Source: Escherichia phage PO103-1 | Sequence record: NC_079175.1 | Length of the DNA: 53,040 nt | Direction: 5' to 3' (one strand) | Shown here: positions 1-53,040 of the stretch, one piece after another | Layout of the letters: each line of letters opens with the position of its first letter | Position numbering within the stretch: position 1 is the stretch's first letter | Translations under genes and position numbers: made by a program | The notes under the pieces: model-generated | What the model saw: only the letters and a program-made list of their open reading frames with translations | What the model was told of the DNA's origin: nothing | The model's database searches: none

Positions 1-36
<36 letters not shown>

Positions 37-186
37 AATAAAATTATAATATTGCCACAATTCGAGTCTCGTAGCTTTGTTACGAATTCTAGTCTCATTA
101 ATTCTGTAGCAATATTTAAATTAAAAAAAAAATTATAAAAAAAATTATTTCATAGTCGGTCTTCCATTCGAACAAATTTTGGCGAG

Positions 187-241
187 ATACAGCTGACCGA
201 CCATGAACGAATTACTGTCCAGGTACAGTTGACCGACCATG
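187..241. repeat. Two 17-19-bp direct repeats TACAG(C/T)TGACCGACCATG
   Basis: Copies at 187-205 and 223-241, near the left end of the genome as presented. Confidence 0.5.
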
Positions 242-283
242 TGCCATTTGGTTTTAACTTTACGCATTCCTAATATTACTCTT

Positions 284-300
284 AATATTGTAGCAATATT
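284..300. promoter_or_regulatory. Palindromic operator-like site AATATTG-tag-CAATATT
   Basis: Perfect 7-bp inverted repeat with 3-bp spacer. Confidence 0.4.
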
Positions 301-389
301 GGGAATAAATAAATATTTAATTTACTTGTTTTATTCTAGCTCAAAGAGAAACGACGCTAACGCATCGAATCTCTTCTCGCATATAATCG

Positions 390-1490
390 TTACAGCTCAA
401 ATCCGCCCAGGGCATTGGTGTCCACTTCGGAGTCAATCTGCCCGACAAGGTACGAACTAATCTCCGTTTCCTGTGGAGCAACTTGTACAGCATCCGAATT
501 CAACCATGCGTTAATCCAAGGAATCGGATTAGTAGCACCTTTGAATGGAGCATCCAATCCAACTGCTTGCATACGAATATTCGTGATATATTCCACATAT
601 CCGCACAGAATTTGCTTGTTTAAGCCAATCATTGAGCCATCTTTGAACAAATAATCAGCCCAATCTTTCTCTTGTTGGGCCACATTTTCGAACATTTCTT
701 GGCACTCTTGACGGCATTCTTTAGCAATTTCGGCCATTTCTGGGTCATCAACACCTCTTGCAAGAAGGTTCAGCATGTGTTGAGTTCCGGTCAAATGGAG
801 TGCTTCATCACGAGCAATTAAGCGAATAATCTTGGCATTTCCTTCCATTAACTTACGTTCAGCGAAGGCAAATGAGCAAGCAAAGCTGACATAAAAGCGA
901 ATTGCTTCCAGCGCATTAATGGACATGAGGCATAAATACAGCTTCTTCTTAAGCTCACGAAGAGAAACTTTATCTTCATGCAGATGCCACATGGAAGTCA
1001 GATGTTGAAGCTCGTCATAATATTGGGAGATGCCAATTGCACGCATTTTAATATGCTCATTCTCTACAATTTCATCGAAAATGACGCTAGGGTCTGTCAC
1101 GATATTACGAATAATGTGTGTGTAAGAACGGGAGTGAATTGTCTCTGAGAATGACCAAGTTTCAATCCAAGTTTCAAGCTCAGGAATGCTCACAATTGGC
1201 AGCAAAACTGTGGTTGGTCCACGCCCCTGAATGGAATCGAGCAGGATTTGGTATCGTAAATTGCTGGTGAAGATGTGCTTCTCGCATTCAGGCAGACCAG
1301 CATAATCAATTCGGTCCTGGCTAACATCAACCTCCTCAGGTCGCCAAAAGAAAGATAACTGCTTCTCGATTAACTTCTCGAAGATGCTGTACTTCTGTTG
1401 GTCATATCGGGCAACGTTAACGTTCTGACCAAAGAACATTGGCTCTAGTAGTTGGTTATTCTTGGTTTGTGAAAAGGTAGTGTAAGCCAT
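390..1490 (-). CDS. nrdB: Ribonucleotide reductase class Ia small (beta) subunit, host-like
   Basis: 366-aa ORF; N-terminus [28 protein letters not shown] and RDEALH regions match E. coli NrdB as I recall it almost residue for residue. Confidence 0.9.
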
Positions 1491-2044
1491 TACAGATTTC
1501 CTAGATACTCATAGAATTTATGGCCACCATAACGTCCCAGACCTTTAACATTCTTGAAGTTGCACTTCTCCGATGCTGTACAAAAGTGGGTTGCTTTGGT
1601 GACAGAGGGTTGATTAAATAATACAAAAGAGATTGCAACATTAATGGTGTCCAGAACTTGTTGTTGTTCTGTGGCATAATTAATCTTTGCTACATGCTTC
1701 CATTGAGCATTCTTCTTCTTTGCTTCTCGTGTCCATGCAAATTGATTGCGTTGATAGACAACATCACAAACGGTGTTAGCGAATGGCTTCCCGAACTCAG
1801 TTCTATTACGGACGACATTAGCTACCAGAATCTTTCCATGTTTGTCCTCACCGCGAGCTTCATACCAGATAACTTTAGTATAGCATTCTAGCTCTTTGCG
1901 TTGTGAAGAAGATAGTTTCAGACTTCCATTTAAATAAGAGTGACTTGCAAAATCTGTAATAGCAGAATTCACTGCCCCAACCGAAGCTGGGGCGTTGATG
2001 TGAACTAAAGCTGTCAGAAGTGCAAGGACTTTGAATGATAACAT
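1490..2044 (-). CDS. Secreted cell-wall hydrolase, SleB/CwlJ-like
   Basis: N-terminal signal-peptide-like segment ([18 protein letters not shown]); [22 protein letters not shown] motifs typical of the SleB/CwlJ hydrolase family. Confidence 0.65.
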
Positions 2045-2061
2045 TCGAGTTCCTTACCATT

Positions 2062-2403
2062 TCATCGTGCCTTCTTGAACCACGTCAAAGGATTAAGTTG
2101 TTTGATTGCGCCAGAGAAACTTTCCCTGACAGTTGTAATAATGAGGTTGGCACCAATGACACCAATCACAATAGCTAACACCAACTGCATAGTGACGTTA
2201 GTTGTGAAAGTTTCAAATGTACCTGCGACCTGAAATGCAAACAGCCCGATTAAGCTGCATAGCGTCGCATCCAGCAACGCTTTGCTTAAACCCTCACTCT
2301 CATATGCACCACGGATTAAGGCTGTCAGTCCAGCCAACAGTCCATGCCAAACGCCGTATTGGTGCATTGCTTCCCAAATCATCTGGAAAGTTTGTCTATC
2401 CAT
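2062..2403 (-). CDS. Small membrane protein, putative holin
   Basis: 113 aa with about three hydrophobic segments; lies immediately upstream (minus sense) of the secreted hydrolase. Confidence 0.4.
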   Translation of the reverse strand: MDRQTFQMIWEAMHQYGVWHGLLAGLTALIRGAYESEGLSKALLDATLCSLIGLFAFQVAGTFETFTTNVTMQLVLAIVIGVIGANLIITTVRESFSGAIKQLNPLTWFKKAR

Positions 2404-2945
2404 CAGAGTTCATTCCAGTCGATTGTTTCGGTTAGGTCGAGTTGAGACAGTTTGATACGCTTCTTCTTAAGTTTAATAAGCAGTTCGTTGTCAGACTTCT
2501 TGGCCATACCAAGCTCAACCATGTCAGTGAGAATGCCGATTTCTTCCGTCAATGGTGCAAGTTTCTTCTTACGCATAAACTCGTTATATTTCACACGGTT
2601 TTCTTTATGCTCGACAAACTTCTCACCATCAAACTTCCAAAAGTGTCTGTTTTCTTCAACACCCTCTGGCAGTGACTCCAGTTCAACTATGTTTCCACCC
2701 AGCGGTGTAGCCACAGTATCACCAGGACCAAAGTCAATGTGTCGAATAGTCCCATCATTTTCGTATACAACTTTGGCTGTACCGTCTTTTAAAGATTTGC
2801 GAATCTTATACCAGCATGTTCCATTCTTATCACATCCGAAGAGAATCTTGTGCTCGTCCTTGAGCACTTGCTGGTTTTCAGTCAGGTTTGTATTCTCAAC
2901 AAACCCTTCATACTTACACAGAATAACTGTCATACCACGTCCCAT
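2403..2945 (-). CDS. Tail fibre assembly protein (Tfa-like chaperone)
   Basis: C-terminal region LAPLTEE...LLIKLKKKRIKLSQLD...IDWN parallels the lambda Tfa C-terminus (IAPLQDA...LLEAWKKYRVLLNRVD...IEWP) as I recall it; directly follows a tail-fibre gene. Confidence 0.6.
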   Translation of the reverse strand: MGRGMTVILCKYEGFVENTNLTENQQVLKDEHKILFGCDKNGTCWYKIRKSLKDGTAKVVYENDGTIRHIDFGPGDTVATPLGGNIVELESLPEGVEENRHFWKFDGEKFVEHKENRVKYNEFMRKKKLAPLTEEIGILTDMVELGMAKKSDNELLIKLKKKRIKLSQLDLTETIDWNEL

Positions 2946-4266
2946 TCATATATTTCTGGAGTTTACGACGACCAACGTAGTCGATAAGTTCGTCAGCAGT
3001 TTGGTTGATTACAGCGGTGATTACCCAACCAGACTCATCTCGATACCCATAGCCACGCCATGTGGTAGTCTCTTGGTAAGAGGCCAGGCGAATATCACTC
3101 ATGAAGGAAGAGTTTACCCAATTCTCCCGTGCAAAACGGAATGGGCCGCCATTGCCAGTGTAGTCGATGTTGCCGTCATTCTGGAATACCCAGTTGTGCA
3201 CAGCACCATCATCACTTCGACGCGAAATTACAGGACTTGAGAAGTCAGATGTTCTGGAGTAAGCCCCGAAGGAAATCCAAGAGCCGTACCCATAGCCGGT
3301 CGTAGTTGTATGCAGTGTTAAAATAGGAACCCAGGCATCTGGACCCACTGTACAGTTATACACCCCATAAGGGACGTGTCCGTCTGCCTCTTGGCCCCAA
3401 CCACGACCCCAAGTTACGCCACGATACTGTCCATCCAAGAATAGCTTGAAGTCTTGTCCAGTACCACGTACTCCAAGTTGGTTGATGCCTTCTGCAATGA
3501 TACGTGCAGTGTAGTCTAAACCAGAGTTTGCATAGTGGAAGTCGATGTATGGAATATCGTTATACAACTCTATTGCACCAACTTCTGTGATGCGGTCGCG
3601 CTGATTTACTCGTGCAAGCTCTCTCCAATCGGCCCAATTCTGTGAGGAATCGAGTGTACGACTACGAACCCAAACGTTCCCATATATTGATGTGTAACGA
3701 TGTTGAACACCGTATGCAGTCGGAAGAACTTCCAGTGTGCCAGCATGTGCTGCCGGATAGCCACCAGCAGAGCCAGCCACAGCATCAGATATTTGGTAGT
3801 AAACCCCAACATCCGATGAATTTATCAGGAGGTTGATGTTCATACTTGCGGCATCTTTGCAAGCCATTACAGCATGTGCTGTGTACGTCCTGCTGCCAGA
3901 CGTACCTTGTGAGTAGTACATAATTGGCGGTCGTGCTGCCTGACCATGTGTTACTAAGATAGAGGCATTACTGTTATCAGAAATCCCAAGAACAGTTATG
4001 ATTACATATGCCCCACTGAACTTCCCAAGGTCCCACTTCTGTAACTCTGGTGGGACGTTTACAGCAGAGTTCATTTCAACATATAAAACTTCACCATTGG
4101 TGAATGTGTATGTATTGAAATTGAAGTTTGTTACAAATGCTGTGGCTGGAATCTGGGCATTCTTTTGTCCAACAGTGATTACCTCACCACGAGCAGTACC
4201 TGCATTTAAGAATGCAGCAGACTTTAAGGCGGCAATTAAGCCGCCAAATGACCAACCTTTAGCCAT
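2914..4266 (-). CDS. Tail fibre protein (distal, likely receptor-binding)
   Basis: 450 aa, Gly/Tyr/Thr/Asn-rich, last of three fibre-like genes and followed by the Tfa-like chaperone. Confidence 0.55.
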   Translation of the reverse strand: MAKGWSFGGLIAALKSAAFLNAGTARGEVITVGQKNAQIPATAFVTNFNFNTYTFTNGEVLYVEMNSAVNVPPELQKWDLGKFSGAYVIITVLGISDNSNASILVTHGQAARPPIMYYSQGTSGSRTYTAHAVMACKDAASMNINLLINSSDVGVYYQISDAVAGSAGGYPAAHAGTLEVLPTAYGVQHRYTSIYGNVWVRSRTLDSSQNWADWRELARVNQRDRITEVGAIELYNDIPYIDFHYANSGLDYTARIIAEGINQLGVRGTGQDFKLFLDGQYRGVTWGRGWGQEADGHVPYGVYNCTVGPDAWVPILTLHTTTTGYGYGSWISFGAYSRTSDFSSPVISRRSDDGAVHNWVFQNDGNIDYTGNGGPFRFARENWVNSSFMSDIRLASYQETTTWRGYGYRDESGWVITAVINQTADELIDYVGRRKLQKYMNGTWYDSYSV

Positions 4267-4275
4267 TACATTACC

Positions 4276-5667
4276 TTATAAAGTAGAGATTTGGTTTGGT
4301 GTCATTTTGAAATCCCAAACTCGGAAGTTGCGAACAGCATAGTTTCTTGATGTTGGCTGGAAATGAATCTGAGGATACCTGCCAACACATGCAGCCGCAC
4401 CATTCTGCGAGGCATCAGCAGCCACACGAACACCATCAACGTATATTTCAAGTCCAGTGGTCGTACTTAGGGTTGCAGCAATACGATACCAGCGATTCAC
4501 TCGGTTGGGGAGATTATAGTAAATCCAGTCACTAGCACCAGAGGCATTTCGGTTAAGGTTGAGCTGCCCCTTGTTCTGCAAATAGAAGTCTATGTTCTCA
4601 CTATTCAATCCATTTAGGGAGAAGAATACGCCAACAGAATCGTCACTGCTCGGCGCACGAGGTGAGTTGGAAAGAACATCCACACAGATTGTGCAGTCTG
4701 TAAATCCATATCCCGCACCTTCGTAAAGAGTTTCTCGAACATCCTGCCCAGCAGTTCTGTACAGGGCACCACCATAATCGTTGTTAAAATACAGACTGTC
4801 GGAGGCATTGATTGCACCCTTGCCAGAGTTGATATTAAAATCACCAATCAAGTGCTGACAGAAATTTGGTGCAGGTACTGCATACTTTGGTTCTTCTCGC
4901 GCCTTAACTTCTGCAAATGTTGCATCAGTAATAATTCGGGAGTTGGTGTTTGTTGATGCCTTGCCAACAACCGGAACACCGCTGGCATCCAGCCCAATAC
5001 GTTCGTCACCTGACTGCATATAAAGGCCAGCAGGACCAAACGACAACTTAGAAGTTCCGCTTACATCAAACAGCATACCTTGCTGGAATGTAACAGGTCC
5101 GGTGTAAGTACCACCAGGGACAGGAACAGCACCTGCCTGGGCAGCAGTTACTTTGTGCGGATTGTTTCGGTCATTGGCATGACTCGCAACAAGGGCATTG
5201 TACTTAGAAATCAGCGAATCGATTTGTGCTTTGTTGTATGCACCAATCATGTTGGCTGTCAGTCGATGTGGGTTGGAAGTGGTATCTGCGATGTGTGCAG
5301 AAATCCTGCTGACAATATCATCGTAGTCGTAACGAGATACTTGAATAGCACTTGCAGCCCACTGCCCCAAGTTCTCACTAGGACGTAAAGTACGGCTAGG
5401 AGAACCAACAGTTGCAACATAAACAGTTCGAGTCGCATCATCCCATACGAGGGAACCAAGTCCATACTGAACATCGGTTCCCCATTCGAAGACACCACGC
5501 TCAGCCAGTGCTAGGAGAGTAGTGTCAACCTTATACTGCAAATAGTTAAGAACCTGGAAGGTTGGGATTTCTGCAATCCACCCTTGAAGATACTTGGCAT
5601 CCCCAGGGTCACGCCGTAGGTTGGCATTGTTTGAAGTCCAGACTCTATTAAGTTTTGGTCTTAACAT
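4276..5667 (-). CDS. Tail fibre protein
   Basis: 463 aa; shares NPHK...GG(T)(F/Y)TGP(V/I)TF motif with the neighbouring fibre gene. Confidence 0.5.
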   Translation of the reverse strand: MLRPKLNRVWTSNNANLRRDPGDAKYLQGWIAEIPTFQVLNYLQYKVDTTLLALAERGVFEWGTDVQYGLGSLVWDDATRTVYVATVGSPSRTLRPSENLGQWAASAIQVSRYDYDDIVSRISAHIADTTSNPHRLTANMIGAYNKAQIDSLISKYNALVASHANDRNNPHKVTAAQAGAVPVPGGTYTGPVTFQQGMLFDVSGTSKLSFGPAGLYMQSGDERIGLDASGVPVVGKASTNTNSRIITDATFAEVKAREEPKYAVPAPNFCQHLIGDFNINSGKGAINASDSLYFNNDYGGALYRTAGQDVRETLYEGAGYGFTDCTICVDVLSNSPRAPSSDDSVGVFFSLNGLNSENIDFYLQNKGQLNLNRNASGASDWIYYNLPNRVNRWYRIAATLSTTTGLEIYVDGVRVAADASQNGAAACVGRYPQIHFQPTSRNYAVRNFRVWDFKMTPNQISTL

Positions 5668-6866
5668 TATCGTCTCGCAAGCATAGAGATTTGGTTAGCA
5701 GAAAGTCTTGGATATACCTCAAAGAATCTTAGAGCCATTACATTCTTATCTGCAAAGAGTTTGTTATCAATGTAGTCTTTCAGGTCAAGTCCGTCTGGAA
5801 AACTGAAAGAATCTTCATTAGAAGTTCGCATAACTACATCAACTTCATCGGTAGTAACTACAACAACCACAGTGGTCGGGATATTGAAGGTTGGTCCAAA
5901 GAACTTCAACCCATTGTTGGAGATGTTAAATCCGCCATACCAAAATTCTGGGGAAGCGGTTGTCTCAACAGTCCATAAACCAACAGACTCCGCATCATTA
6001 ATGTCTTCATGAAAGTCAGCACGAAGCATTGGCACAGGGAGTGCAAACTGGTTTCCATACTTAATGTTGAACTTGTTGTAGTTTGCTTCTGTGATTATTT
6101 CAAAAGCACCAGCGGAGTTGATGAACCACGCATGACCACTGCTGTCCACACCAATTGCAGTGGTTCCATTAACCAATTCGAATATGCCAGTCGAATCGTT
6201 TCGGTGCACATATTGTGAAACACCACCACCAGCATACGCTTCTTCGGTGAAAGTTATCGGTCCTGTGAAAGTACCGCCAGATGTTGGAAGTGTTCCAAGC
6301 TGTTCTGGAGTTACCCTGTGGACAGATGCGCCGGTTCTGGAGATGTGATATGGGATTGTTGTAACTCGTTCGTCGCTGGCGAATCTGTCGTACACATATT
6401 CTTGAAGGTATGTCCCATCAACAATTGTGTCTACAGTATCTTTATGAGGGTTCTGTTCTGCCATATGAGCATTGAACACATTCTTGAGATATTGAACCTT
6501 TTCATTAAACTTAATAAGGTTTGTCTCAAGAACCTCTTGCCAACCACTTCCGGAGGTTGGAGGACTTATATTGCCAGGAATCTCTTCCCGCTTCTGATAA
6601 ATCTTACCATCAACTATTGCAAAAGCGCCAAGCGAATATGTTACGGTATCACACCATTGCAATATCCCACCAACCAACATATCTCGAATCTTAACGTCAG
6701 TGATTTGAGTTAAGAAGTTCTGCCATTGTTCGGGAGGCTTTTCAGCTTCCCAGCCGACATTTTCGTATCGGTCTGGGATATAGGATGGTGCAGTCGTATC
6801 CAAATCGGGGTCAAGTGCTTCGCCATCCTGCGCCCAATATTCTGGGTAATTCAAACGATTTGTCAT
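5667..6866 (-). CDS. Tail fibre / baseplate-attached fibre protein
   Basis: 399 aa; NPHKDT...GGTFTGPITF motif shared with 4276..5667. Confidence 0.5.
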   Translation of the reverse strand: MTNRLNYPEYWAQDGEALDPDLDTTAPSYIPDRYENVGWEAEKPPEQWQNFLTQITDVKIRDMLVGGILQWCDTVTYSLGAFAIVDGKIYQKREEIPGNISPPTSGSGWQEVLETNLIKFNEKVQYLKNVFNAHMAEQNPHKDTVDTIVDGTYLQEYVYDRFASDERVTTIPYHISRTGASVHRVTPEQLGTLPTSGGTFTGPITFTEEAYAGGGVSQYVHRNDSTGIFELVNGTTAIGVDSSGHAWFINSAGAFEIITEANYNKFNIKYGNQFALPVPMLRADFHEDINDAESVGLWTVETTASPEFWYGGFNISNNGLKFFGPTFNIPTTVVVVVTTDEVDVVMRTSNEDSFSFPDGLDLKDYIDNKLFADKNVMALRFFEVYPRLSANQISMLARR

Positions 6867-7507
6867 CGGTTCTCCGGTGGATAAACTTTAGAAACATATG
6901 GGAGTTCAATAGCACCACCATTGTCCGAAAGAGTTATGGAGATGCCAACAGGCTTAAAGTCTGGAAGCATGTAAGCCAACAACACTTTCTCTGCAACTGA
7001 CAGTGTGTTATGAACTTGGTAATGTAGAGTCTGGAATCCTTCAATGATTTCAAGATTCAGGCTACGACCAAGAACAAGGTCCACATAAACAATCAGTTCT
7101 TCGATTGTGCAGCTTCCCACAACCTTGCGGATACGTGCACGTATTGCATCTTTAAGTTGAGTATCGGTACGAACAAAGTCACCAGAGTCCCGGTCACCAT
7201 CTGACTTCAAAATGCCACCAACGCCAGGATTATTGTCATCTCCGGCAGGGAATGCACTTGGGTCAGAATAGAAGCCGAAGTACCCAAGTGGTGCAGCACC
7301 ATAGATAGTACGGCTGGCACCAACGAGGTATGCAATATCATCAACCATAACGCCAAATGAATCGGCAAGGTATCGGTATTTAACAGACTCTTCTTGAGCA
7401 TTCTGGACGAGCTTTAACTCGTCCAAGAAAATCTGAATGTACGCCCGTAAGTTTGGAGAATCGCTATACTGCATTAGCAGCATATCTAAACCAGATTTAC
7501 CAGCCAT
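6863..7507 (-). CDS. Baseplate protein (P2 gpI-like position)
   Basis: 214 aa; follows the J-like gene in the P2/Mu gene order; assignment by synteny only. Confidence 0.35.
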   Translation of the reverse strand: MAGKSGLDMLLMQYSDSPNLRAYIQIFLDELKLVQNAQEESVKYRYLADSFGVMVDDIAYLVGASRTIYGAAPLGYFGFYSDPSAFPAGDDNNPGVGGILKSDGDRDSGDFVRTDTQLKDAIRARIRKVVGSCTIEELIVYVDLVLGRSLNLEIIEGFQTLHYQVHNTLSVAEKVLLAYMLPDFKPVGISITLSDNGGAIELPYVSKVYPPENR

Positions 7508-7515
7508 TATTAACC

Positions 7516-8670
7516 TTATGGTGTTTCAGTGAAAACTACAGACGCAGATGTGGCTACAGCCTTCTTGTCAATGTCCAGTTCGATTGTAGCAATTCCAGTT
7601 GGACTTGCAGAAGTACCAATGAATAATGAATCAACCTGAACACCGTTAGTAGCGTCCATGATAGGCTTGAAACATTCTGACCAGATAACAGAATCACCTG
7701 GGTTCAAGGAGTTGATATACTCCATCATAGCCGTTTGCAACTGGCGTGCCGCATCGTTGGAACTAATATTAGAACCAGGGCGACGCTTGAATGTACCAGT
7801 TACATAAATGGTTGCATCTTCTGGACGACTGAACTTAATTTCGTGCGGATAGCCTTTACTATCGTAGATAGATACGGATGTAGTACCATGGGTAGGGACA
7901 CCGCCCGTTTTGGAGGAATAAATTCGACGAGCAATTTCGTCTTCTGTTCCACCCTCTACGACAACAAATACTGTACCCGAAGGCTGAGTCCCAATAGGAG
8001 CGCCGGTATCATTATCACGAATACGAATGTAAGAAAGATTAAGGTCAGCGAGTGCAGCGTAAATAGCTTCAACAAATGCTGAACCGCTGTGCGCAGTAGT
8101 TCTGTCACGGCGGATACGAAGTGCTGGGTCAGACTCATAATCCACACCTGTTTGCCCAATCTCTGGGTTGTTAACTGATTCCCAACCTGCGACTGTGGTA
8201 ACAATTTTATTAACAGTGTTAGCAGCAATGTAATATTCGCCAGACTCAGTTGCTACTGCCGTAACAGTTCCTGGAATAATACAATCATACTGTGTTTTGA
8301 AATTCATTGTCCCGTCACTGACAATAGAGCCAGCAGGGACAAGAGTGCCAGCCTGACCAGCACAGCGAACACCAACACGAGATGGCCAATTGACTAATCG
8401 CTTTGTGAAGGTTAGTTCGCAGATGTTGTCCAGACCAACCTTCTGCATTGCACCAGGACGATAGGCATTGAATACCATTTCAGCCTGTTGCCAACACTTA
8501 GAAATTTCTTCTGAAATAATTCCAATAACCTGTCCATCTGGGCCTTCTGGACTAATGTCGAAGTTGGCACCGAACACGCTACGGAATCTGCTATTAATGT
8601 GCGACACGATTTCTTGAACAGGCTTCTGTACGAACCCGTTTTCAGTCACGCCGTACTGGATTGTTGCCAT
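7516..8670 (-). CDS. Baseplate J-like protein
   Basis: 384 aa; size and position between W-like and I-like genes. Confidence 0.5.
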   Translation of the reverse strand: MATIQYGVTENGFVQKPVQEIVSHINSRFRSVFGANFDISPEGPDGQVIGIISEEISKCWQQAEMVFNAYRPGAMQKVGLDNICELTFTKRLVNWPSRVGVRCAGQAGTLVPAGSIVSDGTMNFKTQYDCIIPGTVTAVATESGEYYIAANTVNKIVTTVAGWESVNNPEIGQTGVDYESDPALRIRRDRTTAHSGSAFVEAIYAALADLNLSYIRIRDNDTGAPIGTQPSGTVFVVVEGGTEDEIARRIYSSKTGGVPTHGTTSVSIYDSKGYPHEIKFSRPEDATIYVTGTFKRRPGSNISSNDAARQLQTAMMEYINSLNPGDSVIWSECFKPIMDATNGVQVDSLFIGTSASPTGIATIELDIDKKAVATSASVVFTETP

Positions 8671-9017
8671 GTTAAGTAATCCTCAAGACTTCCATAATCT
8701 GAGATAGCAATGAATGAAACTCTTACTTCACGCTCACGGAAGTCAGCATCAATATTTATAGAGATAAGTTGTTGAACACCTGGGGTGCTTCGAATGACGT
8801 TGGCGATGGCTGCTTCAATATCAGCAGTTCTGACAGTCTTAGTGAAGATTCCCTCGAACCAAGGGAGGCCAGTGGTCGTGTCATGTTTCCATTCTCCGAA
8901 CACTGTTAATAATCTGCACTTAACTATTTGAGCAACCTCTTCTACACCACCGACTCTGGTTGCACCACGACCAATAATAATATCGTGGTTAGAATCTAAC
9001 AGTAAGTTTCCAGCCAT
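8646..9017 (-). CDS. Baseplate wedge protein (gpW/gp25-like)
   Basis: 123 aa; position between spike and J-like genes. Confidence 0.4.
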   Translation of the reverse strand: MAGNLLLDSNHDIIIGRGATRVGGVEEVAQIVKCRLLTVFGEWKHDTTTGLPWFEGIFTKTVRTADIEAAIANVIRSTPGVQQLISINIDADFREREVRVSFIAISDYGSLEDYLTWQQSSTA

Positions 9018-9808
9018 TATTTCATCGGCCCTACATCGCCGCCTTCTGGGTTAGTGTGGGTGTGTTCGTTAACCGTGACTCCGTTAATGGTGAACGTACC
9101 CTGTTGAACCATATCGCCTGTAATTGACATTGTTCCACCACTGCCACCTGACACTGACATTCCCCCGAGAACGGTGAGCGATTTTGTAACTGTGGTGTCG
9201 CCATCCAAAAGGATTTGCGGCGAGATAACAGACGCTTTTTCTGTCGCTTCAATTACTATCTCCGAATCTTTCGTGATTGTAATCTTTGCAGCACCAGTAA
9301 TAAGTTCTACCTTTCCGTCACCATGAAGAGTCAGACGTTGGTCACGACTTGCATTTCGGAGTTCAGTAACTCCTGCATTAAATCCTGGTATTGCACCTGG
9401 AATTGGTTGTATCCCAATAATACACACAGCAGAGTTGTGAGAGAACAACTGGCTGAATGCTGGGGCAGGTCTTCCACCAATCATGCCAGCAGAGTCTTTA
9501 TTCTCTGCCAACCAATGTTCAATCCCGCGCTGAGCAAAATGAACATAGCAAGGAGTACCATCTGGAACCGGATGTGTTAGACTCCAACCGCCACCTTGGA
9601 TGAACTGCACAGGAACATTTCTGAGCCGCTTCTTCTTCTCTAAGGTGTAGGCATTGGTGTAGCCTGTAAATAGGTTTTCGATTGCAAGCTGCACCTCACA
9701 GGTTTGAGTTACAGCATCGAAGTTATAAATATGGCCTGGGTATCCTGTATTAACAGTTGCAGACTTTACATCGTTGTTATGACTCGCCACGTTCAAGTAC
9801 ACTCGCAT
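9017..9808 (-). CDS. Baseplate central spike (gpV/gp5-like)
   Basis: 263 aa with Gly/Ser/Thr-rich C-terminal repeats (GGMSVSGGSGGTMSITGDMVQQGTFTINGVTV). Confidence 0.5.
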   Translation of the reverse strand: MRVYLNVASHNNDVKSATVNTGYPGHIYNFDAVTQTCEVQLAIENLFTGYTNAYTLEKKKRLRNVPVQFIQGGGWSLTHPVPDGTPCYVHFAQRGIEHWLAENKDSAGMIGGRPAPAFSQLFSHNSAVCIIGIQPIPGAIPGFNAGVTELRNASRDQRLTLHGDGKVELITGAAKITITKDSEIVIEATEKASVISPQILLDGDTTVTKSLTVLGGMSVSGGSGGTMSITGDMVQQGTFTINGVTVNEHTHTNPEGGDVGPMK

Positions 9809-10139
9809 CTACAATGAAGAGGAACATTTGTCGCCAAGTGTAGACCTCTTCTCCTGGACTTACAGTATTCGTAACGTACATGTTTGGCAGTGGTGTGCTG
9901 TATTGCTTAAGAATATCAACACCGCCGCGAATAGGGATTCCATAAATCTTTTCAGATGAACCCCAAGCAAGGTCAAACATGTAACAGTTTAAATACTCGT
10001 TTAAATACAATGCAGACATTTTAACTGTGACACCACGAAACTCAAAAGATACATCCTTTGAGGTATCGTATGGGACAGTCTTCACATACCCTGGTGGGAG
10101 TAGTGATAATATCTCTTGCATAGCTTGTTGTTCTGTCAT
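9777..10139 (-). CDS. Hypothetical baseplate/tail protein
   Basis: 120-aa ORF tiled in the tail module. Confidence 0.35.
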   Translation of the reverse strand: MTEQQAMQEILSLLPPGYVKTVPYDTSKDVSFEFRGVTVKMSALYLNEYLNCYMFDLAWGSSEKIYGIPIRGGVDILKQYSTPLPNMYVTNTVSPGEEVYTWRQMFLFIVDASVLERGES

Positions 10140-20194: not shown

Positions 20195-21202
20195 TCAGAT
20201 GCCGGAGTTGATGGAGATTGCTGCCGGATACATCGCTTGGAAGCCAGCGAAACGACCACGACCAGGAACTTCATAAACCAGGCCATGAAGCTGTACCGGT
20301 TGCCAGGTCAGCGGCAGAGGTTCACGCAGACGGAAAGTGCGGTTGCCCATTGCATTGCGGCAAACAACAACGAAGCAATCAGAACCAGCGTCGCCGTGAC
20401 CTTTGATTGCGTTCAGACCCTTGATTTTATCGCGGGAGTTGATGAACTGGTTGTTGTCAATGAAGAACTGACCAATCGTCTTGTCAGACTGCTCAGAACG
20501 TGCAGTATTGAAGATGTACTGCTCATGCTCGACAGGCATCCAGATTTCGTCCGGGCGCATGATTTTCAGAGTAGAAGCATACATTGCAGACACAGCAGTG
20601 GTTAGGTCGGCAATAACTTCGGTCGGGGTCTTCTCGGCCCACTTGGTAGAACCACCAGCACCAGCAGCAACAGTTGCTTTGGTAATGTCTGGGTTTTCGA
20701 AGAAGCCAACAAAGCCGTTAGCTTTATCACCGTACCATGCAGCAGAGTTAACATACTGCTCGTAACCACGAATAGCAGCATTCGCTTTACGAGTTTCCAG
20801 CGGGAGGCCAGTAACAGCAGCAGACGCTACTTCGTCGATATCGTAGTCGAATGCAGTACCAACTGATTTAACAGGGATGCTGTATTCTTTACCAGAAATG
20901 CTGGACTTCGGCAGGTCGGTTGCACGGGCATTAATTACCTGAGCTTTACCAACATGGTTGTAAGAACGGTAGGTCAGAGTGTTTACGCCAGCGCCACCAG
21001 TGGTGTCCACACCGAAAGCAGCACGCGCTTCCAGTTCTGGATACAGGGTGTCATAAGTTTGAGCTTCAATGAACTCAAGCTGGCGTTGAAAGAATACTGC
21101 ATCGTCGTCATTCAGGACAACAGTGCCAGAATCCTGAATACGGGTGATAGCGTCGTTCAGTTCAAATTCAGAACCGTCCGCCAGTTTAATCATCTTAGGC
21201 AT
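20195..21202 (-). CDS. Major capsid protein
   Basis: About 335 aa, after scaffold/decoration genes and flanked by hairpins; tracked ORF starts at TTG 21235, first ATG at 21202 (MPKMIKLADG). Confidence 0.55.
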   Translation of the reverse strand: MPKMIKLADGSEFELNDAITRIQDSGTVVLNDDDAVFFQRQLEFIEAQTYDTLYPELEARAAFGVDTTGGAGVNTLTYRSYNHVGKAQVINARATDLPKSSISGKEYSIPVKSVGTAFDYDIDEVASAAVTGLPLETRKANAAIRGYEQYVNSAAWYGDKANGFVGFFENPDITKATVAAGAGGSTKWAEKTPTEVIADLTTAVSAMYASTLKIMRPDEIWMPVEHEQYIFNTARSEQSDKTIGQFFIDNNQFINSRDKIKGLNAIKGHGDAGSDCFVVVCRNAMGNRTFRLREPLPLTWQPVQLHGLVYEVPGRGRFAGFQAMYPAAISINSGI

Positions 21203-21228
21203 GTAAATTAATCCGTTTTGTTTGATGA

Positions 21229-21249
21229 GGCGCAACCATTAATTGCGCC
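21229..21249 (-). other. Hairpin between the Ig-like extension stop and the capsid start
   Basis: 7-bp stem GGCGCAA/TTGCGCC with a 7-nt loop. Confidence 0.3.
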
Positions 21250-21257
21250 ATTGCAAC

Positions 21258-21563
21258 TTAAGCCTTCGGCGTAATGGTAATTTCTTTGGTCGCAGTTACG
21301 CTAGAGGTTGTTTTGTTTGTTGCCTTAATTGTAGCAGAAGTCTCTGTAGTCGTCTCATTCAAGACAGTCACAGTGCCGTTTGCCGCCACAGAAACACCAG
21401 TCACAGGAGGTGTAACAGCGAAGTTATAATCTGTTGCTGTAGAGTTCTCAAACTTGAACAGCTTGTCTACAGTTACAGTGGCATCAGTAGAAGACGCATC
21501 AGCCGTTACAACCCCAGCTACAGCAGATACTGTAGGAGCTGGAGGTGGCGTTACGGCTTTGGG
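21258..21563 (-). CDS. Putative -1 frameshift extension encoding an Ig-like domain
   Basis: About 100-codon stop-free frame with no ATG; slippery C_CCA_AAG two codons before the stop of 21551..22024; translation is Thr/Val/Ala-rich beta-strand-like. Confidence 0.45.
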   Translation of the reverse strand, partial: PKAVTPPPAPTVSAVAGVVTADASSTDATVTVDKLFKFENSTATDYNFAVTPPVTGVSVAANGTVTVLNETTTETSATIKATNKTTSSVTATKEITITPKA

Positions 21564-22024
21564 ACTACGTTAATCATGACCGGGACAACATCGCCAGCGG
21601 AAGCCGGATAACGCAGGGCAGTCAGGTTGGTTGCTTTAGTATACCCAGCACCAACACCGCCAAATTGACCAGTGGCAGATACGCCAATGTCTTTATCGGT
21701 GATTGCAGTTACCAGTTTGACCATGATTGGGCCAGACAGCATAACACCCAGAGGCCAGCCAACTTTGATTGCAACAGTGCCGTCACCAGGACGAGTGGCG
21801 GATTCGATGTTAATCTGGCGCATAGTAATGCCCAGAACAGTGCCATCAGAACCAATACCAGGTTTAACCTGATTAGAGGCTGTACCTTGAACAACAGCCA
21901 GACCAAAGTTTGCCATTTCTTCTTCGGCAACGTAGGTCAAGCGCTGGGAGTTGGTGGTAGCCAGGCCATATTGTTCACCTGCATATGCTTCACCAGTATT
22001 AATAGACCAATCTTGCTTTGGCAT
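21551..22024 (-). CDS. Head protein (putative decoration/capsid-associated)
   Basis: 157-aa ORF between scaffold-like and capsid genes; carries the slippery site at its 3' end. Confidence 0.5.
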   Translation of the reverse strand: MPKQDWSINTGEAYAGEQYGLATTNSQRLTYVAEEEMANFGLAVVQGTASNQVKPGIGSDGTVLGITMRQINIESATRPGDGTVAIKVGWPLGVMLSGPIMVKLVTAITDKDIGVSATGQFGGVGAGYTKATNLTALRYPASAGDVVPVMINVVPKP

Positions 22025-22033
22025 TGTCTTACC

Positions 22034-23098
22034 TTATAAAGAGTTGAAGCGTTCTAAACGACGTTTGTTAGCTTCTTCGGAAATAGAAACTTTAGGTTTA
22101 CGAGCTTCTGAATCTTTCTTAGCAGAGAATTGCATAGACTGATTCAGGGCATCTCCCAAAGTAATGGAATCGCAATCTTCAAGGGCTGCATCGAAACGGG
22201 CGGAGATATAGTCTTCGCTCTTATCGCTGAAATCCTTGTCATGCAATTTATTAACTACAGCCAACTTAATTTCTGCATCGGTCTTGCCGGAGAAATCAAG
22301 GTTGGAGAACTCGTCGCCAAGACGGGCCACATCAACAAGCAATGCTGTACGAGCAACTACACGTTTGTCTACCTCAGCCTGAATAGCTTCATCGGACAGT
22401 CGTGCAGTTTCTGCATCAGCAAGTTTCTGTTCAAGGACACTAATCTTGTCAAGCGCTGCATCACGCTCTGCTTCAACAACGTCAAAGGTTGCCTTATCAA
22501 CAATGGCAATCTCTTCACCAGAGTCACCAATGCGGGTAGTCTGAGCACGACCACGAACAACAATTGCAGCATGGTTAGGGATAATGCGAACTTTATCGAA
22601 GTCGGCTTCATCATCTTCTGATACAGCCAGTTCAGCATTATGGCCCAAGGAGATTTGGTCAACACCAGAATCAACTAATCGAATAGCTTGCTCGTCATTC
22701 AAAACGATTGATGCAGCCAAGAAAGAACCGTCTGCAACTGGACGCCCTTCGATGAACCCTTTCTGGAGTTCTTTGTTGTTCTTGATGTTAACATCATTTT
22801 TCGGATGGCCGATAGTAACCGGAATTGAGCGACAACCTTCAATGGTTGCTTCGTCAAATAATACTTCCGGCTTGGTACGAACACGGCAAATAGATTCTGG
22901 GTCCAGATGTTTTGCGATTTCACCAAGTTCTTTTGCTTTATACAGCATGATGCCAGTACGAGCGATGGTGCATTCTGCAATCATTTCGCCAGAGTCACGT
23001 AAACGACGGGTCGTCAAAGTAGCCTTGTCGTTCAACAAAACTACTTCATTCACGGTATCTTCGTCGTTAAGCTGAACCAGGTTTTGGTTTTGCTTCAC
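22034..23098 (-). CDS. Head scaffold / prohead protease-like protein
   Basis: C-terminal half charged and coiled-coil-like; tracked start 23272 overlaps the portal by about 200 nt, so a GTG at 23098 (AAGGG upstream) or ATG 22984 is more likely. Confidence 0.45.
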   Translation of the reverse strand: MKQNQNLVQLNDEDTVNEVVLLNDKATLTTRRLRDSGEMIAECTIARTGIMLYKAKELGEIAKHLDPESICRVRTKPEVLFDEATIEGCRSIPVTIGHPKNDVNIKNNKELQKGFIEGRPVADGSFLAASIVLNDEQAIRLVDSGVDQISLGHNAELAVSEDDEADFDKVRIIPNHAAIVVRGRAQTTRIGDSGEEIAIVDKATFDVVEAERDAALDKISVLEQKLADAETARLSDEAIQAEVDKRVVARTALLVDVARLGDEFSNLDFSGKTDAEIKLAVVNKLHDKDFSDKSEDYISARFDAALEDCDSITLGDALNQSMQFSAKKDSEARKPKVSISEEANKRRLERFNSL

Positions 23099-24383
23099 TT
23101 GCGTTACCCTTTTGGATGTTAGGAGGATTAGGATTTGGTTTGCCAAGGTCGCAAGTCCCGAACACGCCCGAATGGAACATGACTTCGTTTGCAACTTCGG
23201 TAGTAATAGTACCGTTGTTAACCAGCAGGTCAACAGCAAATGCCAAATCTTTAGCTCGCTTCGCTTTCTCAACGTTGGATTCAGGGAAGATGTCTAGCCA
23301 TTCGTAGCTATACTCTTCAATGCCAAAGTGCGCTTGGACAATCTTGTCTACCACATCTAAACGAGGGTCGAACACAGAAGTCTGCAAGCCTGTCAACAAG
23401 TCGATATAGTTTACGAGGTCAGATTCGCCCGTAGCATTCATACCGTCTGGAGATGCAGAAAGGAAACGTGTAGCCGGAATACCAACTGCGGCAGCAACTA
23501 TCTTCAAGTATTCCCAAATCAAATCTTTCACACCAGACAGTGCAATTGACTTGGTGTCATACTTCTCAGTATTGTCGAGAATTAAGACATTATAAATACT
23601 CTTTGCCAGCTTCATAAGTTTGAAGCGCTTCATCACAGCAGCTTCACCTTCCGGTGATGTAAGCAGAGATTGTAAGCCTTCGACAGTTACCACATCAATG
23701 GTGGCTTCTTGGGCGAGGCTGGCGGCAGCAGCAGCAGTTGTGTAGAATTGGTCAATCGTTTTCAGCAGTGGAATAAGTACCGAATCGGAATACCACATGT
23801 TGCGTTGGAATTCGAACAGCGGTAGTTCAGTACCCTCGAACCGAAGGAAACGAGTGTAGTGGATATAGCCGGGATACCCAGCCAAAGTATAATACTCTGG
23901 CAAACCATAGTGAGGACTCAAAGGGTCCAGAACCATAGTCCCTGCGGCAAATAAGCGTGAGCGGTCAATAACTCTCATGGATTTAATACATCCAGTCTTC
24001 AAGTTATCCAGTCGCAATGGTGTATCAAGTTTGCCCGTACCTTTCAGGTCGAGCAGAACAAATGAAGTACCATACAATCTGGCCCATTGATATGCCTCAC
24101 GGAACAGCTTACGAATACGAAGTTTCTTATCCGCTTTGCGTCCTTCTTCACTATCAATATGTCGCCACTTACGCGTCATGTCTTGAGGAATGACGGTACA
24201 CACTTTCTGTGCAACCCAATCCTCACGGAAGCGGTTCATAAGTTCGCGATAGTTCGCGTTCTTGTTTGAGAAAGTCCACTGGTTAAAAGTGGACTTATCT
24301 GCCTGACCGCCCAACCCCGTTACAAGGTTTTCTAACCCATCTGCAACTTTAACAGAAAGATTGTTTTTCTTCTTGGAAGTCAT
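23067..24383 (-). CDS. Portal protein
   Basis: 438-aa ORF immediately downstream of the large terminase. Confidence 0.55.
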   Translation of the reverse strand: MTSKKKNNLSVKVADGLENLVTGLGGQADKSTFNQWTFSNKNANYRELMNRFREDWVAQKVCTVIPQDMTRKWRHIDSEEGRKADKKLRIRKLFREAYQWARLYGTSFVLLDLKGTGKLDTPLRLDNLKTGCIKSMRVIDRSRLFAAGTMVLDPLSPHYGLPEYYTLAGYPGYIHYTRFLRFEGTELPLFEFQRNMWYSDSVLIPLLKTIDQFYTTAAAAASLAQEATIDVVTVEGLQSLLTSPEGEAAVMKRFKLMKLAKSIYNVLILDNTEKYDTKSIALSGVKDLIWEYLKIVAAAVGIPATRFLSASPDGMNATGESDLVNYIDLLTGLQTSVFDPRLDVVDKIVQAHFGIEEYSYEWLDIFPESNVEKAKRAKDLAFAVDLLVNNGTITTEVANEVMFHSGVFGTCDLGKPNPNPPNIQKGNASEAKPKPGSA

Positions 24384-24607
24384 TATTTCTTCCTTAGAAT
24401 AGTTCCATTACCCTTAACAATTTGAATGTTGTCGGAGGTGTGGAGTCGCAGATTTGACTCGTGCTTTAACTTAACACAGTCGCTCTCTGTGGTAGAAACT
24501 GCCTCAATCACACATAAAATGTTTCCTTCCAAATCCTGAATCTGGAAGGAGTTGTTCTTGCGTGAGCGGGCATCTAAACGAGTGATAACCGCCATATTTA
24601 CATCCAT
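24383..24607 (-). CDS. Hypothetical small protein
   Basis: 74-aa ORF between terminase and portal. Confidence 0.35.
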   Translation of the reverse strand: MDVNMAVITRLDARSRKNNSFQIQDLEGNILCVIEAVSTTESDCVKLKHESNLRLHTSDNIQIVKGNGTILRKK

Positions 24608-26643
24608 GCGGAGTAGTTGGCACTTGGGCCTGAGAATTCGATTGCAACCATATCTGAAACGTTATCGACACAATCGTCGTGTCCAGTACCACTACCCAAA
24701 GAAGTGAATCCAAGTATTTCACGTCTAACGTGGTCGATGTGTTCATGACCAGCAGGGAAGAATATTCTCTTTTGCGAGAAATATGGGATTGCGTTAAGGA
24801 ATCGAGTTACCTTGTCGTTACCATTAATGCCATCACGAGGCAATGGTAAAACTCGGACACTCCCATCTCTGATAAATTGTTGGTTCAAGAATTGTCCGGC
24901 AGACTTGTCTTCCATGTACAGTGCACGAGGAATACAACCTACACATTTCAAGTCCAACTTGTTGCATTTGTTCCAGAAGTCGATGATAGCAGTCTTGAGT
25001 TCTGGAGTTTCAAACTTACCGAGCATAATATCTAAGCAATAAACATCACGCTCTTTAGTCACGCCCCAATGCTTAAGGACCGAATAATCAGAATAAGATT
25101 TGGCAGTTGATGCCGTATCCGCTGTAATAAAACTTCTGACTATGCGACTTCTGTCGAAAACGTCTGGTTCATACTCTTGCCACCAATCTTCTTTGATAAG
25201 GCCGTGGCCTTGTGCAGATGGGTCGCCAGCATACTGTGAATTGTATGTGTATGGGTTAGACTCTTTCATTGCCTCCAGAGATTCTAAGCTCTTACGTGAA
25301 GGCCATAATGCAGACTTCTCTTCCTTCCTGTTCAAATTATACAGAATGGGAATAGCATGAGTGTAGTTCTGCTTCTTGATTAACTTATCATACCATTCAG
25401 CACTCCCAACACCTTTCTCAATAATCGCTGGGATATTGAGATAATGGTATTTGTCAGAAGAGCCACCACGGAGTATGTAACCAACTAAATCCTGGTCGTG
25501 AACTCGCTGCATGATGATAACCATTGGTGTACGGGCACACTTAATTTGGTTTCCGTACGAATCAGTTATGCAACCATCGTTGGCAAGACGGGACATAAAG
25601 GTGTTATCAAATCGGTCGTTGATTTCTGCTCGAACTGTGTCAGAGTAGGCATCTTTCGGTTTGATAACGTCATCCACCACGAAACAACCGGAGTATTTTG
25701 CAACAAGAAGTCCAGCACCTTTACCAGTTAGCTTACCACCAGTAGGTACTGCGTGCATAACTCCAGCTTTGGTTGTACCCCAGCGTTCAAGAGAACGTTT
25801 GTTAGGGTCGATTCTCACCTTCGGGAATATGCGTTGGAACAGTGGGTCCATCATTACAGCACGGATGTAACCACTCGACTCAAGAACAACGTCTTCTGCA
25901 TACGAGGTGATAATATTATGGCTTGATTCATTGTGGCAAAATGAATACAAGGGCAATGCAATACTCATAAGCTGAGTCTTAGAGTGTCGTGGAGGAATGG
26001 TCACTATTAAGCGGTCAATCTCACCATCAACAACCTTTTGACCAACACTGAATATCACATCGTGAAAGTCTTGTGCTTGAAATGGAAATCCCATCTGAAT
26101 ATGGAACTGCCATTTACCAAAGGCTTCGAAACTTTTCATCAAGATTTTGCGAACACGTTCTGCAACCTTGGCAGGGATTACAGTTGGGTCCACGTTATGT
26201 GGGTCATGCAGAATCTTGTCTACAAGTTCGTCGGTGTTATCGTATTCCGAGTTTGGCTCTTCCAAAGTAGAACCCACAACACGGTCAGTAACACCTGCTT
26301 GAATACCTTTCTTCAACTCGTCTGCATAGGCAGTTGAGTCTTTCTTGTCGCCAGAGCGAAGACGCTCAAGTTGTGCTCTGAAAACGGAACGCAATACAGC
26401 ATCGTTTTCAAGACCCTGGCCTTCTAACTCTGCTTGAATTTGTTCTTCATAGCTGTCAACTATTGCAGTATTTTCTGAAATATATCGACGGAGCAATGGC
26501 AAAGATAGAATACAGAATCTTTCTCTTGAGACTTTTAATACGTCACCGTAGTGCTTGGCAAGATACGAGGCTACTGTATCATTAAACTCCGGTCCGAGGT
26601 CATCAGTCTTTGACATTGATTCGTTCTCTTTGTTTTTAATCAC
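24598..26643 (-). CDS. Terminase large subunit
   Basis: 681 aa; ATPase-like segments (PPRHSKTQ, CFVVDDV) and C-terminal nuclease-like motifs (SFITADTA, GTGHDDCVDNVSD). Confidence 0.8.
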   Translation of the reverse strand: MIKNKENESMSKTDDLGPEFNDTVASYLAKHYGDVLKVSRERFCILSLPLLRRYISENTAIVDSYEEQIQAELEGQGLENDAVLRSVFRAQLERLRSGDKKDSTAYADELKKGIQAGVTDRVVGSTLEEPNSEYDNTDELVDKILHDPHNVDPTVIPAKVAERVRKILMKSFEAFGKWQFHIQMGFPFQAQDFHDVIFSVGQKVVDGEIDRLIVTIPPRHSKTQLMSIALPLYSFCHNESSHNIITSYAEDVVLESSGYIRAVMMDPLFQRIFPKVRIDPNKRSLERWGTTKAGVMHAVPTGGKLTGKGAGLLVAKYSGCFVVDDVIKPKDAYSDTVRAEINDRFDNTFMSRLANDGCITDSYGNQIKCARTPMVIIMQRVHDQDLVGYILRGGSSDKYHYLNIPAIIEKGVGSAEWYDKLIKKQNYTHAIPILYNLNRKEEKSALWPSRKSLESLEAMKESNPYTYNSQYAGDPSAQGHGLIKEDWWQEYEPDVFDRSRIVRSFITADTASTAKSYSDYSVLKHWGVTKERDVYCLDIMLGKFETPELKTAIIDFWNKCNKLDLKCVGCIPRALYMEDKSAGQFLNQQFIRDGSVRVLPLPRDGINGNDKVTRFLNAIPYFSQKRIFFPAGHEHIDHVRREILGFTSLGSGTGHDDCVDNVSDMVAIEFSGPSANYSAWM

Positions 26644-26821
26644 AATCCACTAATGGCTGAGTTTGCACGGGATTGATGCGAATGATGCTGCCTAAACCAG
26701 AATCGGCCTTTAAATACAGGCGGTTTAGTGGCATGTATGAATCACAGATAGGACATTGCTGCGTTATGAAATCATCTTCTGCAATTTCATAATGGCAGTT
26801 AGGACATTGTATTGTGCGCAT
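26636..26821 (-). CDS. Zinc-ribbon protein
   Basis: 61 aa with CPNC...CPIC; ATG with GGAG about 8 nt upstream. Confidence 0.45.
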   Translation of the reverse strand: MRTIQCPNCHYEIAEDDFITQQCPICDSYMPLNRLYLKADSGLGSIIRINPVQTQPLVDCD

Positions 26822-26841
26822 AAGCGACTCCGAATAAGATA

Positions 26842-26860
26842 GGAGGCCAGATAGCCTCCC
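26842..26860 (-). terminator. Hairpin terminator candidate
   Basis: GGAGGC-tatctg-GCCTCC stem-loop followed by UAUCUUAUU, between 26877..27206 and the zinc-ribbon gene. Confidence 0.4.
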
Positions 26861-26876
26861 TAGTTACGCGTGTCGC

Positions 26877-27206
26877 TTAATATTTAATATCGCTCCAGGC
26901 CATATCTTTATAGAAATCTTCCAGATATGCTTGGGTAGAACCAACAACCACCACAATCTTAAATGGCAGTATCAGCGGCTTAACAGCCGACATTAAATCT
27001 TCGCGCCCACGCTTGATACGTTCGACGTTCTTGATTGTGTTTTCACCACGAGGAAGCATGAAAACGATAACATCCGCACCTGTTTCGTTGCGAACTGCAA
27101 GTGCACGGGTGAGATAAGTCCCGCCACCAGTGGAGGTGACATTAGACTTGAGATATGCAAATTTAACTTTGCGGTTATTTACTACAACAGGTGAGGACAG
27201 TTTCAT
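26877..27206 (-). CDS. Hypothetical protein
   Basis: 109-aa ORF. Confidence 0.4.
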   Translation of the reverse strand: MKLSSPVVVNNRKVKFAYLKSNVTSTGGGTYLTRALAVRNETGADVIVFMLPRGENTIKNVERIKRGREDLMSAVKPLILPFKIVVVVGSTQAYLEDFYKDMAWSDIKY

Positions 27207-27245
27207 TTCAGATAGGTTCCAATTGGTTACTGAGAATGTCGAATG

Positions 27246-27767
27246 CTACTTGGTAATGCTGTGATTGTGGACTGTCAAGCCTTTTGGAATATGTGGTCTT
27301 TCGTGTTGACCAAGTTCCACACGACCAGTTGAGCCAAATCCACCTTCGCCACGACCAGTTGCATTCAAGAGGTCAACTTCAACGAAATGGTGTTGAGTAG
27401 CTTTACTAACTTGCACTTGACAAATACGTTCACCTGGCTGAACCACAAAGGCTGTGTCCGAGTCATTGTGCAACTTAACCATAAGATTGCCACGATAATC
27501 GGAGTCCAGAATTCCTGTGCAGTTTGCCAGGCGAATGCCAGACTTAAAGCCATGACCAGAACGGCTATATACTTTGAGTTCGTATCCAACTGGAACCTCG
27601 AACTGGAGGCCAGTATCGAAAACAGCAGAGCAGCCGGGATTGATAACAACAGTGCTATCGGAGATAGTGCAAACGTCAGCAGCAGCAGCGCCAACAGTAG
27701 CGTACACAGGTAATTTCGCATTAGGATGCACTCGCTTTACAGCAACAACTTGAGTCATACAAGACAT
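27246..27767 (-). CDS. dut: dUTPase
   Basis: Trimeric dUTPase motifs GILDSDYRGNL, GERICQ, RGEGGFGSTG. Confidence 0.8.
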   Translation of the reverse strand: MSCMTQVVAVKRVHPNAKLPVYATVGAAAADVCTISDSTVVINPGCSAVFDTGLQFEVPVGYELKVYSRSGHGFKSGIRLANCTGILDSDYRGNLMVKLHNDSDTAFVVQPGERICQVQVSKATQHHFVEVDLLNATGRGEGGFGSTGRVELGQHERPHIPKGLTVHNHSITK

Positions 27768-27769
27768 GA

Positions 27770-28396
27770 TTATTTCTCTACTTGATAAGTTACGCGTTCA
27801 ATCCAGTTGAACACTTTGAATACAGAATCACCCACTTTACCATCAACTAAATGTTCGTCCACTGTTACGCGGGTAGGTGTGTCTGGGAGGTTGATGTATC
27901 TGCGAGAATCGCCCGTGAAATCAAAACCATCACGATGCAAACGCACAATGAGGACAAAATCATAAGCAGACTCAATGGCAACGACTTCATCACCAAAACC
28001 GCCATCGGGATAAATGACATTAATAATGCCACCCATACGCCCCGCGAGTTCTTTAACACGAGCAGCTTCAACCTTACCGAAGTAGTCTTGTCCGTGGCGA
28101 GGTTTATACACATCTTCGCTAACGTGAATAAGAGCCTGACGAGGTGTTCTGCCACCAAGACCTGCAAGGGAGATAGAGTCTTTGAGGTCACGGTCCGAAG
28201 CGTAGTGAATAAACTTGTCCACATCAACTTGAAAGTGTTTGGCAGTATGCTCATACAGTGCATCCTTAAACTGGTGTTTAATGAACTTGCGCTTACCGAG
28301 AAAGTATGGTTCCTCGGCAGCAACAATCTTATTTGCGATGGTGTCTTTACCGCAGCCAGGAGGTCCATTGAGAATAACAGCTAATCGCTTAATCAA
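27770..28396 (-). CDS. Deoxynucleoside monophosphate kinase (P-loop)
   Basis: Walker A NGPPGCGKDT; likely TTG start at 28396 preceded by GAGG, avoiding overlap with the ligase. Confidence 0.55.
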   Translation of the reverse strand: MIKRLAVILNGPPGCGKDTIANKIVAAEEPYFLGKRKFIKHQFKDALYEHTAKHFQVDVDKFIHYASDRDLKDSISLAGLGGRTPRQALIHVSEDVYKPRHGQDYFGKVEAARVKELAGRMGGIINVIYPDGGFGDEVVAIESAYDFVLIVRLHRDGFDFTGDSRRYINLPDTPTRVTVDEHLVDGKVGDSVFKVFNWIERVTYQVEK

Positions 28397-29144
28397 AACT
28401 TTCCTCACTTTTGTCTGCACGTAAACGAACGAGTGACGGGAACCGGAACTTACCAGCTTCTGTCTTCTCACGATATCGAACTTGCATAATCGAACCAATT
28501 AGCTCGTGGCGATGTTCCCACAACCACTTACGAATCAATGTGTTAGATTCTGGAATACCGTGGTCTGCCAGACAATCCTTCACCATTGAACCAGCACTGC
28601 CATAGTTCGAGGAGATAGAACCACACATACCTTTAAGAGCACCAGTACCTTCTTTCATACCAGTAATCTTCACATCGGCGTATTTATATGGTACAATCTT
28701 CCACCACTTACCTTTTGCATCACGGACAATGATACCTTCATGACCAAGCGCCAGATATTTATCCATCAATGCCTTAAGGTTTTCATTGCTTGGGTCTTTG
28801 CACCAGCCGATGTACAGGCGTGGGTCAACAGCACCATCGCTCAACTCATACACATTGTCCTGGGTTAGAGGGATGCTTGGCGGGTCAATACGTCCGAGGA
28901 TGCTAGAAGTCTCATTCCAACTATTACGGAATATCTCAGCATCTCTGAACTGTAAGTGGTCCAAATGAGGTAGGGGTTTGGAATTACGACTCCAGACACT
29001 ACCTGATTTATTACGGATAGCTCGAATTCCGTCAATCTTGATGAAGAGTTCACAGCGCCCTTTGATACGGCAGTCTGGGTCTTCCCAATCATGTGCGTGA
29101 GCCTTTGTATATCTTGTACCATCATCGAGGAGCTTAATAGACAT
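28389..29144 (-). CDS. ATP-dependent DNA ligase (minimal)
   Basis: Nucleotidyltransferase motif I KIDGIRA; downstream DGAV, EGIIVRD, KWWKIVPYK resemble motifs III-V. Confidence 0.65.
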   Translation of the reverse strand: MSIKLLDDGTRYTKAHAHDWEDPDCRIKGRCELFIKIDGIRAIRNKSGSVWSRNSKPLPHLDHLQFRDAEIFRNSWNETSSILGRIDPPSIPLTQDNVYELSDGAVDPRLYIGWCKDPSNENLKALMDKYLALGHEGIIVRDAKGKWWKIVPYKYADVKITGMKEGTGALKGMCGSISSNYGSAGSMVKDCLADHGIPESNTLIRKWLWEHRHELIGSIMQVRYREKTEAGKFRFPSLVRLRADKSEESFD

Positions 29145-29658
29145 TAAGATTCTTTCTCAGGTATTCTCGAACAGCATTCTTGCGTCCGATTTTGGTTTTA
29201 GGAACTGGCTCTATTTTAGCAAGATTGCACTTGGCAATTTGCTCTTCGTCAGATAATTTGGCAAATGCAATACATTTCTTCTCAATGACTGCATCACGAC
29301 GTGATACACCATATCGTTCCATGTATGTAATAATGCCGTGACAATCTTTACACAGCAATTCCAAATCTTCTGGCTGAACCAGTAGAAGGTTGTCCACAAA
29401 GCGGTGTAGGTCTTCCAACTTAAGAAGGCCACCAACTTGAACTTTGTGGTTTACTTCAATATCTTTGAGCTTATACAACTTCTTGCAATGGTAGCATTGA
29501 ATGTGGAAGATTGGTTTCTTTGAGTCACCAACCTTCAATGCAATGCGTCGAGATTGTATCAGCGCAAGTTTGCTTGGGTGTTTAGACCAAACACTTCGAA
29601 TAGCAGATTGGAGCCAAGATACAAACTTGGCTTCCGTTCCACAATAACCGTAAGCCAT
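29134..29658 (-). CDS. HNH endonuclease
   Basis: CYHCKK...EVNHK...CKDCHG arrangement typical of HNH nucleases. Confidence 0.7.
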   Translation of the reverse strand: MAYGYCGTEAKFVSWLQSAIRSVWSKHPSKLALIQSRRIALKVGDSKKPIFHIQCYHCKKLYKLKDIEVNHKVQVGGLLKLEDLHRFVDNLLLVQPEDLELLCKDCHGIITYMERYGVSRRDAVIEKKCIAFAKLSDEEQIAKCNLAKIEPVPKTKIGRKNAVREYLRKNLNVY

Positions 29659-29669
29659 TCCAACTCCAA

Positions 29670-30707
29670 TTATTTCTGGAGGTACTCTTCTTGAGTGAGG
29701 ATACGATTCTCTTTAAGGTCAAAGTATTCGTTAATGTTCTTGTAATGCCACAAGCGAACACAATTACCTTTTTCAATTTGATGGTGCATGTAAACAAGGC
29801 GACCTACTTTGAGCAGCTCTTGTTCCCAACCATCTCCGAAGCGCACAATATATGCACCAATAACTTTCTTCAAACCTTCTGCATAGGAGGTTGTACCATC
29901 CAGCATTTCGAATGAAGCAACTGCACCAATGCCGTCACGACGGAAATAAGTTTCTCCGGCTTTGGCACCAGTTTTGTAAATTCTTTCTTCAAGAACTCCG
30001 CAACCCATAACGTTATCCGTTGAGTCGCCAATAAGCAATTGATGCAAGAAGAATTTAGGGCCATTGCCTTTAACTTCTTTCTTCTTCGACTTGCCGTTGT
30101 CCTTGATGATTAACTTGAGTTCGCCGTAATCCTGAGGAGTTACAATCTTCTCACCAATACCTTGGGTTTCTCGTTCCCATTGGTAATGTTTAATTACTGG
30201 ACCAGCACCACCATTCTGCCCGATTTGTCGCAAGTCTTTGTCCAGCGACGCAATCCAGACTTCATCATATGTGCAAGGACCAATGCGCTTGAGGCTCTTA
30301 ATCTCATTACGTTTACCCATTGTCATTTCGTATTCATGACGCGCGAATACAGCAAGAAGGTCATCTGCTTCCAGACCCTTCATCCATACACCGTTCCAGG
30401 CAACCATGAGATGTGCTTTCGCATTCTTCAAGTTTTCTGGTCGCCATACGTCATCACGGTTGCCTTTGTAATTCTCGGCAAGAACGTTACGGAATGTTTT
30501 GGATGGTGAAATGCAGGTGACTACTTCTGTAGCTCCCACACGTTTCGCAAGGAATTCCATCTTGGAATCCATTGACATTTGAATCTTAGCAAAGTTAATA
30601 TCTTCTGAATCTTTGCCGTATTCCTCAGCAGCACAGTGACTGAATGCAACCATGTCGCCGTCAACCAGCAACAAAACTCGTTTCTTACTCACTTTGGTAA
30701 GCTCCAA
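29670..30707 (-). CDS. 5'-3' exonuclease / flap endonuclease
   Basis: N-terminal LLLVDGDMVAFSHC acidic cluster typical of the FEN/5'-3' exonuclease family. Confidence 0.7.
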   Translation of the reverse strand: MELTKVSKKRVLLLVDGDMVAFSHCAAEEYGKDSEDINFAKIQMSMDSKMEFLAKRVGATEVVTCISPSKTFRNVLAENYKGNRDDVWRPENLKNAKAHLMVAWNGVWMKGLEADDLLAVFARHEYEMTMGKRNEIKSLKRIGPCTYDEVWIASLDKDLRQIGQNGGAGPVIKHYQWERETQGIGEKIVTPQDYGELKLIIKDNGKSKKKEVKGNGPKFFLHQLLIGDSTDNVMGCGVLEERIYKTGAKAGETYFRRDGIGAVASFEMLDGTTSYAEGLKKVIGAYIVRFGDGWEQELLKVGRLVYMHHQIEKGNCVRLWHYKNINEYFDLKENRILTQEEYLQK

Positions 30708-30740
30708 AATTAAAGGCTCCCGAAGGAGCCATATTTATAG

Positions 30741-31607
30741 TTAGAACGGCATACCCGTACCGCTAGCAGCACCACCTTCCGCTTCACGCTGTGCTTTTGC
30801 AGCAGCCTGTGCTTCCAGTTCAGCTTTCATAGCTGCATCAACTTCTTCATCAGAAGCCTGATTCGGTACAGCGCCTTCATCGGCAGGTTTACCGCCTAAC
30901 AGTGCAGACAGCTTAGTCTTGTAGAAATCAACACCGGAAGTGATACGGTTCTTGATTGCATACGGAGATTCGCCACCTGGCAGTTTGTTGAATACTTCCA
31001 GGTCCGGCTCAGACATGTCGAAGAAGACAGTCGGGTTAACCAGAGCTTTAGCTTCTTTCTTCTCTTTAGACTTCATCGGAGAGAAGGTAGCAACTTTGTT
31101 AGCAACCTGACCAGCGTTCTTACCTGACTGCTTGGTATATTGAACAATGCCAACAATCAGAGGTTCGCCCAACCAGTCCGGCAGGTTCTTGGCAGGATGG
31201 CCCTGGATGCCTTGTTCCAGGTTAGGTTTAACTTCCAGTGCATCAATCGCCTTAGCGAATTTGTAGATGTGGGAGTTCTCACCCATGAAGCCGTCAGCAT
31301 TATAGGTAAACTCAAAGTCAAACCAACGCGGCTTGTCTTCAAGATTCTTCGCCATCATGATGCCGTCATCTTCGTCTGGGTCTTGGACCATGACCATTTT
31401 ACCTTCACTGTCAACTTCTTTCATGTACTCGTCGAGCAGTTCGAAAGTAACCAGAAGTTTCAGGGACGGAGTAGGATATTTAGCAGAACCAGGCTGTAAG
31501 CCCAGGTCGATAATACGGCAAACACGAGCAGGATAACCACCCGCTTCCAGTAATGGTGCAGCAGAAGGAGTCTTGTTCGAGGCCAGTGTAGGAGCAGCAA
31601 ATGCCAT
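30741..31607 (-). CDS. Hypothetical replication-module protein with C-terminal ...GMPF tail (possible ssDNA-binding protein)
   Basis: 288 aa adjacent to the DNA polymerase gene; Ala/Glu-rich C-terminus ending PF. Confidence 0.45.
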   Translation of the reverse strand: MAFAAPTLASNKTPSAAPLLEAGGYPARVCRIIDLGLQPGSAKYPTPSLKLLVTFELLDEYMKEVDSEGKMVMVQDPDEDDGIMMAKNLEDKPRWFDFEFTYNADGFMGENSHIYKFAKAIDALEVKPNLEQGIQGHPAKNLPDWLGEPLIVGIVQYTKQSGKNAGQVANKVATFSPMKSKEKKEAKALVNPTVFFDMSEPDLEVFNKLPGGESPYAIKNRITSGVDFYKTKLSALLGGKPADEGAVPNQASDEEVDAAMKAELEAQAAAKAQREAEGGAASGTGMPF

Positions 31608-31623
31608 TTTGAGTACCTTTAAA

Positions 31624-31869
31624 TTACAGTTGAGTGATAACTAGGGAGAAGTCCAGGTCGTTCATACAAGAGATTAACTCTTGCTCATTGACGACAGGAC
31701 CAGATAAAGTTTTAATGAATGCCTGATACACTGAATTGGTAGCAGAATCACTTCCAAATAATGTTTCAGCATTCTCGGTAATTACAGACAGCACAGCTTC
31801 CCGTGCGTCTTCACCTTTCTTGACAAAATGGAAATGGTCCACTTTGTCGAATATAGATACAACAACCAT
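31624..31869 (-). CDS. Hypothetical protein
   Basis: 81-aa ORF. Confidence 0.4.
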   Translation of the reverse strand: MVVVSIFDKVDHFHFVKKGEDAREAVLSVITENAETLFGSDSATNSVYQAFIKTLSGPVVNEQELISCMNDLDFSLVITQL

Positions 31870-33851
31870 TAGTGAATCTCTGCGTAGTTATCGCCAAATT
31901 GTACATCACATGCACAATCACGATTGAGTTTAAGTTCTTTGTTGGTCCGGTCCATTGCTTCATTAAGCAAGTCCGTCCACAAATCACGGAAACCTTTCTT
32001 AACTTGGAGAATCAATTCATCATGGAATTGTCCAGACAGAAGCGGGTCACAGCCCCAACGTTCATTACAAATTGCAATGATGTTGTTACACCAGATATCA
32101 AACACATATGCACCAGTACCCTGACACAATGTGGAGAATCGGTCTTTCTCTGTACGCAACGAATACCAGAATTTGTTTACTGGATTCTGTTGCCACATCT
32201 GACCATCAACTGTGATAACTTTGGTGTTTGCAGCAATCTCTTTAATAGACCAGTTCAAATCCCAATATGCTTTGTGCAGTCGTGCAGCAGTAGTCTGGTC
32301 ACAGCCAGCAGAACGAGCTACAGTTGGCACACCAGCACCATACTGACAAGCATAGTTTGTGGTCTTAAACATTGGACGTTGTTTACACTTCTTAATCCCG
32401 TCCTTGTGGTCCTGAGATTCCTGTTCTGTAATAAATCCACCAATTACGCCGATTGCAAGGTGGGCATCATAGTCTGGTGCCAACTGCTTCTTAACGTATT
32501 CAGGGTCATACATCCACTGGAAGTGGTGTTTACAACGGTCTTCCAGTGAGCACAAGTCAGAGCCTAACTGTTCGTAGTCTTCACGCCACGCTTCCAGCAT
32601 TGAACGCAGTTCTTCACCGCCAAATACACGAATAGAAGGGAGGTTAACAAGTTCGCGATGTTTAAGGCGTAAAGTATTGGTAAGGCCACCGCATCGTGCA
32701 GTAAGGAACCCATCTTCATCGACGTCGCGAAGGAAGCCATTAACAACAGACAGACGGTGTTTATACACGCCCATCCCAATAAGATGTTGAATACCAGAGT
32801 CGGGGTTTCTTTCCGCCAGCTTATGCAAGCTCGGACATATTTCAGGATTGCCATCTTCATCCTTCACAGTGATTTGTGGAATCTGGCGAGTTTCACCTGT
32901 TTCCTTGTTACGGTCAAACTTAAAGGTTTCCGGTTCCCAGCCTAAGCTGAACAACCAGTCTTTAATTTGCACATGAGAGCCAGCGTTAGGATTCTTATAA
33001 CCTTTAAGAACCTTGATAGCCAGGTCTGGGTCTTTCCAGTCCAAACCGTTTGCATCACAAATAGCTTTCCATTTGATGCCAGCGGAAGACAATTGTCCGT
33101 TCAACTTGTGGCATTTAGCTGGACGGGTTTTGATAACATATTCTGGAATACGTGGCATTGATGCTTCCAATGCGTCCGTCTTCTCTTTAATCATTGGTTC
33201 CAGCTTGGCCTTAAATGCCAATGCCTTCTCAATGTTCAACTTCCAGCGAGTACGTTGTTGAATAACTTGTTGACGAGCTTTTGTCATCAGATATTCAACG
33301 AAGCGCTTAACTTCGCTAGGAGATTTATAAATCTTCAAGAGTTGAATGTATTGCTGTTCCCACAGCTTCAACTGAATCTTGCAGTCTTCCATCACACGAT
33401 GGTTGTACTCTTCTTGAGTTTGATTTTCCCAATCTTCAATGACTGGTTTTGGCACACCAAACTCTTCGCCGTAACCCTCTAAGCCATGCTTAACACGACG
33501 AGGTTGCAAATACCAGCTGATAAACAAAGTATCAATTAAGGTACATTTTGAAACGTCGTAACCAAGGAACCTTAGTGCTTCAAAGTCAAAGGTTGCGCCG
33601 TTGTGCATGATTAGTGTTGGGCCTGTATCCAGAAATGCCTGGATAGATTTTCTGTCGGTCCATTCTATTACAGTTTCTTCACGAGTCAGAACATCAATAT
33701 ATCCGATGTTGTGAAGACGTGGTGCAGCTTGCTTACGCATTTGCTCCAACAGGCCAGTTGTTTCAATGTCACTGGCATACATATTTTCCCAAGGATACAA
33801 CACAGTATGGCTCCAATGGATTGGTGAGGACCACGCTGGTGGGCGAACCAT
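31869..33851 (-). CDS. DNA polymerase, family A, with 3'-5' exonuclease
   Basis: Exo I DIETTGL; motif B-like K...FKTTNYACQYG; motif C-like QFHDELIL. Confidence 0.85.
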   Translation of the reverse strand: MVRPPAWSSPIHWSHTVLYPWENMYASDIETTGLLEQMRKQAAPRLHNIGYIDVLTREETVIEWTDRKSIQAFLDTGPTLIMHNGATFDFEALRFLGYDVSKCTLIDTLFISWYLQPRRVKHGLEGYGEEFGVPKPVIEDWENQTQEEYNHRVMEDCKIQLKLWEQQYIQLLKIYKSPSEVKRFVEYLMTKARQQVIQQRTRWKLNIEKALAFKAKLEPMIKEKTDALEASMPRIPEYVIKTRPAKCHKLNGQLSSAGIKWKAICDANGLDWKDPDLAIKVLKGYKNPNAGSHVQIKDWLFSLGWEPETFKFDRNKETGETRQIPQITVKDEDGNPEICPSLHKLAERNPDSGIQHLIGMGVYKHRLSVVNGFLRDVDEDGFLTARCGGLTNTLRLKHRELVNLPSIRVFGGEELRSMLEAWREDYEQLGSDLCSLEDRCKHHFQWMYDPEYVKKQLAPDYDAHLAIGVIGGFITEQESQDHKDGIKKCKQRPMFKTTNYACQYGAGVPTVARSAGCDQTTAARLHKAYWDLNWSIKEIAANTKVITVDGQMWQQNPVNKFWYSLRTEKDRFSTLCQGTGAYVFDIWCNNIIAICNERWGCDPLLSGQFHDELILQVKKGFRDLWTDLLNEAMDRTNKELKLNRDCACDVQFGDNYAEIH

Positions 33852-33868
33852 GCAGCGTGGCAGCTCTG

Positions 33869-35632
33869 TTATTGATGTGGACCGTTCTTCTTGGTGAGTT
33901 GAACAATCTCTTTAGTTTCGAACAGAGAGTCATCCCAAGAACGTTGAATAATTCGACCAGATTCGGTGTCATAATACGTCTTGAAGCCTTCTGTTTTACC
34001 ACTCTTACGAGCTTTGATGGAACGAATAATAGAACAGTTTGGGTCAACTGCCTGGCTATTACGCTCAAAGCCGAACATACCATGAGAATATTTAGCAGCA
34101 GCACGGGAGCCAGTAAAGTCTGACTTCTTGATACGTCCACCATCCTCATGAGGTCGCTGACCTTTTGCCACAGGGTTAAGGTGCGACAGAATATTAACGT
34201 GGAACTGGTACTGGTCTGCTAACTTTGTAATGTCTGCATACAGCTTGCCCAGAAAGTCGTTCTTCTCTGACGCAGAAATCCCTTCCGATAAGTAGGTCAA
34301 GTTATCAAGGACAAACATATCAATGTCTGGTCCAATCTGACGAAGAATCGTCTTTAACCCATCCCAGGTTTCATAAGGGTCTTCTCCAGCTTGCTTGCGG
34401 TCCCAAATCTCCATGTTACGAAGCATCTTCGAAGCAGTTTGGCGGAACTTGGCTTCATCATATCGAGGGTCTTCACGAGTAAACGCAGGTTCCCAATATG
34501 GCAAGTTGTCATTAAGGCCAGCCATTCGGCGCAGTGTTTCTGTAGGAGTTTCCTCCATGTATGCGGTAAACACTCCCCAATCGTGCTTGGTAATGTTGTG
34601 ATGCACAATCTGACGGGACAAGGTAGTTTTACCACCACCTTCTGCACCACCGATTGTAATAACTTCGGCTCGACGTTGACCAAACATTAAGTCGGTTAAC
34701 TTGGGCCAAGGATAATCCACACCCTGTTCAACCTCGTCATCAAGCTCCTCCATAAGAAGTTCTTTGTTGACAAGTGCTGTAGGAAGAGGACGAGCAGCAC
34801 GGAATACAACAGCAGATTGAGTAGCTTTAAGCAAGCCACGCTTCAAACAATCGTTGGCATCGTTAGCTGGAAGTGTTGCAATCATCGCACCAGGCAACAA
34901 TCGACACGCTTCTTTTGCAGCTTTACGTCCAGGTTCATCATCATCAAATACGATAACAACCTGCTCCCAACGTTGCTTAATTTCTTCTGCAACTGGTGAC
35001 AAACATTTGTGTACGGAATCACTCCCGTCACTCAAACTAATTACAGCAAAATCCAAATCTTCATATGCACCACCACGGTTCATAGTTTTGAGGATTTGAC
35101 GCAATGCGATACAGTCTTCTTCACCTTCTGTGATGAACAGTGTCTTACCGCCAATTGCTTTTGCAGCCATCCAGTTGTAAGGGTCGTTACCCTGGGTGTC
35201 GCCAACTGACCACATTACTTTCTTGTTCAGAAGTTTAATCTTCCAACGAACAAGTTTACCATTTTTGGTGTAGCCATGTGCCAGAGCATTTGGAGTCTTC
35301 CCATCATACTCTGAATACAGAAGTCGAACACCAGCAGCTTTCCAGAATTCTGGTTCGATGCTGCGATGGGTTAAATCAAACGGAGGACAAGCAGTGATTT
35401 CATCAACTTCTTCCTGAATTTCTTCTGGAGTTTTGACTTTAATCTCTGGAATGTTCTCCGGGTTATTGCCATAAGGATTTGGTACTAGAACGCCACACGC
35501 AAAGCAGTAACCAGAGAAGTTCTTATTACCAGCTTCATCGACATTCAACCAAACCTGTAAAGACTTGCCAGATGTGGATTTACAGTCTGGTACATCGTGC
35601 TTAATCTTAGCCACACATTGCTTGACGTTCAT
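33869..35632 (-). CDS. Primase-helicase (Toprim plus DnaB/RecA-like ATPase)
   Basis: N-terminal Cys cluster, Toprim-like EGEEDCIAL and VIVFDDDEPG, Walker A GGAEGGGKTT. Confidence 0.75.
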   Translation of the reverse strand: MNVKQCVAKIKHDVPDCKSTSGKSLQVWLNVDEAGNKNFSGYCFACGVLVPNPYGNNPENIPEIKVKTPEEIQEEVDEITACPPFDLTHRSIEPEFWKAAGVRLLYSEYDGKTPNALAHGYTKNGKLVRWKIKLLNKKVMWSVGDTQGNDPYNWMAAKAIGGKTLFITEGEEDCIALRQILKTMNRGGAYEDLDFAVISLSDGSDSVHKCLSPVAEEIKQRWEQVVIVFDDDEPGRKAAKEACRLLPGAMIATLPANDANDCLKRGLLKATQSAVVFRAARPLPTALVNKELLMEELDDEVEQGVDYPWPKLTDLMFGQRRAEVITIGGAEGGGKTTLSRQIVHHNITKHDWGVFTAYMEETPTETLRRMAGLNDNLPYWEPAFTREDPRYDEAKFRQTASKMLRNMEIWDRKQAGEDPYETWDGLKTILRQIGPDIDMFVLDNLTYLSEGISASEKNDFLGKLYADITKLADQYQFHVNILSHLNPVAKGQRPHEDGGRIKKSDFTGSRAAAKYSHGMFGFERNSQAVDPNCSIIRSIKARKSGKTEGFKTYYDTESGRIIQRSWDDSLFETKEIVQLTKKNGPHQ

Positions 35633-35636
35633 TTAT

Positions 35637-36287
35637 TTATTCCTGGTTGGTCAGAGCCTTCCAACAAATTGGGAACAGTTCTGACATGATTTTATTCACT
35701 TCTTCCGCAAACAAGCGAACTTCATATTGCGCATGTTCGGAGGAACGTTGATTATACATAGATGCCCAGCCATAAAGTGAGCCAGTCCAAATCCATTCAG
35801 TCATCATGGATTGTGGAAGAACCATGCGAGCTTGCTCTGGTGCAATCCCCAAACCAATTAACGTTTCATACTCTGCGATGCAAGCCTTGTTATGGCTTTC
35901 CATGCGATAATGAATATCGTCAGCAAAATCTTGTGGCAACGGTTGTGCAGTCTGAGTCATCAACTTTTCAGGACGACCAAATACAACATCTGGTACAAAG
36001 CATTCAATCGAGATTGCTTCACCATCTTTGTAACGACGGCTAACCTCATTCCAACTAAAGCCAGTTTGATGTTTGCCAAGCTGACGTGCAATGAAGATTG
36101 GAGCTTTGCAACGCAATGTTACCTGTGCGTGGCGAAACGGCGTAATGTGTTTATGCTTTGCAAGAAACTCAATCAGCTTCTCGTCACGTAAAGATATTTC
36201 ATGCGACTCTGCACCATAAGAAACTCGTGCAGCATTAACAGTTGTAAGGTCGCTGCCCATGTGGTCAACGAGTGTTGCAGTAATCAT
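35637..36287 (-). CDS. thyX: Flavin-dependent thymidylate synthase
   Basis: RHAQVT...SWNEVSRRY resembles the ThyX signature; ATG with GGAG upstream. Confidence 0.8.
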   Translation of the reverse strand: MITATLVDHMGSDLTTVNAARVSYGAESHEISLRDEKLIEFLAKHKHITPFRHAQVTLRCKAPIFIARQLGKHQTGFSWNEVSRRYKDGEAISIECFVPDVVFGRPEKLMTQTAQPLPQDFADDIHYRMESHNKACIAEYETLIGLGIAPEQARMVLPQSMMTEWIWTGSLYGWASMYNQRSSEHAQYEVRLFAEEVNKIMSELFPICWKALTNQE

Positions 36288-36343
36288 TTGCTCTCCGGTT
36301 CATATGGTGGGAGATTAATTAGCTCCGCACCATGATAATGGTA

Positions 36344-36565
36344 TTATTTTAATGACGCCCGTAATGACGCATTTAGTACAGAACGCTTTTCATATTCGCG
36401 TTGATTGTACGTGTTTGTCAGTGCTTCCGCAGCCTCTATTGACAAGATTGCAAAACCGCCAAAGGCATTGCGAACTTCTCCAATATCCATGTACAGGACT
36501 TCACTGGTAATTTGGTTGGCTATTACGGCCTTATAAATCTCTTCGGCAATTTCAGCAGTTTTCAT
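36344..36565 (-). CDS. Hypothetical protein
   Basis: 73-aa ORF. Confidence 0.4.
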   Translation of the reverse strand: MKTAEIAEEIYKAVIANQITSEVLYMDIGEVRNAFGGFAILSIEAAEALTNTYNQREYEKRSVLNASLRASLK

Positions 36566-37500
36566 GTTTCTCTCCAGTTAAAATTTAAGTAAGTGCCCTG
36601 ACTATTACGAACATTACAAAACACTTATTAAATTTGATTCGAACCGCCCAAGTGAATCAGCCTTGTTTATGGGGACCATCGGGGAAAAGTATAAACCCGC
36701 TTAATGCTCGCATCATGTTTGAACATTAAGAACCCTCGACTTGCATATTTCATGTGTATAGGAACATAGTCTGGATTTTGAATCCAGCTAACTTCGGGAT
36801 GAGGAGTAACCCAAACGAAAGCCTGAACTTTCTTTCTGCACAACACAATCAGCGCAACTAAGCCGTATCGCTACGGTATGCCAGACGCTCTCTTGAGCCT
36901 TTTGAACAGAGGCATAACTGTTGGAGGTAGATTGGCGGATTCGGCGAACGCTAAGTTCACAATTACACAGTCGGCCTCGGATGCTTCATCCCTATCCCAT
37001 CGTGCAGGTTTAATTAACTCTACGAATCCATTGTTCGGGGGATTCACTGGAATCGAACCAGTCAGGTCGTTTCACCACGGTCAAGCCCGTACATACGAAA
37101 ATCCCATTGAATTTGGCGACCGATACGTTGGTCAGACGCTGTGGCCTTTACGCGGCCAACGTGCCATTAATGCTGGCAAGACAGAGCTAACGTTCTCAAG
37201 CACTTTGGCGAGGGTGTTCTCGGACACTGTTTTAGGAAGTGACCACCTGAACTTCTCGCGTTCATTACGGGACGTTCCAATCCTAGGAGGCAGCAATTTA
37301 TCATGTGTTATGCCCAGAGCACCAGGAATTACACCTACTATGCTACAAGTAGCTAGAGTCTCGTTATTTAAAGTCGCGCACTCCCTCGACTATGATATAC
37401 GTGTGTTTAAAGTCCCGTACCGGACTGCCAAATGAAATGCGATGGCGAGCATTTGTTTCACTGTACTTGTTTATAGATGCAACAGGCTCATCTTGTTCAC

Positions 37501-37710
37501 TCACTGTCGGGTAAGTTTCGAACACTTTTGTGCCCACGTTTCATTGTGGACTAAAATCTGTGTTTTGGTTTCGCGTGATAAGATTTTCACTTCTGCAACA
37601 TCCAAATAGATTGGTTGTGCAATTAAGCAATAATCACTTACGAACCCACTTTGAGAGCAACTCACTATCGACATTGCTATCAGAACTGCTAGACACTTCT
37701 TTCTGAACAT
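37501..37710 (-). CDS. Putative lipoprotein (o-spanin-like)
   Basis: Signal sequence with lipobox-like IVSC; start lies inside the 3' end of the upstream coiled-coil gene. Confidence 0.4.
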   Translation of the reverse strand: MFRKKCLAVLIAMSIVSCSQSGFVSDYCLIAQPIYLDVAEVKILSRETKTQILVHNETWAQKCSKLTRQ

Positions 37711-37870
37711 GCGATTTAATCTCGATAGATTCTTTTAATGAATCTAGTTGCTTCTCTGTGGCTTCCTGACGCTCCTCGGCTTTGCCTGAGCTTTTGCCTT
37801 TGAGGAACACTGCAATGATAATACCAAATGCAGTCAGGACGCCAAGAACTATTGATTTAAGCTGTTGCAT
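37634..37870 (-). CDS. Membrane-anchored coiled-coil protein (i-spanin-like)
   Basis: N-terminal transmembrane segment then charged helical region; strong RBS AAGGTGA; overlaps the lipoprotein gene. Confidence 0.45.
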   Translation of the reverse strand: MQQLKSIVLGVLTAFGIIIAVFLKGKSSGKAEERQEATEKQLDSLKESIEIKSHVQKEVSSSSDSNVDSELLSKWVRK

Positions 37871-37878
37871 AAATCACC

Positions 37879-38019
37879 TTAGATGGCGCACGCACCACTT
37901 GAGCAGTCGTTATCGCCCTCACCAGGAACGATTGCTTCTTCGTCCTGCTTCTTCTTAAGTTCTTCAATTGCTTCTTCGGCAGCACCGAAGTCTAAGTTAT
38001 CAAGTGCATCAAAATCCAT
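37879..38019 (-). CDS. Small acidic protein
   Basis: About 46 aa (MDFDALDNLDF...CSSGACAI); ATG with GGAG 7 nt upstream; the longer tracked ORF would overlap the tRNA-like element. Confidence 0.3.
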   Translation of the reverse strand: MDFDALDNLDFGAAEEAIEELKKKQDEEAIVPGEGDNDCSSGACAI

Positions 38020-38051
38020 AAGGACTCCAGTATTGCGAATTATTAAAGTGG

Positions 38052-38144
38052 GTGGACGAGGTTGGATTCGAACCAACGACACATCTGTCGAACAGATTGC
38101 TCTACCTGACTAAGCTCTGGAGCAGACCTTCTGAGCTACTCGTC
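38052..38144 (-). ncRNA. tRNA-like element (possible degenerate or unusual tRNA)
   Basis: Perfect 7-bp acceptor pairing GGACGAG/CTCGTCC, canonical UAGCUCAG and GGUAGAGC D-arm pieces, T-arm GUUGG-UUCGAAU-CCAAC; but about 24 extra nt in the D region and a 5-nt anticodon-position loop. Confidence 0.35.
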
Positions 38145-39017
38145 CAAAAATTGGGTGGGTTTTGGTAACGCAGGTTTTCCCGAACTGCGAGGCTTGTAGA
38201 ATCAGTGAGCCGCCTGTTTGGTATCTTCGGCCTGCCGTGGATTGATGGTCCCGACTCACTTCATCTCAGGTACGAGGCACTACTTTGCGAGTGCAAGCAG
38301 GTGTTGAACCCAAGTACCAACAGGCAACCTAACTTATCCCACCTTCATGGGCATCGTTGGTTTGAGCAGTTTATTTCCATGCTCAGGGCAACTCACTTTA
38401 GGGTGAATTAGGTTACGCAGTGCAGCTTCGAAGTCGCTGCCACAGGTTTGAGGTTCCTGTGTGGAGGGAAATCCAGAGGAGCACTTCCCCAAGGAGTTAC
38501 GTTTCAAATTGGCATAGCTTCTCACACCAAACCAATTGAAGACATTCCAGTGTGCTCGTCCGTCCTCTAGAAATATCCAACTGCATAATTAAGTTTGTAC
38601 TCTGTCACATCCCCACGCGCACTGAGGGACTTAAGCCTGCATTGCATCGCAGAATACAAATTAATTATTGCTCCGATTTATTAATCACATCTCGAAGCCA
38701 CAATGCGCCAAATTTGGTTACGTGGGATTGGAAGACCACGGAGAGAACTTAAATTTAATTAAGCTGCAACTCGCATTTCAGAATCATTTGCATTTATTTT
38801 AAATGAATAAAACAGCCGCATGATAACGAATGAAAACTACTTCAATGAACACTCTTGTCTGGGCCATGAGCTTGGGCATCGGCCTACCTCCCAACTCTAA
38901 TCACAAGAATGCTCATTGAAGCCCACTCACTCTGGAATGGGTTCAAGGCAGCACCGGAAAACTTCCAGTGCATGCCAGATCGATTTAGCTTAGTCTCTCA
39001 AGTTTGCCATCGGCAAC

Positions 39018-39356
39018 TTAGAATACCGGAGCTTCTTCAACAGCAGCTTCGGCAGCTTCGGCAACACTTGCGTCAGCAACTTTAGCTTCTTTCGGAGTAT
39101 CGAACTTAGTACGCTCAACTTCCGGCTCACCAGCTTCAACCCACGGCAGGTAGAATGCCAGGAACTGCTCGATGGTGTTCTTCTGCATGGAGCGAGAACG
39201 GTCGATAGCGCCAACGGTGTTCAGGTACGCTTCGGCAGCTTTCTCAATTTTAGCACCGTTTTCCAGTTTGAAGTCATGTGCATTACACTCTGCTTCGGTC
39301 AGGAACAGGGAACCATCGTTAGCTTCGTACTGAGTTACGGTTACAATCTTAGCCAT
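39018..39356 (-). CDS. Hypothetical early protein with acidic C-terminus ...EEAPVF
   Basis: 112-aa ORF, first gene after the GC-rich non-coding block. Confidence 0.5.
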   Translation of the reverse strand: MAKIVTVTQYEANDGSLFLTEAECNAHDFKLENGAKIEKAAEAYLNTVGAIDRSRSMQKNTIEQFLAFYLPWVEAGEPEVERTKFDTPKEAKVADASVAEAAEAAVEEAPVF

Positions 39357-39437
39357 TTGTATATACCTTATATTGAATAGTTTTGCACGCCACGGTGACG
39401 TGACTTAGATAAATTAAAGAGCCTTTCTCTTTCCACA

Positions 39438-39454
39438 TCCAACTAATGTTTCAG
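39438..39454 (-). promoter_or_regulatory. Early-region conserved motif copy (minus sense ctgaaACATTAGTTGGA)
   Basis: About 80 nt upstream of 39018..39356. Confidence 0.35.
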
Positions 39455-39478
39455 AACTGCTCTGATTCGACAAACGAC

Positions 39479-40153
39479 TCAATATCTATTGAATCGTTCT
39501 AGTGTTTTATTTACTAAATCCTTTGTCTCAGCGACAGTGAGTTCAGTGATGATTGATTCGTCATAACCCTCAATCTGGATTGCTACAAAACGCCCAACTC
39601 CAGTTACAGTGAGTCGGTTTGTTCTGTCACGAACAACTACACCAGCTTCTTGCGCGACTGCTCGCAACAATTTCCAGCGTAAAGTTCGATTTGGTACAGC
39701 AAAGCCCTTTGCCGAGAACAACTCTTTCATGAGTTCTCCAAGACAAACAGCTTCAATGTTTTGTCCTCTTCCAACTAATTCTTGCAACAGGCACAGTGTC
39801 AACATTTCTAAATTGTTGAAGTGTCCAGCGCGCTCCAAATTAAAGAACTCTGGAGGAACAGTTGAACGAGATTTAACAGCTTGCTTGTATGCACGTTCTT
39901 CTTCCTGTGCAGCAAGCATCAGCATCTCTGGCTTAATGTATTTCATAGCAGAGAAGCCAGCGCGTGTGGCTTTAATTATGCGACAAGCCTCTTTCATCTT
40001 GTAGCGTTGCCACTCACCGCGCTTCGATTCTGGATTAAAATGGACCCACATAATGATAACATCTTCCTTGGCAAGATAGACGGCATCATTATCATTGAGC
40101 CATTGCTTACACGTTGATAGTGCAATCTCTTTGTCATCATCATGATAAGACAT
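39479..40153 (-). CDS. Hypothetical protein
   Basis: Likely start MSYHDDDK at 40153 abutting the upstream gene stop. Confidence 0.45.
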   Translation of the reverse strand: MSYHDDDKEIALSTCKQWLNDNDAVYLAKEDVIIMWVHFNPESKRGEWQRYKMKEACRIIKATRAGFSAMKYIKPEMLMLAAQEEERAYKQAVKSRSTVPPEFFNLERAGHFNNLEMLTLCLLQELVGRGQNIEAVCLGELMKELFSAKGFAVPNRTLRWKLLRAVAQEAGVVVRDRTNRLTVTGVGRFVAIQIEGYDESIITELTVAETKDLVNKTLERFNRY

Positions 40154-40154
40154 T

Positions 40155-40481
40155 TTAGTGGCCTTGTAGGATACGTTTGTTCGCAGTTTCTGCGTCGATT
40201 CCCAAATCAACTAATGTCACCAAGCACTGCGAAATCCGCTCTTGCGCAGCTTTCTCCAGAATTTGGTATTTTTCGTTGTCAATGCCTAACACATTCTTGG
40301 CATGAATGAGTGTAGCCATTAGACCATGACCCAAAGCAACAGCTTGCATTGCCCGGAGTTCAAAGTTAATTGTGATGCCAGCGAGTTCGTGCTCTTTCTG
40401 GATAATCTCAATCAACTCTTCTTTAGATTTGTCCTGTAAGTTCAAAATGGAACTCCGTAAATCGGTTGGTTTGTTGTCCAA
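40155..40481 (-). CDS. Hypothetical protein
   Basis: 108-aa ORF. Confidence 0.45.
   Translation of the reverse strand: MDNKPTDLRSSILNLQDKSKEELIEIIQKEHELAGITINFELRAMQAVALGHGLMATLIHAKNVLGIDNEKYQILEKAAQERISQCLVTLVDLGIDAETANKRILQGH
40207..40220 (-). promoter_or_regulatory. Early-region conserved motif copy (variant)
   Basis: gtgACATTAGTTGAt about 50 nt upstream of the 39479..40153 start. Confidence 0.3.
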
Positions 40482-40762
40482 TTGCGAGTTGCGATTTGCA
40501 TGGACTTGTTTGGGCCGTAGTAGAAATATTTCTTAACTTCGGCAAGGGTGTAGTTGGCACTGCTTTCAAGCAACTCCTTAAAGGTGTGCTTCCAGAATCC
40601 ATCTTTCTCCGACAGACTTACGTGGAAAGAATTAGTGCCGTTATAATACCAACGCCCACCAACGAGAACGAAGTGGATTGTTTCTTCCTCTCCTTCCCCA
40701 CTTGAAGGGAACATTAGTACATTTCTCAACGTCAAAACTTTAGCAGAATGCTTGCGAACCAT
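40442..40762 (-). CDS. Hypothetical protein
   Basis: 106-aa ORF. Confidence 0.45.
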   Translation of the reverse strand: MVRKHSAKVLTLRNVLMFPSSGEGEEETIHFVLVGGRWYYNGTNSFHVSLSEKDGFWKHTFKELLESSANYTLAEVKKYFYYGPNKSMQIATRNWTTNQPIYGVPF

Positions 40763-41403
40763 AGGAACTCTCCAATTTTCGATTCAGTGTTTGTGACTTC
40801 TCTTCTCATCTTTTGGCCCAGGAACAGGCCACAGGGTAGCGCAGGAAGGCCGAAAATCGGGCCGCTGCCTACCGTTTGTGTCAATTCTGGATAACTGCAT
40901 TGGCGAAGGGTTACTCCCGTTAGGGTGCGATACGCTAATCACATGAGTGTTGTCGCCTTGCGGCTCAGGCGTGTCACAGAGGCTTTGCAACCCTTCCCAA
41001 TACATTCACCCAATCCACCTGCTTTGGCATAGCTGGTGGCGCGGTTTTGTGCGGATTATGCCACTCTAAGCCCTGTTTGTCCGACTTCCTCAGAGCACCA
41101 GCAGCTTGTGGCACAAACCTATTTTCGAATGACTAACATAAGCATGAGGCATAACCCTCTAATTATTCAGCCCTAACAGCTTGCTTATTTAGTTCCAATT
41201 CATCCCAATACATCGCCTATAACAAGTGAATAGCTTTTCTGCGAAGAAGTATTCCGGCCCTATGGCCTATGTTAAAAGATAAATGTAATATGATGGAAAC
41301 ATTCCATCGAAAAGAACTTTGTAGAACGAATCGAACGTTCTCACACGCCTTGGTACCAGACGGACTACCTAGTTACAAAGTTCTTATCTGATGTTGTTTC
41401 AAT

Positions 41404-41420
41404 TCCAACTAATGTCGAAT
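41404..41420 (-). promoter_or_regulatory. Early-region conserved motif copy
   Basis: attcgACATTAGTTGGA at the edge of the 40763-41408 non-coding block. Confidence 0.3.
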
Positions 41421-41585
41421 GTCTTTCTTGCAAACAGGACAAGTGATAAATCTATATGCGAAATATCCTCGGTCATTCTTACCTGTGTATATCTTTAAGT
41501 CCGAGAATTCATAAGACACAACAGAAGCACATAACCGACATTGGCGTGTGAAGGTTACTGTATCTTTTTCCAGAACTTTAATCAT
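41409..41585 (-). CDS. Small zinc-ribbon protein
   Basis: About 59 aa from ATG with GGAG 6 nt upstream; CRLC...CPVC pairs; the motif copy overlaps its RBS. Confidence 0.45.
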   Translation of the reverse strand: MIKVLEKDTVTFTRQCRLCASVVSYEFSDLKIYTGKNDRGYFAYRFITCPVCKKDIRH

Positions 41586-41590
41586 TTCAT

Positions 41591-41608
41591 CTCCAACTAA
41601 TGTTTCAG
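41591..41608 (-). promoter_or_regulatory. Early-region conserved motif copy
   Basis: ctgaaACATTAGTTGGAG; its GGAG doubles as the RBS of the zinc-ribbon gene. Confidence 0.35.
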
Positions 41609-41731
41609 AATTATTCCAATATTCCAAACAAAAAGAATAATAAGAATAAATTAAATAAATGAAGAAAGTGCTTGACACCCATTTGGCGATAAGTGTATAA
41701 TGCCTTTCTTCCCTAAGTGGTCAGAATCAAA

Positions 41732-41748
41732 TCCCACTAATGTTTCAG
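41732..41748 (-). promoter_or_regulatory. Early-region conserved motif copy
   Basis: ctgaaACATTAGTGGGA in an intergenic stretch. Confidence 0.35.
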
Positions 41749-41812
41749 ACTAAAGCCGAAGGCCAATGCGAGCACAAAACCCGCTTGGCACTTCGAAGAA
41801 ACCCGCCTGGAA

Positions 41813-42052
41813 CTATAGTGTTTTCCAGTCTGAGTCAAATAGCTCTTTCGGTCGTGTGTAGATAGTAGAAGAATCAATACTCAAGAAAGTATGGTCCCCG
41901 TACTTCTTCACCTCTTGGTAAGCAAACCCATCCACCCAACTTCCGCAGTGAGTTTTAATCTTTGTAGGTCCAAGAATACGATAGAAAGTGTTTCGAGGCT
42001 GGTGGTGAACAATCAATCCAGCCTCAAGTTCAGCGATATTTAAATCACGCAT
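41813..42052 (-). CDS. Hypothetical protein
   Basis: 79-aa ORF. Confidence 0.4.
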   Translation of the reverse strand: MRDLNIAELEAGLIVHHQPRNTFYRILGPTKIKTHCGSWVDGFAYQEVKKYGDHTFLSIDSSTIYTRPKELFDSDWKTL

Positions 42053-42662
42053 TTAAGAATAGTATTCCCTCAGAGAAAATGTAGTCACTTCCATAATCTC
42101 TGGTGATTGCATCCCAATCAATATATGGTGCAAGTCGGCCTGGAATATCCAGTGCCTCACTTTGCTTCAAATATTCTGTAATTGAGTCGCAACGTGTGAT
42201 GAACATGTCGTTCAAATCATCCACAGTGAAAATATCAATCTCACCACTGCGGAATGCTGCAAGAATTACATCCAAATCGGTGTCAACAAGCAGCTCATTG
42301 AACTTATCATATTTACGAATGCTGAATAGCCCATTGGCAAAGCAAACTTCGGTAACATCTTCTTCGTTTGATTCAATTACGTCATATGTGCCGTCTTCTG
42401 GATATTCAATGCCGTATTCTTCATGCAAATACTCCCGCATGTCGAAATCATAGTGACGCCAAGACAGGCCATCAACCCACGCATCTACAAATTCAGAATT
42501 AGTTTCGCCTGTGTAGAAACGAACCAATAAGGTTTCATCTCTACGCCAGGACTTAAGCTGTTCTACTGCTTGAGCAATGTTATCGTTTTGCATTGAGTTT
42601 CTCCCACATACCTTGAAGTTCCGCATTAAGGATTTTGAGCTGTTCAATTCGCTCTTTTCCAC
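42045..42662 (-). CDS. Acidic protein, ArdA-like anti-restriction candidate
   Basis: Strongly acidic; C-terminal PYIDWDAITRDYGSDYIFSEG resembles the ArdA C-terminus as I recall it; true start may be an internal Met. Confidence 0.4.
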   Translation of the reverse strand: MEKSELNSSKSLMRNFKVCGRNSMQNDNIAQAVEQLKSWRRDETLLVRFYTGETNSEFVDAWVDGLSWRHYDFDMREYLHEEYGIEYPEDGTYDVIESNEEDVTEVCFANGLFSIRKYDKFNELLVDTDLDVILAAFRSGEIDIFTVDDLNDMFITRCDSITEYLKQSEALDIPGRLAPYIDWDAITRDYGSDYIFSEGILFLNA

Positions 42663-42870
42663 TCTTCACTAACATGTCTAAGATGGCGGTTTTCTCTTTG
42701 TATGATACTAGATAGCAGCACCTGCCAACCTCAATTTCGTGCCTCAGACTACGAGAATCTTGCACATGATTTGACAAATGCTGGTGGAGTTCTGCCTCTG
42801 CACGAGTCGTACGCTCTTGCATTCGCTCTAGTTCTTTCGGTATTTCCTGATATTCCATCGGATGCTCCAT
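42580..42870 (-). CDS. Hypothetical protein
   Basis: 96-aa ORF. Confidence 0.35.
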   Translation of the reverse strand: MEHPMEYQEIPKELERMQERTTRAEAELHQHLSNHVQDSRSLRHEIEVGRCCYLVSYKEKTAILDMLVKSGKERIEQLKILNAELQGMWEKLNAKR

Positions 42871-42878
42871 TGATGAAG

Positions 42879-43274
42879 TTATGCTGGAAGTTCGAAGTGT
42901 GGTGCATCAAGGAACTTGGCCCATTTCACTGGCTTAGTGAAGGTCCGTTCCCATGTTCCGCCCCAACGAATGACAACTCCAAGCTCTTCTGCGGCTTTGA
43001 ACATGTGTTCAGCTACAATTTGGAATCGTTCGAGGTCATTCCAGTCAATTGGGTACGGCGCAATGTCCAAAGCGTTGCCTGACATGTGTCGGCTAACTGA
43101 AACTTTGGTTGCACCCTGTTTTAACAGTTCTTGTTGACGTTCATAAGAGCGTAAACCTTCCAAAACAGCTACATCAAAAGGCATCGTTTCACATGCACGT
43201 TTGAAAACTGCAACTAATGAAGGATTTACTCCCTTAAGTCGGTCTAAAGAACGTTGACCGAGCTTAACATTCAT
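42879..43274 (-). CDS. Peptidase M15 family cell-wall endopeptidase (T5-type endolysin-like)
   Basis: SRHMSGNALDIAPY, IDWNDLERF and APHFEL closely parallel the T5 L-alanyl-D-glutamate peptidase motifs as I recall them. Confidence 0.75.
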   Translation of the reverse strand: MNVKLGQRSLDRLKGVNPSLVAVFKRACETMPFDVAVLEGLRSYERQQELLKQGATKVSVSRHMSGNALDIAPYPIDWNDLERFQIVAEHMFKAAEELGVVIRWGGTWERTFTKPVKWAKFLDAPHFELPA

Positions 43275-43549
43275 TACTTATCCTTTAGCGCATCGCTTAA
43301 AGTGTTGTTTAACAGTGTGTTGAGGTTATCAATCTCGTCAAATGCTTTCTGAGCCTTGGCAACTTCATCAACAAGTAATGCTCGAAGGACTCCATGCTCA
43401 ATAAGCACCCATCCATCAATACAGTCGATGAAAACCTTAACTTTATCGGCCGGAGCATTTAAATCAAAGGTAGATAAGTCAGATTTGGCATCATCTAGCT
43501 TACCTTTTGCCTTACTTAGTTCAACTGGAACTTGGTCTATTGAAATCAT
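43274..43549 (-). CDS. Hypothetical protein
   Basis: 91-aa ORF, translationally coupled to the M15 peptidase gene. Confidence 0.4.
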   Translation of the reverse strand: MISIDQVPVELSKAKGKLDDAKSDLSTFDLNAPADKVKVFIDCIDGWVLIEHGVLRALLVDEVAKAQKAFDEIDNLNTLLNNTLSDALKDK

Positions 43550-43779
43550 TGAAAGCTATTCCCACTAGGGTGAATGGTTAATTTGAAAGACACTAATTCT
43601 TTATTGATTGAGGTTGTTCCAAGAACTGTTGCCTCAAACAACATAGATTTAGCAGTTTCCTTCCCTACACGTTCCAAGTATTTTACAACTCGGTCGTGAA
43701 TTACTGCCCAATGGCGATATTCGCAATTGGATTCCAGCAGGTATTGAACCCCATCAATAATAAATTCTGTTGAAGTCAT
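43546..43779 (-). CDS. Hypothetical protein
   Basis: 77-aa ORF. Confidence 0.4.
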   Translation of the reverse strand: MTSTEFIIDGVQYLLESNCEYRHWAVIHDRVVKYLERVGKETAKSMLFEATVLGTTSINKELVSFKLTIHPSGNSFQ

Positions 43780-44135
43780 TTCTTCTCCGTACAGCTGGTG
43801 GATAAGACAGGATAGTTTGCTTTGAGGAAATCCCCATCACGGAAAATCTGTAGCACAAGTTTATCTTCATGATTTATAAACAGTGCAGCAAACCTGCTAT
43901 CTTTAATGTTGTAAAATAAAACTGTTGCAGGATTGGGTTCATCACTTGGAACCTCTATCCAAACACCAGCTTCAGGAATTATTGACGCAATCAGAGGTTG
44001 GCTGTCTCCGATGTTATCAACTACAAGAGTATATGCTCCACATTTGAAGTTCTTTGTTGACGCTTTAGACTCAAAGCTGAAGAACGCCAAAACAATTAAT
44101 GCTAAAGTATAAATAATAATGTACTTAAGTTTCAC
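43776..44135 (-). CDS. Secreted/periplasmic small protein
   Basis: N-terminal signal-peptide-like segment (IIIYTLALIVLAFFSFESKA). Confidence 0.45.
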   Translation of the reverse strand: MKLKYIIIYTLALIVLAFFSFESKASTKNFKCGAYTLVVDNIGDSQPLIASIIPEAGVWIEVPSDEPNPATVLFYNIKDSRFAALFINHEDKLVLQIFRDGDFLKANYPVLSTSCTEKK

Positions 44136-44289
44136 AATTAAAACCTCTGAACGATTTTAGATACAGTGTGTAACTTACCTTTATAAAGAATTGCACACCC
44201 AACCATAATAAATTGTGTATTAAGTGTTGAAATTGGCTCGTCAACACCTTCAAGATAAATATCCCACATAAATCCTCCAATAATTAATC

Positions 44290-44315
44290 GAGGCCACTCG
44301 AAGTGGAATGGCCTC
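44290..44315 (-). terminator. Hairpin terminator candidate
   Basis: About 10-bp stem (GAGGCCATTC/GAGTGGCCTC) 6 nt after the stop of 44322..45224, followed by U-rich GAUUAAUUAUU. Confidence 0.45.
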
Positions 44316-44321
44316 TGTTAA

Positions 44322-45224
44322 TTACAGCTTCTTGATAAGCTCTGCGGATTTGTTTGCGGCAGCTTTCATTTCATCGCGCGCGGCTTTAGAGATTGATGCC
44401 TTGTCCACGCGAATATTACAGTTACCAACTGCAATCTTGCCATCTTCTGTTGGCGGAAGCTGAGTTAACTCCAACATTTGCTCCAGCTTTTGCAGAAGAA
44501 TGCGTTGTGCTTCGATTGCATTTTGAATATTTAATGTTTCCATTACTGCTCTTACCTTTCTTGAGAATGTTCCAGTTAATGCCAGCCGTACTTGTAAACC
44601 TTTAATGTTTCCATAGTCTACATTCACTTTATTGGCTGGCGAATGTGGATGTTTGTACACGTTTGTTACAGTTGCCCAATTTCCATTTACCCAAATAACA
44701 TCGCCAACTTCTACATCTTTTCCGAGAACATCTTCTTCATCGGATATTTCCTGCTTCTTGAACTCCTCCACAGGAAGGAATATTGGATTTATTTGGTTTG
44801 GGAACTCAATTGTTGGTGAGTTTGCCATTGGGCCTGGGTTAACAACGTAGACAACCCTACTCTTCACAAAGTCGAAGTACCCTTTCGAGTGATGCAGTCG
44901 AACATCTGAACCATAATCTTCTACGCGAGTAATGTAGAAGAAGTTTACACCATAGCTAAGTGTTTCACCTGCTACAACCATCCCAGCTTTGACTGGAGTA
45001 ACCTTTGGCGCATTTTCATGCTTATCGACAATTTCCACAATCTTGTATGCGTCCAAGTTGAAATATCCTCCATTATATTGCAGTTGTACAATGTTGGCAA
45101 AATGGAGTATCCTTTCTATTAGGTACTCTTTGCAATCGTGCAGGTATATATCACCTTTCGATACCAAATTTACCGGAATTTTGATAGCCTTAGTTCCCAC
45201 GATATTCCTCACGCATTGCTGCAC
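44322..45224 (-). CDS. Hypothetical protein
   Basis: 300-aa ORF followed by a strong hairpin. Confidence 0.45.
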   Translation of the reverse strand: MQQCVRNIVGTKAIKIPVNLVSKGDIYLHDCKEYLIERILHFANIVQLQYNGGYFNLDAYKIVEIVDKHENAPKVTPVKAGMVVAGETLSYGVNFFYITRVEDYGSDVRLHHSKGYFDFVKSRVVYVVNPGPMANSPTIEFPNQINPIFLPVEEFKKQEISDEEDVLGKDVEVGDVIWVNGNWATVTNVYKHPHSPANKVNVDYGNIKGLQVRLALTGTFSRKVRAVMETLNIQNAIEAQRILLQKLEQMLELTQLPPTEDGKIAVGNCNIRVDKASISKAARDEMKAAANKSAELIKKL

Positions 45225-45321
45225 AGTGTTTGCAAACCCAAATGGTTACATAATCGTTTTCGTGTGAAATTTCCCAATTATGTAGCCCTATAAAACATAA
45301 GATTTTCATAGGGCACCTCCA

Positions 45322-45696
45322 TTAGAACGGAATGTCGTCGTCGAAGTCTTTCGGCTCGTTCGGGTTATAATTGCTCTGCTGCTGTTGTTGAGTAGGAGCT
45401 TGCTGTTGCGCAGAAGGTTGCTGGCGTTGCTGTTGCTGTTGAGCGGCAGCTTGAGGTTGAGCTTTGGCTTTAGCTTTCTCTTCACGCTTACGCATCATTT
45501 CATCAACCTGTTCTTGGGTCATGATGGTTAATGCAAGTGAGGTAAACTCATTACCATTTGCTTGCTTATTCCAGCCAGATACCCAATACCAGATTCCGTC
45601 AACGTTAATACGTCCACGAATGTCGGGATGTTTTGGGTCTTTCTTGAAGCCGTTAGGACCGATAATGCCAGTGTTTACATCTGAATATTGTGCCAT
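45322..45696 (-). CDS. Small protein carrying an SSB-like C-terminal tail
   Basis: Gln-rich linker then NEPKDFDDDIPF, nearly identical to the E. coli SSB C-terminal tip as I recall it; N-terminal domain too short for a full OB fold. Confidence 0.55.
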   Translation of the reverse strand: MAQYSDVNTGIIGPNGFKKDPKHPDIRGRINVDGIWYWVSGWNKQANGNEFTSLALTIMTQEQVDEMMRKREEKAKAKAQPQAAAQQQQQRQQPSAQQQAPTQQQQQSNYNPNEPKDFDDDIPF

Positions 45697-45771
45697 GATT
45701 AAGATTCTCTTAAGTTAATTACAGTTTAAGTTTCAGTGACATTGCTAACCACGGAATAGCTTTGTCCCTCA

Positions 45772-45794
45772 TATCCAACTAGTGCTAGATTAAT
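45772..45794 (-). promoter_or_regulatory. Early-region motif copy, extended GATTAATC subfamily
   Basis: gattaatctagcACTAGTTGGAt about 75 nt upstream of 45322..45696. Confidence 0.35.
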
Positions 45795-45825
45795 CAGGAA
45801 CACTCAATGAATGCTCCTTGTTAAT

Positions 45826-46137
45826 TCAACGTTGTTTCTTGGCCCACTCTATTGCAGCCATTATCGTATCGCCGTGGCAGCGAGCTGGGGCACACCAACA
45901 AACTAAATCTTTGCCATCCAATGCTAGCAAATCATCTATTGTTACTTCACCAGATTTAATTTGTTTCCACAAATGCTTGCGATACTCTTCGCACACATAG
46001 TCTCTTTGGCTTTCATTAAACATTTTAAAAGGATTGTGGAATTTCTTGTTTCCAGCAATACCCTTCATATCTCGACCTATATATACTGCGTTGTTGTGAA
46101 CACCTTTAACTTTCGAATAGTTCAGAACTCTTGCCAT
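45826..46137 (-). CDS. DUF4326-like protein
   Basis: VYIGR...NPF and LVCWCAPARCHGD motifs; start MARVLNY at 46137 with GGAG upstream. Confidence 0.5.
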   Translation of the reverse strand: MARVLNYSKVKGVHNNAVYIGRDMKGIAGNKKFHNPFKMFNESQRDYVCEEYRKHLWKQIKSGEVTIDDLLALDGKDLVCWCAPARCHGDTIMAAIEWAKKQR

Positions 46138-46162
46138 CTTTATTCTCCAATTATTATTCACA

Positions 46163-46184
46163 ATCAACTAATGTTAGATTAATC
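46163..46184 (-). promoter_or_regulatory. Early-region motif copy, extended GATTAATC subfamily
   Basis: gattaatctaACATTAGTTGAt about 30 nt upstream of the DUF4326-like gene. Confidence 0.35.
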
Positions 46185-46216
46185 ATGGACACCTACAGGA
46201 GATGCCCATTGTTAAT

Positions 46217-46450
46217 TTAACGAGTCAGTTTGTCAAAGTACCACATATCTTTGGTAATCCACTCACCGCTTGGTGATTTAATGTAGCAACTACCATTGAT
46301 TGTGTATTTGAACTCTGCTTGCTGCAATTCTGCAAAGGTTTTGCATTCATATTTGTATACAAAATATGTAGGCAGTCCAATGACAACCAGAACAGACAGC
46401 AACATTAGTACGAAAGGTACTACAATATCTTTCATAACCCAATTCATCAT
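46217..46450 (-). CDS. Small membrane protein
   Basis: One strongly hydrophobic segment (VVPFVLMLLSVLVVIGL). Confidence 0.4.
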   Translation of the reverse strand: MMNWVMKDIVVPFVLMLLSVLVVIGLPTYFVYKYECKTFAELQQAEFKYTINGSCYIKSPSGEWITKDMWYFDKLTR

Positions 46451-46549
46451 ATCCCCGCTTGTAGAAGGAGTAGGTTTGCAAAACCCAGAATAACTGTGAG
46501 TATAACGACACTGATAGTGAGTGTCAGTATTATATATTTGATACTGTCC

Positions 46550-46837
46550 TCACATTACCTTTGATACAGGAATTGGGTCGATTGTGGTTTCAGGTTTATA
46601 CCAACTTACTTCGCCAGAATCTTTAACAAGCTCCCACAAATTGGAGAATGTACGATAAGATAAATTGCGGTTATCATCATTAACGACAAAACCCAAAGGA
46701 GATTGAATATACGCACCGAGTGTACCGTTGTTGCGAGGAACCCCGTCACCACGACCTGCGACGATTTTGTACTTCTTACCGTAGGTAAAACTGTAATTTG
46801 TTTTACCAACATAACGTAAGATTGAATTCTTGTTCAT
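46550..46837 (-). CDS. Hypothetical protein
   Basis: 95-aa ORF. Confidence 0.4.
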   Translation of the reverse strand: MNKNSILRYVGKTNYSFTYGKKYKIVAGRGDGVPRNNGTLGAYIQSPLGFVVNDDNRNLSYRTFSNLWELVKDSGEVSWYKPETTIDPIPVSKVM

Positions 46838-47121
46838 TTCTTAGCTTTCTCCCATTTGGATAAACCACCTTCAAGATTGAAGATACGATTGCAACCAGAT
46901 TCGTCTTTAATGACAAACTGAGTTCCGGTTAGCTGGATTGGCTCAAGTGAACCAAATATCTTCTTTGGTTTTGACAAGCTGGTGGCAAGAACCACATAAA
47001 CTTTGCTTGGGCAAATGTCGAAAGCAAAGTCACGAGTGTAGACTAAGTCACCAACTTTCAAATATGCTGGTAACAAGCGACCTGTGGCTGGGTCACGTTG
47101 TAAACGAGTACGTTGTTTCAT
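46834..47121 (-). CDS. Hypothetical protein
   Basis: 95-aa ORF. Confidence 0.4.
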   Translation of the reverse strand: MKQRTRLQRDPATGRLLPAYLKVGDLVYTRDFAFDICPSKVYVVLATSLSKPKKIFGSLEPIQLTGTQFVIKDESGCNRIFNLEGGLSKWEKAKK

Positions 47122-47184
47122 AAATGCTCCAAGTTAATTAATAATATTCAGCAACCACTCTCATTACAAAAGTGGTTGAGGAAA

Positions 47185-47415
47185 TTATTTGACTTCTTCC
47201 CAGGACCAGACACTACCTTCCAAGGGGACGCTCTCTCCCGCAGACCAATATGAGTCGCCATAGGAAGTTTTGCGGTCACTGTCTTCTGTGATGTTTATGC
47301 GAGTCTGCACTCCATCTTCGTCTTTAACAGTTACAAGCTCTCCTTCAATAATATCACCAACTTGCGGAGAATATTCAGATGAAGAGGATGATTCTACACA
47401 TTTAAACTTTGTCAT
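47185..47415 (-). CDS. Hypothetical small acidic protein (paralog A)
   Basis: Starts MTKFKCVES; paralogous to the next gene. Confidence 0.4.
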   Translation of the reverse strand: MTKFKCVESSSSSEYSPQVGDIIEGELVTVKDEDGVQTRINITEDSDRKTSYGDSYWSAGESVPLEGSVWSWEEVK

Positions 47416-47639
47416 TGCAATAACCCTTGTTCACAAATATCTGCAAATTCTGCTTCATGGTCACGTTGCCATGTCCAGAATGCACCATTCATAGGCACTA
47501 CAGCGCCTTTACGAAATGCTGGAGAAACATTCTCGGCCGATTTGGTCACTTTAAATTCCAAAGGCGAGATAGCTTCACCCTCAACGATGAAGCCAACTGG
47601 AACATAATCTTTGGTTGAAGCAACACATTTAAATTTCAT
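47412..47639 (-). CDS. Hypothetical small protein (paralog B)
   Basis: Likely start MKFKCVAS at 47639 with AGGTG upstream. Confidence 0.4.
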   Translation of the reverse strand: MKFKCVASTKDYVPVGFIVEGEAISPLEFKVTKSAENVSPAFRKGAVVPMNGAFWTWQRDHEAEFADICEQGLLQ

Positions 47640-47943
47640 GATATAAAACACCTATCTCAGATTTGAGGTTAAATTCACGAAAGAAATCCATTGTTACAAA
47701 ACGGATTTTACCTTCATCATCAACTACGTTACAGGAGATTTCTGAGTGGACCATACGGCCCAACTTCAAAGCAACTTCTGACAGGTTTGCTTCACCAGTG
47801 CCAGAAATCACTTCATAGATTTTATATGGTGTAAAGCCGCTTAAAGAGTTATTACGGCTTGGGACAATCATCATGCCTGTTCTGGTAGCCATAATAACTC
47901 CGGCATTAAAAGTACATGAATGCGCCAACAACAAGCAGCACAA
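47629..47943 (-). CDS. Hypothetical protein
   Basis: 104-aa ORF; true start may be an internal Met. Confidence 0.35.
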   Translation of the reverse strand: MCCLLLAHSCTFNAGVIMATRTGMMIVPSRNNSLSGFTPYKIYEVISGTGEANLSEVALKLGRMVHSEISCNVVDDEGKIRFVTMDFFREFNLKSEIGVLYHEI

Positions 47944-47989
47944 GTGGGAACATCATAATACAGAATACTAGTTTCTTTACAATATCCAT

Positions 47990-48205
47990 TTATTTCACCA
48001 GGAAGTAGAGAACAATAAGGAATCCAACACATGCAATAATGGTTGGCATATAATTATCAATTTTACGATATTGACGTTCGACTGGCTTCTTGCCTTTAAT
48101 GGTGTCCATCAATTCTTGATGATTAATTTGCTGCATGAATGTGTTGAATTGCTGGTCGTTCATTATTTGCCCCTTAGCTTCACATTCTTCCCAACAAGCA
48201 CACAA
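47990..48205 (-). CDS. Hypothetical C-terminally anchored membrane protein
   Basis: 71 aa with C-terminal hydrophobic segment (IIACVGFLIVLYFLV). Confidence 0.35.
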   Translation of the reverse strand: MCACWEECEAKGQIMNDQQFNTFMQQINHQELMDTIKGKKPVERQYRKIDNYMPTIIACVGFLIVLYFLVK

Positions 48206-48208
48206 CCT

Positions 48209-48439
48209 TTAAGCCATCGTGTTTTTTAGATTTGCTGGAAACCAGGATTTAAATTCTTCGGAGTAAACCTTTGTGAAATGGAACTCAGGATTCCCAAATA
48301 CTATGTTAACGATTTTAGCCACCTTACGTGCTGGCATGCGAGGATTTGCAGCTCTTGCTAATTTCTTAGCTTTACGCTTTGAAGCACCATACATAGCCAT
48401 ATATGTAACTGTTTTGGTCATATATTTGAGCTTCTTCAT
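48209..48439 (-). CDS. Hypothetical basic protein
   Basis: 76 aa, Lys/Arg-rich. Confidence 0.4.
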   Translation of the reverse strand: MKKLKYMTKTVTYMAMYGASKRKAKKLARAANPRMPARKVAKIVNIVFGNPEFHFTKVYSEEFKSWFPANLKNTMA

Positions 48440-48606
48440 TTTCCACTCCGAGCAGCATCGAGCTGTTCTTCAAGAAGATTAATGTGTTGGCCCAAGAATA
48501 GGGCCATTTCACGAGAAATTACAGCAGATTTGATTTCTGGATTTTCTGCAATTTGCTTAACACCTTGCAGGAAACTCCAAAGACTCACTTCTTCGTTTTC
48601 GAACAT
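48436..48606 (-). CDS. Hypothetical small protein
   Basis: Hand-found 56-codon ORF (MFENEEVSLWSF...) filling the gap; its stop overlaps the next ATG (ATGA). Confidence 0.3.
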   Translation of the reverse strand: MFENEEVSLWSFLQGVKQIAENPEIKSAVISREMALFLGQHINLLEEQLDAARSGK

Positions 48607-48608
48607 AA

Positions 48609-48845
48609 CTAGCTCTTTATGAAATTGTTAATAAGAGTGTCCATCACTTCGTCTGTGAGAACATCGTCGTTAAATTGCTTGTTGGTGATTTCTATACCAA
48701 ATTCTTTGGCACGATTAACTAATTCACTGGTGGGAACATCAATCCATCCATCGTAGTTAACAACAAGCCTCTCCTTAAGAAATTCGACTTTCTCTTCATA
48801 AGAGGCCAACTCGATTAAGTCGGCCTTCAATTTAAACTGTGTCAT
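48609..48845 (-). CDS. Hypothetical protein
   Basis: 78-aa ORF. Confidence 0.4.
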   Translation of the reverse strand: MTQFKLKADLIELASYEEKVEFLKERLVVNYDGWIDVPTSELVNRAKEFGIEITNKQFNDDVLTDEVMDTLINNFIKS

Positions 48846-49030
48846 TTAGCCTCCAGAATTTGGCTCAATGAACTGAACACGATTTCCTCATGTTCGTCAG
48901 GTGTACATGCGTTGATGTATTCAAAGTCGTAACCAATAAACTTCTCCGCCCACTGTTGCAAACGAAGTAAAGAATTGAAGTACAATCTTTGCTCCACACC
49001 ATTTAACTTAAAGTAGACGATGAAGTCCAT
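48842..49030 (-). CDS. Hypothetical protein
   Basis: 62-aa ORF. Confidence 0.4.
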   Translation of the reverse strand: MDFIVYFKLNGVEQRLYFNSLLRLQQWAEKFIGYDFEYINACTPDEHEEIVFSSLSQILEAK

Positions 49031-49045
49031 GTTTACTCCTATGTA

Positions 49046-49264
49046 TTAAACTTCAATTGGCTCTTGAACTAAATCAGAGGCTGAGATTTCTTTAAACTCC
49101 TCCTCGGTAAAAGTTCTCTCATTGTCATTCAGCAGAACACCAATATTAGAATCACCAACGAATACGGCATTTACATTAACATCATCTTCCAAAACTTTTT
49201 GCAGGTGTTCTCCACCACGCGTAAAGAAGATTGCACCATCTTCCAAATCTTTAAAACGAATCAT
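49046..49264 (-). CDS. Hypothetical acidic protein
   Basis: 72-aa ORF, first gene after the non-coding repeat region. Confidence 0.4.
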   Translation of the reverse strand: MIRFKDLEDGAIFFTRGGEHLQKVLEDDVNVNAVFVGDSNIGVLLNDNERTFTEEEFKEISASDLVQEPIEV

Positions 49265-49553
49265 TTTATTCTCCTAAGTTAAAAGAACTCCCTACAGAAC
49301 GATTGTGGAGGTCTTGTCTTACCTCAATCCACCTTAAAGTTGTAGGGAGTTATATAGTATTCCTGTGTGTGCCGCCATCAGGGACTTCCTAGTCTGGTGG
49401 GCGCGTTGCAATCCAGCAATATACCACACGTTTTTCACAGGCTATATATGTGACACACAAAGTGTCGAAAAACTACAATGATTAGCTTGGAGACATAATC
49501 TCTCTAAAATCTGTCACACAATTTCAGCAGAATTTACAGAGATTTGGTCTTAT

Positions 49554-49574
49554 TCACATGCAACTAATGATAAA
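49554..49574 (-). promoter_or_regulatory. Early-region conserved motif copy
   Basis: tCATTAGTTGCATGTG at the lower edge of the non-coding repeat region. Confidence 0.3.
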
Positions 49575-49586
49575 TGAACATGCTTA

Positions 49587-49602
49587 ATTGCAACTAATTC
49601 AT
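49587..49602 (-). promoter_or_regulatory. Early-region conserved motif copy (degenerate)
   Basis: gAATTAGTTGCAat, tandem with the preceding copy. Confidence 0.25.
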
Positions 49603-49762
49603 CTGCCAAATAGACGAATTTTGTCACAATTAAACATGCACCATTAATTACAGGTTTACTCCCATACTTAACGTATTTGGCACATTAAGATTGGAGCAAG
49701 CAGGTACGGAAAACCGACCATGTACAGCATAATAAAACAAATTAAATAAAGGGTTTTATCCC

Positions 49763-49779
49763 AATATTGTCACAATATT
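49763..49779. promoter_or_regulatory. Palindromic operator-like site AATATTG-tca-CAATATT
   Basis: Perfect 7-bp inverted repeat with 3-bp spacer, followed by TACATGC. Confidence 0.4.
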
Positions 49780-50010
49780 ACATGCGATGATAAAGCCTTC
49801 GCTTGGCTGGAAGCCAGTATTCATGCGGGTTGCAAGAATATTGGGTTAATGCTGATACAGCTATTACATGCGAAATTGGCACAAATACTGTTACAAAATT
49901 AACATGCCAGATTGGTAGACGATTGTATCTTCGAGGTGATTAGTCCTCTAACAATTCTGCCACATTCCAACATGCCAATTTGTAGCAATATTTACATGCC
50001 ATACTGCGAC

Positions 50011-50027
50011 AATATTGTCACAATATT
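50011..50027. promoter_or_regulatory. Palindromic operator-like site AATATTG-tca-CAATATT
   Basis: Identical palindrome; partial copies near 48-62, 49617-49637 and 50192-50208. Confidence 0.4.
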
Positions 50028-50407
50028 TGTTGCTCAAAATCGGGGCGGGCTACGGGATTAGTTTCGCAGCTTTGCTCCGACTCTTCTCTTCTTTCGAATT
50101 CTGATTGAAAGAAAGAAGCATGTCCAAAAGTTCCAATATTATCAAAGTTATCTCCCGGCTTGTGGGTGGGCCTTTATAATAGGAGATGGAGCAATATTGT
50201 CGCAATTGAACATGCTATAGGTGAAGTACAAGTTTCGAATAGATATTCCTACTCTAAGTCATGGTTGCTGGAACTGTAGGTGGCCTACCTAGGGAGTTCA
50301 ATGATTGCCACATCATTACAACACTGTAACTCAAAGCTGACATGCTGAATGTTTCTAGAATGATTCAACATGACATGCGGAATATTTCTCCGTATTCTTT
50401 TACTTCA

Positions 50408-50427
50408 CATCCAACTAATGTTACAAC
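50408..50427 (-). promoter_or_regulatory. Early-region conserved motif copy
   Basis: gttgtaACATTAGTTGGATG between the RNAP-adjacent small gene and the non-coding region. Confidence 0.35.
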
Positions 50428-50495
50428 TGGCTACAATATTGAAGTCAGCTCTAAGATTAATTGGAACAAGAAAAGGGAGCCGAAGCTCCCAAGTA

Positions 50496-50732
50496 TCAGA
50501 ACGGTATCTCTGTATCAAAGAATCCAGAATTGTGCAAATATGCGTGCAATAATACATGCGATTCTTGCTTATATTCTGCTAACAATTCTAAGAAGTCTTT
50601 AGTCTCCTCCACTGTAGGACGAGATAAATTGTTCATGTCACAGGTGTGATGAGGATTGAAACAGTTTTCGATTTGATTGATTTGCATGGTATTCATTGTA
50701 GTCTCCAAGTAGTTGTGGTCATCCTTGACCAA
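50496..50732 (-). CDS. Hypothetical small early protein with C-terminal ...DTEIPF tail
   Basis: 78-aa ORF immediately downstream of the RNA polymerase gene. Confidence 0.4.
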   Translation of the reverse strand: MVKDDHNYLETTMNTMQINQIENCFNPHHTCDMNNLSRPTVEETKDFLELLAEYKQESHVLLHAYLHNSGFFDTEIPF

Positions 50733-50738
50733 TTAATA

Positions 50739-52679
50739 TTATTGACAGAAGTAGTAAGCGTGTTCGCTCATCAGAAGCTCTTCGGTTACGATGTTCTCAT
50801 GATACATCTGAATGCCACCAAGTTGCTTAGACAGATTCTCGAATTGATTGTTGGTTACAAAGATTTCAACATATGCTGCACGAATAACTTCCATCATACG
50901 TGGAGCATCTGCCAAACAGCAACGGAAACAATCATGGATTGAAGTGAAGCCACGAAGACCAGCTTCTTTAGCTTTAACTGCAACAGTACGAGCAACAAGT
51001 GCATCAATACCTTGAATGTAGTTAACAACGAAAGTACGCTTGAATTCTTCTTTAGTTGGATTGGATTCACGAATGGTCCAAGGCTTATTCTCCTGAATCT
51101 GACCAAAGATAACACGAGTTTGGCTGTCAACACGAATGCTGAATGCCTCACAGATTTCACGAGATGGGAAGCAAGGCTTCATTACAACCTGACCATCAGT
51201 GTGACGGTATGTGATGTACTCTTTACCAAGTTCAACACAACGGTTGTATGCAGCATCAGCAGCTTTCTCAATGAACATGTTAATCTTAGCACCCAATGCG
51301 TTATGGATTGCTTCCACACACAGTTCAGCAAATGCCTCAGCTTTCTCCATAGGAATCTGGAGAGCTTCTGTCATGTAGCTAATGAAGTCAGATGAACCAG
51401 TTAATGCAGCTTTACCACCACCGTATTGAATGGCCATGTAAGGAGTTTTGATAAACTTACGACCAGCTTTCGGATTCAAGAATTCATCCATGATTTCAGC
51501 AGATGGTTTCATTGAAGAACGGTCGAGTAACTTCAACAGCTCACGAAGACTCAACTGGTATGGGTCAGATGCTTTAGTCTCAGAATCAACCAGACCTGTT
51601 GCACGAGCCATTTCCATGTTACCAGCAATGAATGCCAGATATTGAGTACCAGAACATTTAGCATCTAATCCAAAGCCTACACGAGAATCGCATTCACCTG
51701 TAGTCTCAAACTTGAACCAATCCAGAGCCAGACGAACATAAGTGAATGGCTTAGAAGGACGTTCAGCTTTAGGCATGTTCATCATGCGAGCAAGTGAACC
51801 AGCTGGATTCTGAGCAACATAAGTTAAACGCTTAGCACTGCACCATTCACCACCAGAAATATCTTCCAGCTCTGCCATGAACATGTTGTATGCAATGGTA
51901 GTAGAACCATCTTCGTTAAACTTCTTAACGATGTTCTCAACATTGTGAGAATACAAGCAACGAGCAAAGTCAGAGGATTGTGGGTTAGGACCAGCACATG
52001 CTACATGATACAGGCGACCACGGTTATCAGCAAAGTAGTCAGAATACAGTGTGTCCTGATTCATCATTGCTACAGCATTGTTCCAAACATGGAGTTCAGT
52101 CTGGATTGCTTCTGGCATCTGCAAGCCACCGTAGGTACGTTGTTCAAGCATGGACTGGATGATGCGAACCATCTCAGTCTCCACATGGTACTCAGTATCT
52201 TGCAGGAATTCGATTGCAGCTTTCAGAGTCTTGGATGGCTTAACTTTGCCACCTTTAACGAAAGGCTTGCGACGAGATTCAGATGTAACACGCTCAGTGA
52301 ATGGCACTGCGGTGTCTTTGGTTGTAACCAGTTCAACCCATGTGTCAGTCTGTTGGAATGACTTGTCTTCGTTCATGGTTATGAAGCCAAAGTGCTTAGC
52401 CAGACCAATGAGGTTGATAGCTGGGTCAACATAGTGCATTGCTTTCAAATCGTTGTTGTAGCGGTTGGCATCAGCAATAGAAGCAGAAGCCAGCTCAACC
52501 ATCGCAATGGCAGGAACAACGTCGTCACGTGTGAAAGACGTCATCATCTTGAATATGGCTAAGGCAGCAATAGCACAAGTCTGAGGCTGCATATAGTTCT
52601 GCTTCTCTTTGGCACGGTATACCAGAGCAGTGATAGCAGGAACAACAGATTTGATAGTTTGAGTGGTGATAGTAGTCAT
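50739..52679 (-). CDS. Single-subunit DNA-dependent RNA polymerase (T7-like, compact)
   Basis: 646 aa; GLDAKCSGTQYLAFIAG, RKFIKTPYMAIQYGGG and SIHDCF parallel T7 RNAP DGSCSGIQHFSAML, RSVTKRSVMTLAYGS and HDSFGT; GGAG 8 nt upstream of ATG. Confidence 0.85.
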   Translation of the reverse strand: MTTITTQTIKSVVPAITALVYRAKEKQNYMQPQTCAIAALAIFKMMTSFTRDDVVPAIAMVELASASIADANRYNNDLKAMHYVDPAINLIGLAKHFGFITMNEDKSFQQTDTWVELVTTKDTAVPFTERVTSESRRKPFVKGGKVKPSKTLKAAIEFLQDTEYHVETEMVRIIQSMLEQRTYGGLQMPEAIQTELHVWNNAVAMMNQDTLYSDYFADNRGRLYHVACAGPNPQSSDFARCLYSHNVENIVKKFNEDGSTTIAYNMFMAELEDISGGEWCSAKRLTYVAQNPAGSLARMMNMPKAERPSKPFTYVRLALDWFKFETTGECDSRVGFGLDAKCSGTQYLAFIAGNMEMARATGLVDSETKASDPYQLSLRELLKLLDRSSMKPSAEIMDEFLNPKAGRKFIKTPYMAIQYGGGKAALTGSSDFISYMTEALQIPMEKAEAFAELCVEAIHNALGAKINMFIEKAADAAYNRCVELGKEYITYRHTDGQVVMKPCFPSREICEAFSIRVDSQTRVIFGQIQENKPWTIRESNPTKEEFKRTFVVNYIQGIDALVARTVAVKAKEAGLRGFTSIHDCFRCCLADAPRMMEVIRAAYVEIFVTNNQFENLSKQLGGIQMYHENIVTEELLMSEHAYYFCQ

Positions 52680-52749
52680 TTGTAAGTCTCCAAGATTGTG
52701 TATGATTTAACTGAAACGGATTATAATAGCGTAGCCATTACACAATTCA

Positions 52750-52770
52750 CTTCCAACTAATATCACAAAC
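52750..52770 (-). promoter_or_regulatory. Early-region conserved motif copy upstream of the RNA polymerase gene
   Basis: gtgatATTAGTTGGAAG about 75 nt upstream of the RNAP ATG; a TATAAT hexamer lies about 30 nt further downstream. Confidence 0.35.
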
Positions 52771-52910
52771 CTGTGCCATTGTTACAACAGCACGGAGACT
52801 TTGACCTTGACCCATAAGCGAAGCGCCTAACTTGGTGTTGTTTGAAAGCCGATAGGCTGTAGGAAAAAGTTGGAGTAGGGACCGTATTTAAGTCCGATAG
52901 GACGTTGGGC

Positions 52911-52974
52911 TTCCCCCCCTCCTCGGAGATAAAAATTTTAAAATAATAATGTCACAACTTCCCCTCCTCGCTGG
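52911..52974. repeat. Two C-rich direct repeats (T)TCCCCTCCTCG
   Basis: Copies at 52911-52926 and 52958-52974, near the right end. Confidence 0.4.
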
Positions 52975-52975
52975 C

Positions 52976-53040
<65 letters not shown>

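Follow-up and report, generated by a model that had tools for sequence, protein, structure and literature searches.

The question raised by this locus is whether a strongly acidic open reading frame of an Escherichia coli phage encodes an anti-restriction DNA mimic of the ArdA family and, if so, at which stage of infection such a protein would be made. The window, meaning the whole stretch of 53,040 bp that was analyzed, is an essentially complete genome of a Carltongylesvirus-like E. coli myophage (Chaseviridae, Cleopatravirinae), presented as the reverse complement of the reference phage phiEcoM-GJ1. All of its long open reading frames are carried by the minus strand, and the gene order runs from a T7-like single-subunit RNA polymerase (RNAP; 50739..52679) through a block of small genes to the replication module and then to the structural module. 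The gene considered here, hereafter the ArdA gene, is located in this pre-replication block, about 10 kb from the RNAP end. In the 3-kb stretch surrounding it, identity amounts to 94% with Escherichia phage Ecp_YSF and to 85-93% with Mangalitsa, MLP1 and the Yersinia PYps phages.

The first-pass annotation had reported a reading frame at 42045-42662 with the strand not given. This frame exists on the minus strand where, if delimited mechanically, it encodes 205 aa from a GTG and has GRLAPYIDWDAITRDYGSDYIFSEG near the C-terminus of its translation. Translation almost certainly begins at the ATG at 42593, which yields a protein of 182 aa, because a Shine-Dalgarno sequence precedes this ATG at a distance of 6 nt, because nearly all full-length homologues measure 180-185 aa and align from that methionine, and because the extra 23 codons fall inside the upstream gene, which is read in another frame. 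The same Shine-Dalgarno and ATG arrangement, 'GGGAGAAactcaATG', is tabulated for ORF26 of phage ST32, likewise of 182 aa (PMC6266442). The features of the locus are the following:

42045..42593, minus strand: probable ArdA-family coding sequence, 182 aa and a stop codon (42045-42047), with ATG 42593 as the most likely start
42594..42662, minus strand: 5′ extension of the mechanical reading frame (GTG 42662), with residues absent from full-length homologues
42600..42605, minus strand: Shine-Dalgarno sequence GGGAGA, 6 nt upstream of ATG 42593, matching that of ST32 ORF26
42580..42870, minus strand: upstream gene, 96 aa as listed, sharing 14 nt at its end with the ArdA start (ATGCAAAACGATAA)
41813..42052, minus strand: downstream gene, 79 aa, PHROG 2652, equivalent of phiEcoM-GJ1 gp23, the ATG of which overlaps the ArdA stop by 8 nt

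The 5′ extension is probably not translated as part of the ArdA protein, while the overlaps of 14 and 8 nt suggest that the gene is translationally coupled with both of its neighbours. A gene for an M15 endolysin is found two genes upstream. Family searches with the neighbouring genes yielded no functional clue, and for the upstream gene (42580..42870) they gave no significant match.

The strong acidity of the product, already remarked upon in the first-pass annotation, is evident from its composition. The 182-aa form has a pI of 4.05 and a net charge of -27, with 41 Asp and Glu residues versus 14 Lys and Arg, and the pI of the 205-aa form is 4.22. No other minus-strand reading frame of 100 aa or more in the window is as acidic. 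Its values nearly coincide with the medians of the canonical ArdA set (net charge -28, pI 4.05), and within the phage family the net charge lies between -15 and -35 (median -23). The charge is not confined to one part of the chain, as each 20-residue segment of the 182-aa protein is neutral or negative.

In regard to the sequence itself, the C-terminal likeness to ArdA noted in the first-pass annotation exceeds chance, being marginal in direct tests and decisive once profiles and structures are compared. Among the direct tests, ArdA (PF07275) was the top Pfam match, with 17.6 bits and an E value of 0.006 for an alignment of residues 98-171 with positions 87-145 of the 155 in the profile, and BLASTP against the plasmid ArdA WP_000129958 aligned 42 C-terminal residues (E 0.004). 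A single-sequence phmmer search of PDB sequences returned no ArdA and chance matches alone (PriL and an LPXTG protein, E about 0.9). Pfam DUF6429 and HTH_33, with E values of 0.01-0.2, were below threshold and were disregarded, and NCBIfam contained no matching model for the window protein or its homologues. The protein also matches PHROG 14321, 'anti-restriction protein', from end to end (E 9e-51), a label that stems from the same GenBank annotations as those considered below.

The score of 17.6 bits falls short of the PF07275 gathering score of 27 bits, so the search with this model, which had been proposed as a check, gave a divided answer: the protein itself stays under the cut-off and matches through its C-terminal part, and its homologues pass. 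A search of 5.8 billion proteins recovered 51 homologues of the window protein, two of which (P0049 and P0050), with E values of 5e-33 and 1e-29, share 39% identity with it across 94% or more of its length and reach 37.3 and 36.1 bits against PF07275. An exhaustive profile search extended the family to 169 cluster representatives, and in the full-length family alignment (A2) 27 of 31 members match PF07275 at E of at most 0.01, with a best E of 3e-12. The sub-threshold score is a failure of sensitivity and is compatible with membership. For the comparison of profiles, a canonical set (A3) of 25 ArdA proteins of 156-171 aa was used, all 25 of which match PF07275 (best E 1e-33). The A2 profile aligned with A3 in hhalign with a probability of 99.8% and E 4.4e-28 over 147 columns, and the match extended from residue 27 to residue 182 of the window protein and from position 6 to 163 of the template, thus covering nearly the whole ArdA template and all three domains. 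Likewise, comparison with the experimentally validated plasmid ArdA WP_000129958, the sequence of which is that of the Silas et al. screens and was taken from their supplement, gave 96.4% and E 1e-9.

The predicted structure leads to the same family. An AF2 model of the protein (pLDDT 88.8, pTM 0.80) had one significant match in the PDB by Foldseek, namely ArdA 2w82 (E 1.2e-4, probability 1.0, TM 0.54/0.59, 177 columns), and 2w82 was the sole significant PDB fold match by two methods, at an identity to Tn916 ArdA of 16-19%. The elongated three-domain fold of 2w82, with a beta/alpha domain 1, a helical domain 2 and a beta/alpha domain 3, is recognizable in the model. According to the domain definition of McMahon 2009 (PMC2731889), the protein can be divided as follows:

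42534..42593, minus strand: residues 1-20, N-terminal helix specific to the clade (helix 2-14 in the model), bearing a conserved SWRRDE motif, predicted by AF2 at pLDDT 68-75
42366..42533, minus strand: residues 21-76, equivalent of ArdA domain 1, with strands 22-27, 35-40 and 69-75 and helices 42-47 and 52-60; boundaries approximate
42222..42365, minus strand: residues 77-124, equivalent of the helical ArdA domain 2, including F114, which aligns with the essential F91 of Tn916 ArdA
42048..42221, minus strand: residues 125-182, corresponding to the dimerisation domain of ArdA (domain 3), matched directly by Pfam ArdA and supported by the family profile against 2w82
42114..42158, minus strand: residues 146-160 (EALDIPGRLAPYIDW), corresponding to the 'anti-restriction motif' of ArdA (residues 126-140 in Tn916)

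The N-terminal helix is without a canonical counterpart, as the hhalign match starts at residue 27 and Tn916 ArdA begins at its first beta strand.

At the level of individual residues, the phage family was aligned with the canonical set and with the 2w82 sequence, of which residues 1-162 were read directly and the last three are presumed. In Tn916 ArdA, the 'anti-restriction motif' (residues 126-140) forms the dimer interface, F91, Y137, I138 and F161 were called essential by McMahon et al., F161 belongs to the 'VF motif', and Y137 forms hydrogen bonds with D139 and D146 of the partner subunit (PMC2731889). All four essential residues are kept, in the form of F114, Y157, I158 and F179, and P151, L154, D159 and D166 align with the interface residues P131, L134, D139 and D146, while L178-F179 aligns with the I160-F161 'VF motif'. 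Three acidic interface positions of Tn916 ArdA are replaced (D109 by R134, D112 by S137 and E123 by S145), at columns that are variable among canonical ArdAs as well. Within the phage family, 30 columns are invariant among 13 sequences.

By tblastn, the clade was found in 57 phage records, all with genomes of about 52-56 kb and with identities down to 26%; the hosts include Escherichia, Yersinia, Erwinia and Aeromonas. A tblastn search of 72,556 plasmids gave no match to it. From these searches the clade appears to be phage-specific and confined to Chaseviridae. The closest orthologues are those of vB_EcoP_Bp7 (97.8% identity) and Mangalitsa (96.7%), followed at 78% by gp22 of phiEcoM-GJ1; gp22 and the other Chaseviridae orthologues match the window protein in length, likewise lie between the endolysin gene and the gp23-like gene, and do not differ from it in substance. 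Several of these proteins already carry the label '(putative) antirestriction protein', among them phiEcoM-GJ1 gp22, ST32 ORF26 (PMC6266442), Mangalitsa gp24 and the orthologues in Bp7, PYps16N, Faunus and 4HA13, and the phiEcoM-GJ1 reference record describes gp22 as 'anti-restriction protein, similar to NP_511210 and NP_857871'. The ArdA identification is therefore already present in databases, and what is added here is support at the level of profiles, structure and residues, together with the under-calling of the clade by Pfam. The orthologues of MLP1 and of PYps3T/4T/16T/23T, at 73-85% identity, are labelled 'tail fiber protein', and these labels are wrong. An experimental test of any Chaseviridae ArdA orthologue was not found in the literature searched.

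As a side observation, the 3′ two-thirds of the gene form a mosaic patch. There the identity to Ecp_YSF, otherwise the closest genome to the window, is 80-84% within flanks of 97-100%, yet 97-99% to Mangalitsa.

An inhibitor of type I restriction-modification (R-M) would have targets to protect in this genome. In total, 106 recognition sites for nine characterized type I enzymes were counted and no general avoidance was observed, so that an inhibitor acting in trans would be useful. In the leading 20.7% of the genome, corresponding to the 11 kb that separate the ArdA gene from the RNAP end, 29 sites were found versus 22 expected. These counts rule out both a genome-wide avoidance of type I sites and a site-free leading region, as reported for some Autographiviridae. 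EcoKI sites are mildly low (2 versus 8 expected), which holds for no other enzyme.

A separate observation concerns GATC, which occurs at a single site (38978) versus about 165 expected; in phiEcoM-GJ1 there are 2 such sites in 50 kb.

The timing of expression is where the first-pass annotation and the present results part. Early expression had been assumed there, whereas the gene is situated about 10 kb from the RNAP end and its nearest upstream promoters are of the phage-RNAP type, not of the sigma-70 type. In phiEcoM-GJ1, the sole annotated host sigma-70 promoter precedes the RNAP gene, and gp22, like everything else downstream, stands behind annotated phage-specific promoters. The motif derived from those annotated promoters (ACATTAGTTGGATGTGA) has 10 matches in the window, all on the minus strand, versus 0.17 expected, two of which lie upstream of the ArdA gene:

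45769..45785, minus strand: nearest upstream copy of the phage-RNAP promoter motif, with 3 mismatches, ahead of the SSB gene
46158-46174, minus strand: second upstream copy of the motif, ahead of the SSB gene

Judging from their sequence and position, these two copies are putative promoters of the transcription unit containing the ArdA gene, and the gene is most likely transcribed by the T7-like RNA polymerase of the phage itself. Transcription of this kind would, by analogy with T7, most likely make it a class II ('middle') gene and neither an immediate-early gene nor an ocr-like first gene. Sigma-70 promoters and terminators that could give an early transcript of the ArdA gene did not exceed the shuffle expectation on the coding strand, and the combination typical of Ocr (first gene in, host RNAP, strong sigma-70 promoters) was not found. 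In addition, relatives are described as headful-packaged (PMC6989608). The distance from the RNAP end, the phage-type promoters and the packaging mode of the relatives fit poorly with a timely protection of incoming DNA.

The opposite strand holds an unusual element. The only perfect TTGACA-N18-TATAAT of the genome, for which 0.05 occurrences were expected by chance, is located at 41672-41701 on the plus strand, antisense to all genes and aimed into the gp23-like and ArdA genes. This sigma-70 match is preserved at nearly every base in Mangalitsa, Ecp_YSF and phiEcoM-GJ1. The RNA downstream of it is predicted to be weakly structured (z -2.2). An Rfam scan of 41300-42700 found nothing, the 16 bits obtained for CrcZ being noise in view of its 95-bit threshold.

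Taken together, the Pfam scores of the homologues, the profile-profile match, the PDB fold match and the conserved key residues indicate that the 182-aa product of the gene at 42593..42045 on the minus strand is very probably a divergent anti-restriction protein of the ArdA family, whose clade is limited to Chaseviridae and whose mechanism is proposed from homology. The ArdA-like acidic DNA mimic put forward in the first-pass annotation is supported in this way by Pfam transitivity, profile alignment, the 2w82 match and conserved residues, with an anti-restriction activity predicted from the family. From the same homology, and from the promoter arrangement, we infer dimer formation, binding to HsdMS, alleviation of restriction and the time of expression. 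In known cases, the ArdA dimer has an acidic surface that imitates bent B-DNA over about 42 bp and fills the DNA-binding site of the type I R-M enzyme, so that restriction and often also modification are blocked (PMC2731889), and the C-terminal ArdA domain alone (sArdC) has been reported to suffice for anti-restriction (PMC12548430). By homology, the window protein would fold into the elongated three-domain ArdA architecture and form a head-to-head dimer through its C-terminal domain, via an interface comprising Y157-I158-D159 and D166. A spiral of Asp and Glu carboxylates on this dimer could then mimic the phosphate backbone of bent B-form DNA. With the DNA-binding site of the enzyme occupied, the unmodified phage genome would be neither cut nor methylated by the type I enzyme.

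Several other origins of the observed features could be considered. A fortuitous resemblance, with the protein being an unrelated acidic phage product, for example a structural one, would agree with the 'tail fiber protein' annotations of orthologues at 73-85% identity and with the outcome of one search, in which the 13-sequence profile matched archaeal primase PriL at E 0.009, ahead of ArdA at E 0.027. The PriL match, however, is marginal, covers about 60 helical residues and is unsupported by the fold searches, so it was rejected as a short chance match, and the gene belongs to the non-structural genes of the left arm and is distant from the tail module. With hhalign at E 4.4e-28 to canonical ArdA and two methods finding no significant PDB fold match other than ArdA, coincidence is hardly credible. 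A degenerate relic, in which the fold was kept and the anti-restriction activity lost, is a further option that the sub-threshold Pfam score and the replacement of several acidic Tn916 interface positions could suggest. We regard it as very unlikely, since full-length copies are kept in 57 records from phages of Escherichia, Yersinia, Erwinia and Aeromonas, 13 aligned sequences share 30 invariant columns, the high negative charge is maintained family-wide and translation of the gene is coupled to that of its neighbours; together these features indicate purifying selection for function.

Alternatively, the protein could be a DNA mimic of the ArdA fold with a main target other than type I R-M, such as BREX (PglX), type III enzymes, or host DNA-binding regulators and nucleoid proteins, so that its N-terminal helix and middle expression would reflect a different job. 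This is the direction in which a clade divergent enough to fall under the Pfam cut-off, an additional N-terminal helix that bears a basic SWRR patch and has no counterpart in canonical ArdA, and apparent transcription from phage-RNAP promoters of a gene that is not the first one in could be read. DNA mimics are, moreover, known to have multiple targets, as in the case of Ocr, which also inhibits BREX (PMC7261183), and ArdA proteins have been reported to alter host gene expression (PMC13300388, PMC10746416). Against this, all ArdA proteins that have been tested are inhibitors of type I R-M, the window protein retains the residues that determine the fold and the dimer interface, there is no evidence for any particular alternative target, and additional targets would supplement rather than replace type I inhibition; a change of main target is accordingly unlikely in our opinion. 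Related to this is a functionally shifted Chaseviridae DNA mimic, suggested by the clade-specific N-terminal helix, the transcription by phage RNAP and the conserved antisense sigma-70 promoter. Such a mimic could protect replicating rather than incoming DNA, or could target BREX or type III systems as well, and its expression could be gated by antisense transcription by host RNAP, possibly as a way of escaping decoy sensors that respond to DNA mimics, such as Ronin or PARIS. We consider this scenario speculative and rather improbable.

Under the preferred reading, a divergent ArdA directed at type I R-M, the support for a genuine ArdA-fold protein in Carltongylesvirus and other Chaseviridae is stronger than that offered by BLAST-derived GenBank labels. 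The occurrence of ArdA extends beyond conjugative elements, and the Pfam ArdA model under-detects this phage clade. These phages are predicted to be relatively insensitive to type I R-M, which is of relevance for host range in phage therapy. The current understanding of ArdA is left unchanged. The predicted timing of expression is at odds with the Ocr paradigm.

Among the known systems, canonical ArdA, represented by Tn916 Orf18 (PDB 2w82) and by the proteins of plasmids ColIb-P9, R64 and pKM101, is similar to the window protein in size, net charge and pI. The window protein differs by the additional N-terminal helix of about 20 residues, and its clade is carried by virulent myophages, not by conjugative elements. 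The conjugative ardA genes are driven by leading-region ssDNA promoters, whereas the window gene is apparently driven by a phage RNAP promoter. Another point of comparison is Ocr (gp0.3) of T7, a phage that also has a single-subunit RNAP. Ocr is a dimeric mimic that blocks type I R-M. Both proteins are phage-encoded and highly acidic, and the window protein is predicted to be its functional analogue as a DNA mimic. The two are unrelated in fold and sequence, and no search with the window protein gave a match to Ocr. In addition, the Ocr gene enters the cell first and relies on host RNAP for its transcription, while the window gene lies about 10 kb in, behind phage-type promoters. Finally, in comparison with the single-domain proteins sArdC and sArdN (PMC12548430), the best-conserved part of the window protein is the C-terminal dimerisation domain that can alleviate restriction there, although the window protein is full-length, with three domains and an extension.

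The history of the ArdA gene (42045..42593, minus strand), which encodes an acidic protein considered a putative DNA mimic acting against type I restriction, may be reflected in its patchy identity to related phages.

42000-42399, mosaic patch over the 3′ two-thirds of the ArdA gene, from identity comparison with Ecp_YSF and Mangalitsa
41400-41599 and 42600-42799, further mosaic patches

In Ecp_YSF, otherwise the closest genome, the part coding for ArdA domains 2 and 3 is 80-84% identical, compared to 97-100% in the flanks, while Mangalitsa, divergent elsewhere, shows 97-99% identity to the window over this same part. Likewise, identity of the ArdA protein amounts to 97.8% with Bp7 vs 86% with Ecp_YSF. 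Such a pattern in the gene and its product suggests that alleles of the anti-restriction gene have been exchanged among close relatives.

In regard to the N-terminal part, profile comparison showed that residues 6-62 of the family profile, built from full-length homologues (~42408-42578 in the window), weakly match YqaI, a protein of the B. subtilis skin element (PDB 2dsm, E 0.0023), and this match ranks beside ArdA itself in the search. This similarity may be a hint of kinship between YqaI and ArdA domain 1, with YqaI as a stand-alone protein resembling the small single-domain protein sArdN. Orthologues with 73-85% identity carry the label "tail fiber protein" in GenBank records, which is almost certainly an annotation error:

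MLP1, OK148439/NC_079176
PYps phages, MW147598-600, MW147602 and NC_079177

A further peculiarity of the genome is the extreme scarcity of GATC, present once in 53,040 bp (at 38978) vs ~165 sites expected (sd 12, observed/expected 0.01) under a second-order Markov model of the whole window; the next-rarest palindromic tetramer, CTAG, has an observed/expected ratio of 0.68. The reference phage phiEcoM-GJ1 is likewise poor in GATC (2 in 50 kb vs ~189 expected), and the scarcity extends to the examined fragments of the Mangalitsa and Ecp_YSF genomes. As the depletion is common to the window and its relatives, it suggests lineage-wide selection against GATC-recognising enzymes, either Dam/MutH or restriction of the MboI/DpnII type; GATC avoidance would be a second anti-restriction strategy beside ArdA.

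The surroundings of the ArdA gene hold several elements that belong to its neighbourhood or may bear on its expression.

44290-44315, minus strand, 10-bp GC-rich hairpin GAGGCCATTCCACTTCGAGTGGCCTC between the gene for a 300-aa protein and the next gene
42879-43274, minus strand, endolysin, L-Ala-D-Glu peptidase of the M15 family (PHROG 465, E 5e-54; Pfam Peptidase_M15_4)
41672-41701, plus strand, perfect sigma-70 consensus TTGACA-N18-TATAAT, by sequence match

The hairpin lies within the putative SSB-to-ArdA transcription unit, where it might act as an attenuator or terminator ahead of the ArdA gene. The endolysin gene is found two genes upstream of ArdA among the pre-replication small genes, an unusual site for a lysis gene; both the structural genes and the place where phiEcoM-GJ1 has its gene annotated as an Rz-like spanin are far away.

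The sigma-70 match is the only perfect one in the genome (~0.05 expected by chance), and every gene of the window is antisense to it. Its site, ~110 bp downstream of the gp23-like gene, borders an AT-rich tract and has three stacked phage-RNAP promoter motifs around it (41399-41415, 41587-41603 and 41727-41743). In Mangalitsa, Ecp_YSF and phiEcoM-GJ1 (at 10540-10569, minus strand) the element is preserved with hardly a base changed. This putative promoter would drive antisense transcription by the host RNAP across 41813-42593, including ArdA. Alternatively, it might mark a replication origin similar to the primary origin of T7. The RNA downstream of the promoter match folds weakly (z -2.2), and Rfam returned no match across 41300-42700.

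The phage-RNAP promoter motif, ACATTAGTTGGATGTGA, occurs in 10 copies in the window when up to 3 mismatches are allowed (0.17 expected), all on the minus, coding strand, starting at:

52747, 50405, 49554, 46158 and 45769
41727, 41587, 41399, 39433 and 31748

One of these copies, 52747-52763 (2 mismatches), precedes the gene for the T7-like phage RNAP; at this position the sole promoter annotated in the phiEcoM-GJ1 record is of the sigma-70 type.

Follow-up and report, generated by a model that had tools for sequence, protein, structure and literature searches.

The stretch of DNA analysed here (the window, 53,040 nt; NC_079175.1) is the complete genome of Escherichia phage PO103-1, a coliphage of the genus Carltongylesvirus in the family Chaseviridae, and contains no tRNA genes. 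Two genes for cell-wall hydrolases lie about 41 kb apart in it, and the features that concern us are the following:

1490..2044, minus strand: SleB-fold (Hydrolase_2) enzyme, predicted to be exported, 184 aa (Pfam, AF2 and Foldseek, hydrophobic N-terminus)
2062..2403, minus strand: lambda-S-family class I holin, 113 aa (Pfam PF05106, PHROG 126, BLASTP)
37501..37710, minus strand: o-spanin (Rz1-like), 69 aa, lipobox I-V-S-C (PHROG 1275 'Rz-like spanin', E = 9.8e-18)
37634..37870, minus strand: i-spanin (Rz-like), 78 aa, with a charged helical region after its N-terminal TMD (PHROG 1026 'Rz-like spanin', E = 4.3e-20)
42879..43274, minus strand: signal-less M15C (Peptidase_M15_4) endopeptidase of L-Ala-D-Glu type, 131 aa (Pfam, PHROG and PDB matches)
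43274..43549, minus strand: 91-aa ORF neighbouring the M15 gene (PHROG 31001, unknown function)

An initial annotation of this DNA had proposed two differing cell-wall hydrolases in separate genome regions: a T5-family M15 peptidase without a signal among the small early-region genes, and a SleB/CwlJ-like hydrolase with an N-terminal export signal and a holin alongside. All of this is borne out, the presence of two hydrolases by Pfam, PHROG and PDB matches with E-values far beyond chance. The catalytic residues were also checked for divergence, and both active sites are intact (H63, D70, D123 and H126 in M15; E62 in the SleB-like enzyme).

Hydrolases, holin and spanins

The M15 product matches Pfam Peptidase_M15_4 (PF13539; E = 5.4e-9, 36.9 bits against a cut-off of 25), PHROG 465 'endolysin' (E = 5.3e-54) and solved L-alanyl-D-glutamate endopeptidases (PDB 8q2g, 5.9e-24; the T5 enzyme 2mxz, 1.7e-18), and the sequence match places it above the threshold of the M15C endolysin family (EndoT5, EndoRB43/RB49). 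The M15C site comprises a Zn-binding His-x6-Asp ... His and a catalytic Asp (SxHxxGxAxD ... DxxH), plus an active-site Trp. In an alignment that includes T5-type Lys the four residues named above are invariant, and W108 is aligned to the Trp of 'GADW' in T5-type Lys, the equivalent of EndoT5 Trp114, which is essential (PMC10487532). Judged by its sequence the enzyme looks active, and a specificity of the L-Ala-D-Glu type is predicted. A hydropathy scan gave neither a hydrophobic N-terminus nor a TM segment. The gene is adjoined by an anti-restriction gene, and no holin lies beside it in the window.

The translational coupling of M15 to the upstream 91-aa gene, also proposed initially, stands insofar as the M15 ATG and the stop codon of the 91-aa ORF have one base in common (a TAATG overlap within ...AAGGATAAGTAATGAAT...). 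It does not stand as a specific feature of M15, since overlaps of 1-11 nt are found at about 21 of the 87 gene junctions of this tightly packed genome and the coupling is therefore generic. No homologue of the 91-aa ORF is present upstream of M15 in Mangalitsa, whose M15 is 97% identical, or in 4HA13; in PM1 a weak homologue precedes the gene for a CHAP enzyme. A role as dedicated partner, inhibitor or chaperone of M15 was rejected because the ORF is not conserved along with it. Three genes upstream of M15, in the same string of overlapping genes, a signal-anchored 119-aa protein of unknown function is encoded.

The SleB-like enzyme matches Pfam Hydrolase_2 (PF07486; E = 1.1e-15, 58.5 bits against a cut-off of 27). 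Residues E62, R64, N80 and R81 are invariant in 35 homologues, and E62 (in Y-E-A-R-G-E) and R81 are invariant in a cross-family alignment as well. E62 is aligned to the first Glu of 'GESRGE' in B. cereus SleB, and the spacing of 19 residues between E62 and R81 equals that of the groove pair E203/R222 of B. subtilis SleB. The AF2 model (pLDDT 84.5, pTM 0.80) retrieved the SleB catalytic domains 4F55 and 4FET as top Foldseek hits (probability 1.00, TM 0.62-0.64, target-normalised; others ≤0.13). The protein is probably a lytic transglycosylase, and conserved residues and modelled fold together make it look active. It scores 29.4 bits against the NCBIfam spore_SleB equivalog, under the cut-off of 236.5, and its N-terminus consists of a signal peptide and a conserved linker of about 25 residues without a PG-binding domain. 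The features that define a true spore-cortex SleB (an N-terminal PG-binding domain, a YpeB partner and muramic-delta-lactam specificity) do not describe it; it has only the catalytic fold in common with SleB and is not a SleB orthologue.

Whether this N-terminus is a cleavable signal peptide or a SAR domain was judged by inspection. A SAR domain is a TMD of about 18-22 residues that is weakly hydrophobic, has a high content of Gly, Ala and Ser and can leave the membrane. The N-termini of the 35 homologues have a hydrophobic core of 9-12 residues, followed by polar residues and a site of AxA type (small-x-small), and a core of this length could not span the membrane as a SAR domain does. The window protein has the n-h-c architecture of a signal peptide, which is conserved, with a putative AxA-type cleavage before V; the most divergent homologues read MKKFMCLLFLLFSFQSHA before the putative cleavage and N after it. 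On this basis the N-terminus looks like a cleavable signal peptide rather than a SAR domain. Two Cys pairs, C54/C93 (invariant) and C155/C161 (in at least 90% of the 35 homologues), the first of which has no match in Bacillus SleB, fit a location in the oxidising periplasm. Annotators have been split, with Mangalitsa carrying 'SAR endolysin' and Myduc 'not SAR', and the 'SAR endolysin' label that has spread in GenBank for Chaseviridae is probably wrong.

The SleB-like gene lies 17 nt downstream of the holin gene. The holin matches Phage_holin_3_1 (PF05106; E = 2.1e-8, 34.9 bits against a cut-off of 23.8) and PHROG 126 'holin/anti-holin', and BLASTP against lambda S aligned residues 22-94, spanning TMD1-3 (E = 9e-8). 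Its score against TIGR01594 (E = 1e-7, 32 bits) is under the cut-off of 55, which makes it a distant member of the lambda S family and not an equivalog. The orthologue in Myduc, 56% identical, is annotated 'Class I holin - three TMDs'; a crude hydropathy scan of the window protein resolved TMD2 and TMD3 only. Its homology to lambda S, its three TMDs and the charge of its C-terminal tail (...WFKKAR) place it with the lambda S class I holins.

The i-spanin and o-spanin genes share 77 nt, read in two frames, at the 3' end of the former, and the i-spanin is orthologous to annotated spanins of 4HA13, Myduc and PM1. The pair at 37501..37870 is thus organised as a two-component (Rz/Rz1) spanin, a gene pair left unannotated in some records of Chaseviridae. 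The spanin genes lie in the early/middle region, outside the late cassette. An early-region position is accordingly no argument against a role in lysis, since these spanins and the T5-like M15 endolysin are likewise early/middle.

Expression signals were no guide to timing. In the early half (36000..53040) scans for sigma-70 promoters and for terminators gave counts no higher than in shuffled sequence, and in 1..8000 terminator-like sites were about twice as frequent as the shuffle mean, with none between the tail genes and the holin. A candidate promoter motif, TGAAACATTAGTTGGATGTGA, was noted. A literature search found no transcriptome for any Chaseviridae phage.

The hydrolase pair across Chaseviridae

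The two-hydrolase arrangement is not new, being already annotated and published for relatives. The SKA49 paper describes two cell wall hydrolases in two genome modules with a distant spanin; the ST32 annotation names both hydrolases 'endolysin', and that of Mangalitsa lists an 'L-alanyl-D-glutamate peptidase', a 'holin class I' and a 'SAR endolysin'. What the present analysis adds is that the pair is family-wide, that the early-slot enzymes are interchangeable, that the spanins lie outside the late cassette, and that the exported enzyme carries what looks like a cleavable signal peptide in place of a SAR domain.

In Carltongylesvirus (SKA49, ST32, phiEcoM-GJ1, Mangalitsa, Ecp_YSF) the arrangement is identical to that of the window. 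The M15 enzymes of Mangalitsa and Ecp_YSF are 97-99% identical to the window M15, and the SleB-like enzymes of Mangalitsa and EcoM1 are 99-100% identical to the window protein. The isolates show no material difference, and it is the small genes ahead of M15 that vary between them.

Beyond the genus, a SleB-like enzyme with export signal and a signal-less stem-peptide hydrolase were found in every Chaseviridae genome examined. The two genes are separated in Cleopatravirinae and adjacent in a single cassette in all five Nefertitivirinae (pAh6-C, BUCT696, VPs20, Spp001 and MSO-5), where they follow small TM proteins at the end of the late block, just upstream of an RNAP gene whose product is only about 34% identical to the window RNAP. 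The Nefertitivirinae cassette thus holds the same pair as the window, a signal-less M15-type enzyme and an exported Hydrolase_2 enzyme, but with the genes side by side; its peptidase resembles M15_4 in Pahsextavirus and M15_3 in the phages of Vibrio and Shewanella. A lambda-S-type holin was not detected in these cassettes, the small TM proteins that precede the enzymes being of unknown family.

In Cleopatravirinae the early slot always encodes a signal-less stem-peptide hydrolase, the family of which varies. M15_4 occupies the slot in the window, Mangalitsa, 4HA13 and Erwinia phages; Myduc has M15_3 there (E = 2e-30), and PM1 has CHAP. Such non-orthologous displacement is typical of endolysin genes, and experiments have proven that single-domain proteins of the M15_3 and CHAP families serve as endolysins in phages of Gram-negative hosts (Proteus LysPM1/LysPM2; these phages are not Chaseviridae and serve only as proof of function). 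The SleB-like enzyme, by comparison, is a single orthologous family throughout Chaseviridae and is more uniformly conserved than the peptidase. Conservation of the pair shows that both enzymes are useful, not that both act in lysis, and the role of the peptidase partner could vary between genera because the partner is not orthologous.

Proposed roles of the two hydrolases in lysis

The initial annotation had asked which of the two is the true endolysin. The family-wide pair and its adjacent cassette in Nefertitivirinae suggest that this is not an either/or question. The reading we favour, with a probability of roughly 0.55, is a dispersed lysis system in which the two hydrolases act jointly as endolysins. 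The SleB-fold enzyme would be made from the end of the late block, exported by Sec through its cleavable signal peptide, and held waiting in the periplasm. M15, having no export signal, would build up harmlessly in the cytoplasm as the T5 endolysin does. Triggering of the holin would collapse the membrane potential and so unleash the Sec-exported endolysin, as in known systems, and would also open large holes through which the M15 peptidase could leave. Glycan strands and stem peptides would then be cut simultaneously, and the Rz/Rz1-type spanin pair would disrupt the outer membrane. Three-TMD lambda-S-like holins are those that let a soluble endolysin out of the cytoplasm, a step that an enzyme relying on Sec export alone could do without. 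Three points count against this two-endolysin reading: in the window no holin gene neighbours M15; one exported endolysin, if efficient, could in principle suffice for a phage; and a freely secreted transglycosylase would somehow have to be kept harmless until the holin triggers.

It is unlikely, in our estimate, that the holin and the SleB-like enzyme form a complete and sufficient lysis cassette to which M15 is an early or middle accessory and not a lysis protein, whether remodelling or trimming peptidoglycan or its recycling products, blocking wall growth, or regulating the T7-like RNA polymerase as T7 lysozyme does. M15 lies among small early-region genes, next to an anti-restriction gene and away from any holin, and the order RNAP ... 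SSB ... hydrolase ... primase/helicase, DNAP, exonuclease is similar to that of the T7 class II region. The T7 lysozyme gene occupies a comparable place, between the SSB and primase/helicase genes. T7 lysozyme belongs to another family (Amidase_2), however, and the occurrence of three hydrolase families in the early slot is hard to square with specific protein-protein regulation. The lysis module published for this group is named solely 'holin-SAR endolysin', but in Nefertitivirinae the M15-type gene is part of the lysis cassette and the immediate neighbour of the SleB-like gene. The fully intact M15 active site also speaks against an accessory role, as does T5, whose bona fide M15 endolysin is the product of an early-region gene. 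Cleavage of peptidoglycan precursors in the cytoplasm by M15 is less likely given the cassette position in Nefertitivirinae, and keeps some plausibility because every early-slot enzyme targets the stem peptide.

The converse, that M15 is the principal endolysin, T5-like and released by the lambda-S-type holin, with the SleB-like protein an auxiliary periplasmic enzyme (pre-weakening the wall or making space for spanins) insufficient for lysis, strikes us as quite unlikely. In T5-like phages M15, encoded next to the holin, has been established by experiment as the endolysin, and the SleB-like protein encoded elsewhere has no assigned role; in the window, however, it is the SleB-like gene and not M15 that directly follows the holin. 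The holin is of the large-hole type, as a cytoplasmic enzyme needs. Bacillus SleB enzymes target spore-specific muramic-delta-lactam peptidoglycan, so that efficient action of the SleB-like enzyme on E. coli murein is only putative. Against M15 as the principal endolysin, the SleB-like enzyme has been kept as one family across Chaseviridae and the peptidase replaced, and a survey finds transglycosylase endolysins to be prevalent in the family.

That one enzyme is instead virion-associated (a hydrolase used in entry) or directed against competitors, as the initial annotation had wondered, or serves in superinfection exclusion, is very improbable. [quoted passage not shown] Both enzymes, however, are small and single-domain and have no domain for attachment to tail or baseplate, and the M15 gene is not part of the structural block. 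LC-MS/MS of CsCl-purified 4HA13 virions listed 15 proteins at a coverage of 50% or more, and the two enzymes are not on that list, although the non-structural SSB was detected. M15, without an export signal, could not reach the periplasm to act on incoming phages.

A stronger version of the two-endolysin reading, which we offer tentatively and consider unlikely, is an obligate two-enzyme module in which neither enzyme alone gives normal lysis. Such a module would date back to the ancestor of Chaseviridae and would be found again in T5-like phages and Moazamivirus SE131, with a peptidase (M15_4, M15_3 or CHAP) that can be swapped and relocated and an exported partner that stays fixed. Should both enzymes prove necessary, Chaseviridae and T5-like phages would offer tractable Gram-negative systems in which to study why some phages carry two endolysins that reach the wall by two routes (Sec export and holin release) and cut different bonds, with a bearing on lysis timing and on the design of enzyme cocktails against Gram-negative bacteria.

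Comparison with known systems

GenBank and the PP101 paper use the label 'SAR endolysin' for relatives of the SleB-like enzyme. In SAR endolysin/pinholin systems (phage 21 R21/S21, P1 Lyz) the endolysin is exported by Sec before the holin triggers, as proposed here; in the window, however, the catalytic domain has the SleB fold and is not a T4-type lysozyme, and the holin is lambda-S-like and not a two-TMD pinholin. Two further candidates were set aside: the endolysin/LRP of Pantoea phage PA1 is not relevant, its lysin being a Felix-O1-type lysozyme, and the 'two endolysins' of Shewanella phage SXP01 are those of an unrelated phage of about 250 kb. Cytological profiling of phage Tiny showed early nucleoid condensation, more compact cells and lysis only late, with no sign of early wall damage.

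The same two families are present in the T5-like phages (Tequintavirus), which encode Lys (EndoT5, M15C) and a separate SleB-like 'cell wall hydrolase'. As in the window, M15 has no signal and the SleB-like protein has an N-terminal signal peptide. The proven M15 endolysin, the holin and the SleB-like protein are all encoded in the early region of these phages, and the holin adjoins M15, whereas in the window it adjoins the SleB-like gene. Identity between the window M15 and T5-type Lys is only 35%, and two short insertions of the latter are absent from the window protein, which matches PDB 8q2g and 23ri more closely than EndoT5. Which of the two enzymes is used by T5-like phages is a question already raised in print.

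A functional precedent comes from Kayvirus, the group of Staphylococcus phage K, in which a Sec-exported transglycosylase-type enzyme (Tgl) occurs beside a holin-dependent peptidase/amidase endolysin (LysK). The host is Gram-positive, Tgl is IsaA/SceD-like and not of SleB fold, and the exported enzyme is early and the cytoplasmic one late, the reverse of the gene positions in the window. The tgl and lysK genes are under separate transcriptional control. Tgl acts as an additional endolysin with LysK and lyses after membrane depolarisation, and this precedent counts among the support for reading the PO103-1 hydrolases as two endolysins.

The two hydrolases and their genomic setting

Megablast from both ends of the finding identified the window as a full-length Escherichia myovirus genome of 53,040 bp, with Ecp_YSF, BSBP01 and Shigella phage 2KOFFS as its nearest records (91-95% identity); its taxonomy, Chaseviridae, genus Carltongylesvirus, was read from the Mangalitsa record. 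Every gene is on the minus strand, in the order RNA polymerase (RNAP), small early genes, replication, structural genes, tail fibres, holin, hydrolase and nrdB. The lysis-related features are as follows.

42879..43274, minus strand: M15 peptidase, 131 aa; Peptidase_M15_4, PHROG 465
1490..2044, minus strand: SleB-like enzyme, 184 aa; Pfam Hydrolase_2 (1e-15)
2062..2403, minus strand: holin, 113 aa; lambda-S holin family, PF05106 above cut-off
37634..37870, minus strand: i-spanin, Rz-type; PHROG 1026 (pair confirmed by PHROGs 1026 and 1275)
37501..37710, minus strand: o-spanin, Rz1-type, lipobox IVSC; other frame, overlapping the i-spanin

The initial annotation had described the first of these as a signal-less, T5-family L-alanyl-D-glutamate peptidase, and this identification holds; all the features it named lie at the positions it gave. 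The protein matches Peptidase_M15_4 above the curated Pfam cut-off, PHROG 465 'endolysin' (5e-54) and L-alanyl-D-glutamate endopeptidases of solved structure, among them the T5 enzyme 2MXZ (1.7e-18), and a search for a hydrophobic N-terminus found none. In an alignment with T5-type Lys, the M15-family endolysin of T5-like phages, the metal-site and catalytic positions (H63, D70, D123 and H126) do not vary, and W108 is the counterpart of a Trp whose essential role in EndoT5 has been demonstrated. Judged by these residues, the peptidase is likely to be active.

Its proposed translational coupling to an upstream 91-aa gene stood only in part. The ATG of the M15 gene does overlap the 91-aa ORF's stop codon by one base (TAATG), but such overlaps are common: in a rough map of the window's genes, about 21 of the 87 junctions overlap by 1-11 nt, among them holin/tail-fibre-assembly and SleB-like/nrdB. 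We regard the 91-aa gene as a mere neighbour rather than a partner, since no homologue lies upstream of the M15 gene of Mangalitsa (97% identical to that of the window) or 4HA13. In PM1 an unannotated, weakly similar ORF (33% identity, E=5e-5) immediately precedes an unrelated CHAP gene. The overlapping gene string (119 aa, 77 aa, 91 aa, M15) begins at 43776..44135 (minus strand) with a 119-aa protein of PHROG 35432 that carries a signal or anchor at its N-terminus (MKLKYIIIYTLALIVLAFFSFESKA/S), and is preceded by a hairpin with a 10-bp stem at 44315..44290. This protein could be a periplasmic factor; nothing found ties it in function to M15.

The SleB-like hydrolase was likewise found beside a holin-like ORF, starting 17 nt downstream of it. 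Sixty-three homologues were gathered, each of ~183-187 aa and many from contigs of ~52-54 kb, and 35 were aligned. Residues E62 (in Y-E-A-R-G-E), R64, N80, R81, Q98, Q101, W104, H153, F154 and H175 are invariant; E62 is the counterpart of the first Glu of the matching B. cereus SleB motif, and the E62-R81 spacing equals that of the groove residues E203 and R222 in B. subtilis SleB. An AlphaFold2 model built from the 35-sequence alignment was confident (pLDDT 84.5, pTM 0.80), and its only meaningful PDB matches were catalytic domains of SleB lytic transglycosylases, 4F55 and 4FET (probability 1.00). Identity as a true spore SleB was rejected, the protein scoring far under the NCBIfam equivalog cut-off and having no PG-binding domain. 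Divergence of catalytic residues in one of the two hydrolases had been raised at the outset; the M15 site and E62/R81 are both intact, and neither enzyme appears decayed from its sequence.

GenBank records and the PP101 paper label the SleB-like enzyme a 'SAR endolysin' (signal-arrest-release), and the Myduc annotation has 'No TMD - endolysin (not SAR)'. Across the 35 homologues the N-terminus comprises a hydrophobic core of just 9-12 residues followed by polar residues and lastly a small-x-small site, with the putative cut before V in the window protein and at MKKFMCLLFLLFSFQSHA/N in the most divergent members. By inspection this is the predicted architecture of a cleavable Sec signal peptide; a SAR membrane span would need a longer core. 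C54 and C93 are fully conserved and C155/C161 almost so, with Leu and Ser in place of C54 and C93 in Bacillus SleB; the conserved cysteines would fit disulfide bonds in the periplasm.

Between signal peptide and catalytic domain, residues 22-54 form a strongly conserved stretch (FAS-x-SYLNG-x-L-x-LS-x-x-Q; A33, Y37, L38, G40 and Q48 invariant in the 35 homologues), predicted to be helical over residues 22-39. T5-like and Nefertitivirinae Hydrolase_2 versions lack it, and it might be regulatory. The SleB-like gene adjoins nrdB (390..1490, minus strand; ribonucleotide reductase beta subunit) through a one-base TAATG overlap at 1490, so that the 'late' block ends in a nucleotide-metabolism gene, beyond the lysis genes; the pAh6-C genome has nrdB in a different place.

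Holin, spanins and candidate regulatory sequences

On sequence criteria the holin is a distant member of the lambda-S family. BLASTP with lambda S gave E=9e-8 over residues 22-94, the C-terminal tail is charged, and the Myduc orthologue (56% identical) is annotated 'Class I holin - three TMDs'; the TIGR01594 score is under cut-off. The spanin pair (37501..37870, minus strand) lies in the early/middle region, distant from the holin cassette, and is orthologous to the annotated spanins of 4HA13, Myduc and PM1. In Mangalitsa (MN045229, 14819..15188) genes 037 and 038 are 90-97% identical to it and annotated only as 'hypothetical protein'. With holin, hydrolases and spanins thus scattered over the genome, the early-region position of M15 is no argument against a role in lysis.

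A ~20-nt motif with the consensus TG(A/T)AACATTAGTTGGA(T/A)GTGA occurs in about 12 gene-strand copies, many between ORFs and nearly all in the early/middle half. The core ACATTAGTTG starts, in plus coordinates on the minus strand, at 52763, 50421, 49570, 46174, 45785, 41743, 41603, 41415, 40217, 39449, 31764 and 12175; the 20-mer with up to 3 mismatches gave 5 matches against 0.01 expected, and the RNAP gene itself has one copy just ahead of it. The motif is a candidate phage promoter; according to the 2022 ICTV profile, promoters of Chaseviridae 'have not yet been identified', and eight were proposed in the PP101 paper. A near-palindromic 18-mer, CAATATTGTCACAATATT, occurs at 49762..49779, 50010..50027 and 283..300 (twice exact, once at 83% identity). 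The ~1.2-kb gene-poor stretch that lies downstream of RNAP has other short repeats in common with the sequence downstream of nrdB (184..242 versus 49701..49723). These may be associated with an operator, an origin or terminal repeats.

The enzyme pair across Chaseviridae

An RNA polymerase search returned 107 Chaseviridae records in two subfamilies. In all five Nefertitivirinae sampled (pAh6-C, BUCT696, VPs20, Spp001 and MSO-5; RNAP ~34% identical to that of the window) the gene for a signal-less M15-type peptidase adjoins that for a Hydrolase_2 enzyme bearing an export signal at its N-terminus; the two stand where the late block ends, downstream of small membrane proteins and directly upstream of the RNAP gene. 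Cleopatravirinae keep the holin-adjacent Hydrolase_2 gene and carry a signal-less stem-peptide hydrolase in an early-region slot between the SSB and anti-restriction genes, its family varying among genera.

Carltongylesvirus, Sabourvirus and Erwinia phages: Peptidase_M15_4
Myduc, 5297..5662: Peptidase_M15_3 (2e-30)
PM1 (NC_023865; loci 8147..8422 and 8426..8902, taking in the CHAP gene and the ORF upstream of it), between SSB and anti-restriction genes: CHAP domain

Tblastn with the window M15 as query did not detect the Myduc enzyme. The PM1 CHAP protein carries the mistaken annotation 'baseplate hub subunit and tail lysozyme'. In phages of Gram-negative hosts, endolysin function has been proven by experiment for single-domain M15_3 and CHAP proteins. 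The picture suggested by these sequences is of one conserved, exported, glycan-cutting enzyme and one replaceable, cytoplasmic, peptide-cutting enzyme, as expected of a two-enzyme lysis system and difficult to reconcile with a one-off moron or with a protein of specialised regulatory function.

In the Nefertitivirinae cassettes (pAh6-C 18872..19440, Spp001 3599..4515, BUCT696 1202..1794) no lambda-S-type holin could be recognised. The enzymes are instead preceded by two conserved membrane proteins of unknown family, one of ~133 aa (N-terminal TMD and coiled coil) and one of 55-63 aa; both are candidates for a new-family holin or spanin.

A proposed dispersed lysis system and its known parallels

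We consider a dispersed lysis system in which both hydrolases act together the most likely reading (probability about 0.55). On the expression timing, export and cleavage that we infer, Sec would export the SleB-fold enzyme in late infection and M15 would build up in the cytoplasm. The holin, being of lambda-S type, would then trigger, depolarisation unleashing the exported enzyme and holes of presumably large size freeing M15. Each enzyme would contribute according to its predicted bond specificity, in a joint cutting of stem peptides and glycan strands, and the spanins encoded in the genome would fuse or disrupt the outer membrane. The sequences themselves show both active sites intact, the SleB fold, the family of the holin, the spanins and a conserved pair; timing, export with cleavage, hole size, bond specificity and a contribution from both enzymes are inferred.

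That the holin and SleB-like pair suffices, with M15 serving another role, seems unlikely. It is quite doubtful that, on the T5 model, M15 would be the principal endolysin and the SleB-like enzyme an auxiliary. A virion or anti-competitor role is highly improbable, because both enzymes are missing from the proteins listed for purified 4HA13 virions, where even contaminating SSB was detected, and M15 alone could not reach the periplasm.

The literature yielded neither functional nor transcriptomic data on the lysis genes of any Chaseviridae phage. Both hydrolases are already annotated in GenBank records of Carltongylesvirus, and the T5-like equivalent of the arrangement is likewise in print. 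The present analysis adds the family-wide view of the pair, whose genes adjoin in Nefertitivirinae, the replacement by non-orthologous enzymes in the early region, the reading of the SleB-like N-terminus as a signal peptide instead of SAR, and the location of unannotated spanins.

T5-like phages appear in the tblastn lists of both enzymes. PP952070.1, 'Staphylococcus phage Pel53', labelled a Staphylococcus hyicus phage, encodes a SleB-like protein 96.7% and an RNAP 93% identical to those of the window, and is probably a host mislabel or contaminant. In the T5-like Salmonella phage HMD-7 the holin gene overlaps M15 Lys, and a Hydrolase_2 protein of 149 aa, bearing a classical signal peptide (MKAALLLVAALTFSFSSQA/S), is encoded 20 kb away; both enzymes are also present in Salmonella phage SE131 (Moazamivirus). 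The lysozyme, holin and SleB genes of T5-like phages have all been reported in the early region, and the choice of main endolysin has been raised there as a published question. A further parallel is Tgl of the Staphylococcus Kayvirus phages, a Sec-exported transglycosylase that is experimentally an additional endolysin and acts with LysK once the membrane is depolarised.

Follow-up and report, generated by a model that had tools for sequence, protein, structure and literature searches.

[quoted passage not shown] On balance, we favour the view that it is a real, non-canonical mini-SSB that connects phage single-stranded DNA (ssDNA) with proteins, of host or phage origin or both, that bind SSB tails. 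The window analysed was the whole sequence record (NC_079175.1), a stretch of 53,040 nucleotides. The phage is a myovirus of the Chaseviridae, in the ST32/phiEcoM-GJ1 group (Carltongylesvirus and relatives). The minus strand carries all of its genes, in the order T7-like RNA polymerase, a series of small early genes and a T7-like replication module. The gene studied here belongs to the early region that separates the RNA polymerase gene from the replication module, and an anti-restriction gene lies nearby (Table 1).

Table 1. Coordinates of the 124-residue protein gene, of its predicted parts and of other genes considered in this study.
Feature	Position	Strand	Remarks
T7-like RNA polymerase	50739-52679	(-)	
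66-aa early protein (phrog_20790)	50496..50696	(-)	Tail ...DTEIPF; ORF 50496-50732, likely start ATG 50696
113-aa DUF4326 protein	45826..46167	(-)	Directly upstream of the 124-aa gene; PF14216, E=9e-22; phrog_464
124-aa SSB-like protein gene	45322..45696	(-)	ATG at 45696, stop 45322-45324; from ORF list and translation
N-terminal β domain, residues 1-60	45517..45696	(-)	AlphaFold model, pLDDT ∼91
Predicted amphipathic helix, residues 61-88 (TQEQVDEMMRKREEKAKAKA...)	45433..45516	(-)	Model
Gln/Pro-rich disordered linker, residues 89-112	45361..45432	(-)	pLDDT <50
C-terminal tip NEPKDFDDDIPF, residues 113-124	45325..45360	(-)	Alignment to 7f2n, 1eqq
300-aa protein	44322..45224	(-)	Directly downstream of the 124-aa gene
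106-aa protein	40442..40762	(-)	Tail ...YGVPF, the fifth tail; no PHROG match
112-aa protein, function not assigned (phrog_17419)	39018..39356	(-)	Tail ...VEEAPVF
ThyX	35637-36287	(-)	Replication module
Primase-helicase	33869-35632	(-)	Replication module
Family A polymerase (PolA)	31869-33851	(-)	Replication module
288-aa protein	30741..31607	(-)	Between family A DNA polymerase and 5'-3' exonuclease; tail ...GMPF
5'-3' exonuclease	29670-30707	(-)	Replication module
Ligase	28389-29144	(-)	Replication module
dUTPase	27246-27767	(-)	Replication module

According to its translation, the 124-residue protein has the C-terminus QQQQSNYNPNEPKDFDDDIPF. The SSB chains of PDB entries 1eqq (E. coli) and 7f2n end in ...SNEPPMDFDDDIPF, and both phmmer and the family profile aligned the phage tail exactly onto this C-terminal segment. 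Comparison of the phage end with that of 1eqq established that the final eight residues, DFDDDIPF (45325-45348), match the E. coli SSB C-terminal tip (SSB-Ct) at 8 of 8 positions. In both proteins, 'NEP' stands before the identical octapeptide. As in a canonical SSB, the tip is a free C-terminus: ...KDFDDDIPF is followed by the stop codon. The preliminary description, made from the sequence alone, had pointed out this likeness and proposed an alignment with the host protein as a check; the alignment bears it out.

Given the amino-acid composition of the proteome, the chance of DFDDDIPF is 4e-11 per C-terminus and ∼4e-9 across the ∼88 genes. The more general motif D[DES][DE][ILVM]PF has a single occurrence in all six reading frames, namely the tip of the 124-residue protein. 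At the DNA level, likeness to host and plasmid ssb genes was limited to the last 27-34 nt (E ∼0.1). A match of this length is expected from coding the same eight residues and therefore does not point to the tail having been captured recently from a host ssb gene, an origin that we rejected. Judging from these sequences, the identity of the tip has been maintained in the protein sequence and goes back a long way in the family.

The protein and its relatives already carry the SSB label in databases. The 124-residue protein matched two PHROGs named 'single strand DNA binding protein': PHROG 7364 (E=3.4e-42, residues 1-91) and phrog_18154 (E=1.8e-18, residues 3-124), the name being an annotation. 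Orthologues are labelled SSB in ST32, phiEcoM-GJ1 and others, and phage Ecp_YSF encodes a protein that is 100% identical. The ST32 record states 'no experimental evidence' for its label; gene functions in ST32 were assigned by BLASTp (PMC6266442). Similarly, a note in the record of Vibrio phage VP2 traces the label to BLAST matching. Our literature search found no published ssDNA-binding data for any family member. The label, derived from BLAST matches, probably rests on the tail.

An AlphaFold model of the protein was built from a 24-sequence alignment (model numbering is protein numbering minus 1). In protein numbering, the predicted strands comprise residues 9-14, 26-32, 35-46 and 49-60, followed by a helix at residues 61-88 and by disorder until the tip. 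Half of the linker (12 of the 24 residues from 89 to 112) is Gln, and the pLDDT was <50 across model residues 91-114. In its Gln content, its pLDDT and its hypervariability, this segment resembles the disordered linker of a canonical SSB. A Gln-rich linker and an N-terminal domain of about 60 residues, too short for a full OB fold, had been noted in the preliminary description. Both observations hold: the N-domain consists of ∼60 residues of β structure in four strands, with no OB barrel predicted.

Among the 24 close relatives, the N-terminal part is invariant, the Gln/Pro-rich linker drifts and the tip, F-D-x-x-I-P-F, is nearly invariant, with F118, D119, I122, P123 and F124 the same in all. 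Three alignments identified N15, K18, H23-P24-D25, G28-R29, G34, W36-Y37-W38, G41-W42, F51 and S53-L54 as conserved in the N-domain, and F51-x-S53-L54-A55 was also invariant in the 24-sequence alignment. In the model, the conserved aromatic and basic residues are located on the predicted β strands. The net charge of the domain is about neutral (6 Lys and Arg versus 5 Asp and Glu).

The N-domain defines a large family. A profile of this domain only, searched against 1.84 billion cluster representatives, returned 1,909 representatives at E≤1e-3 and 107 at E≤1e-10, which sets the family size at no fewer than 1,909 clusters. Members are mostly 70-170 residues long; a hypervariable linker joins their ∼55-residue β domain to an acidic ...IPF tip of the SSB type, with linker and tip together spanning 20-108 residues across the family. 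In a 41-sequence alignment of distant members, pairwise identity was 0.58 in the tip, versus 0.43 in the N-domain, 0.12 in the helix region and 0.08 in the linker. Conservation in the family is thus strongest in the tip. The helix at residues 61-88 is specific to a subfamily, being kept in Chaseviridae-like members and missing from many short family members.

A PF ending was present in 96 of the 148 best cluster representatives (65%), mostly as acidic ...[DE]IPF. These comprise 60 with a strict SSB-type tip, [DEN]x[DE][ILVM]PF, and 36 with another PF ending, mostly ...IPF. Nine further representatives have an acidic tail with a terminal aromatic residue and five have the tip plus a short extension; the tip is missing from 38, several of which resemble truncated metagenomic ORFs. 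Readthrough was considered as the origin of the 'IPF + extension' variants and rejected, as the downstream frame of this phage does not encode the extension. We set aside a 1,158-residue entry with 21 domain stretches (P0158), which has the look of an artefactual translation of repeats.

The domain is present two or three times in tandem in ∼17 of the 149 best representatives. The VP2 protein, for example, comprises 158 residues in which two domains are followed by ...NEPPMDFDDDIPF. Such tandem copies suggest that the functional unit of the domain is a dimer. Copies are also found in bacterial genomes and metagenome-assembled genomes (MAGs), where ten of ten keep the acidic aromatic tip. The broad family alignment was too diverse for a genome scan; a scan with a narrower alignment yielded 10 loci, mostly in MAGs, with similar tips. 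The cultured hosts of the family are all Proteobacteria and have the same SSB tip in common.

The order of DNA-binding domain, Gly/Gln/Pro-rich disordered linker and acidic IPF tip is shared with the OB-fold SSBs (PF00436), such as those of E. coli, the F plasmid and P1. By contrast, the putative DNA-binding module of the phage protein has ∼60 residues versus ∼115 in these SSBs, is without PF00436 homology and is not predicted to form an OB barrel. One reading of the SSB-like layout, which the database label also suits, is that the protein is a canonical OB-fold SSB, related by descent to bacterial SSB, that has shrunk and diverged strongly. The N-domain does have a faint local likeness to an OB-fold protein, the Shiga toxin B subunit (E ∼0.35-0.8). 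However, PF00436 matched neither the 124-residue protein at E≤10 nor any of 41 diverse family members at E≤0.01, and both the whole protein and the N-domain were without a match to any Pfam family at E≤10. A profile search of all PDB sequences matched SSBs via the tail only, and no PDB chain had sequence homology to the N-domain beyond the faint Shiga toxin B segment. Moreover, the model comprises four strands and then a helix, as opposed to the five-strand OB barrel. Descent from the bacterial protein is thus very improbable, and the N-terminal OB-fold domain homologous to PF00436 that would mark a canonical SSB was not found. The preliminary description had set its own reading against that of a protein that is simply a divergent functional SSB. 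Our data come close to the latter, except that the putative DNA-binding domain is a different and uncharacterised one.

We also compared the domain with ssDNA binders of the PC4-like fold, namely human PC4, L. lactis YdbC/DUF2128, Pur-alpha and the phage T5 homologue 4bg7 (reviewed in PMC7549692). The predicted elements E8-13, E25-31, E34-45, E48-59 and H60-87 (model numbering, 24-sequence alignment) agree with this fold. The N-domain had no sequence match to PF02229 or DUF2128 (Pfam, E≤10). Nor is a dimerisation helix conserved family-wide: in many members, strand 4 leads directly into the linker, and identity in the helix region is as low as stated above (0.12). DUF736 (PF05284) is a small domain whose pattern, ...PD..G...G...W.....G...S[LV], is similar to that of the family. 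It gave weak matches (E ∼1e-3) to 2 of the 41 family members, and a DUF736 viral protein was placed at Foldseek rank 36; the 124-residue protein itself had no DUF736 match in Pfam. Because our search found neither a known function nor a structure for DUF736, this link provides no mechanism.

A functional parallel for the tail is found in the SSBs of HK620 and of the T7 gp2.5 type, which bind their partners through an acidic, Phe-terminated C-terminal tail, as we propose for the 124-residue protein. The HK620 SSB stimulates Sak4, and Sak4 loading needs the last six residues of the SSB, NDYPPF (PMC5928155). Unlike the 124-residue protein, SSBs of these types are OB-fold proteins of 150-230 residues.

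The genes flanking the 124-residue protein gene are partly conserved. In the 300-residue neighbour, a C-terminal domain (residues ∼161-300) matched phrog_20048 (E=1e-57), and Pfam and PDB sequence searches with this protein returned zero matches. In both Faunus (4911-5384) and PM1 (6729-7157), a phrog_20048 homologue immediately follows the small SSB gene; the phrog_20048 domain and the small SSB are a conserved gene pair. On the upstream side, a DUF4326 gene precedes the small SSB gene in PM1 too, and Faunus has a 'DprA-like' gene there. No sigma-70 promoters or intrinsic terminators were found flanking the 124-residue protein gene.

The replication module encodes a candidate SSB of a different type. 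The 288-residue protein is labelled hypothetical in all relatives and had no Pfam or PDB sequence match. Its model (pLDDT 86) was compared with PrgE of plasmid pCF10 (PMC11137577), with which it has 13% sequence identity, and LEF-3, RPA70, Teb1, Rim1, Thermus SSB and PriB were among the lower-placed matches. Unlike PrgE, it carries additional domains as well as a long tail with PF at its end. Across its family, the body is conserved, and the tail varies but invariably terminates in an aromatic residue (PF, PY, PW or W). Based on the model, the tail of this protein is flexible and its fold looks like an OB fold. We regard it as a candidate replicative SSB of the gp2.5-like type; such a role in this phage fits it better than it fits the 124-residue protein. 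As this candidate is present, the role of main replicative SSB in Chaseviridae need not fall to the 124-residue protein, which probably acts alongside the 288-residue protein with its gp2.5-like tail. In this family of phages, the small gene lies ∼10 kb away from the replication module, amid early genes of the host-takeover type. Because of this distance and of the separate OB-fold candidate, the small protein could have a specialised, non-replicative role. The presence of the candidate keeps alive both this possibility and that of a decoy, discussed below.

In six other phages from five lineages, the small gene adjoins a family A DNA polymerase gene: Vibrio VP2, Acinetobacter vB_AbaSI_2, Klebsiella VLCpiS6a, Providencia Kokobel2, Burkholderia BCSR129 and Salmonella PMBT28. 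A gene for a PurZ-type adenylosuccinate synthetase is no more than one gene away in VLCpiS6a, Kokobel2, BCSR129 and PMBT28, and the polymerase of vB_AbaSI_2 is annotated as DpoZ. Both PurZ and DpoZ mark genomes with 2-aminoadenine (Z). No other SSB is annotated in vB_AbaSI_2, the sole genome of these that was listed in full. A tblastn search of VP2 and vB_AbaSI_2, of limited sensitivity and with an approximate E. coli query, found neither a homologue of the 288-residue protein nor one for an E. coli-type OB domain.

In PMBT28, the gene between dpoZ and purZ encodes a 113-residue family member ending in ...NEPPMDFDDDIPF. According to two papers, when the PMBT28 helicase and 'ssb' were added to dZ genes, the dZ content of E. 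coli plasmids increased from ∼40% to ∼50-53% (PMC12944874; bioRxiv 10.1101/2025.10.22.683976), an effect measured for the contiguous helicase-dpoZ-ssb genes together. From the contiguity of the genes, the 'ssb' of this construct would be the PMBT28 family member.

These contexts bear on the proposal of the preliminary description that the phage mimics SSB so as to recruit or sequester SSB-interacting host proteins. The mimicry stands, in that the tail is the host tip; sequestration is not favoured. Acting as a decoy, an early, abundant tip would compete with host SSB for partners such as ExoI, RecQ, PriA, Ung and the χ subunit, either shutting down host replication restart or repair or blinding SSB-dependent nucleases and defences. 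ssDNA binding would be unneeded, and the N-domain would oligomerise for avidity. The location of the gene in the early region near an anti-restriction gene is consistent with such a role, as are the presence of an OB-fold SSB candidate inside the replication module, an identity with the host tail that is longer than the minimal hexapeptide, and an N-domain that is not recognisable as a DNA-binding fold. However, the family is large and old, its gene is polymerase-adjacent in the six phages named above, and vB_AbaSI_2 has no other annotated SSB. Conservation is also strong in the N-domain, whose aromatic and basic residues are of the kind usual in nucleic-acid binding. Finally, co-expression of the PMBT28 genes aided replication by the phage polymerase and did not harm it, although the six-gene strain was slow-growing. 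Together, these data make a decoy unlikely, albeit a reading to be taken seriously.

Tails with a terminal Phe recur in the proteome. Four of the ∼88 genes encode a PF C-terminus, versus 0.11 expected (Poisson P = 5.5e-6). Related tails had previously been pointed out at 50496-50732, 39018-39356 and 30741-31607. The coordinates were right and, because Phe-terminated tails do recur and are conserved among orthologues, so was most of the claim; none of the three is a true SSB tip, which among these tails occurs in the 124-residue protein only, and a fifth tail, that of the 106-residue protein, was missing from the list. Tail conservation was compared across Faunus, PM1 and Myduc. Both the DFDDDIPF of the 124-residue protein and the ...PF of the 288-residue protein, whose end is not acidic, were retained in three of three genera. 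The orthologues of the 112-residue protein end in ...EQPAF, ...EQPMF and ...GEAIF, keeping the acidic tail and the terminal Phe while the rest varies; no sequence relatives of this protein were found among solved structures. The 66-residue protein, encoded just downstream of the RNA polymerase gene, is absent from all three genera. Its homologues occur in Sabourvirus 4HA13 and in the N4-like phages G7C, St11Ph5 and Klebsiella phage P19-618, and keep T62, P65 and F66. The N4-like homologues end in ...ETGCPF and adjoin phage RNA polymerase genes in G7C and St11Ph5. The ...YGVPF tail of the 106-residue protein is probably incidental and was treated as such, since the sole orthologue found, in Faunus, is without it.

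In phage T7, the tails of gp2.5 and gp4 act on gp5/thioredoxin. The tip of the 124-residue protein might likewise be directed not at host proteins but at the T7-like replisome that the phage itself encodes (family A polymerase, primase-helicase). A single docking site would then be contested by, or passed between, the 124-, 288- and 112-residue proteins, and the likeness to the host tip would reflect shared chemistry. The T7-like replication module, with its primase-helicase, PolA, 5'-3' exonuclease and ligase, is consistent with this arrangement, as are the retention of the three Phe-terminated tails across Chaseviridae genera, the enrichment of PF termini and the adjacency of the small gene to the polymerase gene in other lineages. 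Nevertheless, shared chemistry needs no exact match of 8-13 residues to the host tail, and enterobacterial phage members of the family reproduce ...NEPPMDFDDDIPF. The tails of the 288- and 112-residue proteins differ widely except for the last residue or residues, so a common site is not obvious. In addition, no acidic Phe tail was found on the phage helicase, polymerase, exonuclease, ligase or RNA polymerase. We regard a purely phage-internal target as doubtful.

Given the phage-encoded RNA polymerase and the early-region location of the gene, a function in transcription was also considered, in which the protein would be an ssDNA-binding activator of the phage single-subunit RNA polymerase or of host RNA polymerase. 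N4 SSB is one analogue of an ssDNA-binding transcription activator. A second is the Drc protein of N4-like phages (PMC7145618). Phages are known to have small non-OB ssDNA-binding transcription factors. By contrast, structural comparison of the N-domain with Drc yielded no match, the other lineages examined link the gene to DNA polymerase and nucleotide-metabolism genes and not to RNA polymerase, and an SSB-Ct tip is the hallmark of replication and repair hubs. A transcription cofactor is accordingly the least probable of the functions considered here, and a very remote one.

Returning to the mini-SSB that we favour, we infer that ssDNA is bound by the ∼60-residue four-strand β domain, in which many aromatic and basic residues are conserved (K18, R27/R29, W36-Y37-W38, W42, K44, F51), and that the ssDNA-bound domain is probably a dimer or higher oligomer. 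The disordered Gln-rich linker would then display the host-identical tip, DFDDDIPF. E. coli SSB-Ct partners include ExoI, RecQ, PriA, the χ subunit, Ung, RNase HI and DnaG. Held on phage ssDNA during early replication or recombination, the tip would dock into the host-SSB pockets of such genome-maintenance proteins, and it may dock onto phage replisome proteins as well. Phage DNA would thereby be connected to the SSB interaction network with no need for a complete OB-fold tetramer.

A bolder and rather improbable reading is that the family lies outside the SSBs as usually understood and that the protein is a minimal 'SSB-tip adaptor', in which a tiny domain of new fold tethers a host-identical SSB-Ct to phage DNA or proteins and so hijacks or jams the host SSB network. 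The conserved Phe tails of several early proteins (those of 124, 66, 112 and 288 residues) would compete for shared pockets, and the recurrent extended 'IPF-AP...' variants would be masked, switchable tips.

The implications extend beyond this phage. Many phage 'SSB' labels probably rest on a tail match only, and the characterisation of one family member would correct or confirm much annotation. In PO103-1 itself, the 288-residue protein is a probable true OB-fold SSB that stands behind a 'hypothetical' label in all current annotations. An exact host tip on a minimal scaffold would also be a natural tool with which to probe or block the bacterial SSB interaction hub, which has already been studied as an antibacterial target (PMC5872125). 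If the ∼55-residue domain binds ssDNA, it would be among the smallest SSB modules known and would represent a fold outside all assigned structural families, present in at least ∼1,900 protein clusters that include the replication modules of phages with the 2-aminoadenine genes dpoZ and purZ.

The small SSB and the gene encoding the phrog_20048 domain form a conserved gene pair: in Faunus and PM1, as in the window, this domain is encoded directly downstream of the small SSB. The phrog_20048 protein is a possible functional partner of the small SSB; the domain had no relatives in Pfam or PDB. On the upstream side, both the window and PM1 carry a DUF4326 gene; the gene in this position in Faunus is annotated as a 'DprA-like recombination mediator'. 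The DUF4326 domain has additional PHROGs matches, to the profiles of larger families called 'DNA repair protein' and 'NrdA-like'.

Locations of the genes discussed (L-numbers, loci in other genomes)
Feature	Location	Strand	Remarks
Gene downstream of small SSB	window 44322-45224	-	directly downstream; C-terminal domain is phrog_20048
Same domain, Faunus	L008:4911-5384
Same domain, PM1	L009:6729-7157
DUF4326 gene	window 45826-46167	-	directly upstream of small SSB
DprA-like gene, Faunus	L008:3835-4353
66-aa early protein	window 50496-50696	-	directly downstream of T7-like RNA polymerase gene
Homologue, G7C gp1.2	L022:301-516
112-aa protein	window 39018-39356	-	phrog_17419; function unknown
Small-SSB members adjoining polymerase	L002:28861-29337; L003:6992-7294; L004:4992-5318; L005:4986-5363; L006:2578-2907; L011:4501-4842
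Internal-tip variant, Cupriavidus phytorum	L017:3001-3156

Two further window proteins have Phe-terminated tails. In N4-like phages (G7C, L023 and L025), full-length homologues of the 66-aa early protein occur at the far left end of the genome and retain its T-x-x-P-F C-terminus. In G7C and St11Ph5, RNAP1 subunit A lies directly downstream of the homologue. Together with the T7-like RNA polymerase gene in the window, this arrangement means that two unrelated phage families have a PF-tailed small protein next to RNA polymerase genes. In the 112-aa protein, the acidic tail and terminal Phe are kept in four Chaseviridae genera, the remaining tail residues being variable. According to ARAGORN, there are no tRNA genes across window positions 1-53040, whereas for this group of phages a tRNA-Arg is mentioned in the ST32 paper (PMC6266442).

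Within the small-SSB family, a recurrent variant has an internal SSB tip followed by a short extension, often with AP at its start. Besides the C. phytorum locus, the variant was found in cluster members P0012, P0015 and P0023, which are close relatives, and in P0225, P0303 and P0304. The extended tails include ...DIPF-APIGLQEGRRYLHCI, ...DDDLPF-APEFR, ...DDDIPF-SAEFR and ...GDDIPF-APRSSKLPI; plain readthrough of the window sequence was ruled out as the source of such extensions. Because SSB-Ct docking requires that the terminal Phe have a free carboxylate, tips extended after IPF or LPF would be masked. The metagenomic protein P0158 (1,158 aa) comprises ∼21 near-identical repeats, each with a weak match to the middle of the N-domain profile. 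It is probably not a true family member but an assembly artefact or the translation of a tandem DNA repeat.

Finally, six other phages have a small-SSB family member adjoined by a family A polymerase gene. A PurZ-type gene lies at most one gene from the small-SSB member in four of these (VLCpiS6a, Kokobel2, BCSR129 and PMBT28), and in vB_AbaSI_2 the adjoining polymerase is annotated as DpoZ. The small-SSB family may be a standard component of the replication module in phages with 2-aminoadenine genomes.

Follow-up and report, generated by a model that had tools for sequence, protein, structure and literature searches.

A probable hairpin-plus-promoter junction, present in two copies around a swappable gene beside the SSB gene of a Chaseviridae coliphage

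The DNA analysed here (the window) is a stretch of 53,040 nt, which represents the nearly complete genome of a Chaseviridae (Carltongylesvirus) coliphage. A megablast search with positions 44000-48000 returned 44 phage records at 85-92% identity; without exception, these were ST32/phiEcoM-GJ1-like coliphages and Yersinia phages, and they are classified in Chaseviridae, Cleopatravirinae, Carltongylesvirus. The minus strand carries all genes, so that upstream corresponds to higher coordinates throughout. The following genes are relevant to the locus.

44322-45224, minus strand: last gene of the SSB unit, 300 aa, phrog_20048 (ORF and PHROG).
45322-45696, minus strand: SSB-like gene, 124 aa, C-terminal DDDIPF, first in the unit behind promoter A (PHROG single-strand DNA binding protein, E 3.4e-42).
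45826-46137, minus strand: DUF4326 gene, 103 aa, the cargo between the two copies described below (Pfam PF14216, E 6.8e-22).
46217-46450, minus strand: predicted membrane-protein gene, 77 aa, whose 3' end overlaps copy B (ORF).
50739-52679, minus strand: single-subunit RNA polymerase (RNAP) gene, 646 aa, T7-like (Pfam PF00940, E 3.1e-18).

The records of the relatives annotate the ortholog of the 45322-45696 gene as SSB, and the RNAP gene is likewise annotated there as a single-subunit polymerase.

A preliminary description of this DNA had proposed that the regions upstream of the SSB-like gene and the DUF4326 gene share an element that is longer than their common core motif. MAFFT and local alignment identified one block common to both regions, running on the minus strand from 45831 to 45776 and from 46222 to 46165.

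45776-45831, minus strand: copy A, before the SSB gene (alignment to copy B).
46165-46222, minus strand: copy B, before the DUF4326 gene, which takes in the final codon and the stop codon of the preceding gene, then a hairpin, then the promoter core's 5' portion.

In the local alignment the two copies were identical in 46 of 58 columns, with two 1-nt gaps. They form direct repeats spaced 389 bp apart, with the DUF4326 gene as the single gene between them. The pairwise alignment showed that the similarity is not confined to the core motif. When the 16-nt core was left out and the 50 nt upstream of cores A and B were aligned, the score was 42, which none of 5000 shuffles reached; for the 54 remaining pairings of the 11 core-motif sites, the mean score was 12.7 and the maximum 20. 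Both sequence motifs quoted in the preliminary description were found at both sites: GATTAATC, at 45788-45795 and 46177-46184, and TTGTTAATT(C/T)AACG, on the plus strand. GATTAATC is rare in the window (4 occurrences vs 0.98 expected), and the 21-mer TGATTAATCTARCAYTAGTTG was found at these two sites only (0.02 expected). The orthologous block of copy A was 84-97% identical across 44 phage records.

The core motif, ACATTAGTTGGATGTG, occurs in 11 copies at up to three mismatches in the window, on the coding strand only, vs 0.84 expected. Copies A and B each run into one of these cores.

45770-45785, minus strand: core A of a putative phage-RNAP promoter, GCACTAGTTGGATATG, orthologous to GJ1 'putative phage promoter 3'.
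46159-46174, minus strand: core B of a putative phage-RNAP promoter, ACATTAGTTGATTGTG, located 21 nt ahead of the DUF4326 ATG (motif search).

Putative phage promoters of phiEcoM-GJ1 were reportedly described by Jamalludeen et al. in 2008. Our list of them was taken from the features of the GenBank record EF460875, in which the same 20-mers are labelled 'putative phage promoter 1-9'. Promoter 3, before the SSB gene of GJ1, is CAACATTAGTTGGATGTGAG, and the remaining cores of the window match GJ1 promoters 1, 2, 4-5 and 7-9. The GJ1 annotation covers the 20-nt core alone and leaves out the hairpin; GJ1 has a single cassette at the locus because it has no DUF4326 gene. In GJ1, PM1, Faunus and Y2, orthologous sites carry the motif too, again on the coding strand. 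A σ70 promoter within the block was also considered and rejected: the scan returned 26 matches vs 23.6 expected, and those touching the blocks were weak and not common to both copies. On the basis of the GJ1 annotation, the distribution of the motif and the lack of a σ70 promoter, we took the core to be a putative promoter of the phage's own single-subunit RNAP, a prediction made from sequence. According to the ICTV profile, Chaseviridae promoters have not yet been identified, so that promoter activity has the status of a prediction here.

Upstream of the core, the block has a regular plan on the coding strand: a stop codon is followed by ATTAA-CA, a 10-bp stem with a loop of 3-6 nt, and GA-TTAAT, and in A and B the promoter core comes next. 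The predicted RNA is an imperfect hairpin of about 19 bp, with an AT-rich lower stem (ATTAA/TTAAT), a 2x2 internal loop (CA/GA) and a 10-bp upper stem. The lower part of the stem has 5 (+4) or 8 bp, and no more than 5 (+4) bp in A and B. We found three such hairpins in the window.

44280-44325, minus strand: third hairpin, GUAAUUAA-CA-GAGGCCAUUC-cacuuc-GAGUGGCCUC-GA-UUAAUUAU (covariance model R1, 59.5 bits; fold -24.0 kcal/mol, z -6.2).
45786-45828, minus strand: hairpin A, AUUAA-CA-AGGAGCAUUC-auu-GAGUGUUCCU-GA-UUAAU (R1, 62.1 bits, E 2e-9; fold -18.4 kcal/mol, z -4.9).
46175-46219, minus strand: hairpin B, AUUAA-CA-AUGGGCAUCU-ccugu-AGGUGUCCAU-GA-UUAAU (R1, 57.7 bits, E 1.6e-8; fold -18.6 kcal/mol, z -5.7).

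The TGA stop codon of the DUF4326 gene sits in the 5' flank of hairpin A, and the TAA stop codon of the 46217-46450 gene sits in that of hairpin B. The third hairpin directly follows the 300-aa gene, the last of the SSB unit; behind it come a Shine-Dalgarno sequence and an ATG, without a promoter core. Conversely, nine of the 11 promoter cores have no hairpin.

The pattern TTAACA-N14-36-GATTAA occurred three times in the window (0.34 expected), and a strict structure scan of the 53 kb found three hits on the coding strand and none on the opposite strand. In the relatives, the same scan found 2-3 per genome, on the coding strand throughout. Covariance model R1 matched the window at exactly three places, scoring 57-62 bits; on the opposite strand the score was about 19 bits. 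In the relatives, all copies that R1 found occupied one of three places: ahead of the SSB promoter, behind the SSB operon, or ahead of the cargo gene in genomes that have one. With just 2-3 copies per genome, the hairpins do not constitute a genome-wide system. A search of 44000-46600 against Rfam at E<=10 returned nothing beyond a chance-level match to NsiR4, and a scan of IMG/VR with the SSB protein for distant or metagenomic copies gave 7 loci, nearly all of them already-known isolates. Other features considered for the block and its surroundings were rejected. A small ORF (AAGGAG, then TTG) is present in copy A and absent from copy B; a structured SSB leader that could act as an autoregulatory operator had a fold z of -0.09, which was not significant; and a replication origin was not indicated, as there is no skew inflection at the locus.

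The comparison of orthologs suggested that the structure is conserved as RNA. We aligned 13 distinct versions of the hairpin from Carltongylesvirus, Suwonvirus PM1, Faunusvirus Faunus and Aeromonas phage phiA050. Double-sided changes were found in 10 of 14 pairs, and the covariation score was 0.566, vs 0.05-0.10 for slid partners. All cells (100%) were paired in the 13 versions, although this figure and the invariant internal loop are partly built in, since the sequences were selected by a scan that demanded pairing and CA/GA. The two arms of the lower stem change together (AATTAA/TTAATT, AGTTAA/TTAACT, GATTAT/ATAATC and, in SSEM1, ATGAATA/TATTCAT), and GATTAATC itself is replaced by GATTAATT in GJ1, SA91KD and PM1, by GATTAACT in Faunus and by GAATAATC in type C. 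G·U pairs are kept at two positions, indicating a structure specific to the sense strand, which scored about 60 bits with R1 against about 19 bits for the antisense strand. Hairpins with compensatory changes occupy the same positions in Carltongylesvirus, Suwonvirus, Faunusvirus, Loessnervirus and one Aeromonas phage; Y2 has a variant hairpin at the same place, and no ortholog lacking a hairpin at these positions was found. The kept pairing, the covariation and the G·U pairs together argue for a sense-strand RNA structure and against a conserved DNA palindrome.

The gene between the two copies differs among the relatives, and the copies themselves occur in different orders and types, as follows.

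Slot empty, hairpin A and promoter: GJ1, SA91KD, EcoM1, PYps3T, Bp10.
Slot empty, hairpin B fused to the SSB leader: BSBP01, 2KOFFS.
Order B, DUF4326, A: the window, JL1, Bp7.
Order A, 160-aa gene, C: ST32 (gp18) and its counterpart in Pel53.
Order A, 173-aa gene, C: flopper (gp11) and its counterpart in Ecp_YSF.

The cargo genes of 160 aa and 173 aa are mutually unrelated. The tails of the upstream genes are of three kinds, which are freely combined with hairpin types A and B; the tail of the 77-aa gene, for example, was also found before type B in BSBP01 and before type A in Bp10. When one 389-bp repeat unit was removed in silico, the window became collinear with BSBP01 (711 of 784 positions identical, longest gap 3) and with Bp10 (690 of 800 identical). 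The hairpin that is retained is B in BSBP01 and A in Bp10, which places the crossovers in the two best-conserved sub-blocks, TGATTAATCTAACATTAGTTG and CGTTAAATTAACAA. In related phages, the gene between the cassette copies has probably been removed or replaced through homologous recombination inside these copies.

Taken together, the feature is real and looks functional, and a hairpin-plus-promoter junction, with one copy on either side of a swappable gene, describes it better than a shared operator does. We consider it probable that each block consists of an RNA hairpin that ends the upstream message and a phage promoter, and that the two blocks are paralogous cassettes around the exchangeable gene. 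The hairpin, which starts from the stop codon, would most likely mark the 3' end of the upstream message. Directly after it, the putative phage-RNAP promoter of about 20 nt would start transcription of the DUF4326 gene or the SSB operon. Copies A and B would be alike because they are paralogous cassettes.

In the preliminary description, the shared stretch was ascribed to palindromic sites at which an additional factor would co-regulate the two genes. The part of this proposal that holds is the longer cis-element common to both genes; the evidence does not bear out palindromic sites for an extra DNA-binding co-regulator. As double-stranded DNA operators for a further, phage-encoded transcription factor, the palindromes GATTAATC and GTTAAnTTAAC would account for the presence of both motifs at both sites and for the rarity of GATTAATC, and their location, beside or across the upstream edge of the promoter, would suit an operator. 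However, the two motifs are mutually complementary and pair as the lower stem of a single coding-strand hairpin; the ortholog sequences that replace GATTAATC are not palindromic, whereas the complementarity between the motifs is kept. The upper stem between the motifs covaries as well, and the structure is specific to one strand through its G·U pairs (about 60 bits vs about 19 bits on the other strand). Because the third hairpin has no promoter core behind it, the hairpin is to be assigned to the preceding transcription unit, whose end it forms, rather than regarded as an operator for the gene that follows. Nor is the cassette confined to these two genes: in ST32, flopper, Ecp_YSF and Pel53, the genes behind the type-A copy are unrelated ones. 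We therefore regard an operator pair for the SSB and DUF4326 genes as quite improbable. An additional factor may still exist, more likely one that acts at the RNA level, such as host RNase III.

A hairpin formed by the DNA itself, either as a cruciform or single-strand hairpin that aids promoter recognition in the style of the N4 virion RNAP or as a replication or priming signal, is very improbable. The RNAP of the phage is small (646 aa) and T7-like, two of the three hairpins lie immediately before promoter cores, and the hairpins cluster around the SSB gene; yet most cores lack a hairpin and one hairpin lacks a promoter, in DNA the conserved G·U pairs would become an asymmetric G·T/A·C, and there is no GC-skew inflection. 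We give almost no credence to the extended similarity being a functionless trace of a recent local duplication. The direct repeats flanking one gene speak for it, but the covariation and the conservation of the hairpin with compensatory changes across genera contradict it, and between the window and PM1, block A is 84% identical whereas the adjoining DUF4326 gene is only 74% identical.

If the hairpin indeed closes the upstream message, it could do so by stopping transcription. It may be a terminator or attenuator of host or phage RNAP, in which case the block would be a terminator-promoter junction that insulates transcription units. The hairpins lie directly after stop codons; the SA91KD record annotates the ortholog of hairpin A as a rho-independent terminator (TransTermHP/WebGeSTer); the third copy passed a simple terminator scan at 44290-44315, with 5 T in 8; and the promoter-early stem-loops (PeSLs) of T4-type phages are terminators. 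Nevertheless, hairpins A and B are followed by GAUUAAUCUA, which contains no U-run, and they were absent from the terminator scan; moreover, the bases that would form the U-tract are locked in the covarying lower stem. Canonical U-run terminators are present elsewhere in the genome (for example, at 50475-50490), which indicates that the hairpin family is of a different type. We therefore hold termination to be a possible but distinctly less likely reading. Termination and processing are not mutually exclusive and could both take place; for the hairpin before the promoter, partial termination or pausing would be the alternative to processing. It is also conceivable, though unlikely, that the CA/GA hairpin is a dedicated cis-RNA signal bracketing the SSB operon and the neighbouring accessory slot alone, which would be read by a phage factor or the phage RNAP and belongs to a stop or processing class without a U-tract. 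If that were true, it would provide a portable 'end-and-restart' cassette for accessory-gene swaps in myoviruses with a single-subunit RNAP, and an RNAP-independent counterpart of the T4 PeSLs.

For the hairpin we favour a processing or stabilising site for RNase III, a reading to which we assign roughly an even chance, on the basis of its shape, its T7-like sequence and its having the same layout relative to the promoter as in T7. Host RNase III would cut on the 3' side of the internal loop, at CCU↓GAUUAAU (the arrow marks the cut), as at T7 sites; the upstream mRNA would then end in a protective 3' hairpin, and RNA from read-through would be trimmed. In shape, about two helical turns with an internal loop, the hairpin matches E. 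coli RNase III substrates. Internal loops limit RNase III to a single cut, in one of the two strands, so that a 3' hairpin with a protective role is left (PMC1540722). We infer RNase III cleavage, like promoter activity and the direction of gene gain or loss, from comparisons of this kind.

The comparison with T7 used RNase III cleavage coordinates that we presume to be correct, checked against the sequence pattern alone, as the T7 records retrieved do not annotate RNase III sites; by this check, 6 of 10 sites show the expected CCUU(U/C)AU↓G or CCUGAAU↓A pattern. A second covariance model, R2, was built from seven T7 sites, including R1.3, and R3.8, R6.5 and R13 were left out because they looked wrong. 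T7 sites have the form CUCAAGG-stem-CCUUUAU↓GAU and the hairpins of the window the form ACAAGG-stem-CCU↓GAU, and an apical CAUUC…GAGUG is common to the T7 sites and some of the window hairpins. Both are intergenic and irregular, span about two helical turns, and contain an internal loop and an upper stem of 9-11 bp; both phages have an enterobacterial host. When hairpin model R1 was run against the whole T7 genome, four of the five best matches lay at or beside the T7 sites R1, R1.1, R18.5 and R0.5 (E 3-10). With R2, 44274-44332 ranked second in the window (E 0.38), and hairpins A and B did not reach E<=10; R2 also matched hairpins of the R1 family in GJ1 and Faunus, and the matches between the two models are individually weak (E 0.4-10). 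In the cassettes of the window, the presumed cut would lie about 20 nt before the presumed +1, a layout like that of T7 R4.7/φ4.7 and R1.1/φ1.1B; taking the T7 cut coordinates as we presume them, the distance from cut to +1 is 23 nt for R4.7/φ4.7 and 36 nt for R1.1/φ1.1B. The likeness is incomplete: the internal loop of the window hairpins is a symmetric 2x2 CA/GA loop without the 3'-side UUAU of T7, whose loop is asymmetric, and their short, AT-only lower stem (ATTAA/TTAAT) is unlike that of the T7 sites.

Part of this locus is already present in GenBank records, namely the promoter core and a 'terminator' label. In the literature searched, we found no description of the hairpin family or its covariation, of a likeness to T7 RNase III sites, or of cassette-mediated gene exchange in Chaseviridae, and the ST32, MLP1, PYps and 'Tiny' papers contained nothing on the hairpin or on promoter signals. 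The finding brings no new principle. Chaseviridae are myoviruses with a T7-like RNA polymerase, and in them this locus presents, in a small space, two signals that can be put to the test: a putative promoter, and a conserved RNA hairpin resembling a T7 RNase III site. Compared across related phages, it is also a clear natural example in which regulatory cassettes serve as recombination points for the gain, loss or exchange of small accessory genes (DUF4326 and two unrelated ones) beside the SSB gene. Its uses would be modest: better annotation of phages in coliphage therapy and biocontrol work, and a candidate orthogonal pair of promoter and processing site.

PeSLs have been described in T4-type phages (Arbiol et al., 2010, PMC2839356; Comeau et al., 2014, PMC4122927). 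Like the cassette described here, they are composites of a stem-loop and a promoter that start from an upstream stop codon, and they flank small accessory genes in a variable region, with the breakpoints of indels and replacements inside the cassettes. The promoters differ, that of a PeSL being an early promoter of the σ70 type and that of the present cassette a phage-RNAP-type promoter without a σ70 consensus in the block. The stem-loops also differ, since that of a PeSL is a G/C-tract terminator whereas the hairpin here resembles an RNase III site, and there are about 50 PeSLs per genome vs 2-3 cassette hairpins. Recombination at PeSLs also yields mini-circles. The cassette thus behaves as in the PeSL shuffling of T4-type phages; it is not a member of that family, because its promoter is not of the σ70 type, its stem-loop is of another kind and its copies are so few.

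Two ordinary terminator-like hairpins were found shortly ahead of copies of the 16-nt promoter core elsewhere in the window:

50475-50490, minus strand: terminator-like hairpin, GGGAGCTTCGGCTCCC followed by TTTTCTT
12185-12205, minus strand: terminator-like hairpin, GATTAATC in the loop and a T-rich tail

The former lies about 55 nt ahead of the core at 50406, and the latter immediately ahead of the core at 12160. Thus, terminator-then-promoter junctions appear to be a general pattern in this genome. Another core copy is located directly upstream of the RNA polymerase gene (50739-52679):

52748-52763, minus strand: promoter core copy, ATATTAGTTGGAAGTG

Its counterpart in phiEcoM-GJ1 (GJ1), at 571, is absent from the nine annotated GJ1 promoters. 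This putative promoter might let the polymerase boost its own gene.

Two further features are the leader downstream of core A and another hairpin:

45697-45769, minus strand: SSB leader, from promoter core A to the SSB start codon
47135-47195, minus strand: intergenic hairpin, flanked by genes 47185-47415 and 46834-47121

The SSB leader was nearly invariant genus-wide (GGGACAAAGCTATTCCGTGGTTAGCAATGTCAC…) and its predicted fold was not significant (z −0.09). The intergenic hairpin was the top match in the window (20.6 bits, E 0.015) of the covariance model made from seven T7 RNase III sites. The same model also matched its GJ1 ortholog (6131-6191; E 0.027), and in phage Faunus a similar match was found directly after the SSB gene (E 0.009). 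As judged by this model, the hairpin may be a second processing site, closer to the T7 type.

PM1 and SSEM1 are the Pectobacterium and Pantoea relatives. Both carry a diverged core (GATTAGTTG…) ahead of the DUF4326 gene (PM1, L010 1150-1200; SSEM1, L022 1490-1535); the CA/GA hairpin was absent at this core in both loci, and hairpin A was still present after the DUF4326 gene. This distribution suggests that the order DUF4326, hairpin A, SSB may be the older arrangement. In PP952070 ('Staphylococcus phage Pel53'), the SSB region was ~89-92% identical to that of these E. coli chaseviruses, with the same cassettes. The record gives Staphylococcus hyicus as the host, a label that looks doubtful.

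Three 33-nt repeats, spaced by 430 and 344 bp, lie in the region poor in ORFs that separates the polymerase gene from the early genes:

49756-49788: 33-nt repeat with a AATATTGTCACAATATT-type palindrome
50186-50218: 33-nt repeat with a AATATTGTCACAATATT-type palindrome
50530-50562: 33-nt repeat with a AATATTGTCACAATATT-type palindrome

In another ORF-sparse stretch (about 41006-41812, minus strand), three promoter cores (41728, 41588 and 41400) fall inside 330 bp. The stretch could be a non-coding transcript region; alternatively, its three cores recall the tandem promoters of the T7 primary origin.

Follow-up and report, generated by a model that had tools for sequence, protein, structure and literature searches.

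The genome of Escherichia phage PO103-1 (NC_079175.1; the window analyzed here is the whole stretch of 53,040 nucleotides) contains a motif-dense untranslated gap at about positions 49265–50495, and the question raised by this locus is which function it serves. The window belongs to Carltongylesvirus (Chaseviridae, phiEcoM-GJ1/ST32-like) and has every gene on the minus strand. In chaseviruses, which are myoviruses, a terminal repeat of ~3 kb contains the gene for a T7-like RNA polymerase. Work is in progress to use these phages for biocontrol and as reporters against Erwinia, E. coli, Yersinia and Pectobacterium, and for engineering them it matters which cis elements packaging and replication require. 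A search of the accessible literature found no paper describing the gap region, and the ST32 paper makes no mention of promoters, repeats or termini. Here the gap is resolved into discrete conserved elements instead of an unannotated or over-annotated stretch: a dispersed promoter candidate, an oriented array of putative operators specific to the flanks of the repeat, the predicted repeat boundary with its purine tract, and a highly conserved block with a sigma70-like promoter. Sequence comparison suggests that the gap is most likely a conserved cis-acting control region extending across the inner end of the left direct terminal repeat (DTR), with a role in cutting, packaging or replication.

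A conserved non-coding region behind the RNA polymerase gene

The original prediction described positions 49265–50340 as non-coding, and the reading frames bear this out: on both strands no ORF exceeds 51 aa, the longest overlapping one being 50050–50205 on the minus strand, and among the gap ORFs of at least 30 aa none is frame-conserved in 4HA13, Y2 or PM1. The possibility that small proteins are encoded in the gap was rejected, as in these three phages the frames are lost or interrupted by stops despite conserved nucleotides. A tRNA search of the gap found none, and comparison with Rfam gave no match at gathering score. Some records list as many as 11 'hypothetical proteins' in a matched stretch of 1.8 kb surrounding the gap. 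In four Cleopatravirinae genera, as well as in a fifth, metagenomic lineage, both the position and the sequence of the gap are conserved; mean identity over the four genera is 0.64–0.82 at most motif sites, compared with 0.51 in the rest of the gap and 0.40 in a neighboring 66-aa ORF. Conservation of the motifs in related phages, which had been proposed as a check, extends over these four genera. The gap is a real, conserved non-coding region under purifying selection.

The region does not follow the RNA polymerase gene immediately, as had been assumed. Between the stop of that gene at 50739 and the region lie the 66-aa ORF (50496–50696, minus strand), a terminator (50475–50490) and a copy of the class 1 motif (50404–50420). 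The ORF comes next after the RNA polymerase gene, still within the terminal repeat, and does not count as non-coding region proper; its match is phrog_20790, of unknown function (E 9e-17), and it is missing from Y2 and PM1 and replaced in GJ1. The terminator belongs to an intrinsic terminator-like hairpin, GGGAGCTTCGGCTCCC, with a T-rich tail (50466–50490, minus strand), which probably ends the early (RNA polymerase) transcription unit. The SA91KD record has an annotated terminator right behind its RNA polymerase gene; its position differs and does not align.

The class 1 motif, CATTAGTTGGATGTGAA, occurs in 10 copies in the window, all on the gene strand (0.27 expected by chance); the copies that were checked are intergenic, and the motif is annotated in the GJ1 and SA91KD records. 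The copy at 50404–50420 (minus strand) is an exact match, corresponds to 'putative phage promoter 1' of phiEcoM-GJ1 and points into the gap, with a mean identity of 0.82 over four genera. A second copy, preceded by GCATGT (CATTAGTTGCATGTGAA, 49553–49583, minus strand), corresponds to 'putative phage promoter 2' of GJ1 and probably drives the first cluster of small genes. On sequence grounds we regard class 1 as a putative promoter of the phage RNA polymerase; according to ICTV, chasevirus promoters are not yet identified. Class 1 is probably the 'early motif' whose copies had been described as bracketing the region; the copy at 50404–50420 lies 64 nt beyond the region, and the copy at 49553–49569 lies inside it. 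Downstream, the leader contains a long interrupted hairpin (49288–49349, minus strand), with the ribosome-binding site of the first small gene immediately behind it (start codon 49264); the leader RNA folds with a z of −3.5, and a consensus hairpin is formed in five phages with little covariation.

Several further blocks are conserved. The most conserved one in the gap, CCTATTATAAAGGCCCACCCACAAGCCGGGAG (50152–50183, minus strand), has an identity of 0.92 over four genera, is identical or nearly so in 12 phages, and carries the −10 element TATTAT of a sigma70-like promoter, TTGCGA-18-TATTAT, at 50205–50176. A cluster of sigma70 promoters of the T7 A1–A3 or T5 early type was ruled out, because −35/−10 matches are not in excess (9 found, 10.7 expected). 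A hairpin at 50270–50299 (minus strand), consisting of GAACTCCCT, a stem-loop and AGTTCC, keeps its pairing while the inner stem sequence varies between phages (AGGTAGG/CCTAC in the window versus CTTTG/CAAAG in GJ1, judged by eye). A C-rich block, CCCGTAGCCCGCCCCG, G-rich on the opposite strand, is conserved at 50041–50056 (minus strand), between the repeat boundary discussed below and the first palindrome outside it.

An oriented array of palindromic elements

The motif density of the region arises largely from a second element, class 2, which differs from the dispersed class 1 motif. Read on the gene strand it spans ~25 bp and consists of GCATGT, 6–7 nt and an 8-1-8 palindrome, AATATTGT-G-ACAATATT; about eight full copies are found in the gap, in one orientation throughout. 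Its hexamer, counted as ACATGC, occurs 20 times in the whole window, 12 times in 49265–50738 and 10 times in 49265–50340, where shuffled sequence had 0.25 on average and never more than 3 (binomial P ~2e-12), so the region was rightly called motif-dense. In other words, 12 of the window's 20 gene-strand GCATGT hexamers are concentrated in 1.5 kb; in the gap they lie on the minus strand, with a single copy in the opposite orientation at 50118. The expected count of at least eight (T/A)ACATGC heptamers was reproduced (8 in 49265–50340), and the spacing of ACATGC, given as roughly 60–130 bp, was measured at 22–216 bp. The three perfect AATATTG-N3-CAATATT palindromes reported earlier are exact at 284, 49763 and 50011, the only positions in a scan of the whole window, and are better described as 8-1-8 palindromes of 17 bp.

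Following the direction of the genes, the array begins with a conserved twin element, CCGCATGTCATG...CAGCATGTCA (50338–50380, minus strand), which has two GCATGT hexamers without a palindrome. Within the terminal repeat the last copy is the site GCATGTTCAATTGCGACAATATTGCT (50190–50215, minus strand), whose core and the −35 element of the sigma70-like promoter overlap. The perfect palindrome AATATTGTGACAATATT (50011–50027) lies 51 nt outside the repeat boundary, followed by four class 2 sites in 49846–49999 (minus strand; GCATGT starting at 49999, 49975, 49907 and 49871) with orthologues in 4HA13, Y2 and PM1 (identity 0.44–0.82). The best site, GCATGTAATATTGTGACAATATTGGG (49760–49785, minus strand), includes the perfect palindrome 49763–49779 and is followed by an AT-rich stretch of 33 nt (49730–49762). 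A class 3 motif, GGTCGGTTTTCCGTACC (49703–49719, minus strand), comes next, and after it another class 2 site, GCATGTTTAATTGTGACAAAATTCGT (49614–49639, minus strand). The core-to-core distances, 182, 11, 24, 92, 121 and 146 bp, are irregular. The architecture of the array is the same in 4HA13, Y2 and PM1.

Related elements are found at the other end of the unique DNA, in the untranslated right-end region (48–300, minus strand), with cores at 284–300, 101–117 and 48–63 that are prefixed by GAGACT instead of GCATGT, and with two repeats of the class 3 motif (222–238 and 186–202, minus strand). In the flopper record, the homologous segment is annotated with repeat_region features. Elsewhere in the window, the search for near-matches to the 17-mer yielded a single chance-level match with three mismatches, and class 2 elements are absent upstream of other gene clusters, being confined to the gap and the right-end region. 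An IMG/VR scan with the 17-mer found arrays only in chasevirus-sized contigs, with other matches single and at chance level; the array contigs have 9–13 GCATGT versus 0–1 in the reverse orientation, and an end-truncated Faunus locus has 6 versus 0.

This distribution bears on the idea that class 2 elements are promoters of the phage RNA polymerase, forming a tandem bank that feeds a genome transcribed in one direction. Every copy points in gene direction, and GTGACAATATTG of the element resembles GTGACACTATAG, the SP6 promoter core. The ICTV statement on chasevirus promoters would also leave a place for such a bank. Class 2 elements are, however, oriented but not dispersed, as the promoters of a single-subunit RNA polymerase would be, whereas class 1 is both, and the palindromic symmetry and variable 3' ends are unlike a start site. 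In addition, the local repeat of the Aeromonas phage ZPAH14 described below is likewise absent from the rest of its genome. A promoter bank is accordingly highly improbable, and the class 2 element as a general phage promoter was ruled out, since its copies keep to the repeat flanks and the dispersed motif is class 1.

The symmetry of the cores rather suggests putative operators for a dimeric sequence-specific DNA-binding protein, probably phage-encoded. A search with Pfam and PHROGs among 40 early and middle proteins, many of them without a known family, recognized no HTH, initiator or other regulator family, and no small terminase subunit was recognized. The 66-aa ORF is unlikely to encode the array binder, as it is absent from Y2 and PM1, which retain the array. 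The palindrome shows no evident match to the consensus sites of CRP, LexA, Fur, NrdR, LacI or DnaA; searches for an IHF consensus, for Chi and for the class II pause signal of T7 (ATCTGTT) were all negative. DnaA boxes (TTWTNCACA) number 0–2 per gap in six phages and form no array. Of the earlier proposal that the region is a hub for regulator binding, the palindromic cores fit, and the 40 early and middle proteins offered no recognizable regulator.

A specific form of this proposal is a transcriptional switch, in which the palindromes would be operators of an early phage (or host) repressor or activator that times the passage from early to middle expression, acting on the sigma70-like promoter at 50205–50176, on read-through from the RNA polymerase gene or on the class 1 promoter of the first gene cluster. 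Palindromes of 17 bp with 8-1-8 symmetry are typical of dimer operators, and in one case the core coincides in part with the −35 of the conserved sigma70-like promoter. The array also follows the terminator of the early unit and precedes the genes that come next, with their promoter and leader. Yet about ten operators over 600 bp, with more at the far genome end downstream of the last gene, would be excessive, and a palindromic operator does not need the strictly conserved orientation of its GCATGT arm. As sigma70-like sites are also not enriched and a regulator was not recognized, we consider a switch unlikely.

The predicted repeat boundary within the array

The original prediction considered that the palindrome at 284–300 would be contiguous with the region if the genome were circularly permuted. 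According to ICTV, the genomes of this family are non-permuted with terminal repeats of ~3 kbp, and the whole terminal repeat, including the RNA polymerase gene, intervenes between the two. By homology, the DTR of the window measures ~2.8 kb. Its inner (right) boundary is predicted in 50074–50096 (minus strand), where the purine tract CGAAAGAAGAGAAGAGTC is followed by GGAGC and the last repeat base is 50079; the outer (left) boundary, also homology-inferred, is placed in 52878–52901 (minus strand), where CCTATCG is followed by GACTTAAATACGGTCCC and the first repeat base is 52894. The inner boundary is homologous to the repeat ends of PM1 and Y2, whose records contain both copies (2665 and 2608 bp, respectively), and to the ends of Mangalitsa and 4HA13, which are PhageTerm predictions; the four inner ends fall within ~5 nt of one alignment column, equivalent to window position 50079. 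The outer boundary is homologous to the record starts or repeat starts of the same four phages. We infer that the inner DTR boundary lies at 50079/50078, inside the motif-dense region. This boundary had escaped the original prediction.

For PYps23T, the closest relative with experimentally determined ends, a repeat of 2339 bp is reported with both ends in class 1 motifs; these ends map to window positions 52751 and 50410, outside the studied region, a point against a junction inside it. Published end maps conflict within one genus.

The array is arranged around the predicted cut. The boundary lies in a class 2-free gap of ~215 nt, 136 nt from the site inside the repeat and 80 nt from the first site outside; GCATGT hexamers number 4 on the repeat side and 8 outside, with an element-free zone at the cut. 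In all four relatives (Y2, PM1, Mangalitsa and 4HA13) the first class 2 site outside the repeat is 67–90 nt past the boundary. A palindromic core is located 47–55 nt before the left boundary and 49–62 nt after the right one, in the ST32/flopper arrangement of the window's genus and in Y2 and PM1; the right-end array is poorly conserved in Y2. The similarity of the two repeat flanks in mirror orientation is weak, as 4–6 of 300 shuffles reach the observed score, and was not used as evidence.

Because the inner repeat boundary maps inside the region by homology, the likeliest role shifts toward concatemer-junction processing or packaging. We estimate a probability of roughly one in three that the array binds protein and so marks the concatemer junction, for cleavage of the DTR or for packaging. 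In the replicative concatemer a single repeat copy would stand between genomes, and protein arrays on both of its flanks would mark the junction. The arrays could position a terminase or nicking activity at the repeat boundaries, leading to repeat duplication and the start of packaging, with the differing 5' hexamers (GCATGT here, GAGACT at the other flank) serving to distinguish the two boundaries. The class 1 promoters in the region would probably provide transcription of the kind on which replication initiation and concatemer processing depend in T7-type phages, and origin and packaging functions may for this reason overlap in the gap. A point against packaging is that the array reaches >500 bp from the predicted cut, and most known terminase recognition sites are shorter than that.

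Purine- or G-rich tracts precede both boundaries, GAAAGAAGAGAAGAGTC directly at the inner one (gene strand) and GGGGAGGGG ~20 nt before the outer one, and also occur in the Aeromonas phage. They allow for an alternative in which the repeat ends are set by transcription-coupled priming and not by a sequence-specific terminase cut. Transcripts of the phage RNA polymerase started at class 1 motifs would enter these tracts and form stable R-loops, whose RNA 3' ends would serve as primers; strand-displacement synthesis from them would duplicate the 2.8-kb repeat, with the class 2 protein array as the roadblock or boundary that fixes the site. A parallel would be the T7-like mitochondrial RNA polymerase, which forms primers at conserved sequence block II; we consider such a process very improbable in the chaseviruses.

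Comparison with known origins, packaging sites and entry signals

Terminase sites built of repeated short elements that flank the cut are known from the P1 pac hexamer clusters, the R sites of lambda cosB, and SPP1 pacL/pacR. The chasevirus array similarly has short oriented elements on both sides of the predicted cut. As for the genome end, the four relatives place it at the column homologous to 50079, and PYps23T at 50410. The array is, in contrast, much longer (~1 kb) and irregularly spaced, and packaging in those phages is of the headful or cos type, without long DTRs. In T7, transcription close to the concatemer junction and a palindrome beside the repeat take part in end formation. As at that junction (phiOR, phiOL, pacB), phage promoter-like motifs adjoin the chasevirus repeat; unlike the chasevirus repeat of ~2.8 kb with the polymerase gene, that of T7 is 160 bp long and carries no gene, and no palindromic operator array is known from T7.

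The similarity to T7 extends to the single-subunit RNA polymerase, to cis-acting DNA just downstream of its gene and to the replication genes of the window, which are T7-like (primase-helicase, family A polymerase, SSB, exonuclease and ligase). By analogy with T7, whose origin also lies downstream of the RNA polymerase gene, it had been suggested that the region could be a replication origin. Phage RNA polymerase transcribing from a class 1 motif (50404 or else 49553) would open the AT-rich stretch at 49730–49762 and prime DNA synthesis, and the class 2 sites would be iterons for an initiator or accessory protein. The T7-like genes, the oriented promoter-like motifs leading into and out of the gap, with class 1 as a promoter candidate only, and the 33-nt AT-rich stretch behind the best palindrome agree with this part of the analogy. 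What it leaves unexplained is the array itself, since a T7-type origin needs no iterons. Palindromic iterons beside AT-rich DNA are reminiscent of lambda ori, which has several palindromic sites of ~17–19 bp next to an AT-rich stretch. Unlike lambda ori and iteron origins, however, the gap has core spacing varying irregularly from 11 to 182 bp, without a set of at least three regularly spaced direct repeats by an unwinding element; no initiator gene was recognized around or within the array or among the 40 early and middle proteins, and there is no array of DnaA boxes. Part of the array moreover recurs at the other genome end, and an origin would account neither for these cores nor for the repeat boundary inside the array. 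An origin in place of a junction signal is possible but doubtful.

In T5, the left terminal repeat has at its inner end a large untranslated region of repeats, inverted repeats and palindromes that is conserved in 25 relatives (Davison preprint). This injection stop signal region shares with the chasevirus gap an untranslated stretch of >1 kb at the inner end of a long DTR carrying the first-expressed genes, richness in repeats, inverted repeats and palindromes, and conservation among relatives. By analogy, the gap might be a checkpoint of genome entry: entry would at first be limited to the repeat and its RNA polymerase gene, and the array would hold the DNA until polymerase is made, which would then pull in the rest from the class 1 promoter. 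The order of elements is compatible with this, as the RNA polymerase gene is the only long gene in the repeat and is followed by a terminator and then a phage promoter. The T5 region, by contrast, lies wholly inside the repeat and has eight DnaA boxes, whereas the chasevirus gap straddles the boundary, has 0–2 boxes in place of the ordered series of ~8 that defines the T5 type, and carries unrelated motifs. Related cores outside the repeat at the other genome end would be superfluous for an entry stop, and two-step entry is unreported for these myoviruses. We consider such a checkpoint quite improbable.

The junction-marking arrangement preferred here has a counterpart in Aeromonas phage ZPAH14, in which a 1044-bp gap follows the RNA polymerase gene and the 3373-bp repeat ends inside this gap. 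A different oriented repeat, GTATGAGAC, is present there in 5 copies and nowhere else in 54 kb, which suggests that a gap combining the repeat boundary with a local oriented array may be a family-wide feature.

A gene-free gap with two motif classes

Every long ORF of the window lies on the minus strand, and the best of the 77 phage records matching positions 49000-50800 belong to Escherichia and Yersinia Carltongylesvirus (Chaseviridae; among them Ecp_YSF, flopper, ST32, SA91KD, Mangalitsa and PYps23T); the minus strand was therefore taken as the gene strand. The window encodes an RNA polymerase (50739-52679, minus strand; a 646-aa ORF matching a Pfam RNA polymerase family), a T7-like primase-helicase, a family A DNA polymerase, a large terminase subunit and the small chain of ribonucleotide reductase. 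The region at 49265-50340 is downstream of the RNA polymerase gene in the gene-strand sense, but not immediately so, contrary to the original prediction: the polymerase stop (50739) is followed by a 66-aa ORF (50496-50696, minus strand; matching phrog_20790, a PHROG of no assigned function) and a good intrinsic terminator (50475-50490, minus strand). The gene-free stretch is larger than the region itself, extending over ~1.23 kb from the terminator to the start codon at 49264. As predicted, 49265-50340 contains no ORF of 60 aa or more, the longest overlapping one being 51 aa. In several public records (OR327751.1, MW147598.1 and others), the matched 1.8-kb stretch including the gap carries 3-11 'hypothetical proteins', some of them encoded on the opposite strand; those inside the gap are probably over-annotated.

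Two distinct motifs had been conflated in this region. The first, class 1 (CATTAGTTGGATGTGAA), occurs in 10 copies at ≤3 mismatches in the window, compared to 0.27 by chance, dispersed on the minus strand at 52746, 50404, 49553, 46157, 45768, 41726, 41586, 41398, 39432 and 31747. The copies that were checked are intergenic. One copy is located 67 nt upstream of the RNA polymerase gene itself, and the late (structural) half of the genome carries none. The same sequence is annotated as 'putative phage promoter' in the phiEcoM-GJ1 and SA91KD records. Class 1 is a good candidate promoter for the phage RNA polymerase; chasevirus promoters are listed as still unidentified by the ICTV. Class 1 is probably the early motif of the original prediction, which was said to bracket the region; the copies at 50404 and 49553 enclose most of the gap, not all of it.

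The second motif, class 2, is the predicted ACATGC repeat seen from the gene strand, and consists of GCATGT, 6-7 nt and a core, which in its perfect form is an 8-1-8 palindrome, AATATTGT-G-ACAATATT. Full copies start at 50215, 49999, 49975, 49907, 49871, 49785 and 49639 (minus strand), and a diverged copy at 50559 (minus strand) lies inside the 66-aa ORF. In addition, there is a palindrome without GCATGT (50011-50027), a conserved twin element with GCATGT (50338-50380, minus strand) and a GCATGT beside a class 1 copy (49553-49583, minus strand). The enrichment of ACATGC is strong, with 20 copies in 53 kb, 10 of them within the region and 12 within 49265-50738 (mean of 0.25 in the shuffled region; binomial P ~2e-12), at spacings of 22-216 bp rather than the 60-130 bp initially given. 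Orientation is extremely biased, with 12 GCATGT on the gene strand versus one on the opposite strand (50118) within the gap. The exact palindrome AATATTG-N3-CAATATT was found where expected, at 284, 49763 and 50011, and nowhere else in the window. Because its elements are not dispersed, there is no support for reading class 2 as a bank of phage promoters.

Further elements share the gap. A block at 50152-50183 (minus strand), CCTATTATAAAGGCCCACCCACAAGCCGGGAG, varies hardly at all among 12 phages from five lineages, lies ~90 nt inside the boundary of the terminal repeat and contains a sigma70-like -10 box. The paired -35 box overlaps a class 2 core, and the resulting sigma70-like promoter (50205-50176) is very conserved; this overlap would fit a rival reading of the array as a transcriptional switch. 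The outer arms (GAACT/AGTTC) of a hairpin at 50270-50299 (minus strand) are conserved, and its inner stem differs in sequence between the window and phiEcoM-GJ1 with pairing kept, suggestive of a structured RNA or DNA element. The leader, which runs from class 1 at 49553 as far as the first gene, is more stably folded than its shuffles (z = -3.5) and ends, directly before the ribosome-binding site, in a long interrupted hairpin (49288-49349, minus strand) conserved in Escherichia-type genera. About 100 bp of the leader (roughly 49355-49455) is present only in the window and PYps23T and missing from phiEcoM-GJ1, 4HA13, Y2 and PM1.

Conservation of the gap across genera

Downstream of the RNA polymerase gene, phiEcoM-GJ1, PYps23T, 4HA13 (Sabourvirus), Y2 (Loessnervirus) and PM1 (Suwonvirus) all have an equivalent gap; polymerase identity to the window is only 71-76% in 4HA13, Y2 and PM1. 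In the relatives compared, each gap carries 9-12 gene-oriented GCATGT with a core of the same kind, and individual sites are orthologous in a MAFFT alignment. 4HA13, Y2 and PM1 share with the window a mean identity of 0.82 for the class 1 copy at 50404, 0.64-0.82 for class 2 sites (with one exception at 0.44) and 0.92 for the 50152-50183 block (four genera), versus 0.51 for the rest of the gap and 0.40 for the 66-aa ORF. No gap ORF of 30 aa or more is open in the other genera, owing to length differences that are not multiples of three and in-frame stops, and Rfam and tRNA searches of the region gave no match. The gap is thus non-coding and under selection. Neither encoded small proteins nor a lack of motif conservation in related phages, the findings named beforehand as counting against the original prediction, was observed: the region is conserved and not coding. 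In IMG/VR, the 17-mer palindrome matches 28 loci, with arrays only on chasevirus-sized contigs.

The distant Aeromonas phage ZPAH14 (Shantouvirus; RNA polymerase ~34% identical) has the same layout with a different motif. Its gap after the polymerase gene is 1044 bp (2617-3657 of L011, this phage), and its 3373-bp repeat ends inside this gap (3373), among copies of an oriented repeat, GTATGAGAC, that is restricted to the gap (five copies in 54 kb). The gap also holds a 21-bp perfect palindrome, ATATTATCATGATGATAATAT.

Terminal-repeat boundaries

The window was assembled in circular style, and circular permutation had been considered; for chaseviruses this is contradicted by the ICTV, which describes linear, non-permuted genomes with terminal repeats of ~3 kbp. 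Self-comparison of the Y2 and PM1 records, which hold both copies, gave repeats of 2608 and 2665 bp, respectively, and the Mangalitsa and 4HA13 records report 3234 and 3120 bp by PhageTerm. The left ends are clearly homologous: CCTGTCG/GACTTAATAATACGGTCCC in Y2, CCCTATCG/GGAGATAAATACGGTCCC in PM1 (slash, boundary), and a start 4-5 nt further on in Mangalitsa and 4HA13. They match CCTATCG/GACTTAAATACGGTCCC in the window, and the first repeat base by homology would therefore be 52894. The right ends of these four relatives fall within ~5 nt of one alignment column (GAGAGTC/GAAC in PM1, GGCATCC/GGG in Y2, GAAGAGAAG/AGTCGGAGC in Mangalitsa, 5 nt later in 4HA13), which corresponds to GAAGAGAAGAGTC/GGAGC in the window and therefore places the last repeat base, again by homology, at 50079. 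We infer a repeat of 2816 bp (52894 to 50079) containing the RNA polymerase gene, the 66-aa ORF, class 1 at 52746 and 50404, and the first class 2 sites, so that 49265-50340 would straddle its inner boundary. Class 2 elements lie on both sides of this boundary, the nearest at 136 nt within the repeat and at 80 nt beyond it, and a 16-nt purine tract precedes the boundary; the first outside site is 67-90 nt past the boundary in Y2, PM1, 4HA13 and the window.

A different map was reported for PYps23T, a close relative, where restriction digests, ligation-PCR and direct sequencing led its authors to a 2339-bp repeat, a length with which the record agrees. Both ends lie at an identical point of class 1, after TTAGTTGGA (1 and 2339 in L003; 1031/1032 in L004), reading ...ATTAGTTGGA/CGTGAA and ...ATTAGTTGGA/TGTGAA. 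They map to 52751 and 50410 in the window, within the motif copies 52746-52762 and 50404-50420, two direct repeats on either side of the RNA polymerase gene, and disagree with the ends that are homologous in Y2, PM1, Mangalitsa and 4HA13. This could be due to either a real difference of the phage, with end formation tied to class 1, or recombination between the two 17-bp direct repeats at the PCR stage. The homology-based map comes from four phages, different laboratories and different methods, and the left-boundary context of ZPAH14 (a T-run, a G-rich block, then ~15-20 nt) is the same, lending it additional support.

In the concatemer, the repeat is directly preceded by the untranslated DNA after the reductase gene (390 to 1, then 53040 to 52895). 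This DNA contains palindromic cores at 284-300, 101-117 and 48-63, the latter two prefixed by GAGACT, not GCATGT. A third motif, GGTCGGT-N5-GTAyC, occurs here at 222-238 and 186-202 and in the gap at 49703-49719 (all minus strand), as well as in Y2 and PM1, with a related form, GTCGGTCGACC, in ZPAH14. The module of palindrome, ~45 nt and CATGGTCGGT is found on both repeat flanks. In the ST32/flopper arrangement (the genus of the window), Y2 and PM1, cores precede the left boundary by 47-55 nt and follow the right one by 49-62 nt. Tested directly for mirror-image similarity, the flanks gave only a weakly positive result.

The window starts with 34 A (1-34) and ends with 63 A (52978-53040). Joined, they form a ~97-nt run, poly(T) on the gene strand, 85-180 nt ahead of the left boundary, where ST32, flopper, PYps23T, Y2 and PM1 have merely a short T-rich run. 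This run may be a true homopolymer at which the assembly broke, or it may be artefactual. A 47-nt insertion with partial duplication (52911-52957) is a further feature of the window.

A possible role at the concatemer junction

The palindromic 17-mers resemble operators of a dimeric DNA-binding protein, and each site acquires a direction from its strictly oriented GCATGT arm. No recognizable DNA-binding family was found among 40 early and middle proteins; the 66-aa ORF is an unlikely binder, since Y2 and PM1 have the array but lack this ORF. We tentatively favor a role at the concatemer junction (probability about one in three), because the array occurs only at the two repeat flanks, because the boundary falls within it in all phages examined (the PYps23T map being the exception), and because a distant genus has an analogue built from a different motif. 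A nucleoprotein array might mark the cut or nick site of the repeat, and cleavage there would lead to repeat duplication and the start of packaging. The embedded class 1 promoters would supply transcription for replication initiation and junction processing, as is used by T7-type phages.

The T7-like replication origin put forward in the original prediction, alongside a regulator-binding hub, would account for the promoters and the AT-rich stretch but leaves the array unexplained. A checkpoint for genome entry, as in T5, is another rival: the general description of the T5 region fits, but its DnaA-box array is absent from the gap. Repeat-rich untranslated control regions tied to a terminal-repeat boundary or concatemer junction are known from T5, T7 and P1. 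The literature search found no paper describing this gap, and the literature covered gives only two 'putative promoters' and the terminal repeats; what is new here is the set of motifs, the presence of an operator-like array on either flank of the repeat, and the context of a myovirus whose RNA polymerase gene lies within the terminal repeat.

The window avoids the Dam/MboI site almost totally, with a single GATC (38978) in 53,040 bases compared to ~200 expected from composition, and the gap lacks GATC in all six phages compared. T7 is likewise known for such avoidance. CTAG and TATA are depleted in the window as well, to 0.21 and 0.39 of expected, respectively.

Follow-up and report, generated by a model that had tools for sequence, protein, structure and literature searches.

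The RNA polymerase gene and its surroundings

The window analysed here, a 53,040-bp stretch of DNA that includes a homopolymer of ~98 nt at the assembly break, carries all of its large ORFs on the minus strand. One of these (50739..52679, minus strand; 646 aa plus a stop codon) is an RNA polymerase (RNAP) gene, the orthologue of ST32 gp1 and phiEcoM-GJ1 gp01. A GGAG ribosome-binding site, read from the sequence, lies 8 nt 5' of the ATG (52688..52691, minus strand), and a published table lists the same Shine-Dalgarno site for the ORF1 of ST32 (PMC6266442, Table 2). The ORF matches the Pfam family RNA_pol (PF00940) with E=3e-18 (66.3 bits, cutoff 22) and PHROG 414, 'RNA polymerase', with E=1.4e-97 over profile positions 154-816 of 816, and a profile of the family compared with the PDB aligns to residues 317-851 of T7 RNAP (E=1e-16). 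The catalytic Asp of motif A, D339 (T7 D537), the H582-D583 pair of motif C (T7 H811-D812) and R407, K411 and Y419 of motif B (T7 R627, K631 and Y639) are invariant among 63 homologues, as are D218, R220 and R222 of the DxxGR motif, which here reads D218-N-R-G-R222 (T7 D421-R425); G420 (T7 G640) is conserved in at least 90% of them. An AF2 model (pLDDT 92.6, pTM 0.86) adopts a right-hand, Pol-A-like fold that is nearest to the phage and mitochondrial RNAPs. As aligned, D339 and D583 are the metal-binding residues and the catalytic apparatus is complete, so that the Pfam and PHROG matches and the full set of catalytic residues bear out the preliminary description of a T7-like single-subunit RNAP with recognisable core motifs.

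The window is a collapsed circular assembly, and its terminal repeat is inferred by homology. Based on the record starts of 4HA13, Y2 and PM1, the genome's physical left end and the start of its direct terminal repeat are predicted at ...CCTATCG|GACTTAAATACGGTCCC (52881..52895, minus strand), ~212 nt 5' of the RNAP ATG. By homology with ST32, 4HA13, Y2 and PM1, the RNAP gene is the first one after this left end, which agrees with the head-of-genome position proposed for it earlier. The repeat measures 3,120 bp in 4HA13, 2,608 bp in Y2, 2,665 bp in PM1 and 2,339 bp in PYps23T, and contains the RNAP gene in all four; by the same homology, the gene described here would lie inside a direct terminal repeat of ~2.3-3.1 kb. 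Downstream is a small ORF (50496..50732, minus strand), the orthologue of ST32 gp2 and a member of phrog_20790 (function unknown), which is probably co-transcribed with the RNAP gene. An intrinsic terminator, GGGAGC-TTCG-GCTCCC followed by TTTTCTTGTT (50465..50490, minus strand), would close this RNAP-gp2 early unit. An equivalent hairpin and T-tract follow the RNAP gene of Erwinia phage Y2, and a simple scan found none after the RNAP genes of ST32, 4HA13, PM1 and PA_03; we therefore make no claim that the terminator is conserved.

No convincing sigma-70 promoter for the RNAP gene was found in the ~212-nt leader. One candidate, TTGTAA-17-GATATT with a TG extension, was picked out by eye only and was set aside as speculative. 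An N4-like, virion-carried RNAP was also considered as an explanation for the missing host promoter and found no support: the proteome supplement for 4HA13 makes no mention of the RNAP, a weak negative. Scans of the window for tRNA genes and Rfam families returned nothing.

The RNAP has 99.7% identity to the annotated gp1 of ST32 and 92% to phiEcoM-GJ1 gp01, and positions 30000-53040 of the window share 94-95% identity over 82-87% of their length with JL1, Bp7, ST32 and others. On sequence grounds the phage is an Escherichia phage ST32-like member of Chaseviridae (Cleopatravirinae, Carltongylesvirus). The structural module is myovirus-like, as had been noted, with PHROG matches to a tail sheath (phrog_205, E=1.6e-96, 16990-18438), baseplate wedge proteins (phrog_6, 7516-8670, and phrog_120, 8646-9017) and a baseplate hub (phrog_196, 11038-12144). 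Chaseviridae have dsDNA genomes of 52-56 kb with their genes on one strand (PMC12842549), and the window agrees with both genome size and strand arrangement. The pairing of an RNAP with a contractile tail, previously called uncommon, is real, but it is well known: the ICTV profile makes myovirus structural genes together with a single-subunit RNAP the defining trait of Chaseviridae (PMC12842549). The RNAP gene is thus an already described hallmark of the family, and its observation here is not new. The title of a 2008 paper on phiEcoM-GJ1 reportedly already spoke of a myovirus with a podovirus-like RNA polymerase.

Domain layout of the 646-residue protein

The protein is 237 aa shorter than T7 RNAP (646 against 883 aa), close to the ~240 aa first estimated, and the profile, structure-prediction and T7-alignment checks proposed alongside that estimate map the missing parts without revealing a lost catalytic residue or a fragment. 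The chain begins with a compact N-terminal domain of winged-helix-like topology (aa 1-~130; 52290..52679, minus strand), with helices at 6-27, 32-46, 57-73, 76-81 and 87-96, a beta-hairpin at 99-111 and a further helix at 112-118. A conserved basic linker containing ...RRKPFVKGGKVKPSK... follows (aa 131-165; 52185..52289, minus strand), with invariant and consensus residues that include the invariant R136. Judged by eye, its counterpart is T7 ~296-316, and it is at this linker that the family profile begins to align with T7 (T7 317 on). The thumb is short (aa ~166-206; 52062..52184, minus strand), with helices at 168-183, 190-193 and 196-205 in the AF2 model, and relative to the family profile T7 carries an insertion of 37 residues here. 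The first part of the palm (aa ~207-355; 51615..52061, minus strand) holds the DxxGR motif and motif A, as placed by alignments and invariant columns. The fingers (aa ~356-499; 51183..51614, minus strand), defined by the T7 alignment and homologue conservation, hold motif B and are without a T7 insertion of ~33 aa (~586-620). The second part of the palm and the C-terminus (aa 546-646; 50739..51044, minus strand) contain, by alignment, motif C and a conserved ...AYYFCQ.

Between the fingers and the second part of the palm lies the specificity-loop region (aa ~500-545; 51045..51182, minus strand), which contains ...SIRVDSQTRVIFGQ...KPWTIRE and aligns to T7 ~727-776. In T7 RNAP the specificity loop is a beta-hairpin inserted in the fingers (T7 739-770). 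The AF2 model places beta-strands at 506-510, 513-516, 522-525 and 534-537 with high confidence, and the loop is near-invariant in homologues of at least 60% identity and differs in distant clades. Both the alignment and the model indicate that a T7-type specificity loop is retained.

The alignments distribute the 237-aa deficit over the N-terminal domain, the ~37-aa thumb insertion and the ~33-aa fingers insertion. The reduced N-terminal domain suggested by the preliminary description therefore accounts for the largest share, at ~130 aa against ~300 in T7 (~155-165 aa missing), but it is not the sole loss. Profile comparison found no recognisable counterpart in this domain of the AT-rich recognition loop, of T7 residues 1-70 or of subdomain H. 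A weak hhalign match of the domain to T7 has a gap at T7 93-101, and a search of 1.84 billion proteins with the N-terminal-domain profile matched no T7-size canonical RNAPs. At aa 99-111 a conserved beta-hairpin comes after a helix, and the order of elements is that of T7 (helix, hairpin 230-245, helix), a correspondence at the level of topology only. From these comparisons, the domain most likely represents the T7 promoter-binding domain in trimmed form. As it would be without the first ~70 residues, the AT-rich loop and subdomain H, the RNAP probably differs from T7 in its upstream promoter contacts and in how it passes from initiation to elongation.

Several observations indicate that 646 aa is the native length of the RNAP. 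Homologues with identities as low as 35-40% group around lengths of 626-670 aa; longer relatives carry low-complexity additions ahead of the same N-terminus, and a relative of 704 aa, P0001, is the RNAP fused to an unrelated upstream ORF. The N-terminal domain is itself conserved among homologues and confidently folded in the model. Reading back from the ATG, the frame meets a stop after 10 codons, and the predicted genome end is only ~212 nt away, which would leave no room for a missing N-terminal exon. The gene is moreover a core gene in Chaseviridae, a family of viable lytic phages (PMC12842549).

A repeated motif on the coding strand

A motif of ~20 nt with the core CATTAGTTGGAwGTGA recurs through the window. 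With at most one mismatch allowed it has 13 matches, against an expected 1.15 +/- 1.03, and 12 of the 13 are on the coding strand. De novo, the string CATTAGTTGGA emerged as the top 11-mer outside low-complexity sequence in the window, in ST32, in 4HA13 and in a Hafnia prophage, and the same strand preference is seen in the related genomes, where coding and non-coding strand counts are 13 and 1 in ST32, 12 and 0 in 4HA13, 7 and 0 in Y2 and 8 and 1 in PM1. In ST32, 10 of 13 sites are intergenic although intergenic DNA makes up 11.6% of the genome. A position weight matrix (PWM) trained on other genera only scores 11 sites in the window above the best opposite-strand site, and nine of these fall between ORFs. 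Three to five matches per genome lie in coding sequence, and because GCA-TTA-GTT-GGA encodes Ala-Leu-Val-Gly, some of them are incidental.

All 11 copies mapped in the window are on the minus strand. Copy 1, TATTAGTTGGA|aGTGAA (52752..52762), is 72 nt 5' of the RNAP start codon and is syntenic with copies at ST32 590, 4HA13 123 and PM1 185. Copy 2, CATTAGTTGGAtGTGAAG (50410..50420), lies directly past the terminator, with syntenic copies at ST32 2898, 4HA13 2706, PM1 2299, Y2 2228 and, in the Hafnia prophage L010, 12085/12153. Further along the genome, a copy at 49559..49569 lies in an ORF-poor region downstream of the early unit, a weaker match at 46163..46173 lies between ORFs, and a copy at 45774..45784 is 77 nt 5' of an ORF starting at 45696, identified as SSB by synteny; the last has counterparts at ST32 8235, 4HA13 6091, Y2 6897 and PM1 6275. 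A cluster of three (41732..41742, 41592..41602 and 41404..41414) occupies an ORF-poor stretch. The copy with the best PWM score, at 39438..39448, is 81 nt 5' of an ORF starting at 39356 and is syntenic with ST32 14577, 4HA13 12636 and PM1 13346. The remaining two are a copy at 31753..31763, inside a small ORF after the DNA polymerase gene, and a weaker match at 12164..12174, in the gap between the tape-measure-like and baseplate hub genes, 19 nt before the hub ORF, with counterparts at ST32 42142 and Proteus PA_03 41276. This last copy, a weak one, is the only one in the late (structural) region of ~27 kb, so that late transcription would need read-through or a second, undetected promoter class.

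Sites 5' of the RNAP, SSB and gp32-like genes are syntenic in four genera while their flanks have diverged. A subfamily with an RNAP of ~35% identity lacks the motif, and within the motif-bearing clade the specificity loop shows exact conservation. On the Hafnia chromosome, all seven copies are inside the prophage and on its coding strand. A text search of the literature found the motif string in no phage paper. The nearest precedent is Pectobacterium phage PP101, for which eight consensus promoters for the single-subunit RNAP were predicted with PHIRE (Lukianova et al. 2020, PMC6989608). In concept those predictions parallel the present motif, and they are likewise computational (PMC6989608). 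PM1, the sister phage of PP101, carries the CATTAGTTGGA motif; the PP101 consensus itself, which may or may not match it, is given in a figure of that paper only. The ICTV profile, which is later, still lists the promoters of the Chaseviridae RNAP as unidentified (PMC12842549).

A proposed transcription scheme, alternatives and known polymerases

Taken with the placement of the motif, the homology described above makes it highly probable that the ORF encodes a functional, full-length single-subunit DNA-dependent RNAP of Carltongylesvirus (the ST32 group) that operates within an own-promoter scheme. In the proposed scheme, the host RNA polymerase would first transcribe the RNAP-gp2 early unit, and the phage RNAP would then transcribe the remaining one-strand genome from its own promoters of ~20 bp with the core CATTAGTTGGAwGTGA, initiating probably at the G after TTGGAw. 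At least 11 coding-strand sites would be available to it, including one 5' of its own gene, which would provide positive feedback, and one just past the early terminator.

How much of this the RNAP would accomplish unaided is a separate matter. It may be self-sufficient and promoter-specific, using its ~130-aa N-terminal domain and the specificity loop on CATTAGTTGGAw|GTGA, a possibility that we hold tentatively and at somewhat less than even chances. Without the AT-rich loop and subdomain H of T7, such an enzyme would enter elongation without a large refolding of the T7 type. There is precedent for the opposite arrangement, as N4 RNAPII needs N4 gp2 and the mitochondrial RNAPs need Mtf1/TFB2M. 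By analogy with these, the RNAP could be a minimal, factor-dependent enzyme that relies on a cofactor from the phage or the host, such as the gp2-like protein or SSB; its ~130-aa N-terminal domain, which has no AT-rich loop, would leave it unable to find or open duplex promoters alone. We regard this arrangement as unlikely, at perhaps one chance among several.

Doubt of a similar size attaches to the motif itself, which could serve another DNA transaction, such as recognition or nicking for terminal-repeat formation and packaging, the binding of a regulator, or an unusual class of host-RNAP promoter, in which case the true RNAP promoters would be more degenerate and would have gone undetected. 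In PYps23T, the 2,339-bp repeat reported from experiment begins immediately after motif copy 1, and its final base is also the final base of motif copy 2, which would fit a role in repeat formation. This coincidence is not general, however: the repeat boundaries of Y2, PM1 and 4HA13 lie at the conserved CCTATCG|GACTTAAATACGG site and several hundred bp past motif 2, and the copies, of which at least 11 are dispersed on one strand, mostly intergenic and 19-85 nt 5' of genes, fit a promoter and are unlike a packaging signal. Another role for the motif would also be in keeping with the scarcity of copies in the late region, with the presence of one copy 5' of the RNAP gene, where a host promoter is expected, and with a possible extended -10 element (TGTGATATT) that overlaps copy 1; yet a sigma-70-like -35/-10 pair occurs near only one of the 11 sites, and we rejected sigma-70 promoters as an explanation of the motif on that ground. 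The motif lacks the dyad symmetry expected for a dimeric regulator, and in the integrated Hafnia prophage it is both kept and confined to the prophage. On balance, a role for the motif outside transcription by the phage RNAP seems improbable.

That the ORF is instead what remains of a T7-size polymerase after truncation or decay, as a fragment, part of a split gene or a pseudo-enzyme, is suggested by its 237-aa shortfall and by a PHROG 414 match that begins only at position 154, but is so improbable as to be negligible given the invariant catalytic residues, a length kept across the clade down to 35% identity, the conserved and confidently folded N-terminal domain, the closed upstream frame with ~212 nt to the genome end, the fused nature of the 704-aa relative and the place of the gene in the core of a family of viable lytic phages.

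Set against known polymerases, the predicted own-promoter RNAP is the same gene, from a closely related isolate, as ST32 gp1 and phiEcoM-GJ1 gp01, with the same length (646-648 aa), first-gene position and genome organisation and no difference of substance. T7 RNAP (PDB 1cez, 3e2e) is 237 aa longer and 17% identical, ends in FAFA where the RNAP here ends in YYFCQ, and comes from a different kind of virus, the present gene being that of a myovirus whose long terminal repeat contains it. N4 RNAPII is a cofactor-dependent heterodimer of gp15 and gp16 (PDB 6dt7), whereas here one 646-aa ORF encodes both parts; its product retains a conserved specificity loop and is structurally nearer to T7 RNAP than to N4 RNAPII. 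The mitochondrial RNAPs (yeast Rpo41, PDB 6ymv, and human POLRMT) are 16-17% identical and much larger (~1,200 aa), with N-terminal extensions and a dependence on initiation factors. Our literature search found no biochemical study of a Chaseviridae RNAP, and two recent papers that mine single-subunit RNAPs make no mention of the family.

As the rediscovery of a signature gene of a recognised phage family, the present analysis adds nothing to the catalogue of such polymerases. What it contributes is the domain map together with a candidate promoter consensus, its 11 mapped sites and its conservation across genera, for a clade of RNAPs ~27% smaller than T7 RNAP. Should the RNAP prove self-sufficient, it would be the smallest natural single-chain RNAP of the T7 family, and such an autonomous enzyme would be attractive as a compact orthogonal polymerase in synthetic biology and in RNA manufacture. 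It would equally offer a natural minimal model of promoter recognition, and a natural way to test how much of the T7 N-terminal domain is truly required.

Identity and architecture of the RNA polymerase

The open reading frame at 50739-52679 on the minus strand encodes a 646-aa protein, as the preliminary description had it, with a GGAG 8 nt upstream of its ATG and an in-frame stop 10 codons upstream. The protein matches Pfam RNA_pol (PF00940, E=3e-18) and PHROG 414 'RNA polymerase' (E=1.4e-97, profile positions 154-816 of 816), and a single-sequence search of the PDB finds T7 RNA polymerase (RNAP) weakly (E=0.003), with the correct motifs covered (LDAKCSGTQY for T7 FDGSCSGIQH; IHDCF for T7 IHDSF). 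It is 99.7% identical to gp1 of Escherichia phage ST32 (Chaseviridae; Cleopatravirinae; Carltongylesvirus), 92% identical to phiEcoM-GJ1 gp01 and at least 99% identical to the 'RNA polymerase' of ~19 GenBank phage records, while ST32-group genomes align with the last 23 kb of the window at 94-95% identity over 82-87% of the length. The gene is thus an already known hallmark of the Chaseviridae, near-identical to an annotated protein, and almost certainly specifies a functional T7-family RNAP of that family. We found no biochemical or structural work on this enzyme in the literature searched.

A search of a 5.8-billion-protein collection returned 119 homologues; those at 83% down to ~35% identity are 626-670 aa long, many on ~53-kb contigs. 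In an alignment of 63 homologues, with T7 equivalents taken from PDB and profile alignments, D339 (T7 D537, motif A), R407 (R627), K411 (K631), Y419 (Y639), H582-D583 (H811-D812, motif C) and D218, R220 and R222 of the T7 DxxGR motif are all invariant, and at the level of sequence the protein is shown to be a catalytically complete T7-family enzyme. The preliminary description had judged the motifs recognizable and named a fragment or lost catalytic residues as the observations that would speak against it; we see neither, as length is conserved and the residues are invariant. Longer relatives do not rescue the fragment reading, which is refuted: in a 704-aa cluster representative an unrelated upstream ORF is fused in frame, and relatives of 811-901 aa carry low-complexity extensions preceding the same conserved N-terminus. 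The native form is the 646-aa protein.

The reduced N-terminal domain (NTD) anticipated from length is borne out by the family profile, which joins T7 RNAP only from residue 317 (E=1e-16, T7 317 to 851) and leaves the first ~160 residues of the phage protein unaligned. The same alignment locates further missing segments in the thumb (~37 residues, relative to T7 ~350-386) and the fingers (~33 residues, relative to T7 ~586-620). The T7 specificity-loop region aligns with the beta-hairpin region at aa ~500-545. Comparison of an NTD profile with the T7 NTD, using a T7 sequence that agrees with the PDB alignments across the overlap, is weak (E=0.05); it aligns aa 6-99 with T7 71-176 and leaves a gap at T7 93-101, the AT-rich recognition loop. 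By eye, the basic linker RRKPFVKGGKVKPSK (aa 134-148) resembles T7 RRPLALVRTHSKK (~298-310). With the domain limits of the T7 structures, we infer a trimmed T7-type promoter-binding domain without T7 1-70, the AT-rich loop and subdomain H, in which the hairpin at 99-111 is likely the counterpart of the T7 intercalating hairpin. At the sequence level this domain is clade-specific: a search of 1.84 billion representatives with its profile yields no more than 26 clusters, every one an RNAP-like protein of 600-900 aa or a fragment. Not every member of the family has the compact N-terminus: the RNAP ORF of Aeromonas phage pAh6-C (Nefertitivirinae) is 843-855 aa, with its RRK linker at ~residue 350.

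The myovirus-like structural module is likewise present, with PHROG matches for tail sheath (16990-18438, phrog_205, E=1.6e-96), baseplate wedge (7516-8670, phrog_6; 8646-9017, phrog_120) and baseplate hub (11038-12144, phrog_196). Its combination with an RNAP, described at first as uncommon, is real but already on record for the Chaseviridae, given the ST32-group identity of the phage and the ST32, PYps23T, 4HA13, PP101 (PMC6989608) and Tiny papers, which state it again. A 1,223-aa tape-measure-like virion protein (12211-15882, minus strand, phrog_19855) has RecE-like exonuclease PHROG matches at aa 438-636 (E=4e-19), which may reflect coiled-coil or compositional similarity, and endolysin or lytic tail fibre PHROG matches at aa ~1025-1137, which suggest a lytic domain for cell-wall penetration. 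The 4HA13 DNA polymerase CDS (18904-21493) is annotated as two joined pieces with an HNH endonuclease gene (20431-20868) between them, an arrangement suggestive of a mobile intron or intein-like insertion; the window's DNA polymerase ORF (660 aa, 31869-33851) is without it.

Compact RNAP homologues also lie in prophages of Hafnia alvei (NJFP02000002.1, 2.778-2.800 Mb, 52% identical) and Pseudomonas brenneri (CP122540.1, 3.123-3.145 Mb, 38% identical). Both are flanked by host genes, encode an integrase and myovirus baseplate proteins (Baseplate_J, sheath initiator, wedge), include a lysis cassette and are laid out in the same way, with many small genes after that of the RNAP. Such integrated elements imply that temperate Chaseviridae-like myoviruses exist; the ICTV profile calls the family lytic (PMC12842549).

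A candidate promoter motif

A repeat search recovered a 26-nt family of six copies, all in one orientation. In a count made de novo, CATTAGTTGGA heads the over-represented 11-mers of the window, of ST32 and of 4HA13 (RNAP 76% identical to that of the window) once low-complexity words are set aside. With one mismatch allowed, the window holds 13 matches against 1.15 +/- 1.03 expected, a number reached in 0 of 100 shuffles, and the coding strand carries 12 of the 13. Coding versus non-coding strand counts are 13/1 in ST32, 12/0 in 4HA13, 7/0 in Y2, 8/1 in PM1 and 4/2 in Proteus PA_03. Sites between genes make up 10 of 13 in ST32, where intergenic DNA is only 11.6%, and 7 of 12 in 4HA13; some coding-region matches reflect Ala-Leu-Val-Gly codons. 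A weight matrix built solely from intergenic sites in 4HA13, Y2 and PM1 (consensus cTT.aaCATTAGTTGGAwGTGAa) scores 11 coding-strand window sites above the best opposite-strand score, nine of them between ORFs, and a sigma-70-like -35/-10 pair lies near just one of the 11. The late region of the window has a single weak copy. Despite diverged flanks, sites keep syntenic positions across genera: they precede the RNAP, SSB and gp32-like genes, follow immediately on the RNAP unit, and occur in the gap that separates the tape-measure gene from that of the baseplate hub.

The clade with the motif is exactly the one in which the specificity-loop sequence hardly varies; in distant clades that sequence is different. 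In the Hafnia alvei chromosome the motif is again the top k-mer; its seven copies all lie on the coding strand within the prophage, two of them immediately after the RNAP gene, and the 10-kb host flank has none. It was not found on either strand (0/0) in pAh6-C, of the other subfamily. That phage has a different repeated element (23714-25110 and 28889), which includes the hairpin GGCTC-TWC-GAGCC-AAAAG, with ~5 coding-strand copies clustered in a ~1.1-kb non-coding stretch after its RNAP gene. We regard CATTAGTTGGA as probably the promoter of this RNAP. The promoter idea itself is not new, because the 2020 PP101 paper (PMC6989608) proposes eight PHIRE-predicted promoters; their consensus appears only in a figure and may or may not be the same sequence. 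The CATTAGTTGGA string occurs in no phage paper of the searchable literature. A cofactor-dependent minimal enzyme, resembling N4 RNAPII or mitochondrial polymerases, is a plausible alternative in view of the reduced NTD, although the presence of a specificity loop and the length and conservation of the motif speak against it.

Genome ends and non-coding DNA

Judged by homology to the start of the 4HA13, Y2 and PM1 records, the physical left end lies at ~52893 (between ...CCTATCG and GACTTAAATACGGTCCC), 212 nt upstream of the RNAP ATG; the polymerase is the first gene, in accordance with its earlier placement at the head of the genome. The four relatives whose ends are defined all carry the RNAP gene within the direct terminal repeat, of 3,120 bp in 4HA13 (PhageTerm prediction), 2,608 bp in Y2 and 2,665 bp in PM1 (exact repeats in the records) and 2,339 bp in PYps23T (experimental), so virion DNA would carry two gene copies. 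The PYps23T repeat (1-2339) begins directly after the motif copy that precedes the RNAP gene, and its end coincides with the final base of the copy following the RNAP unit; these boundaries map to window 52750 and 50410-50420, where the motif cores are 2,342 bp apart. This coincidence suggests a non-promoter role for the motif, which is contradicted by Y2, PM1 and 4HA13, whose boundaries lie elsewhere; PYps23T either forms its ends differently or records a junction PCR template switch between near-identical copies.

Window 1-34 and 52977-53040 form one homopolymer (plus-strand poly(A), 34 + 64, ~98 nt joined), ~85 nt outside the predicted repeat start. Since ST32 has only TTTTTTTATTTT on the coding strand there, the window is a circularized assembly broken in the run, whose length sequencing or assembly has probably exaggerated. 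The palindrome AATATTGTGACAATATT, often with GCATGT in front of it, has 6-7 copies in the ORF-poor stretch at 49617-50209 downstream of the RNAP unit, and related copies (48-64, 100-116, 284-300, 52945-52961) lie in non-coding DNA just outside the repeat's other end; 12 of 20 coding-strand GCATGT hexamers are located in 49-51 kb. A dimeric protein with a role in origin function, packaging or early-gene control could bind these elements. Three CATGGTCGGTCAACTGTACCTG-like copies, two (184-205, 220-241) ~350 nt before the predicted repeat start and one (49701-49722) ~3.18 kb after it, close to the expected end of a 4HA13-like 3.1-kb repeat, may be a signal bracketing the repeat.

The ~130-nt leader between the predicted genome end and the first motif copy (52763-52893) contains blocks invariant between ST32-type phages and 4HA13 (AAATACGGTCCCTACTCCAACTTTTTC, AGCCTATCGGCTT, AACACCAAGTTAGGCGCTTCGCTTATG), better conserved than the RNAP coding sequence. 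Further ORF-poor stretches of 250-460 nt occur in the early/middle region (41006-41408, 41404-41742, 38083-38989), and match gaps of ~1 kb in the ST32 annotation (12089-13092 and 16414-17404); in one of these stretches three copies of the promoter-like motif fall within 340 nt. Scans for tRNAs and Rfam families found none in the window's ORF-poor stretches, where small proteins missed by annotation, or non-coding RNAs, may be encoded.

A model for transcription by the phage RNAP

Downstream of the RNAP gene on the minus strand lie a small conserved ORF (50496-50732, phrog_20790) and a strong intrinsic terminator (50490-50465), beyond which ~0.8-1.1 kb is ORF-poor. Host polymerase would first transcribe this two-gene early unit and stop at the terminator, though no host promoter for the unit was identified and no sigma-70 promoter is recognizable in the leader at 52763-52893. 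The phage RNAP would then start transcripts at the copies of the motif. In T7-type promoters the conserved block runs to ~+5, and by this analogy the first nucleotide is probably the G that follows TTGGAw; the enzyme would transcribe the single-strand gene array and boost its own synthesis from the copy 72 nt upstream of its ATG. We hold this explanation as a whole to be very likely, with most of its weight on the functional T7-family RNAP. The remaining value, which we place at low to moderate, lies in an RNAP that is unusually small for its family, with no biochemical study in the literature searched, and that comes with a testable promoter candidate.
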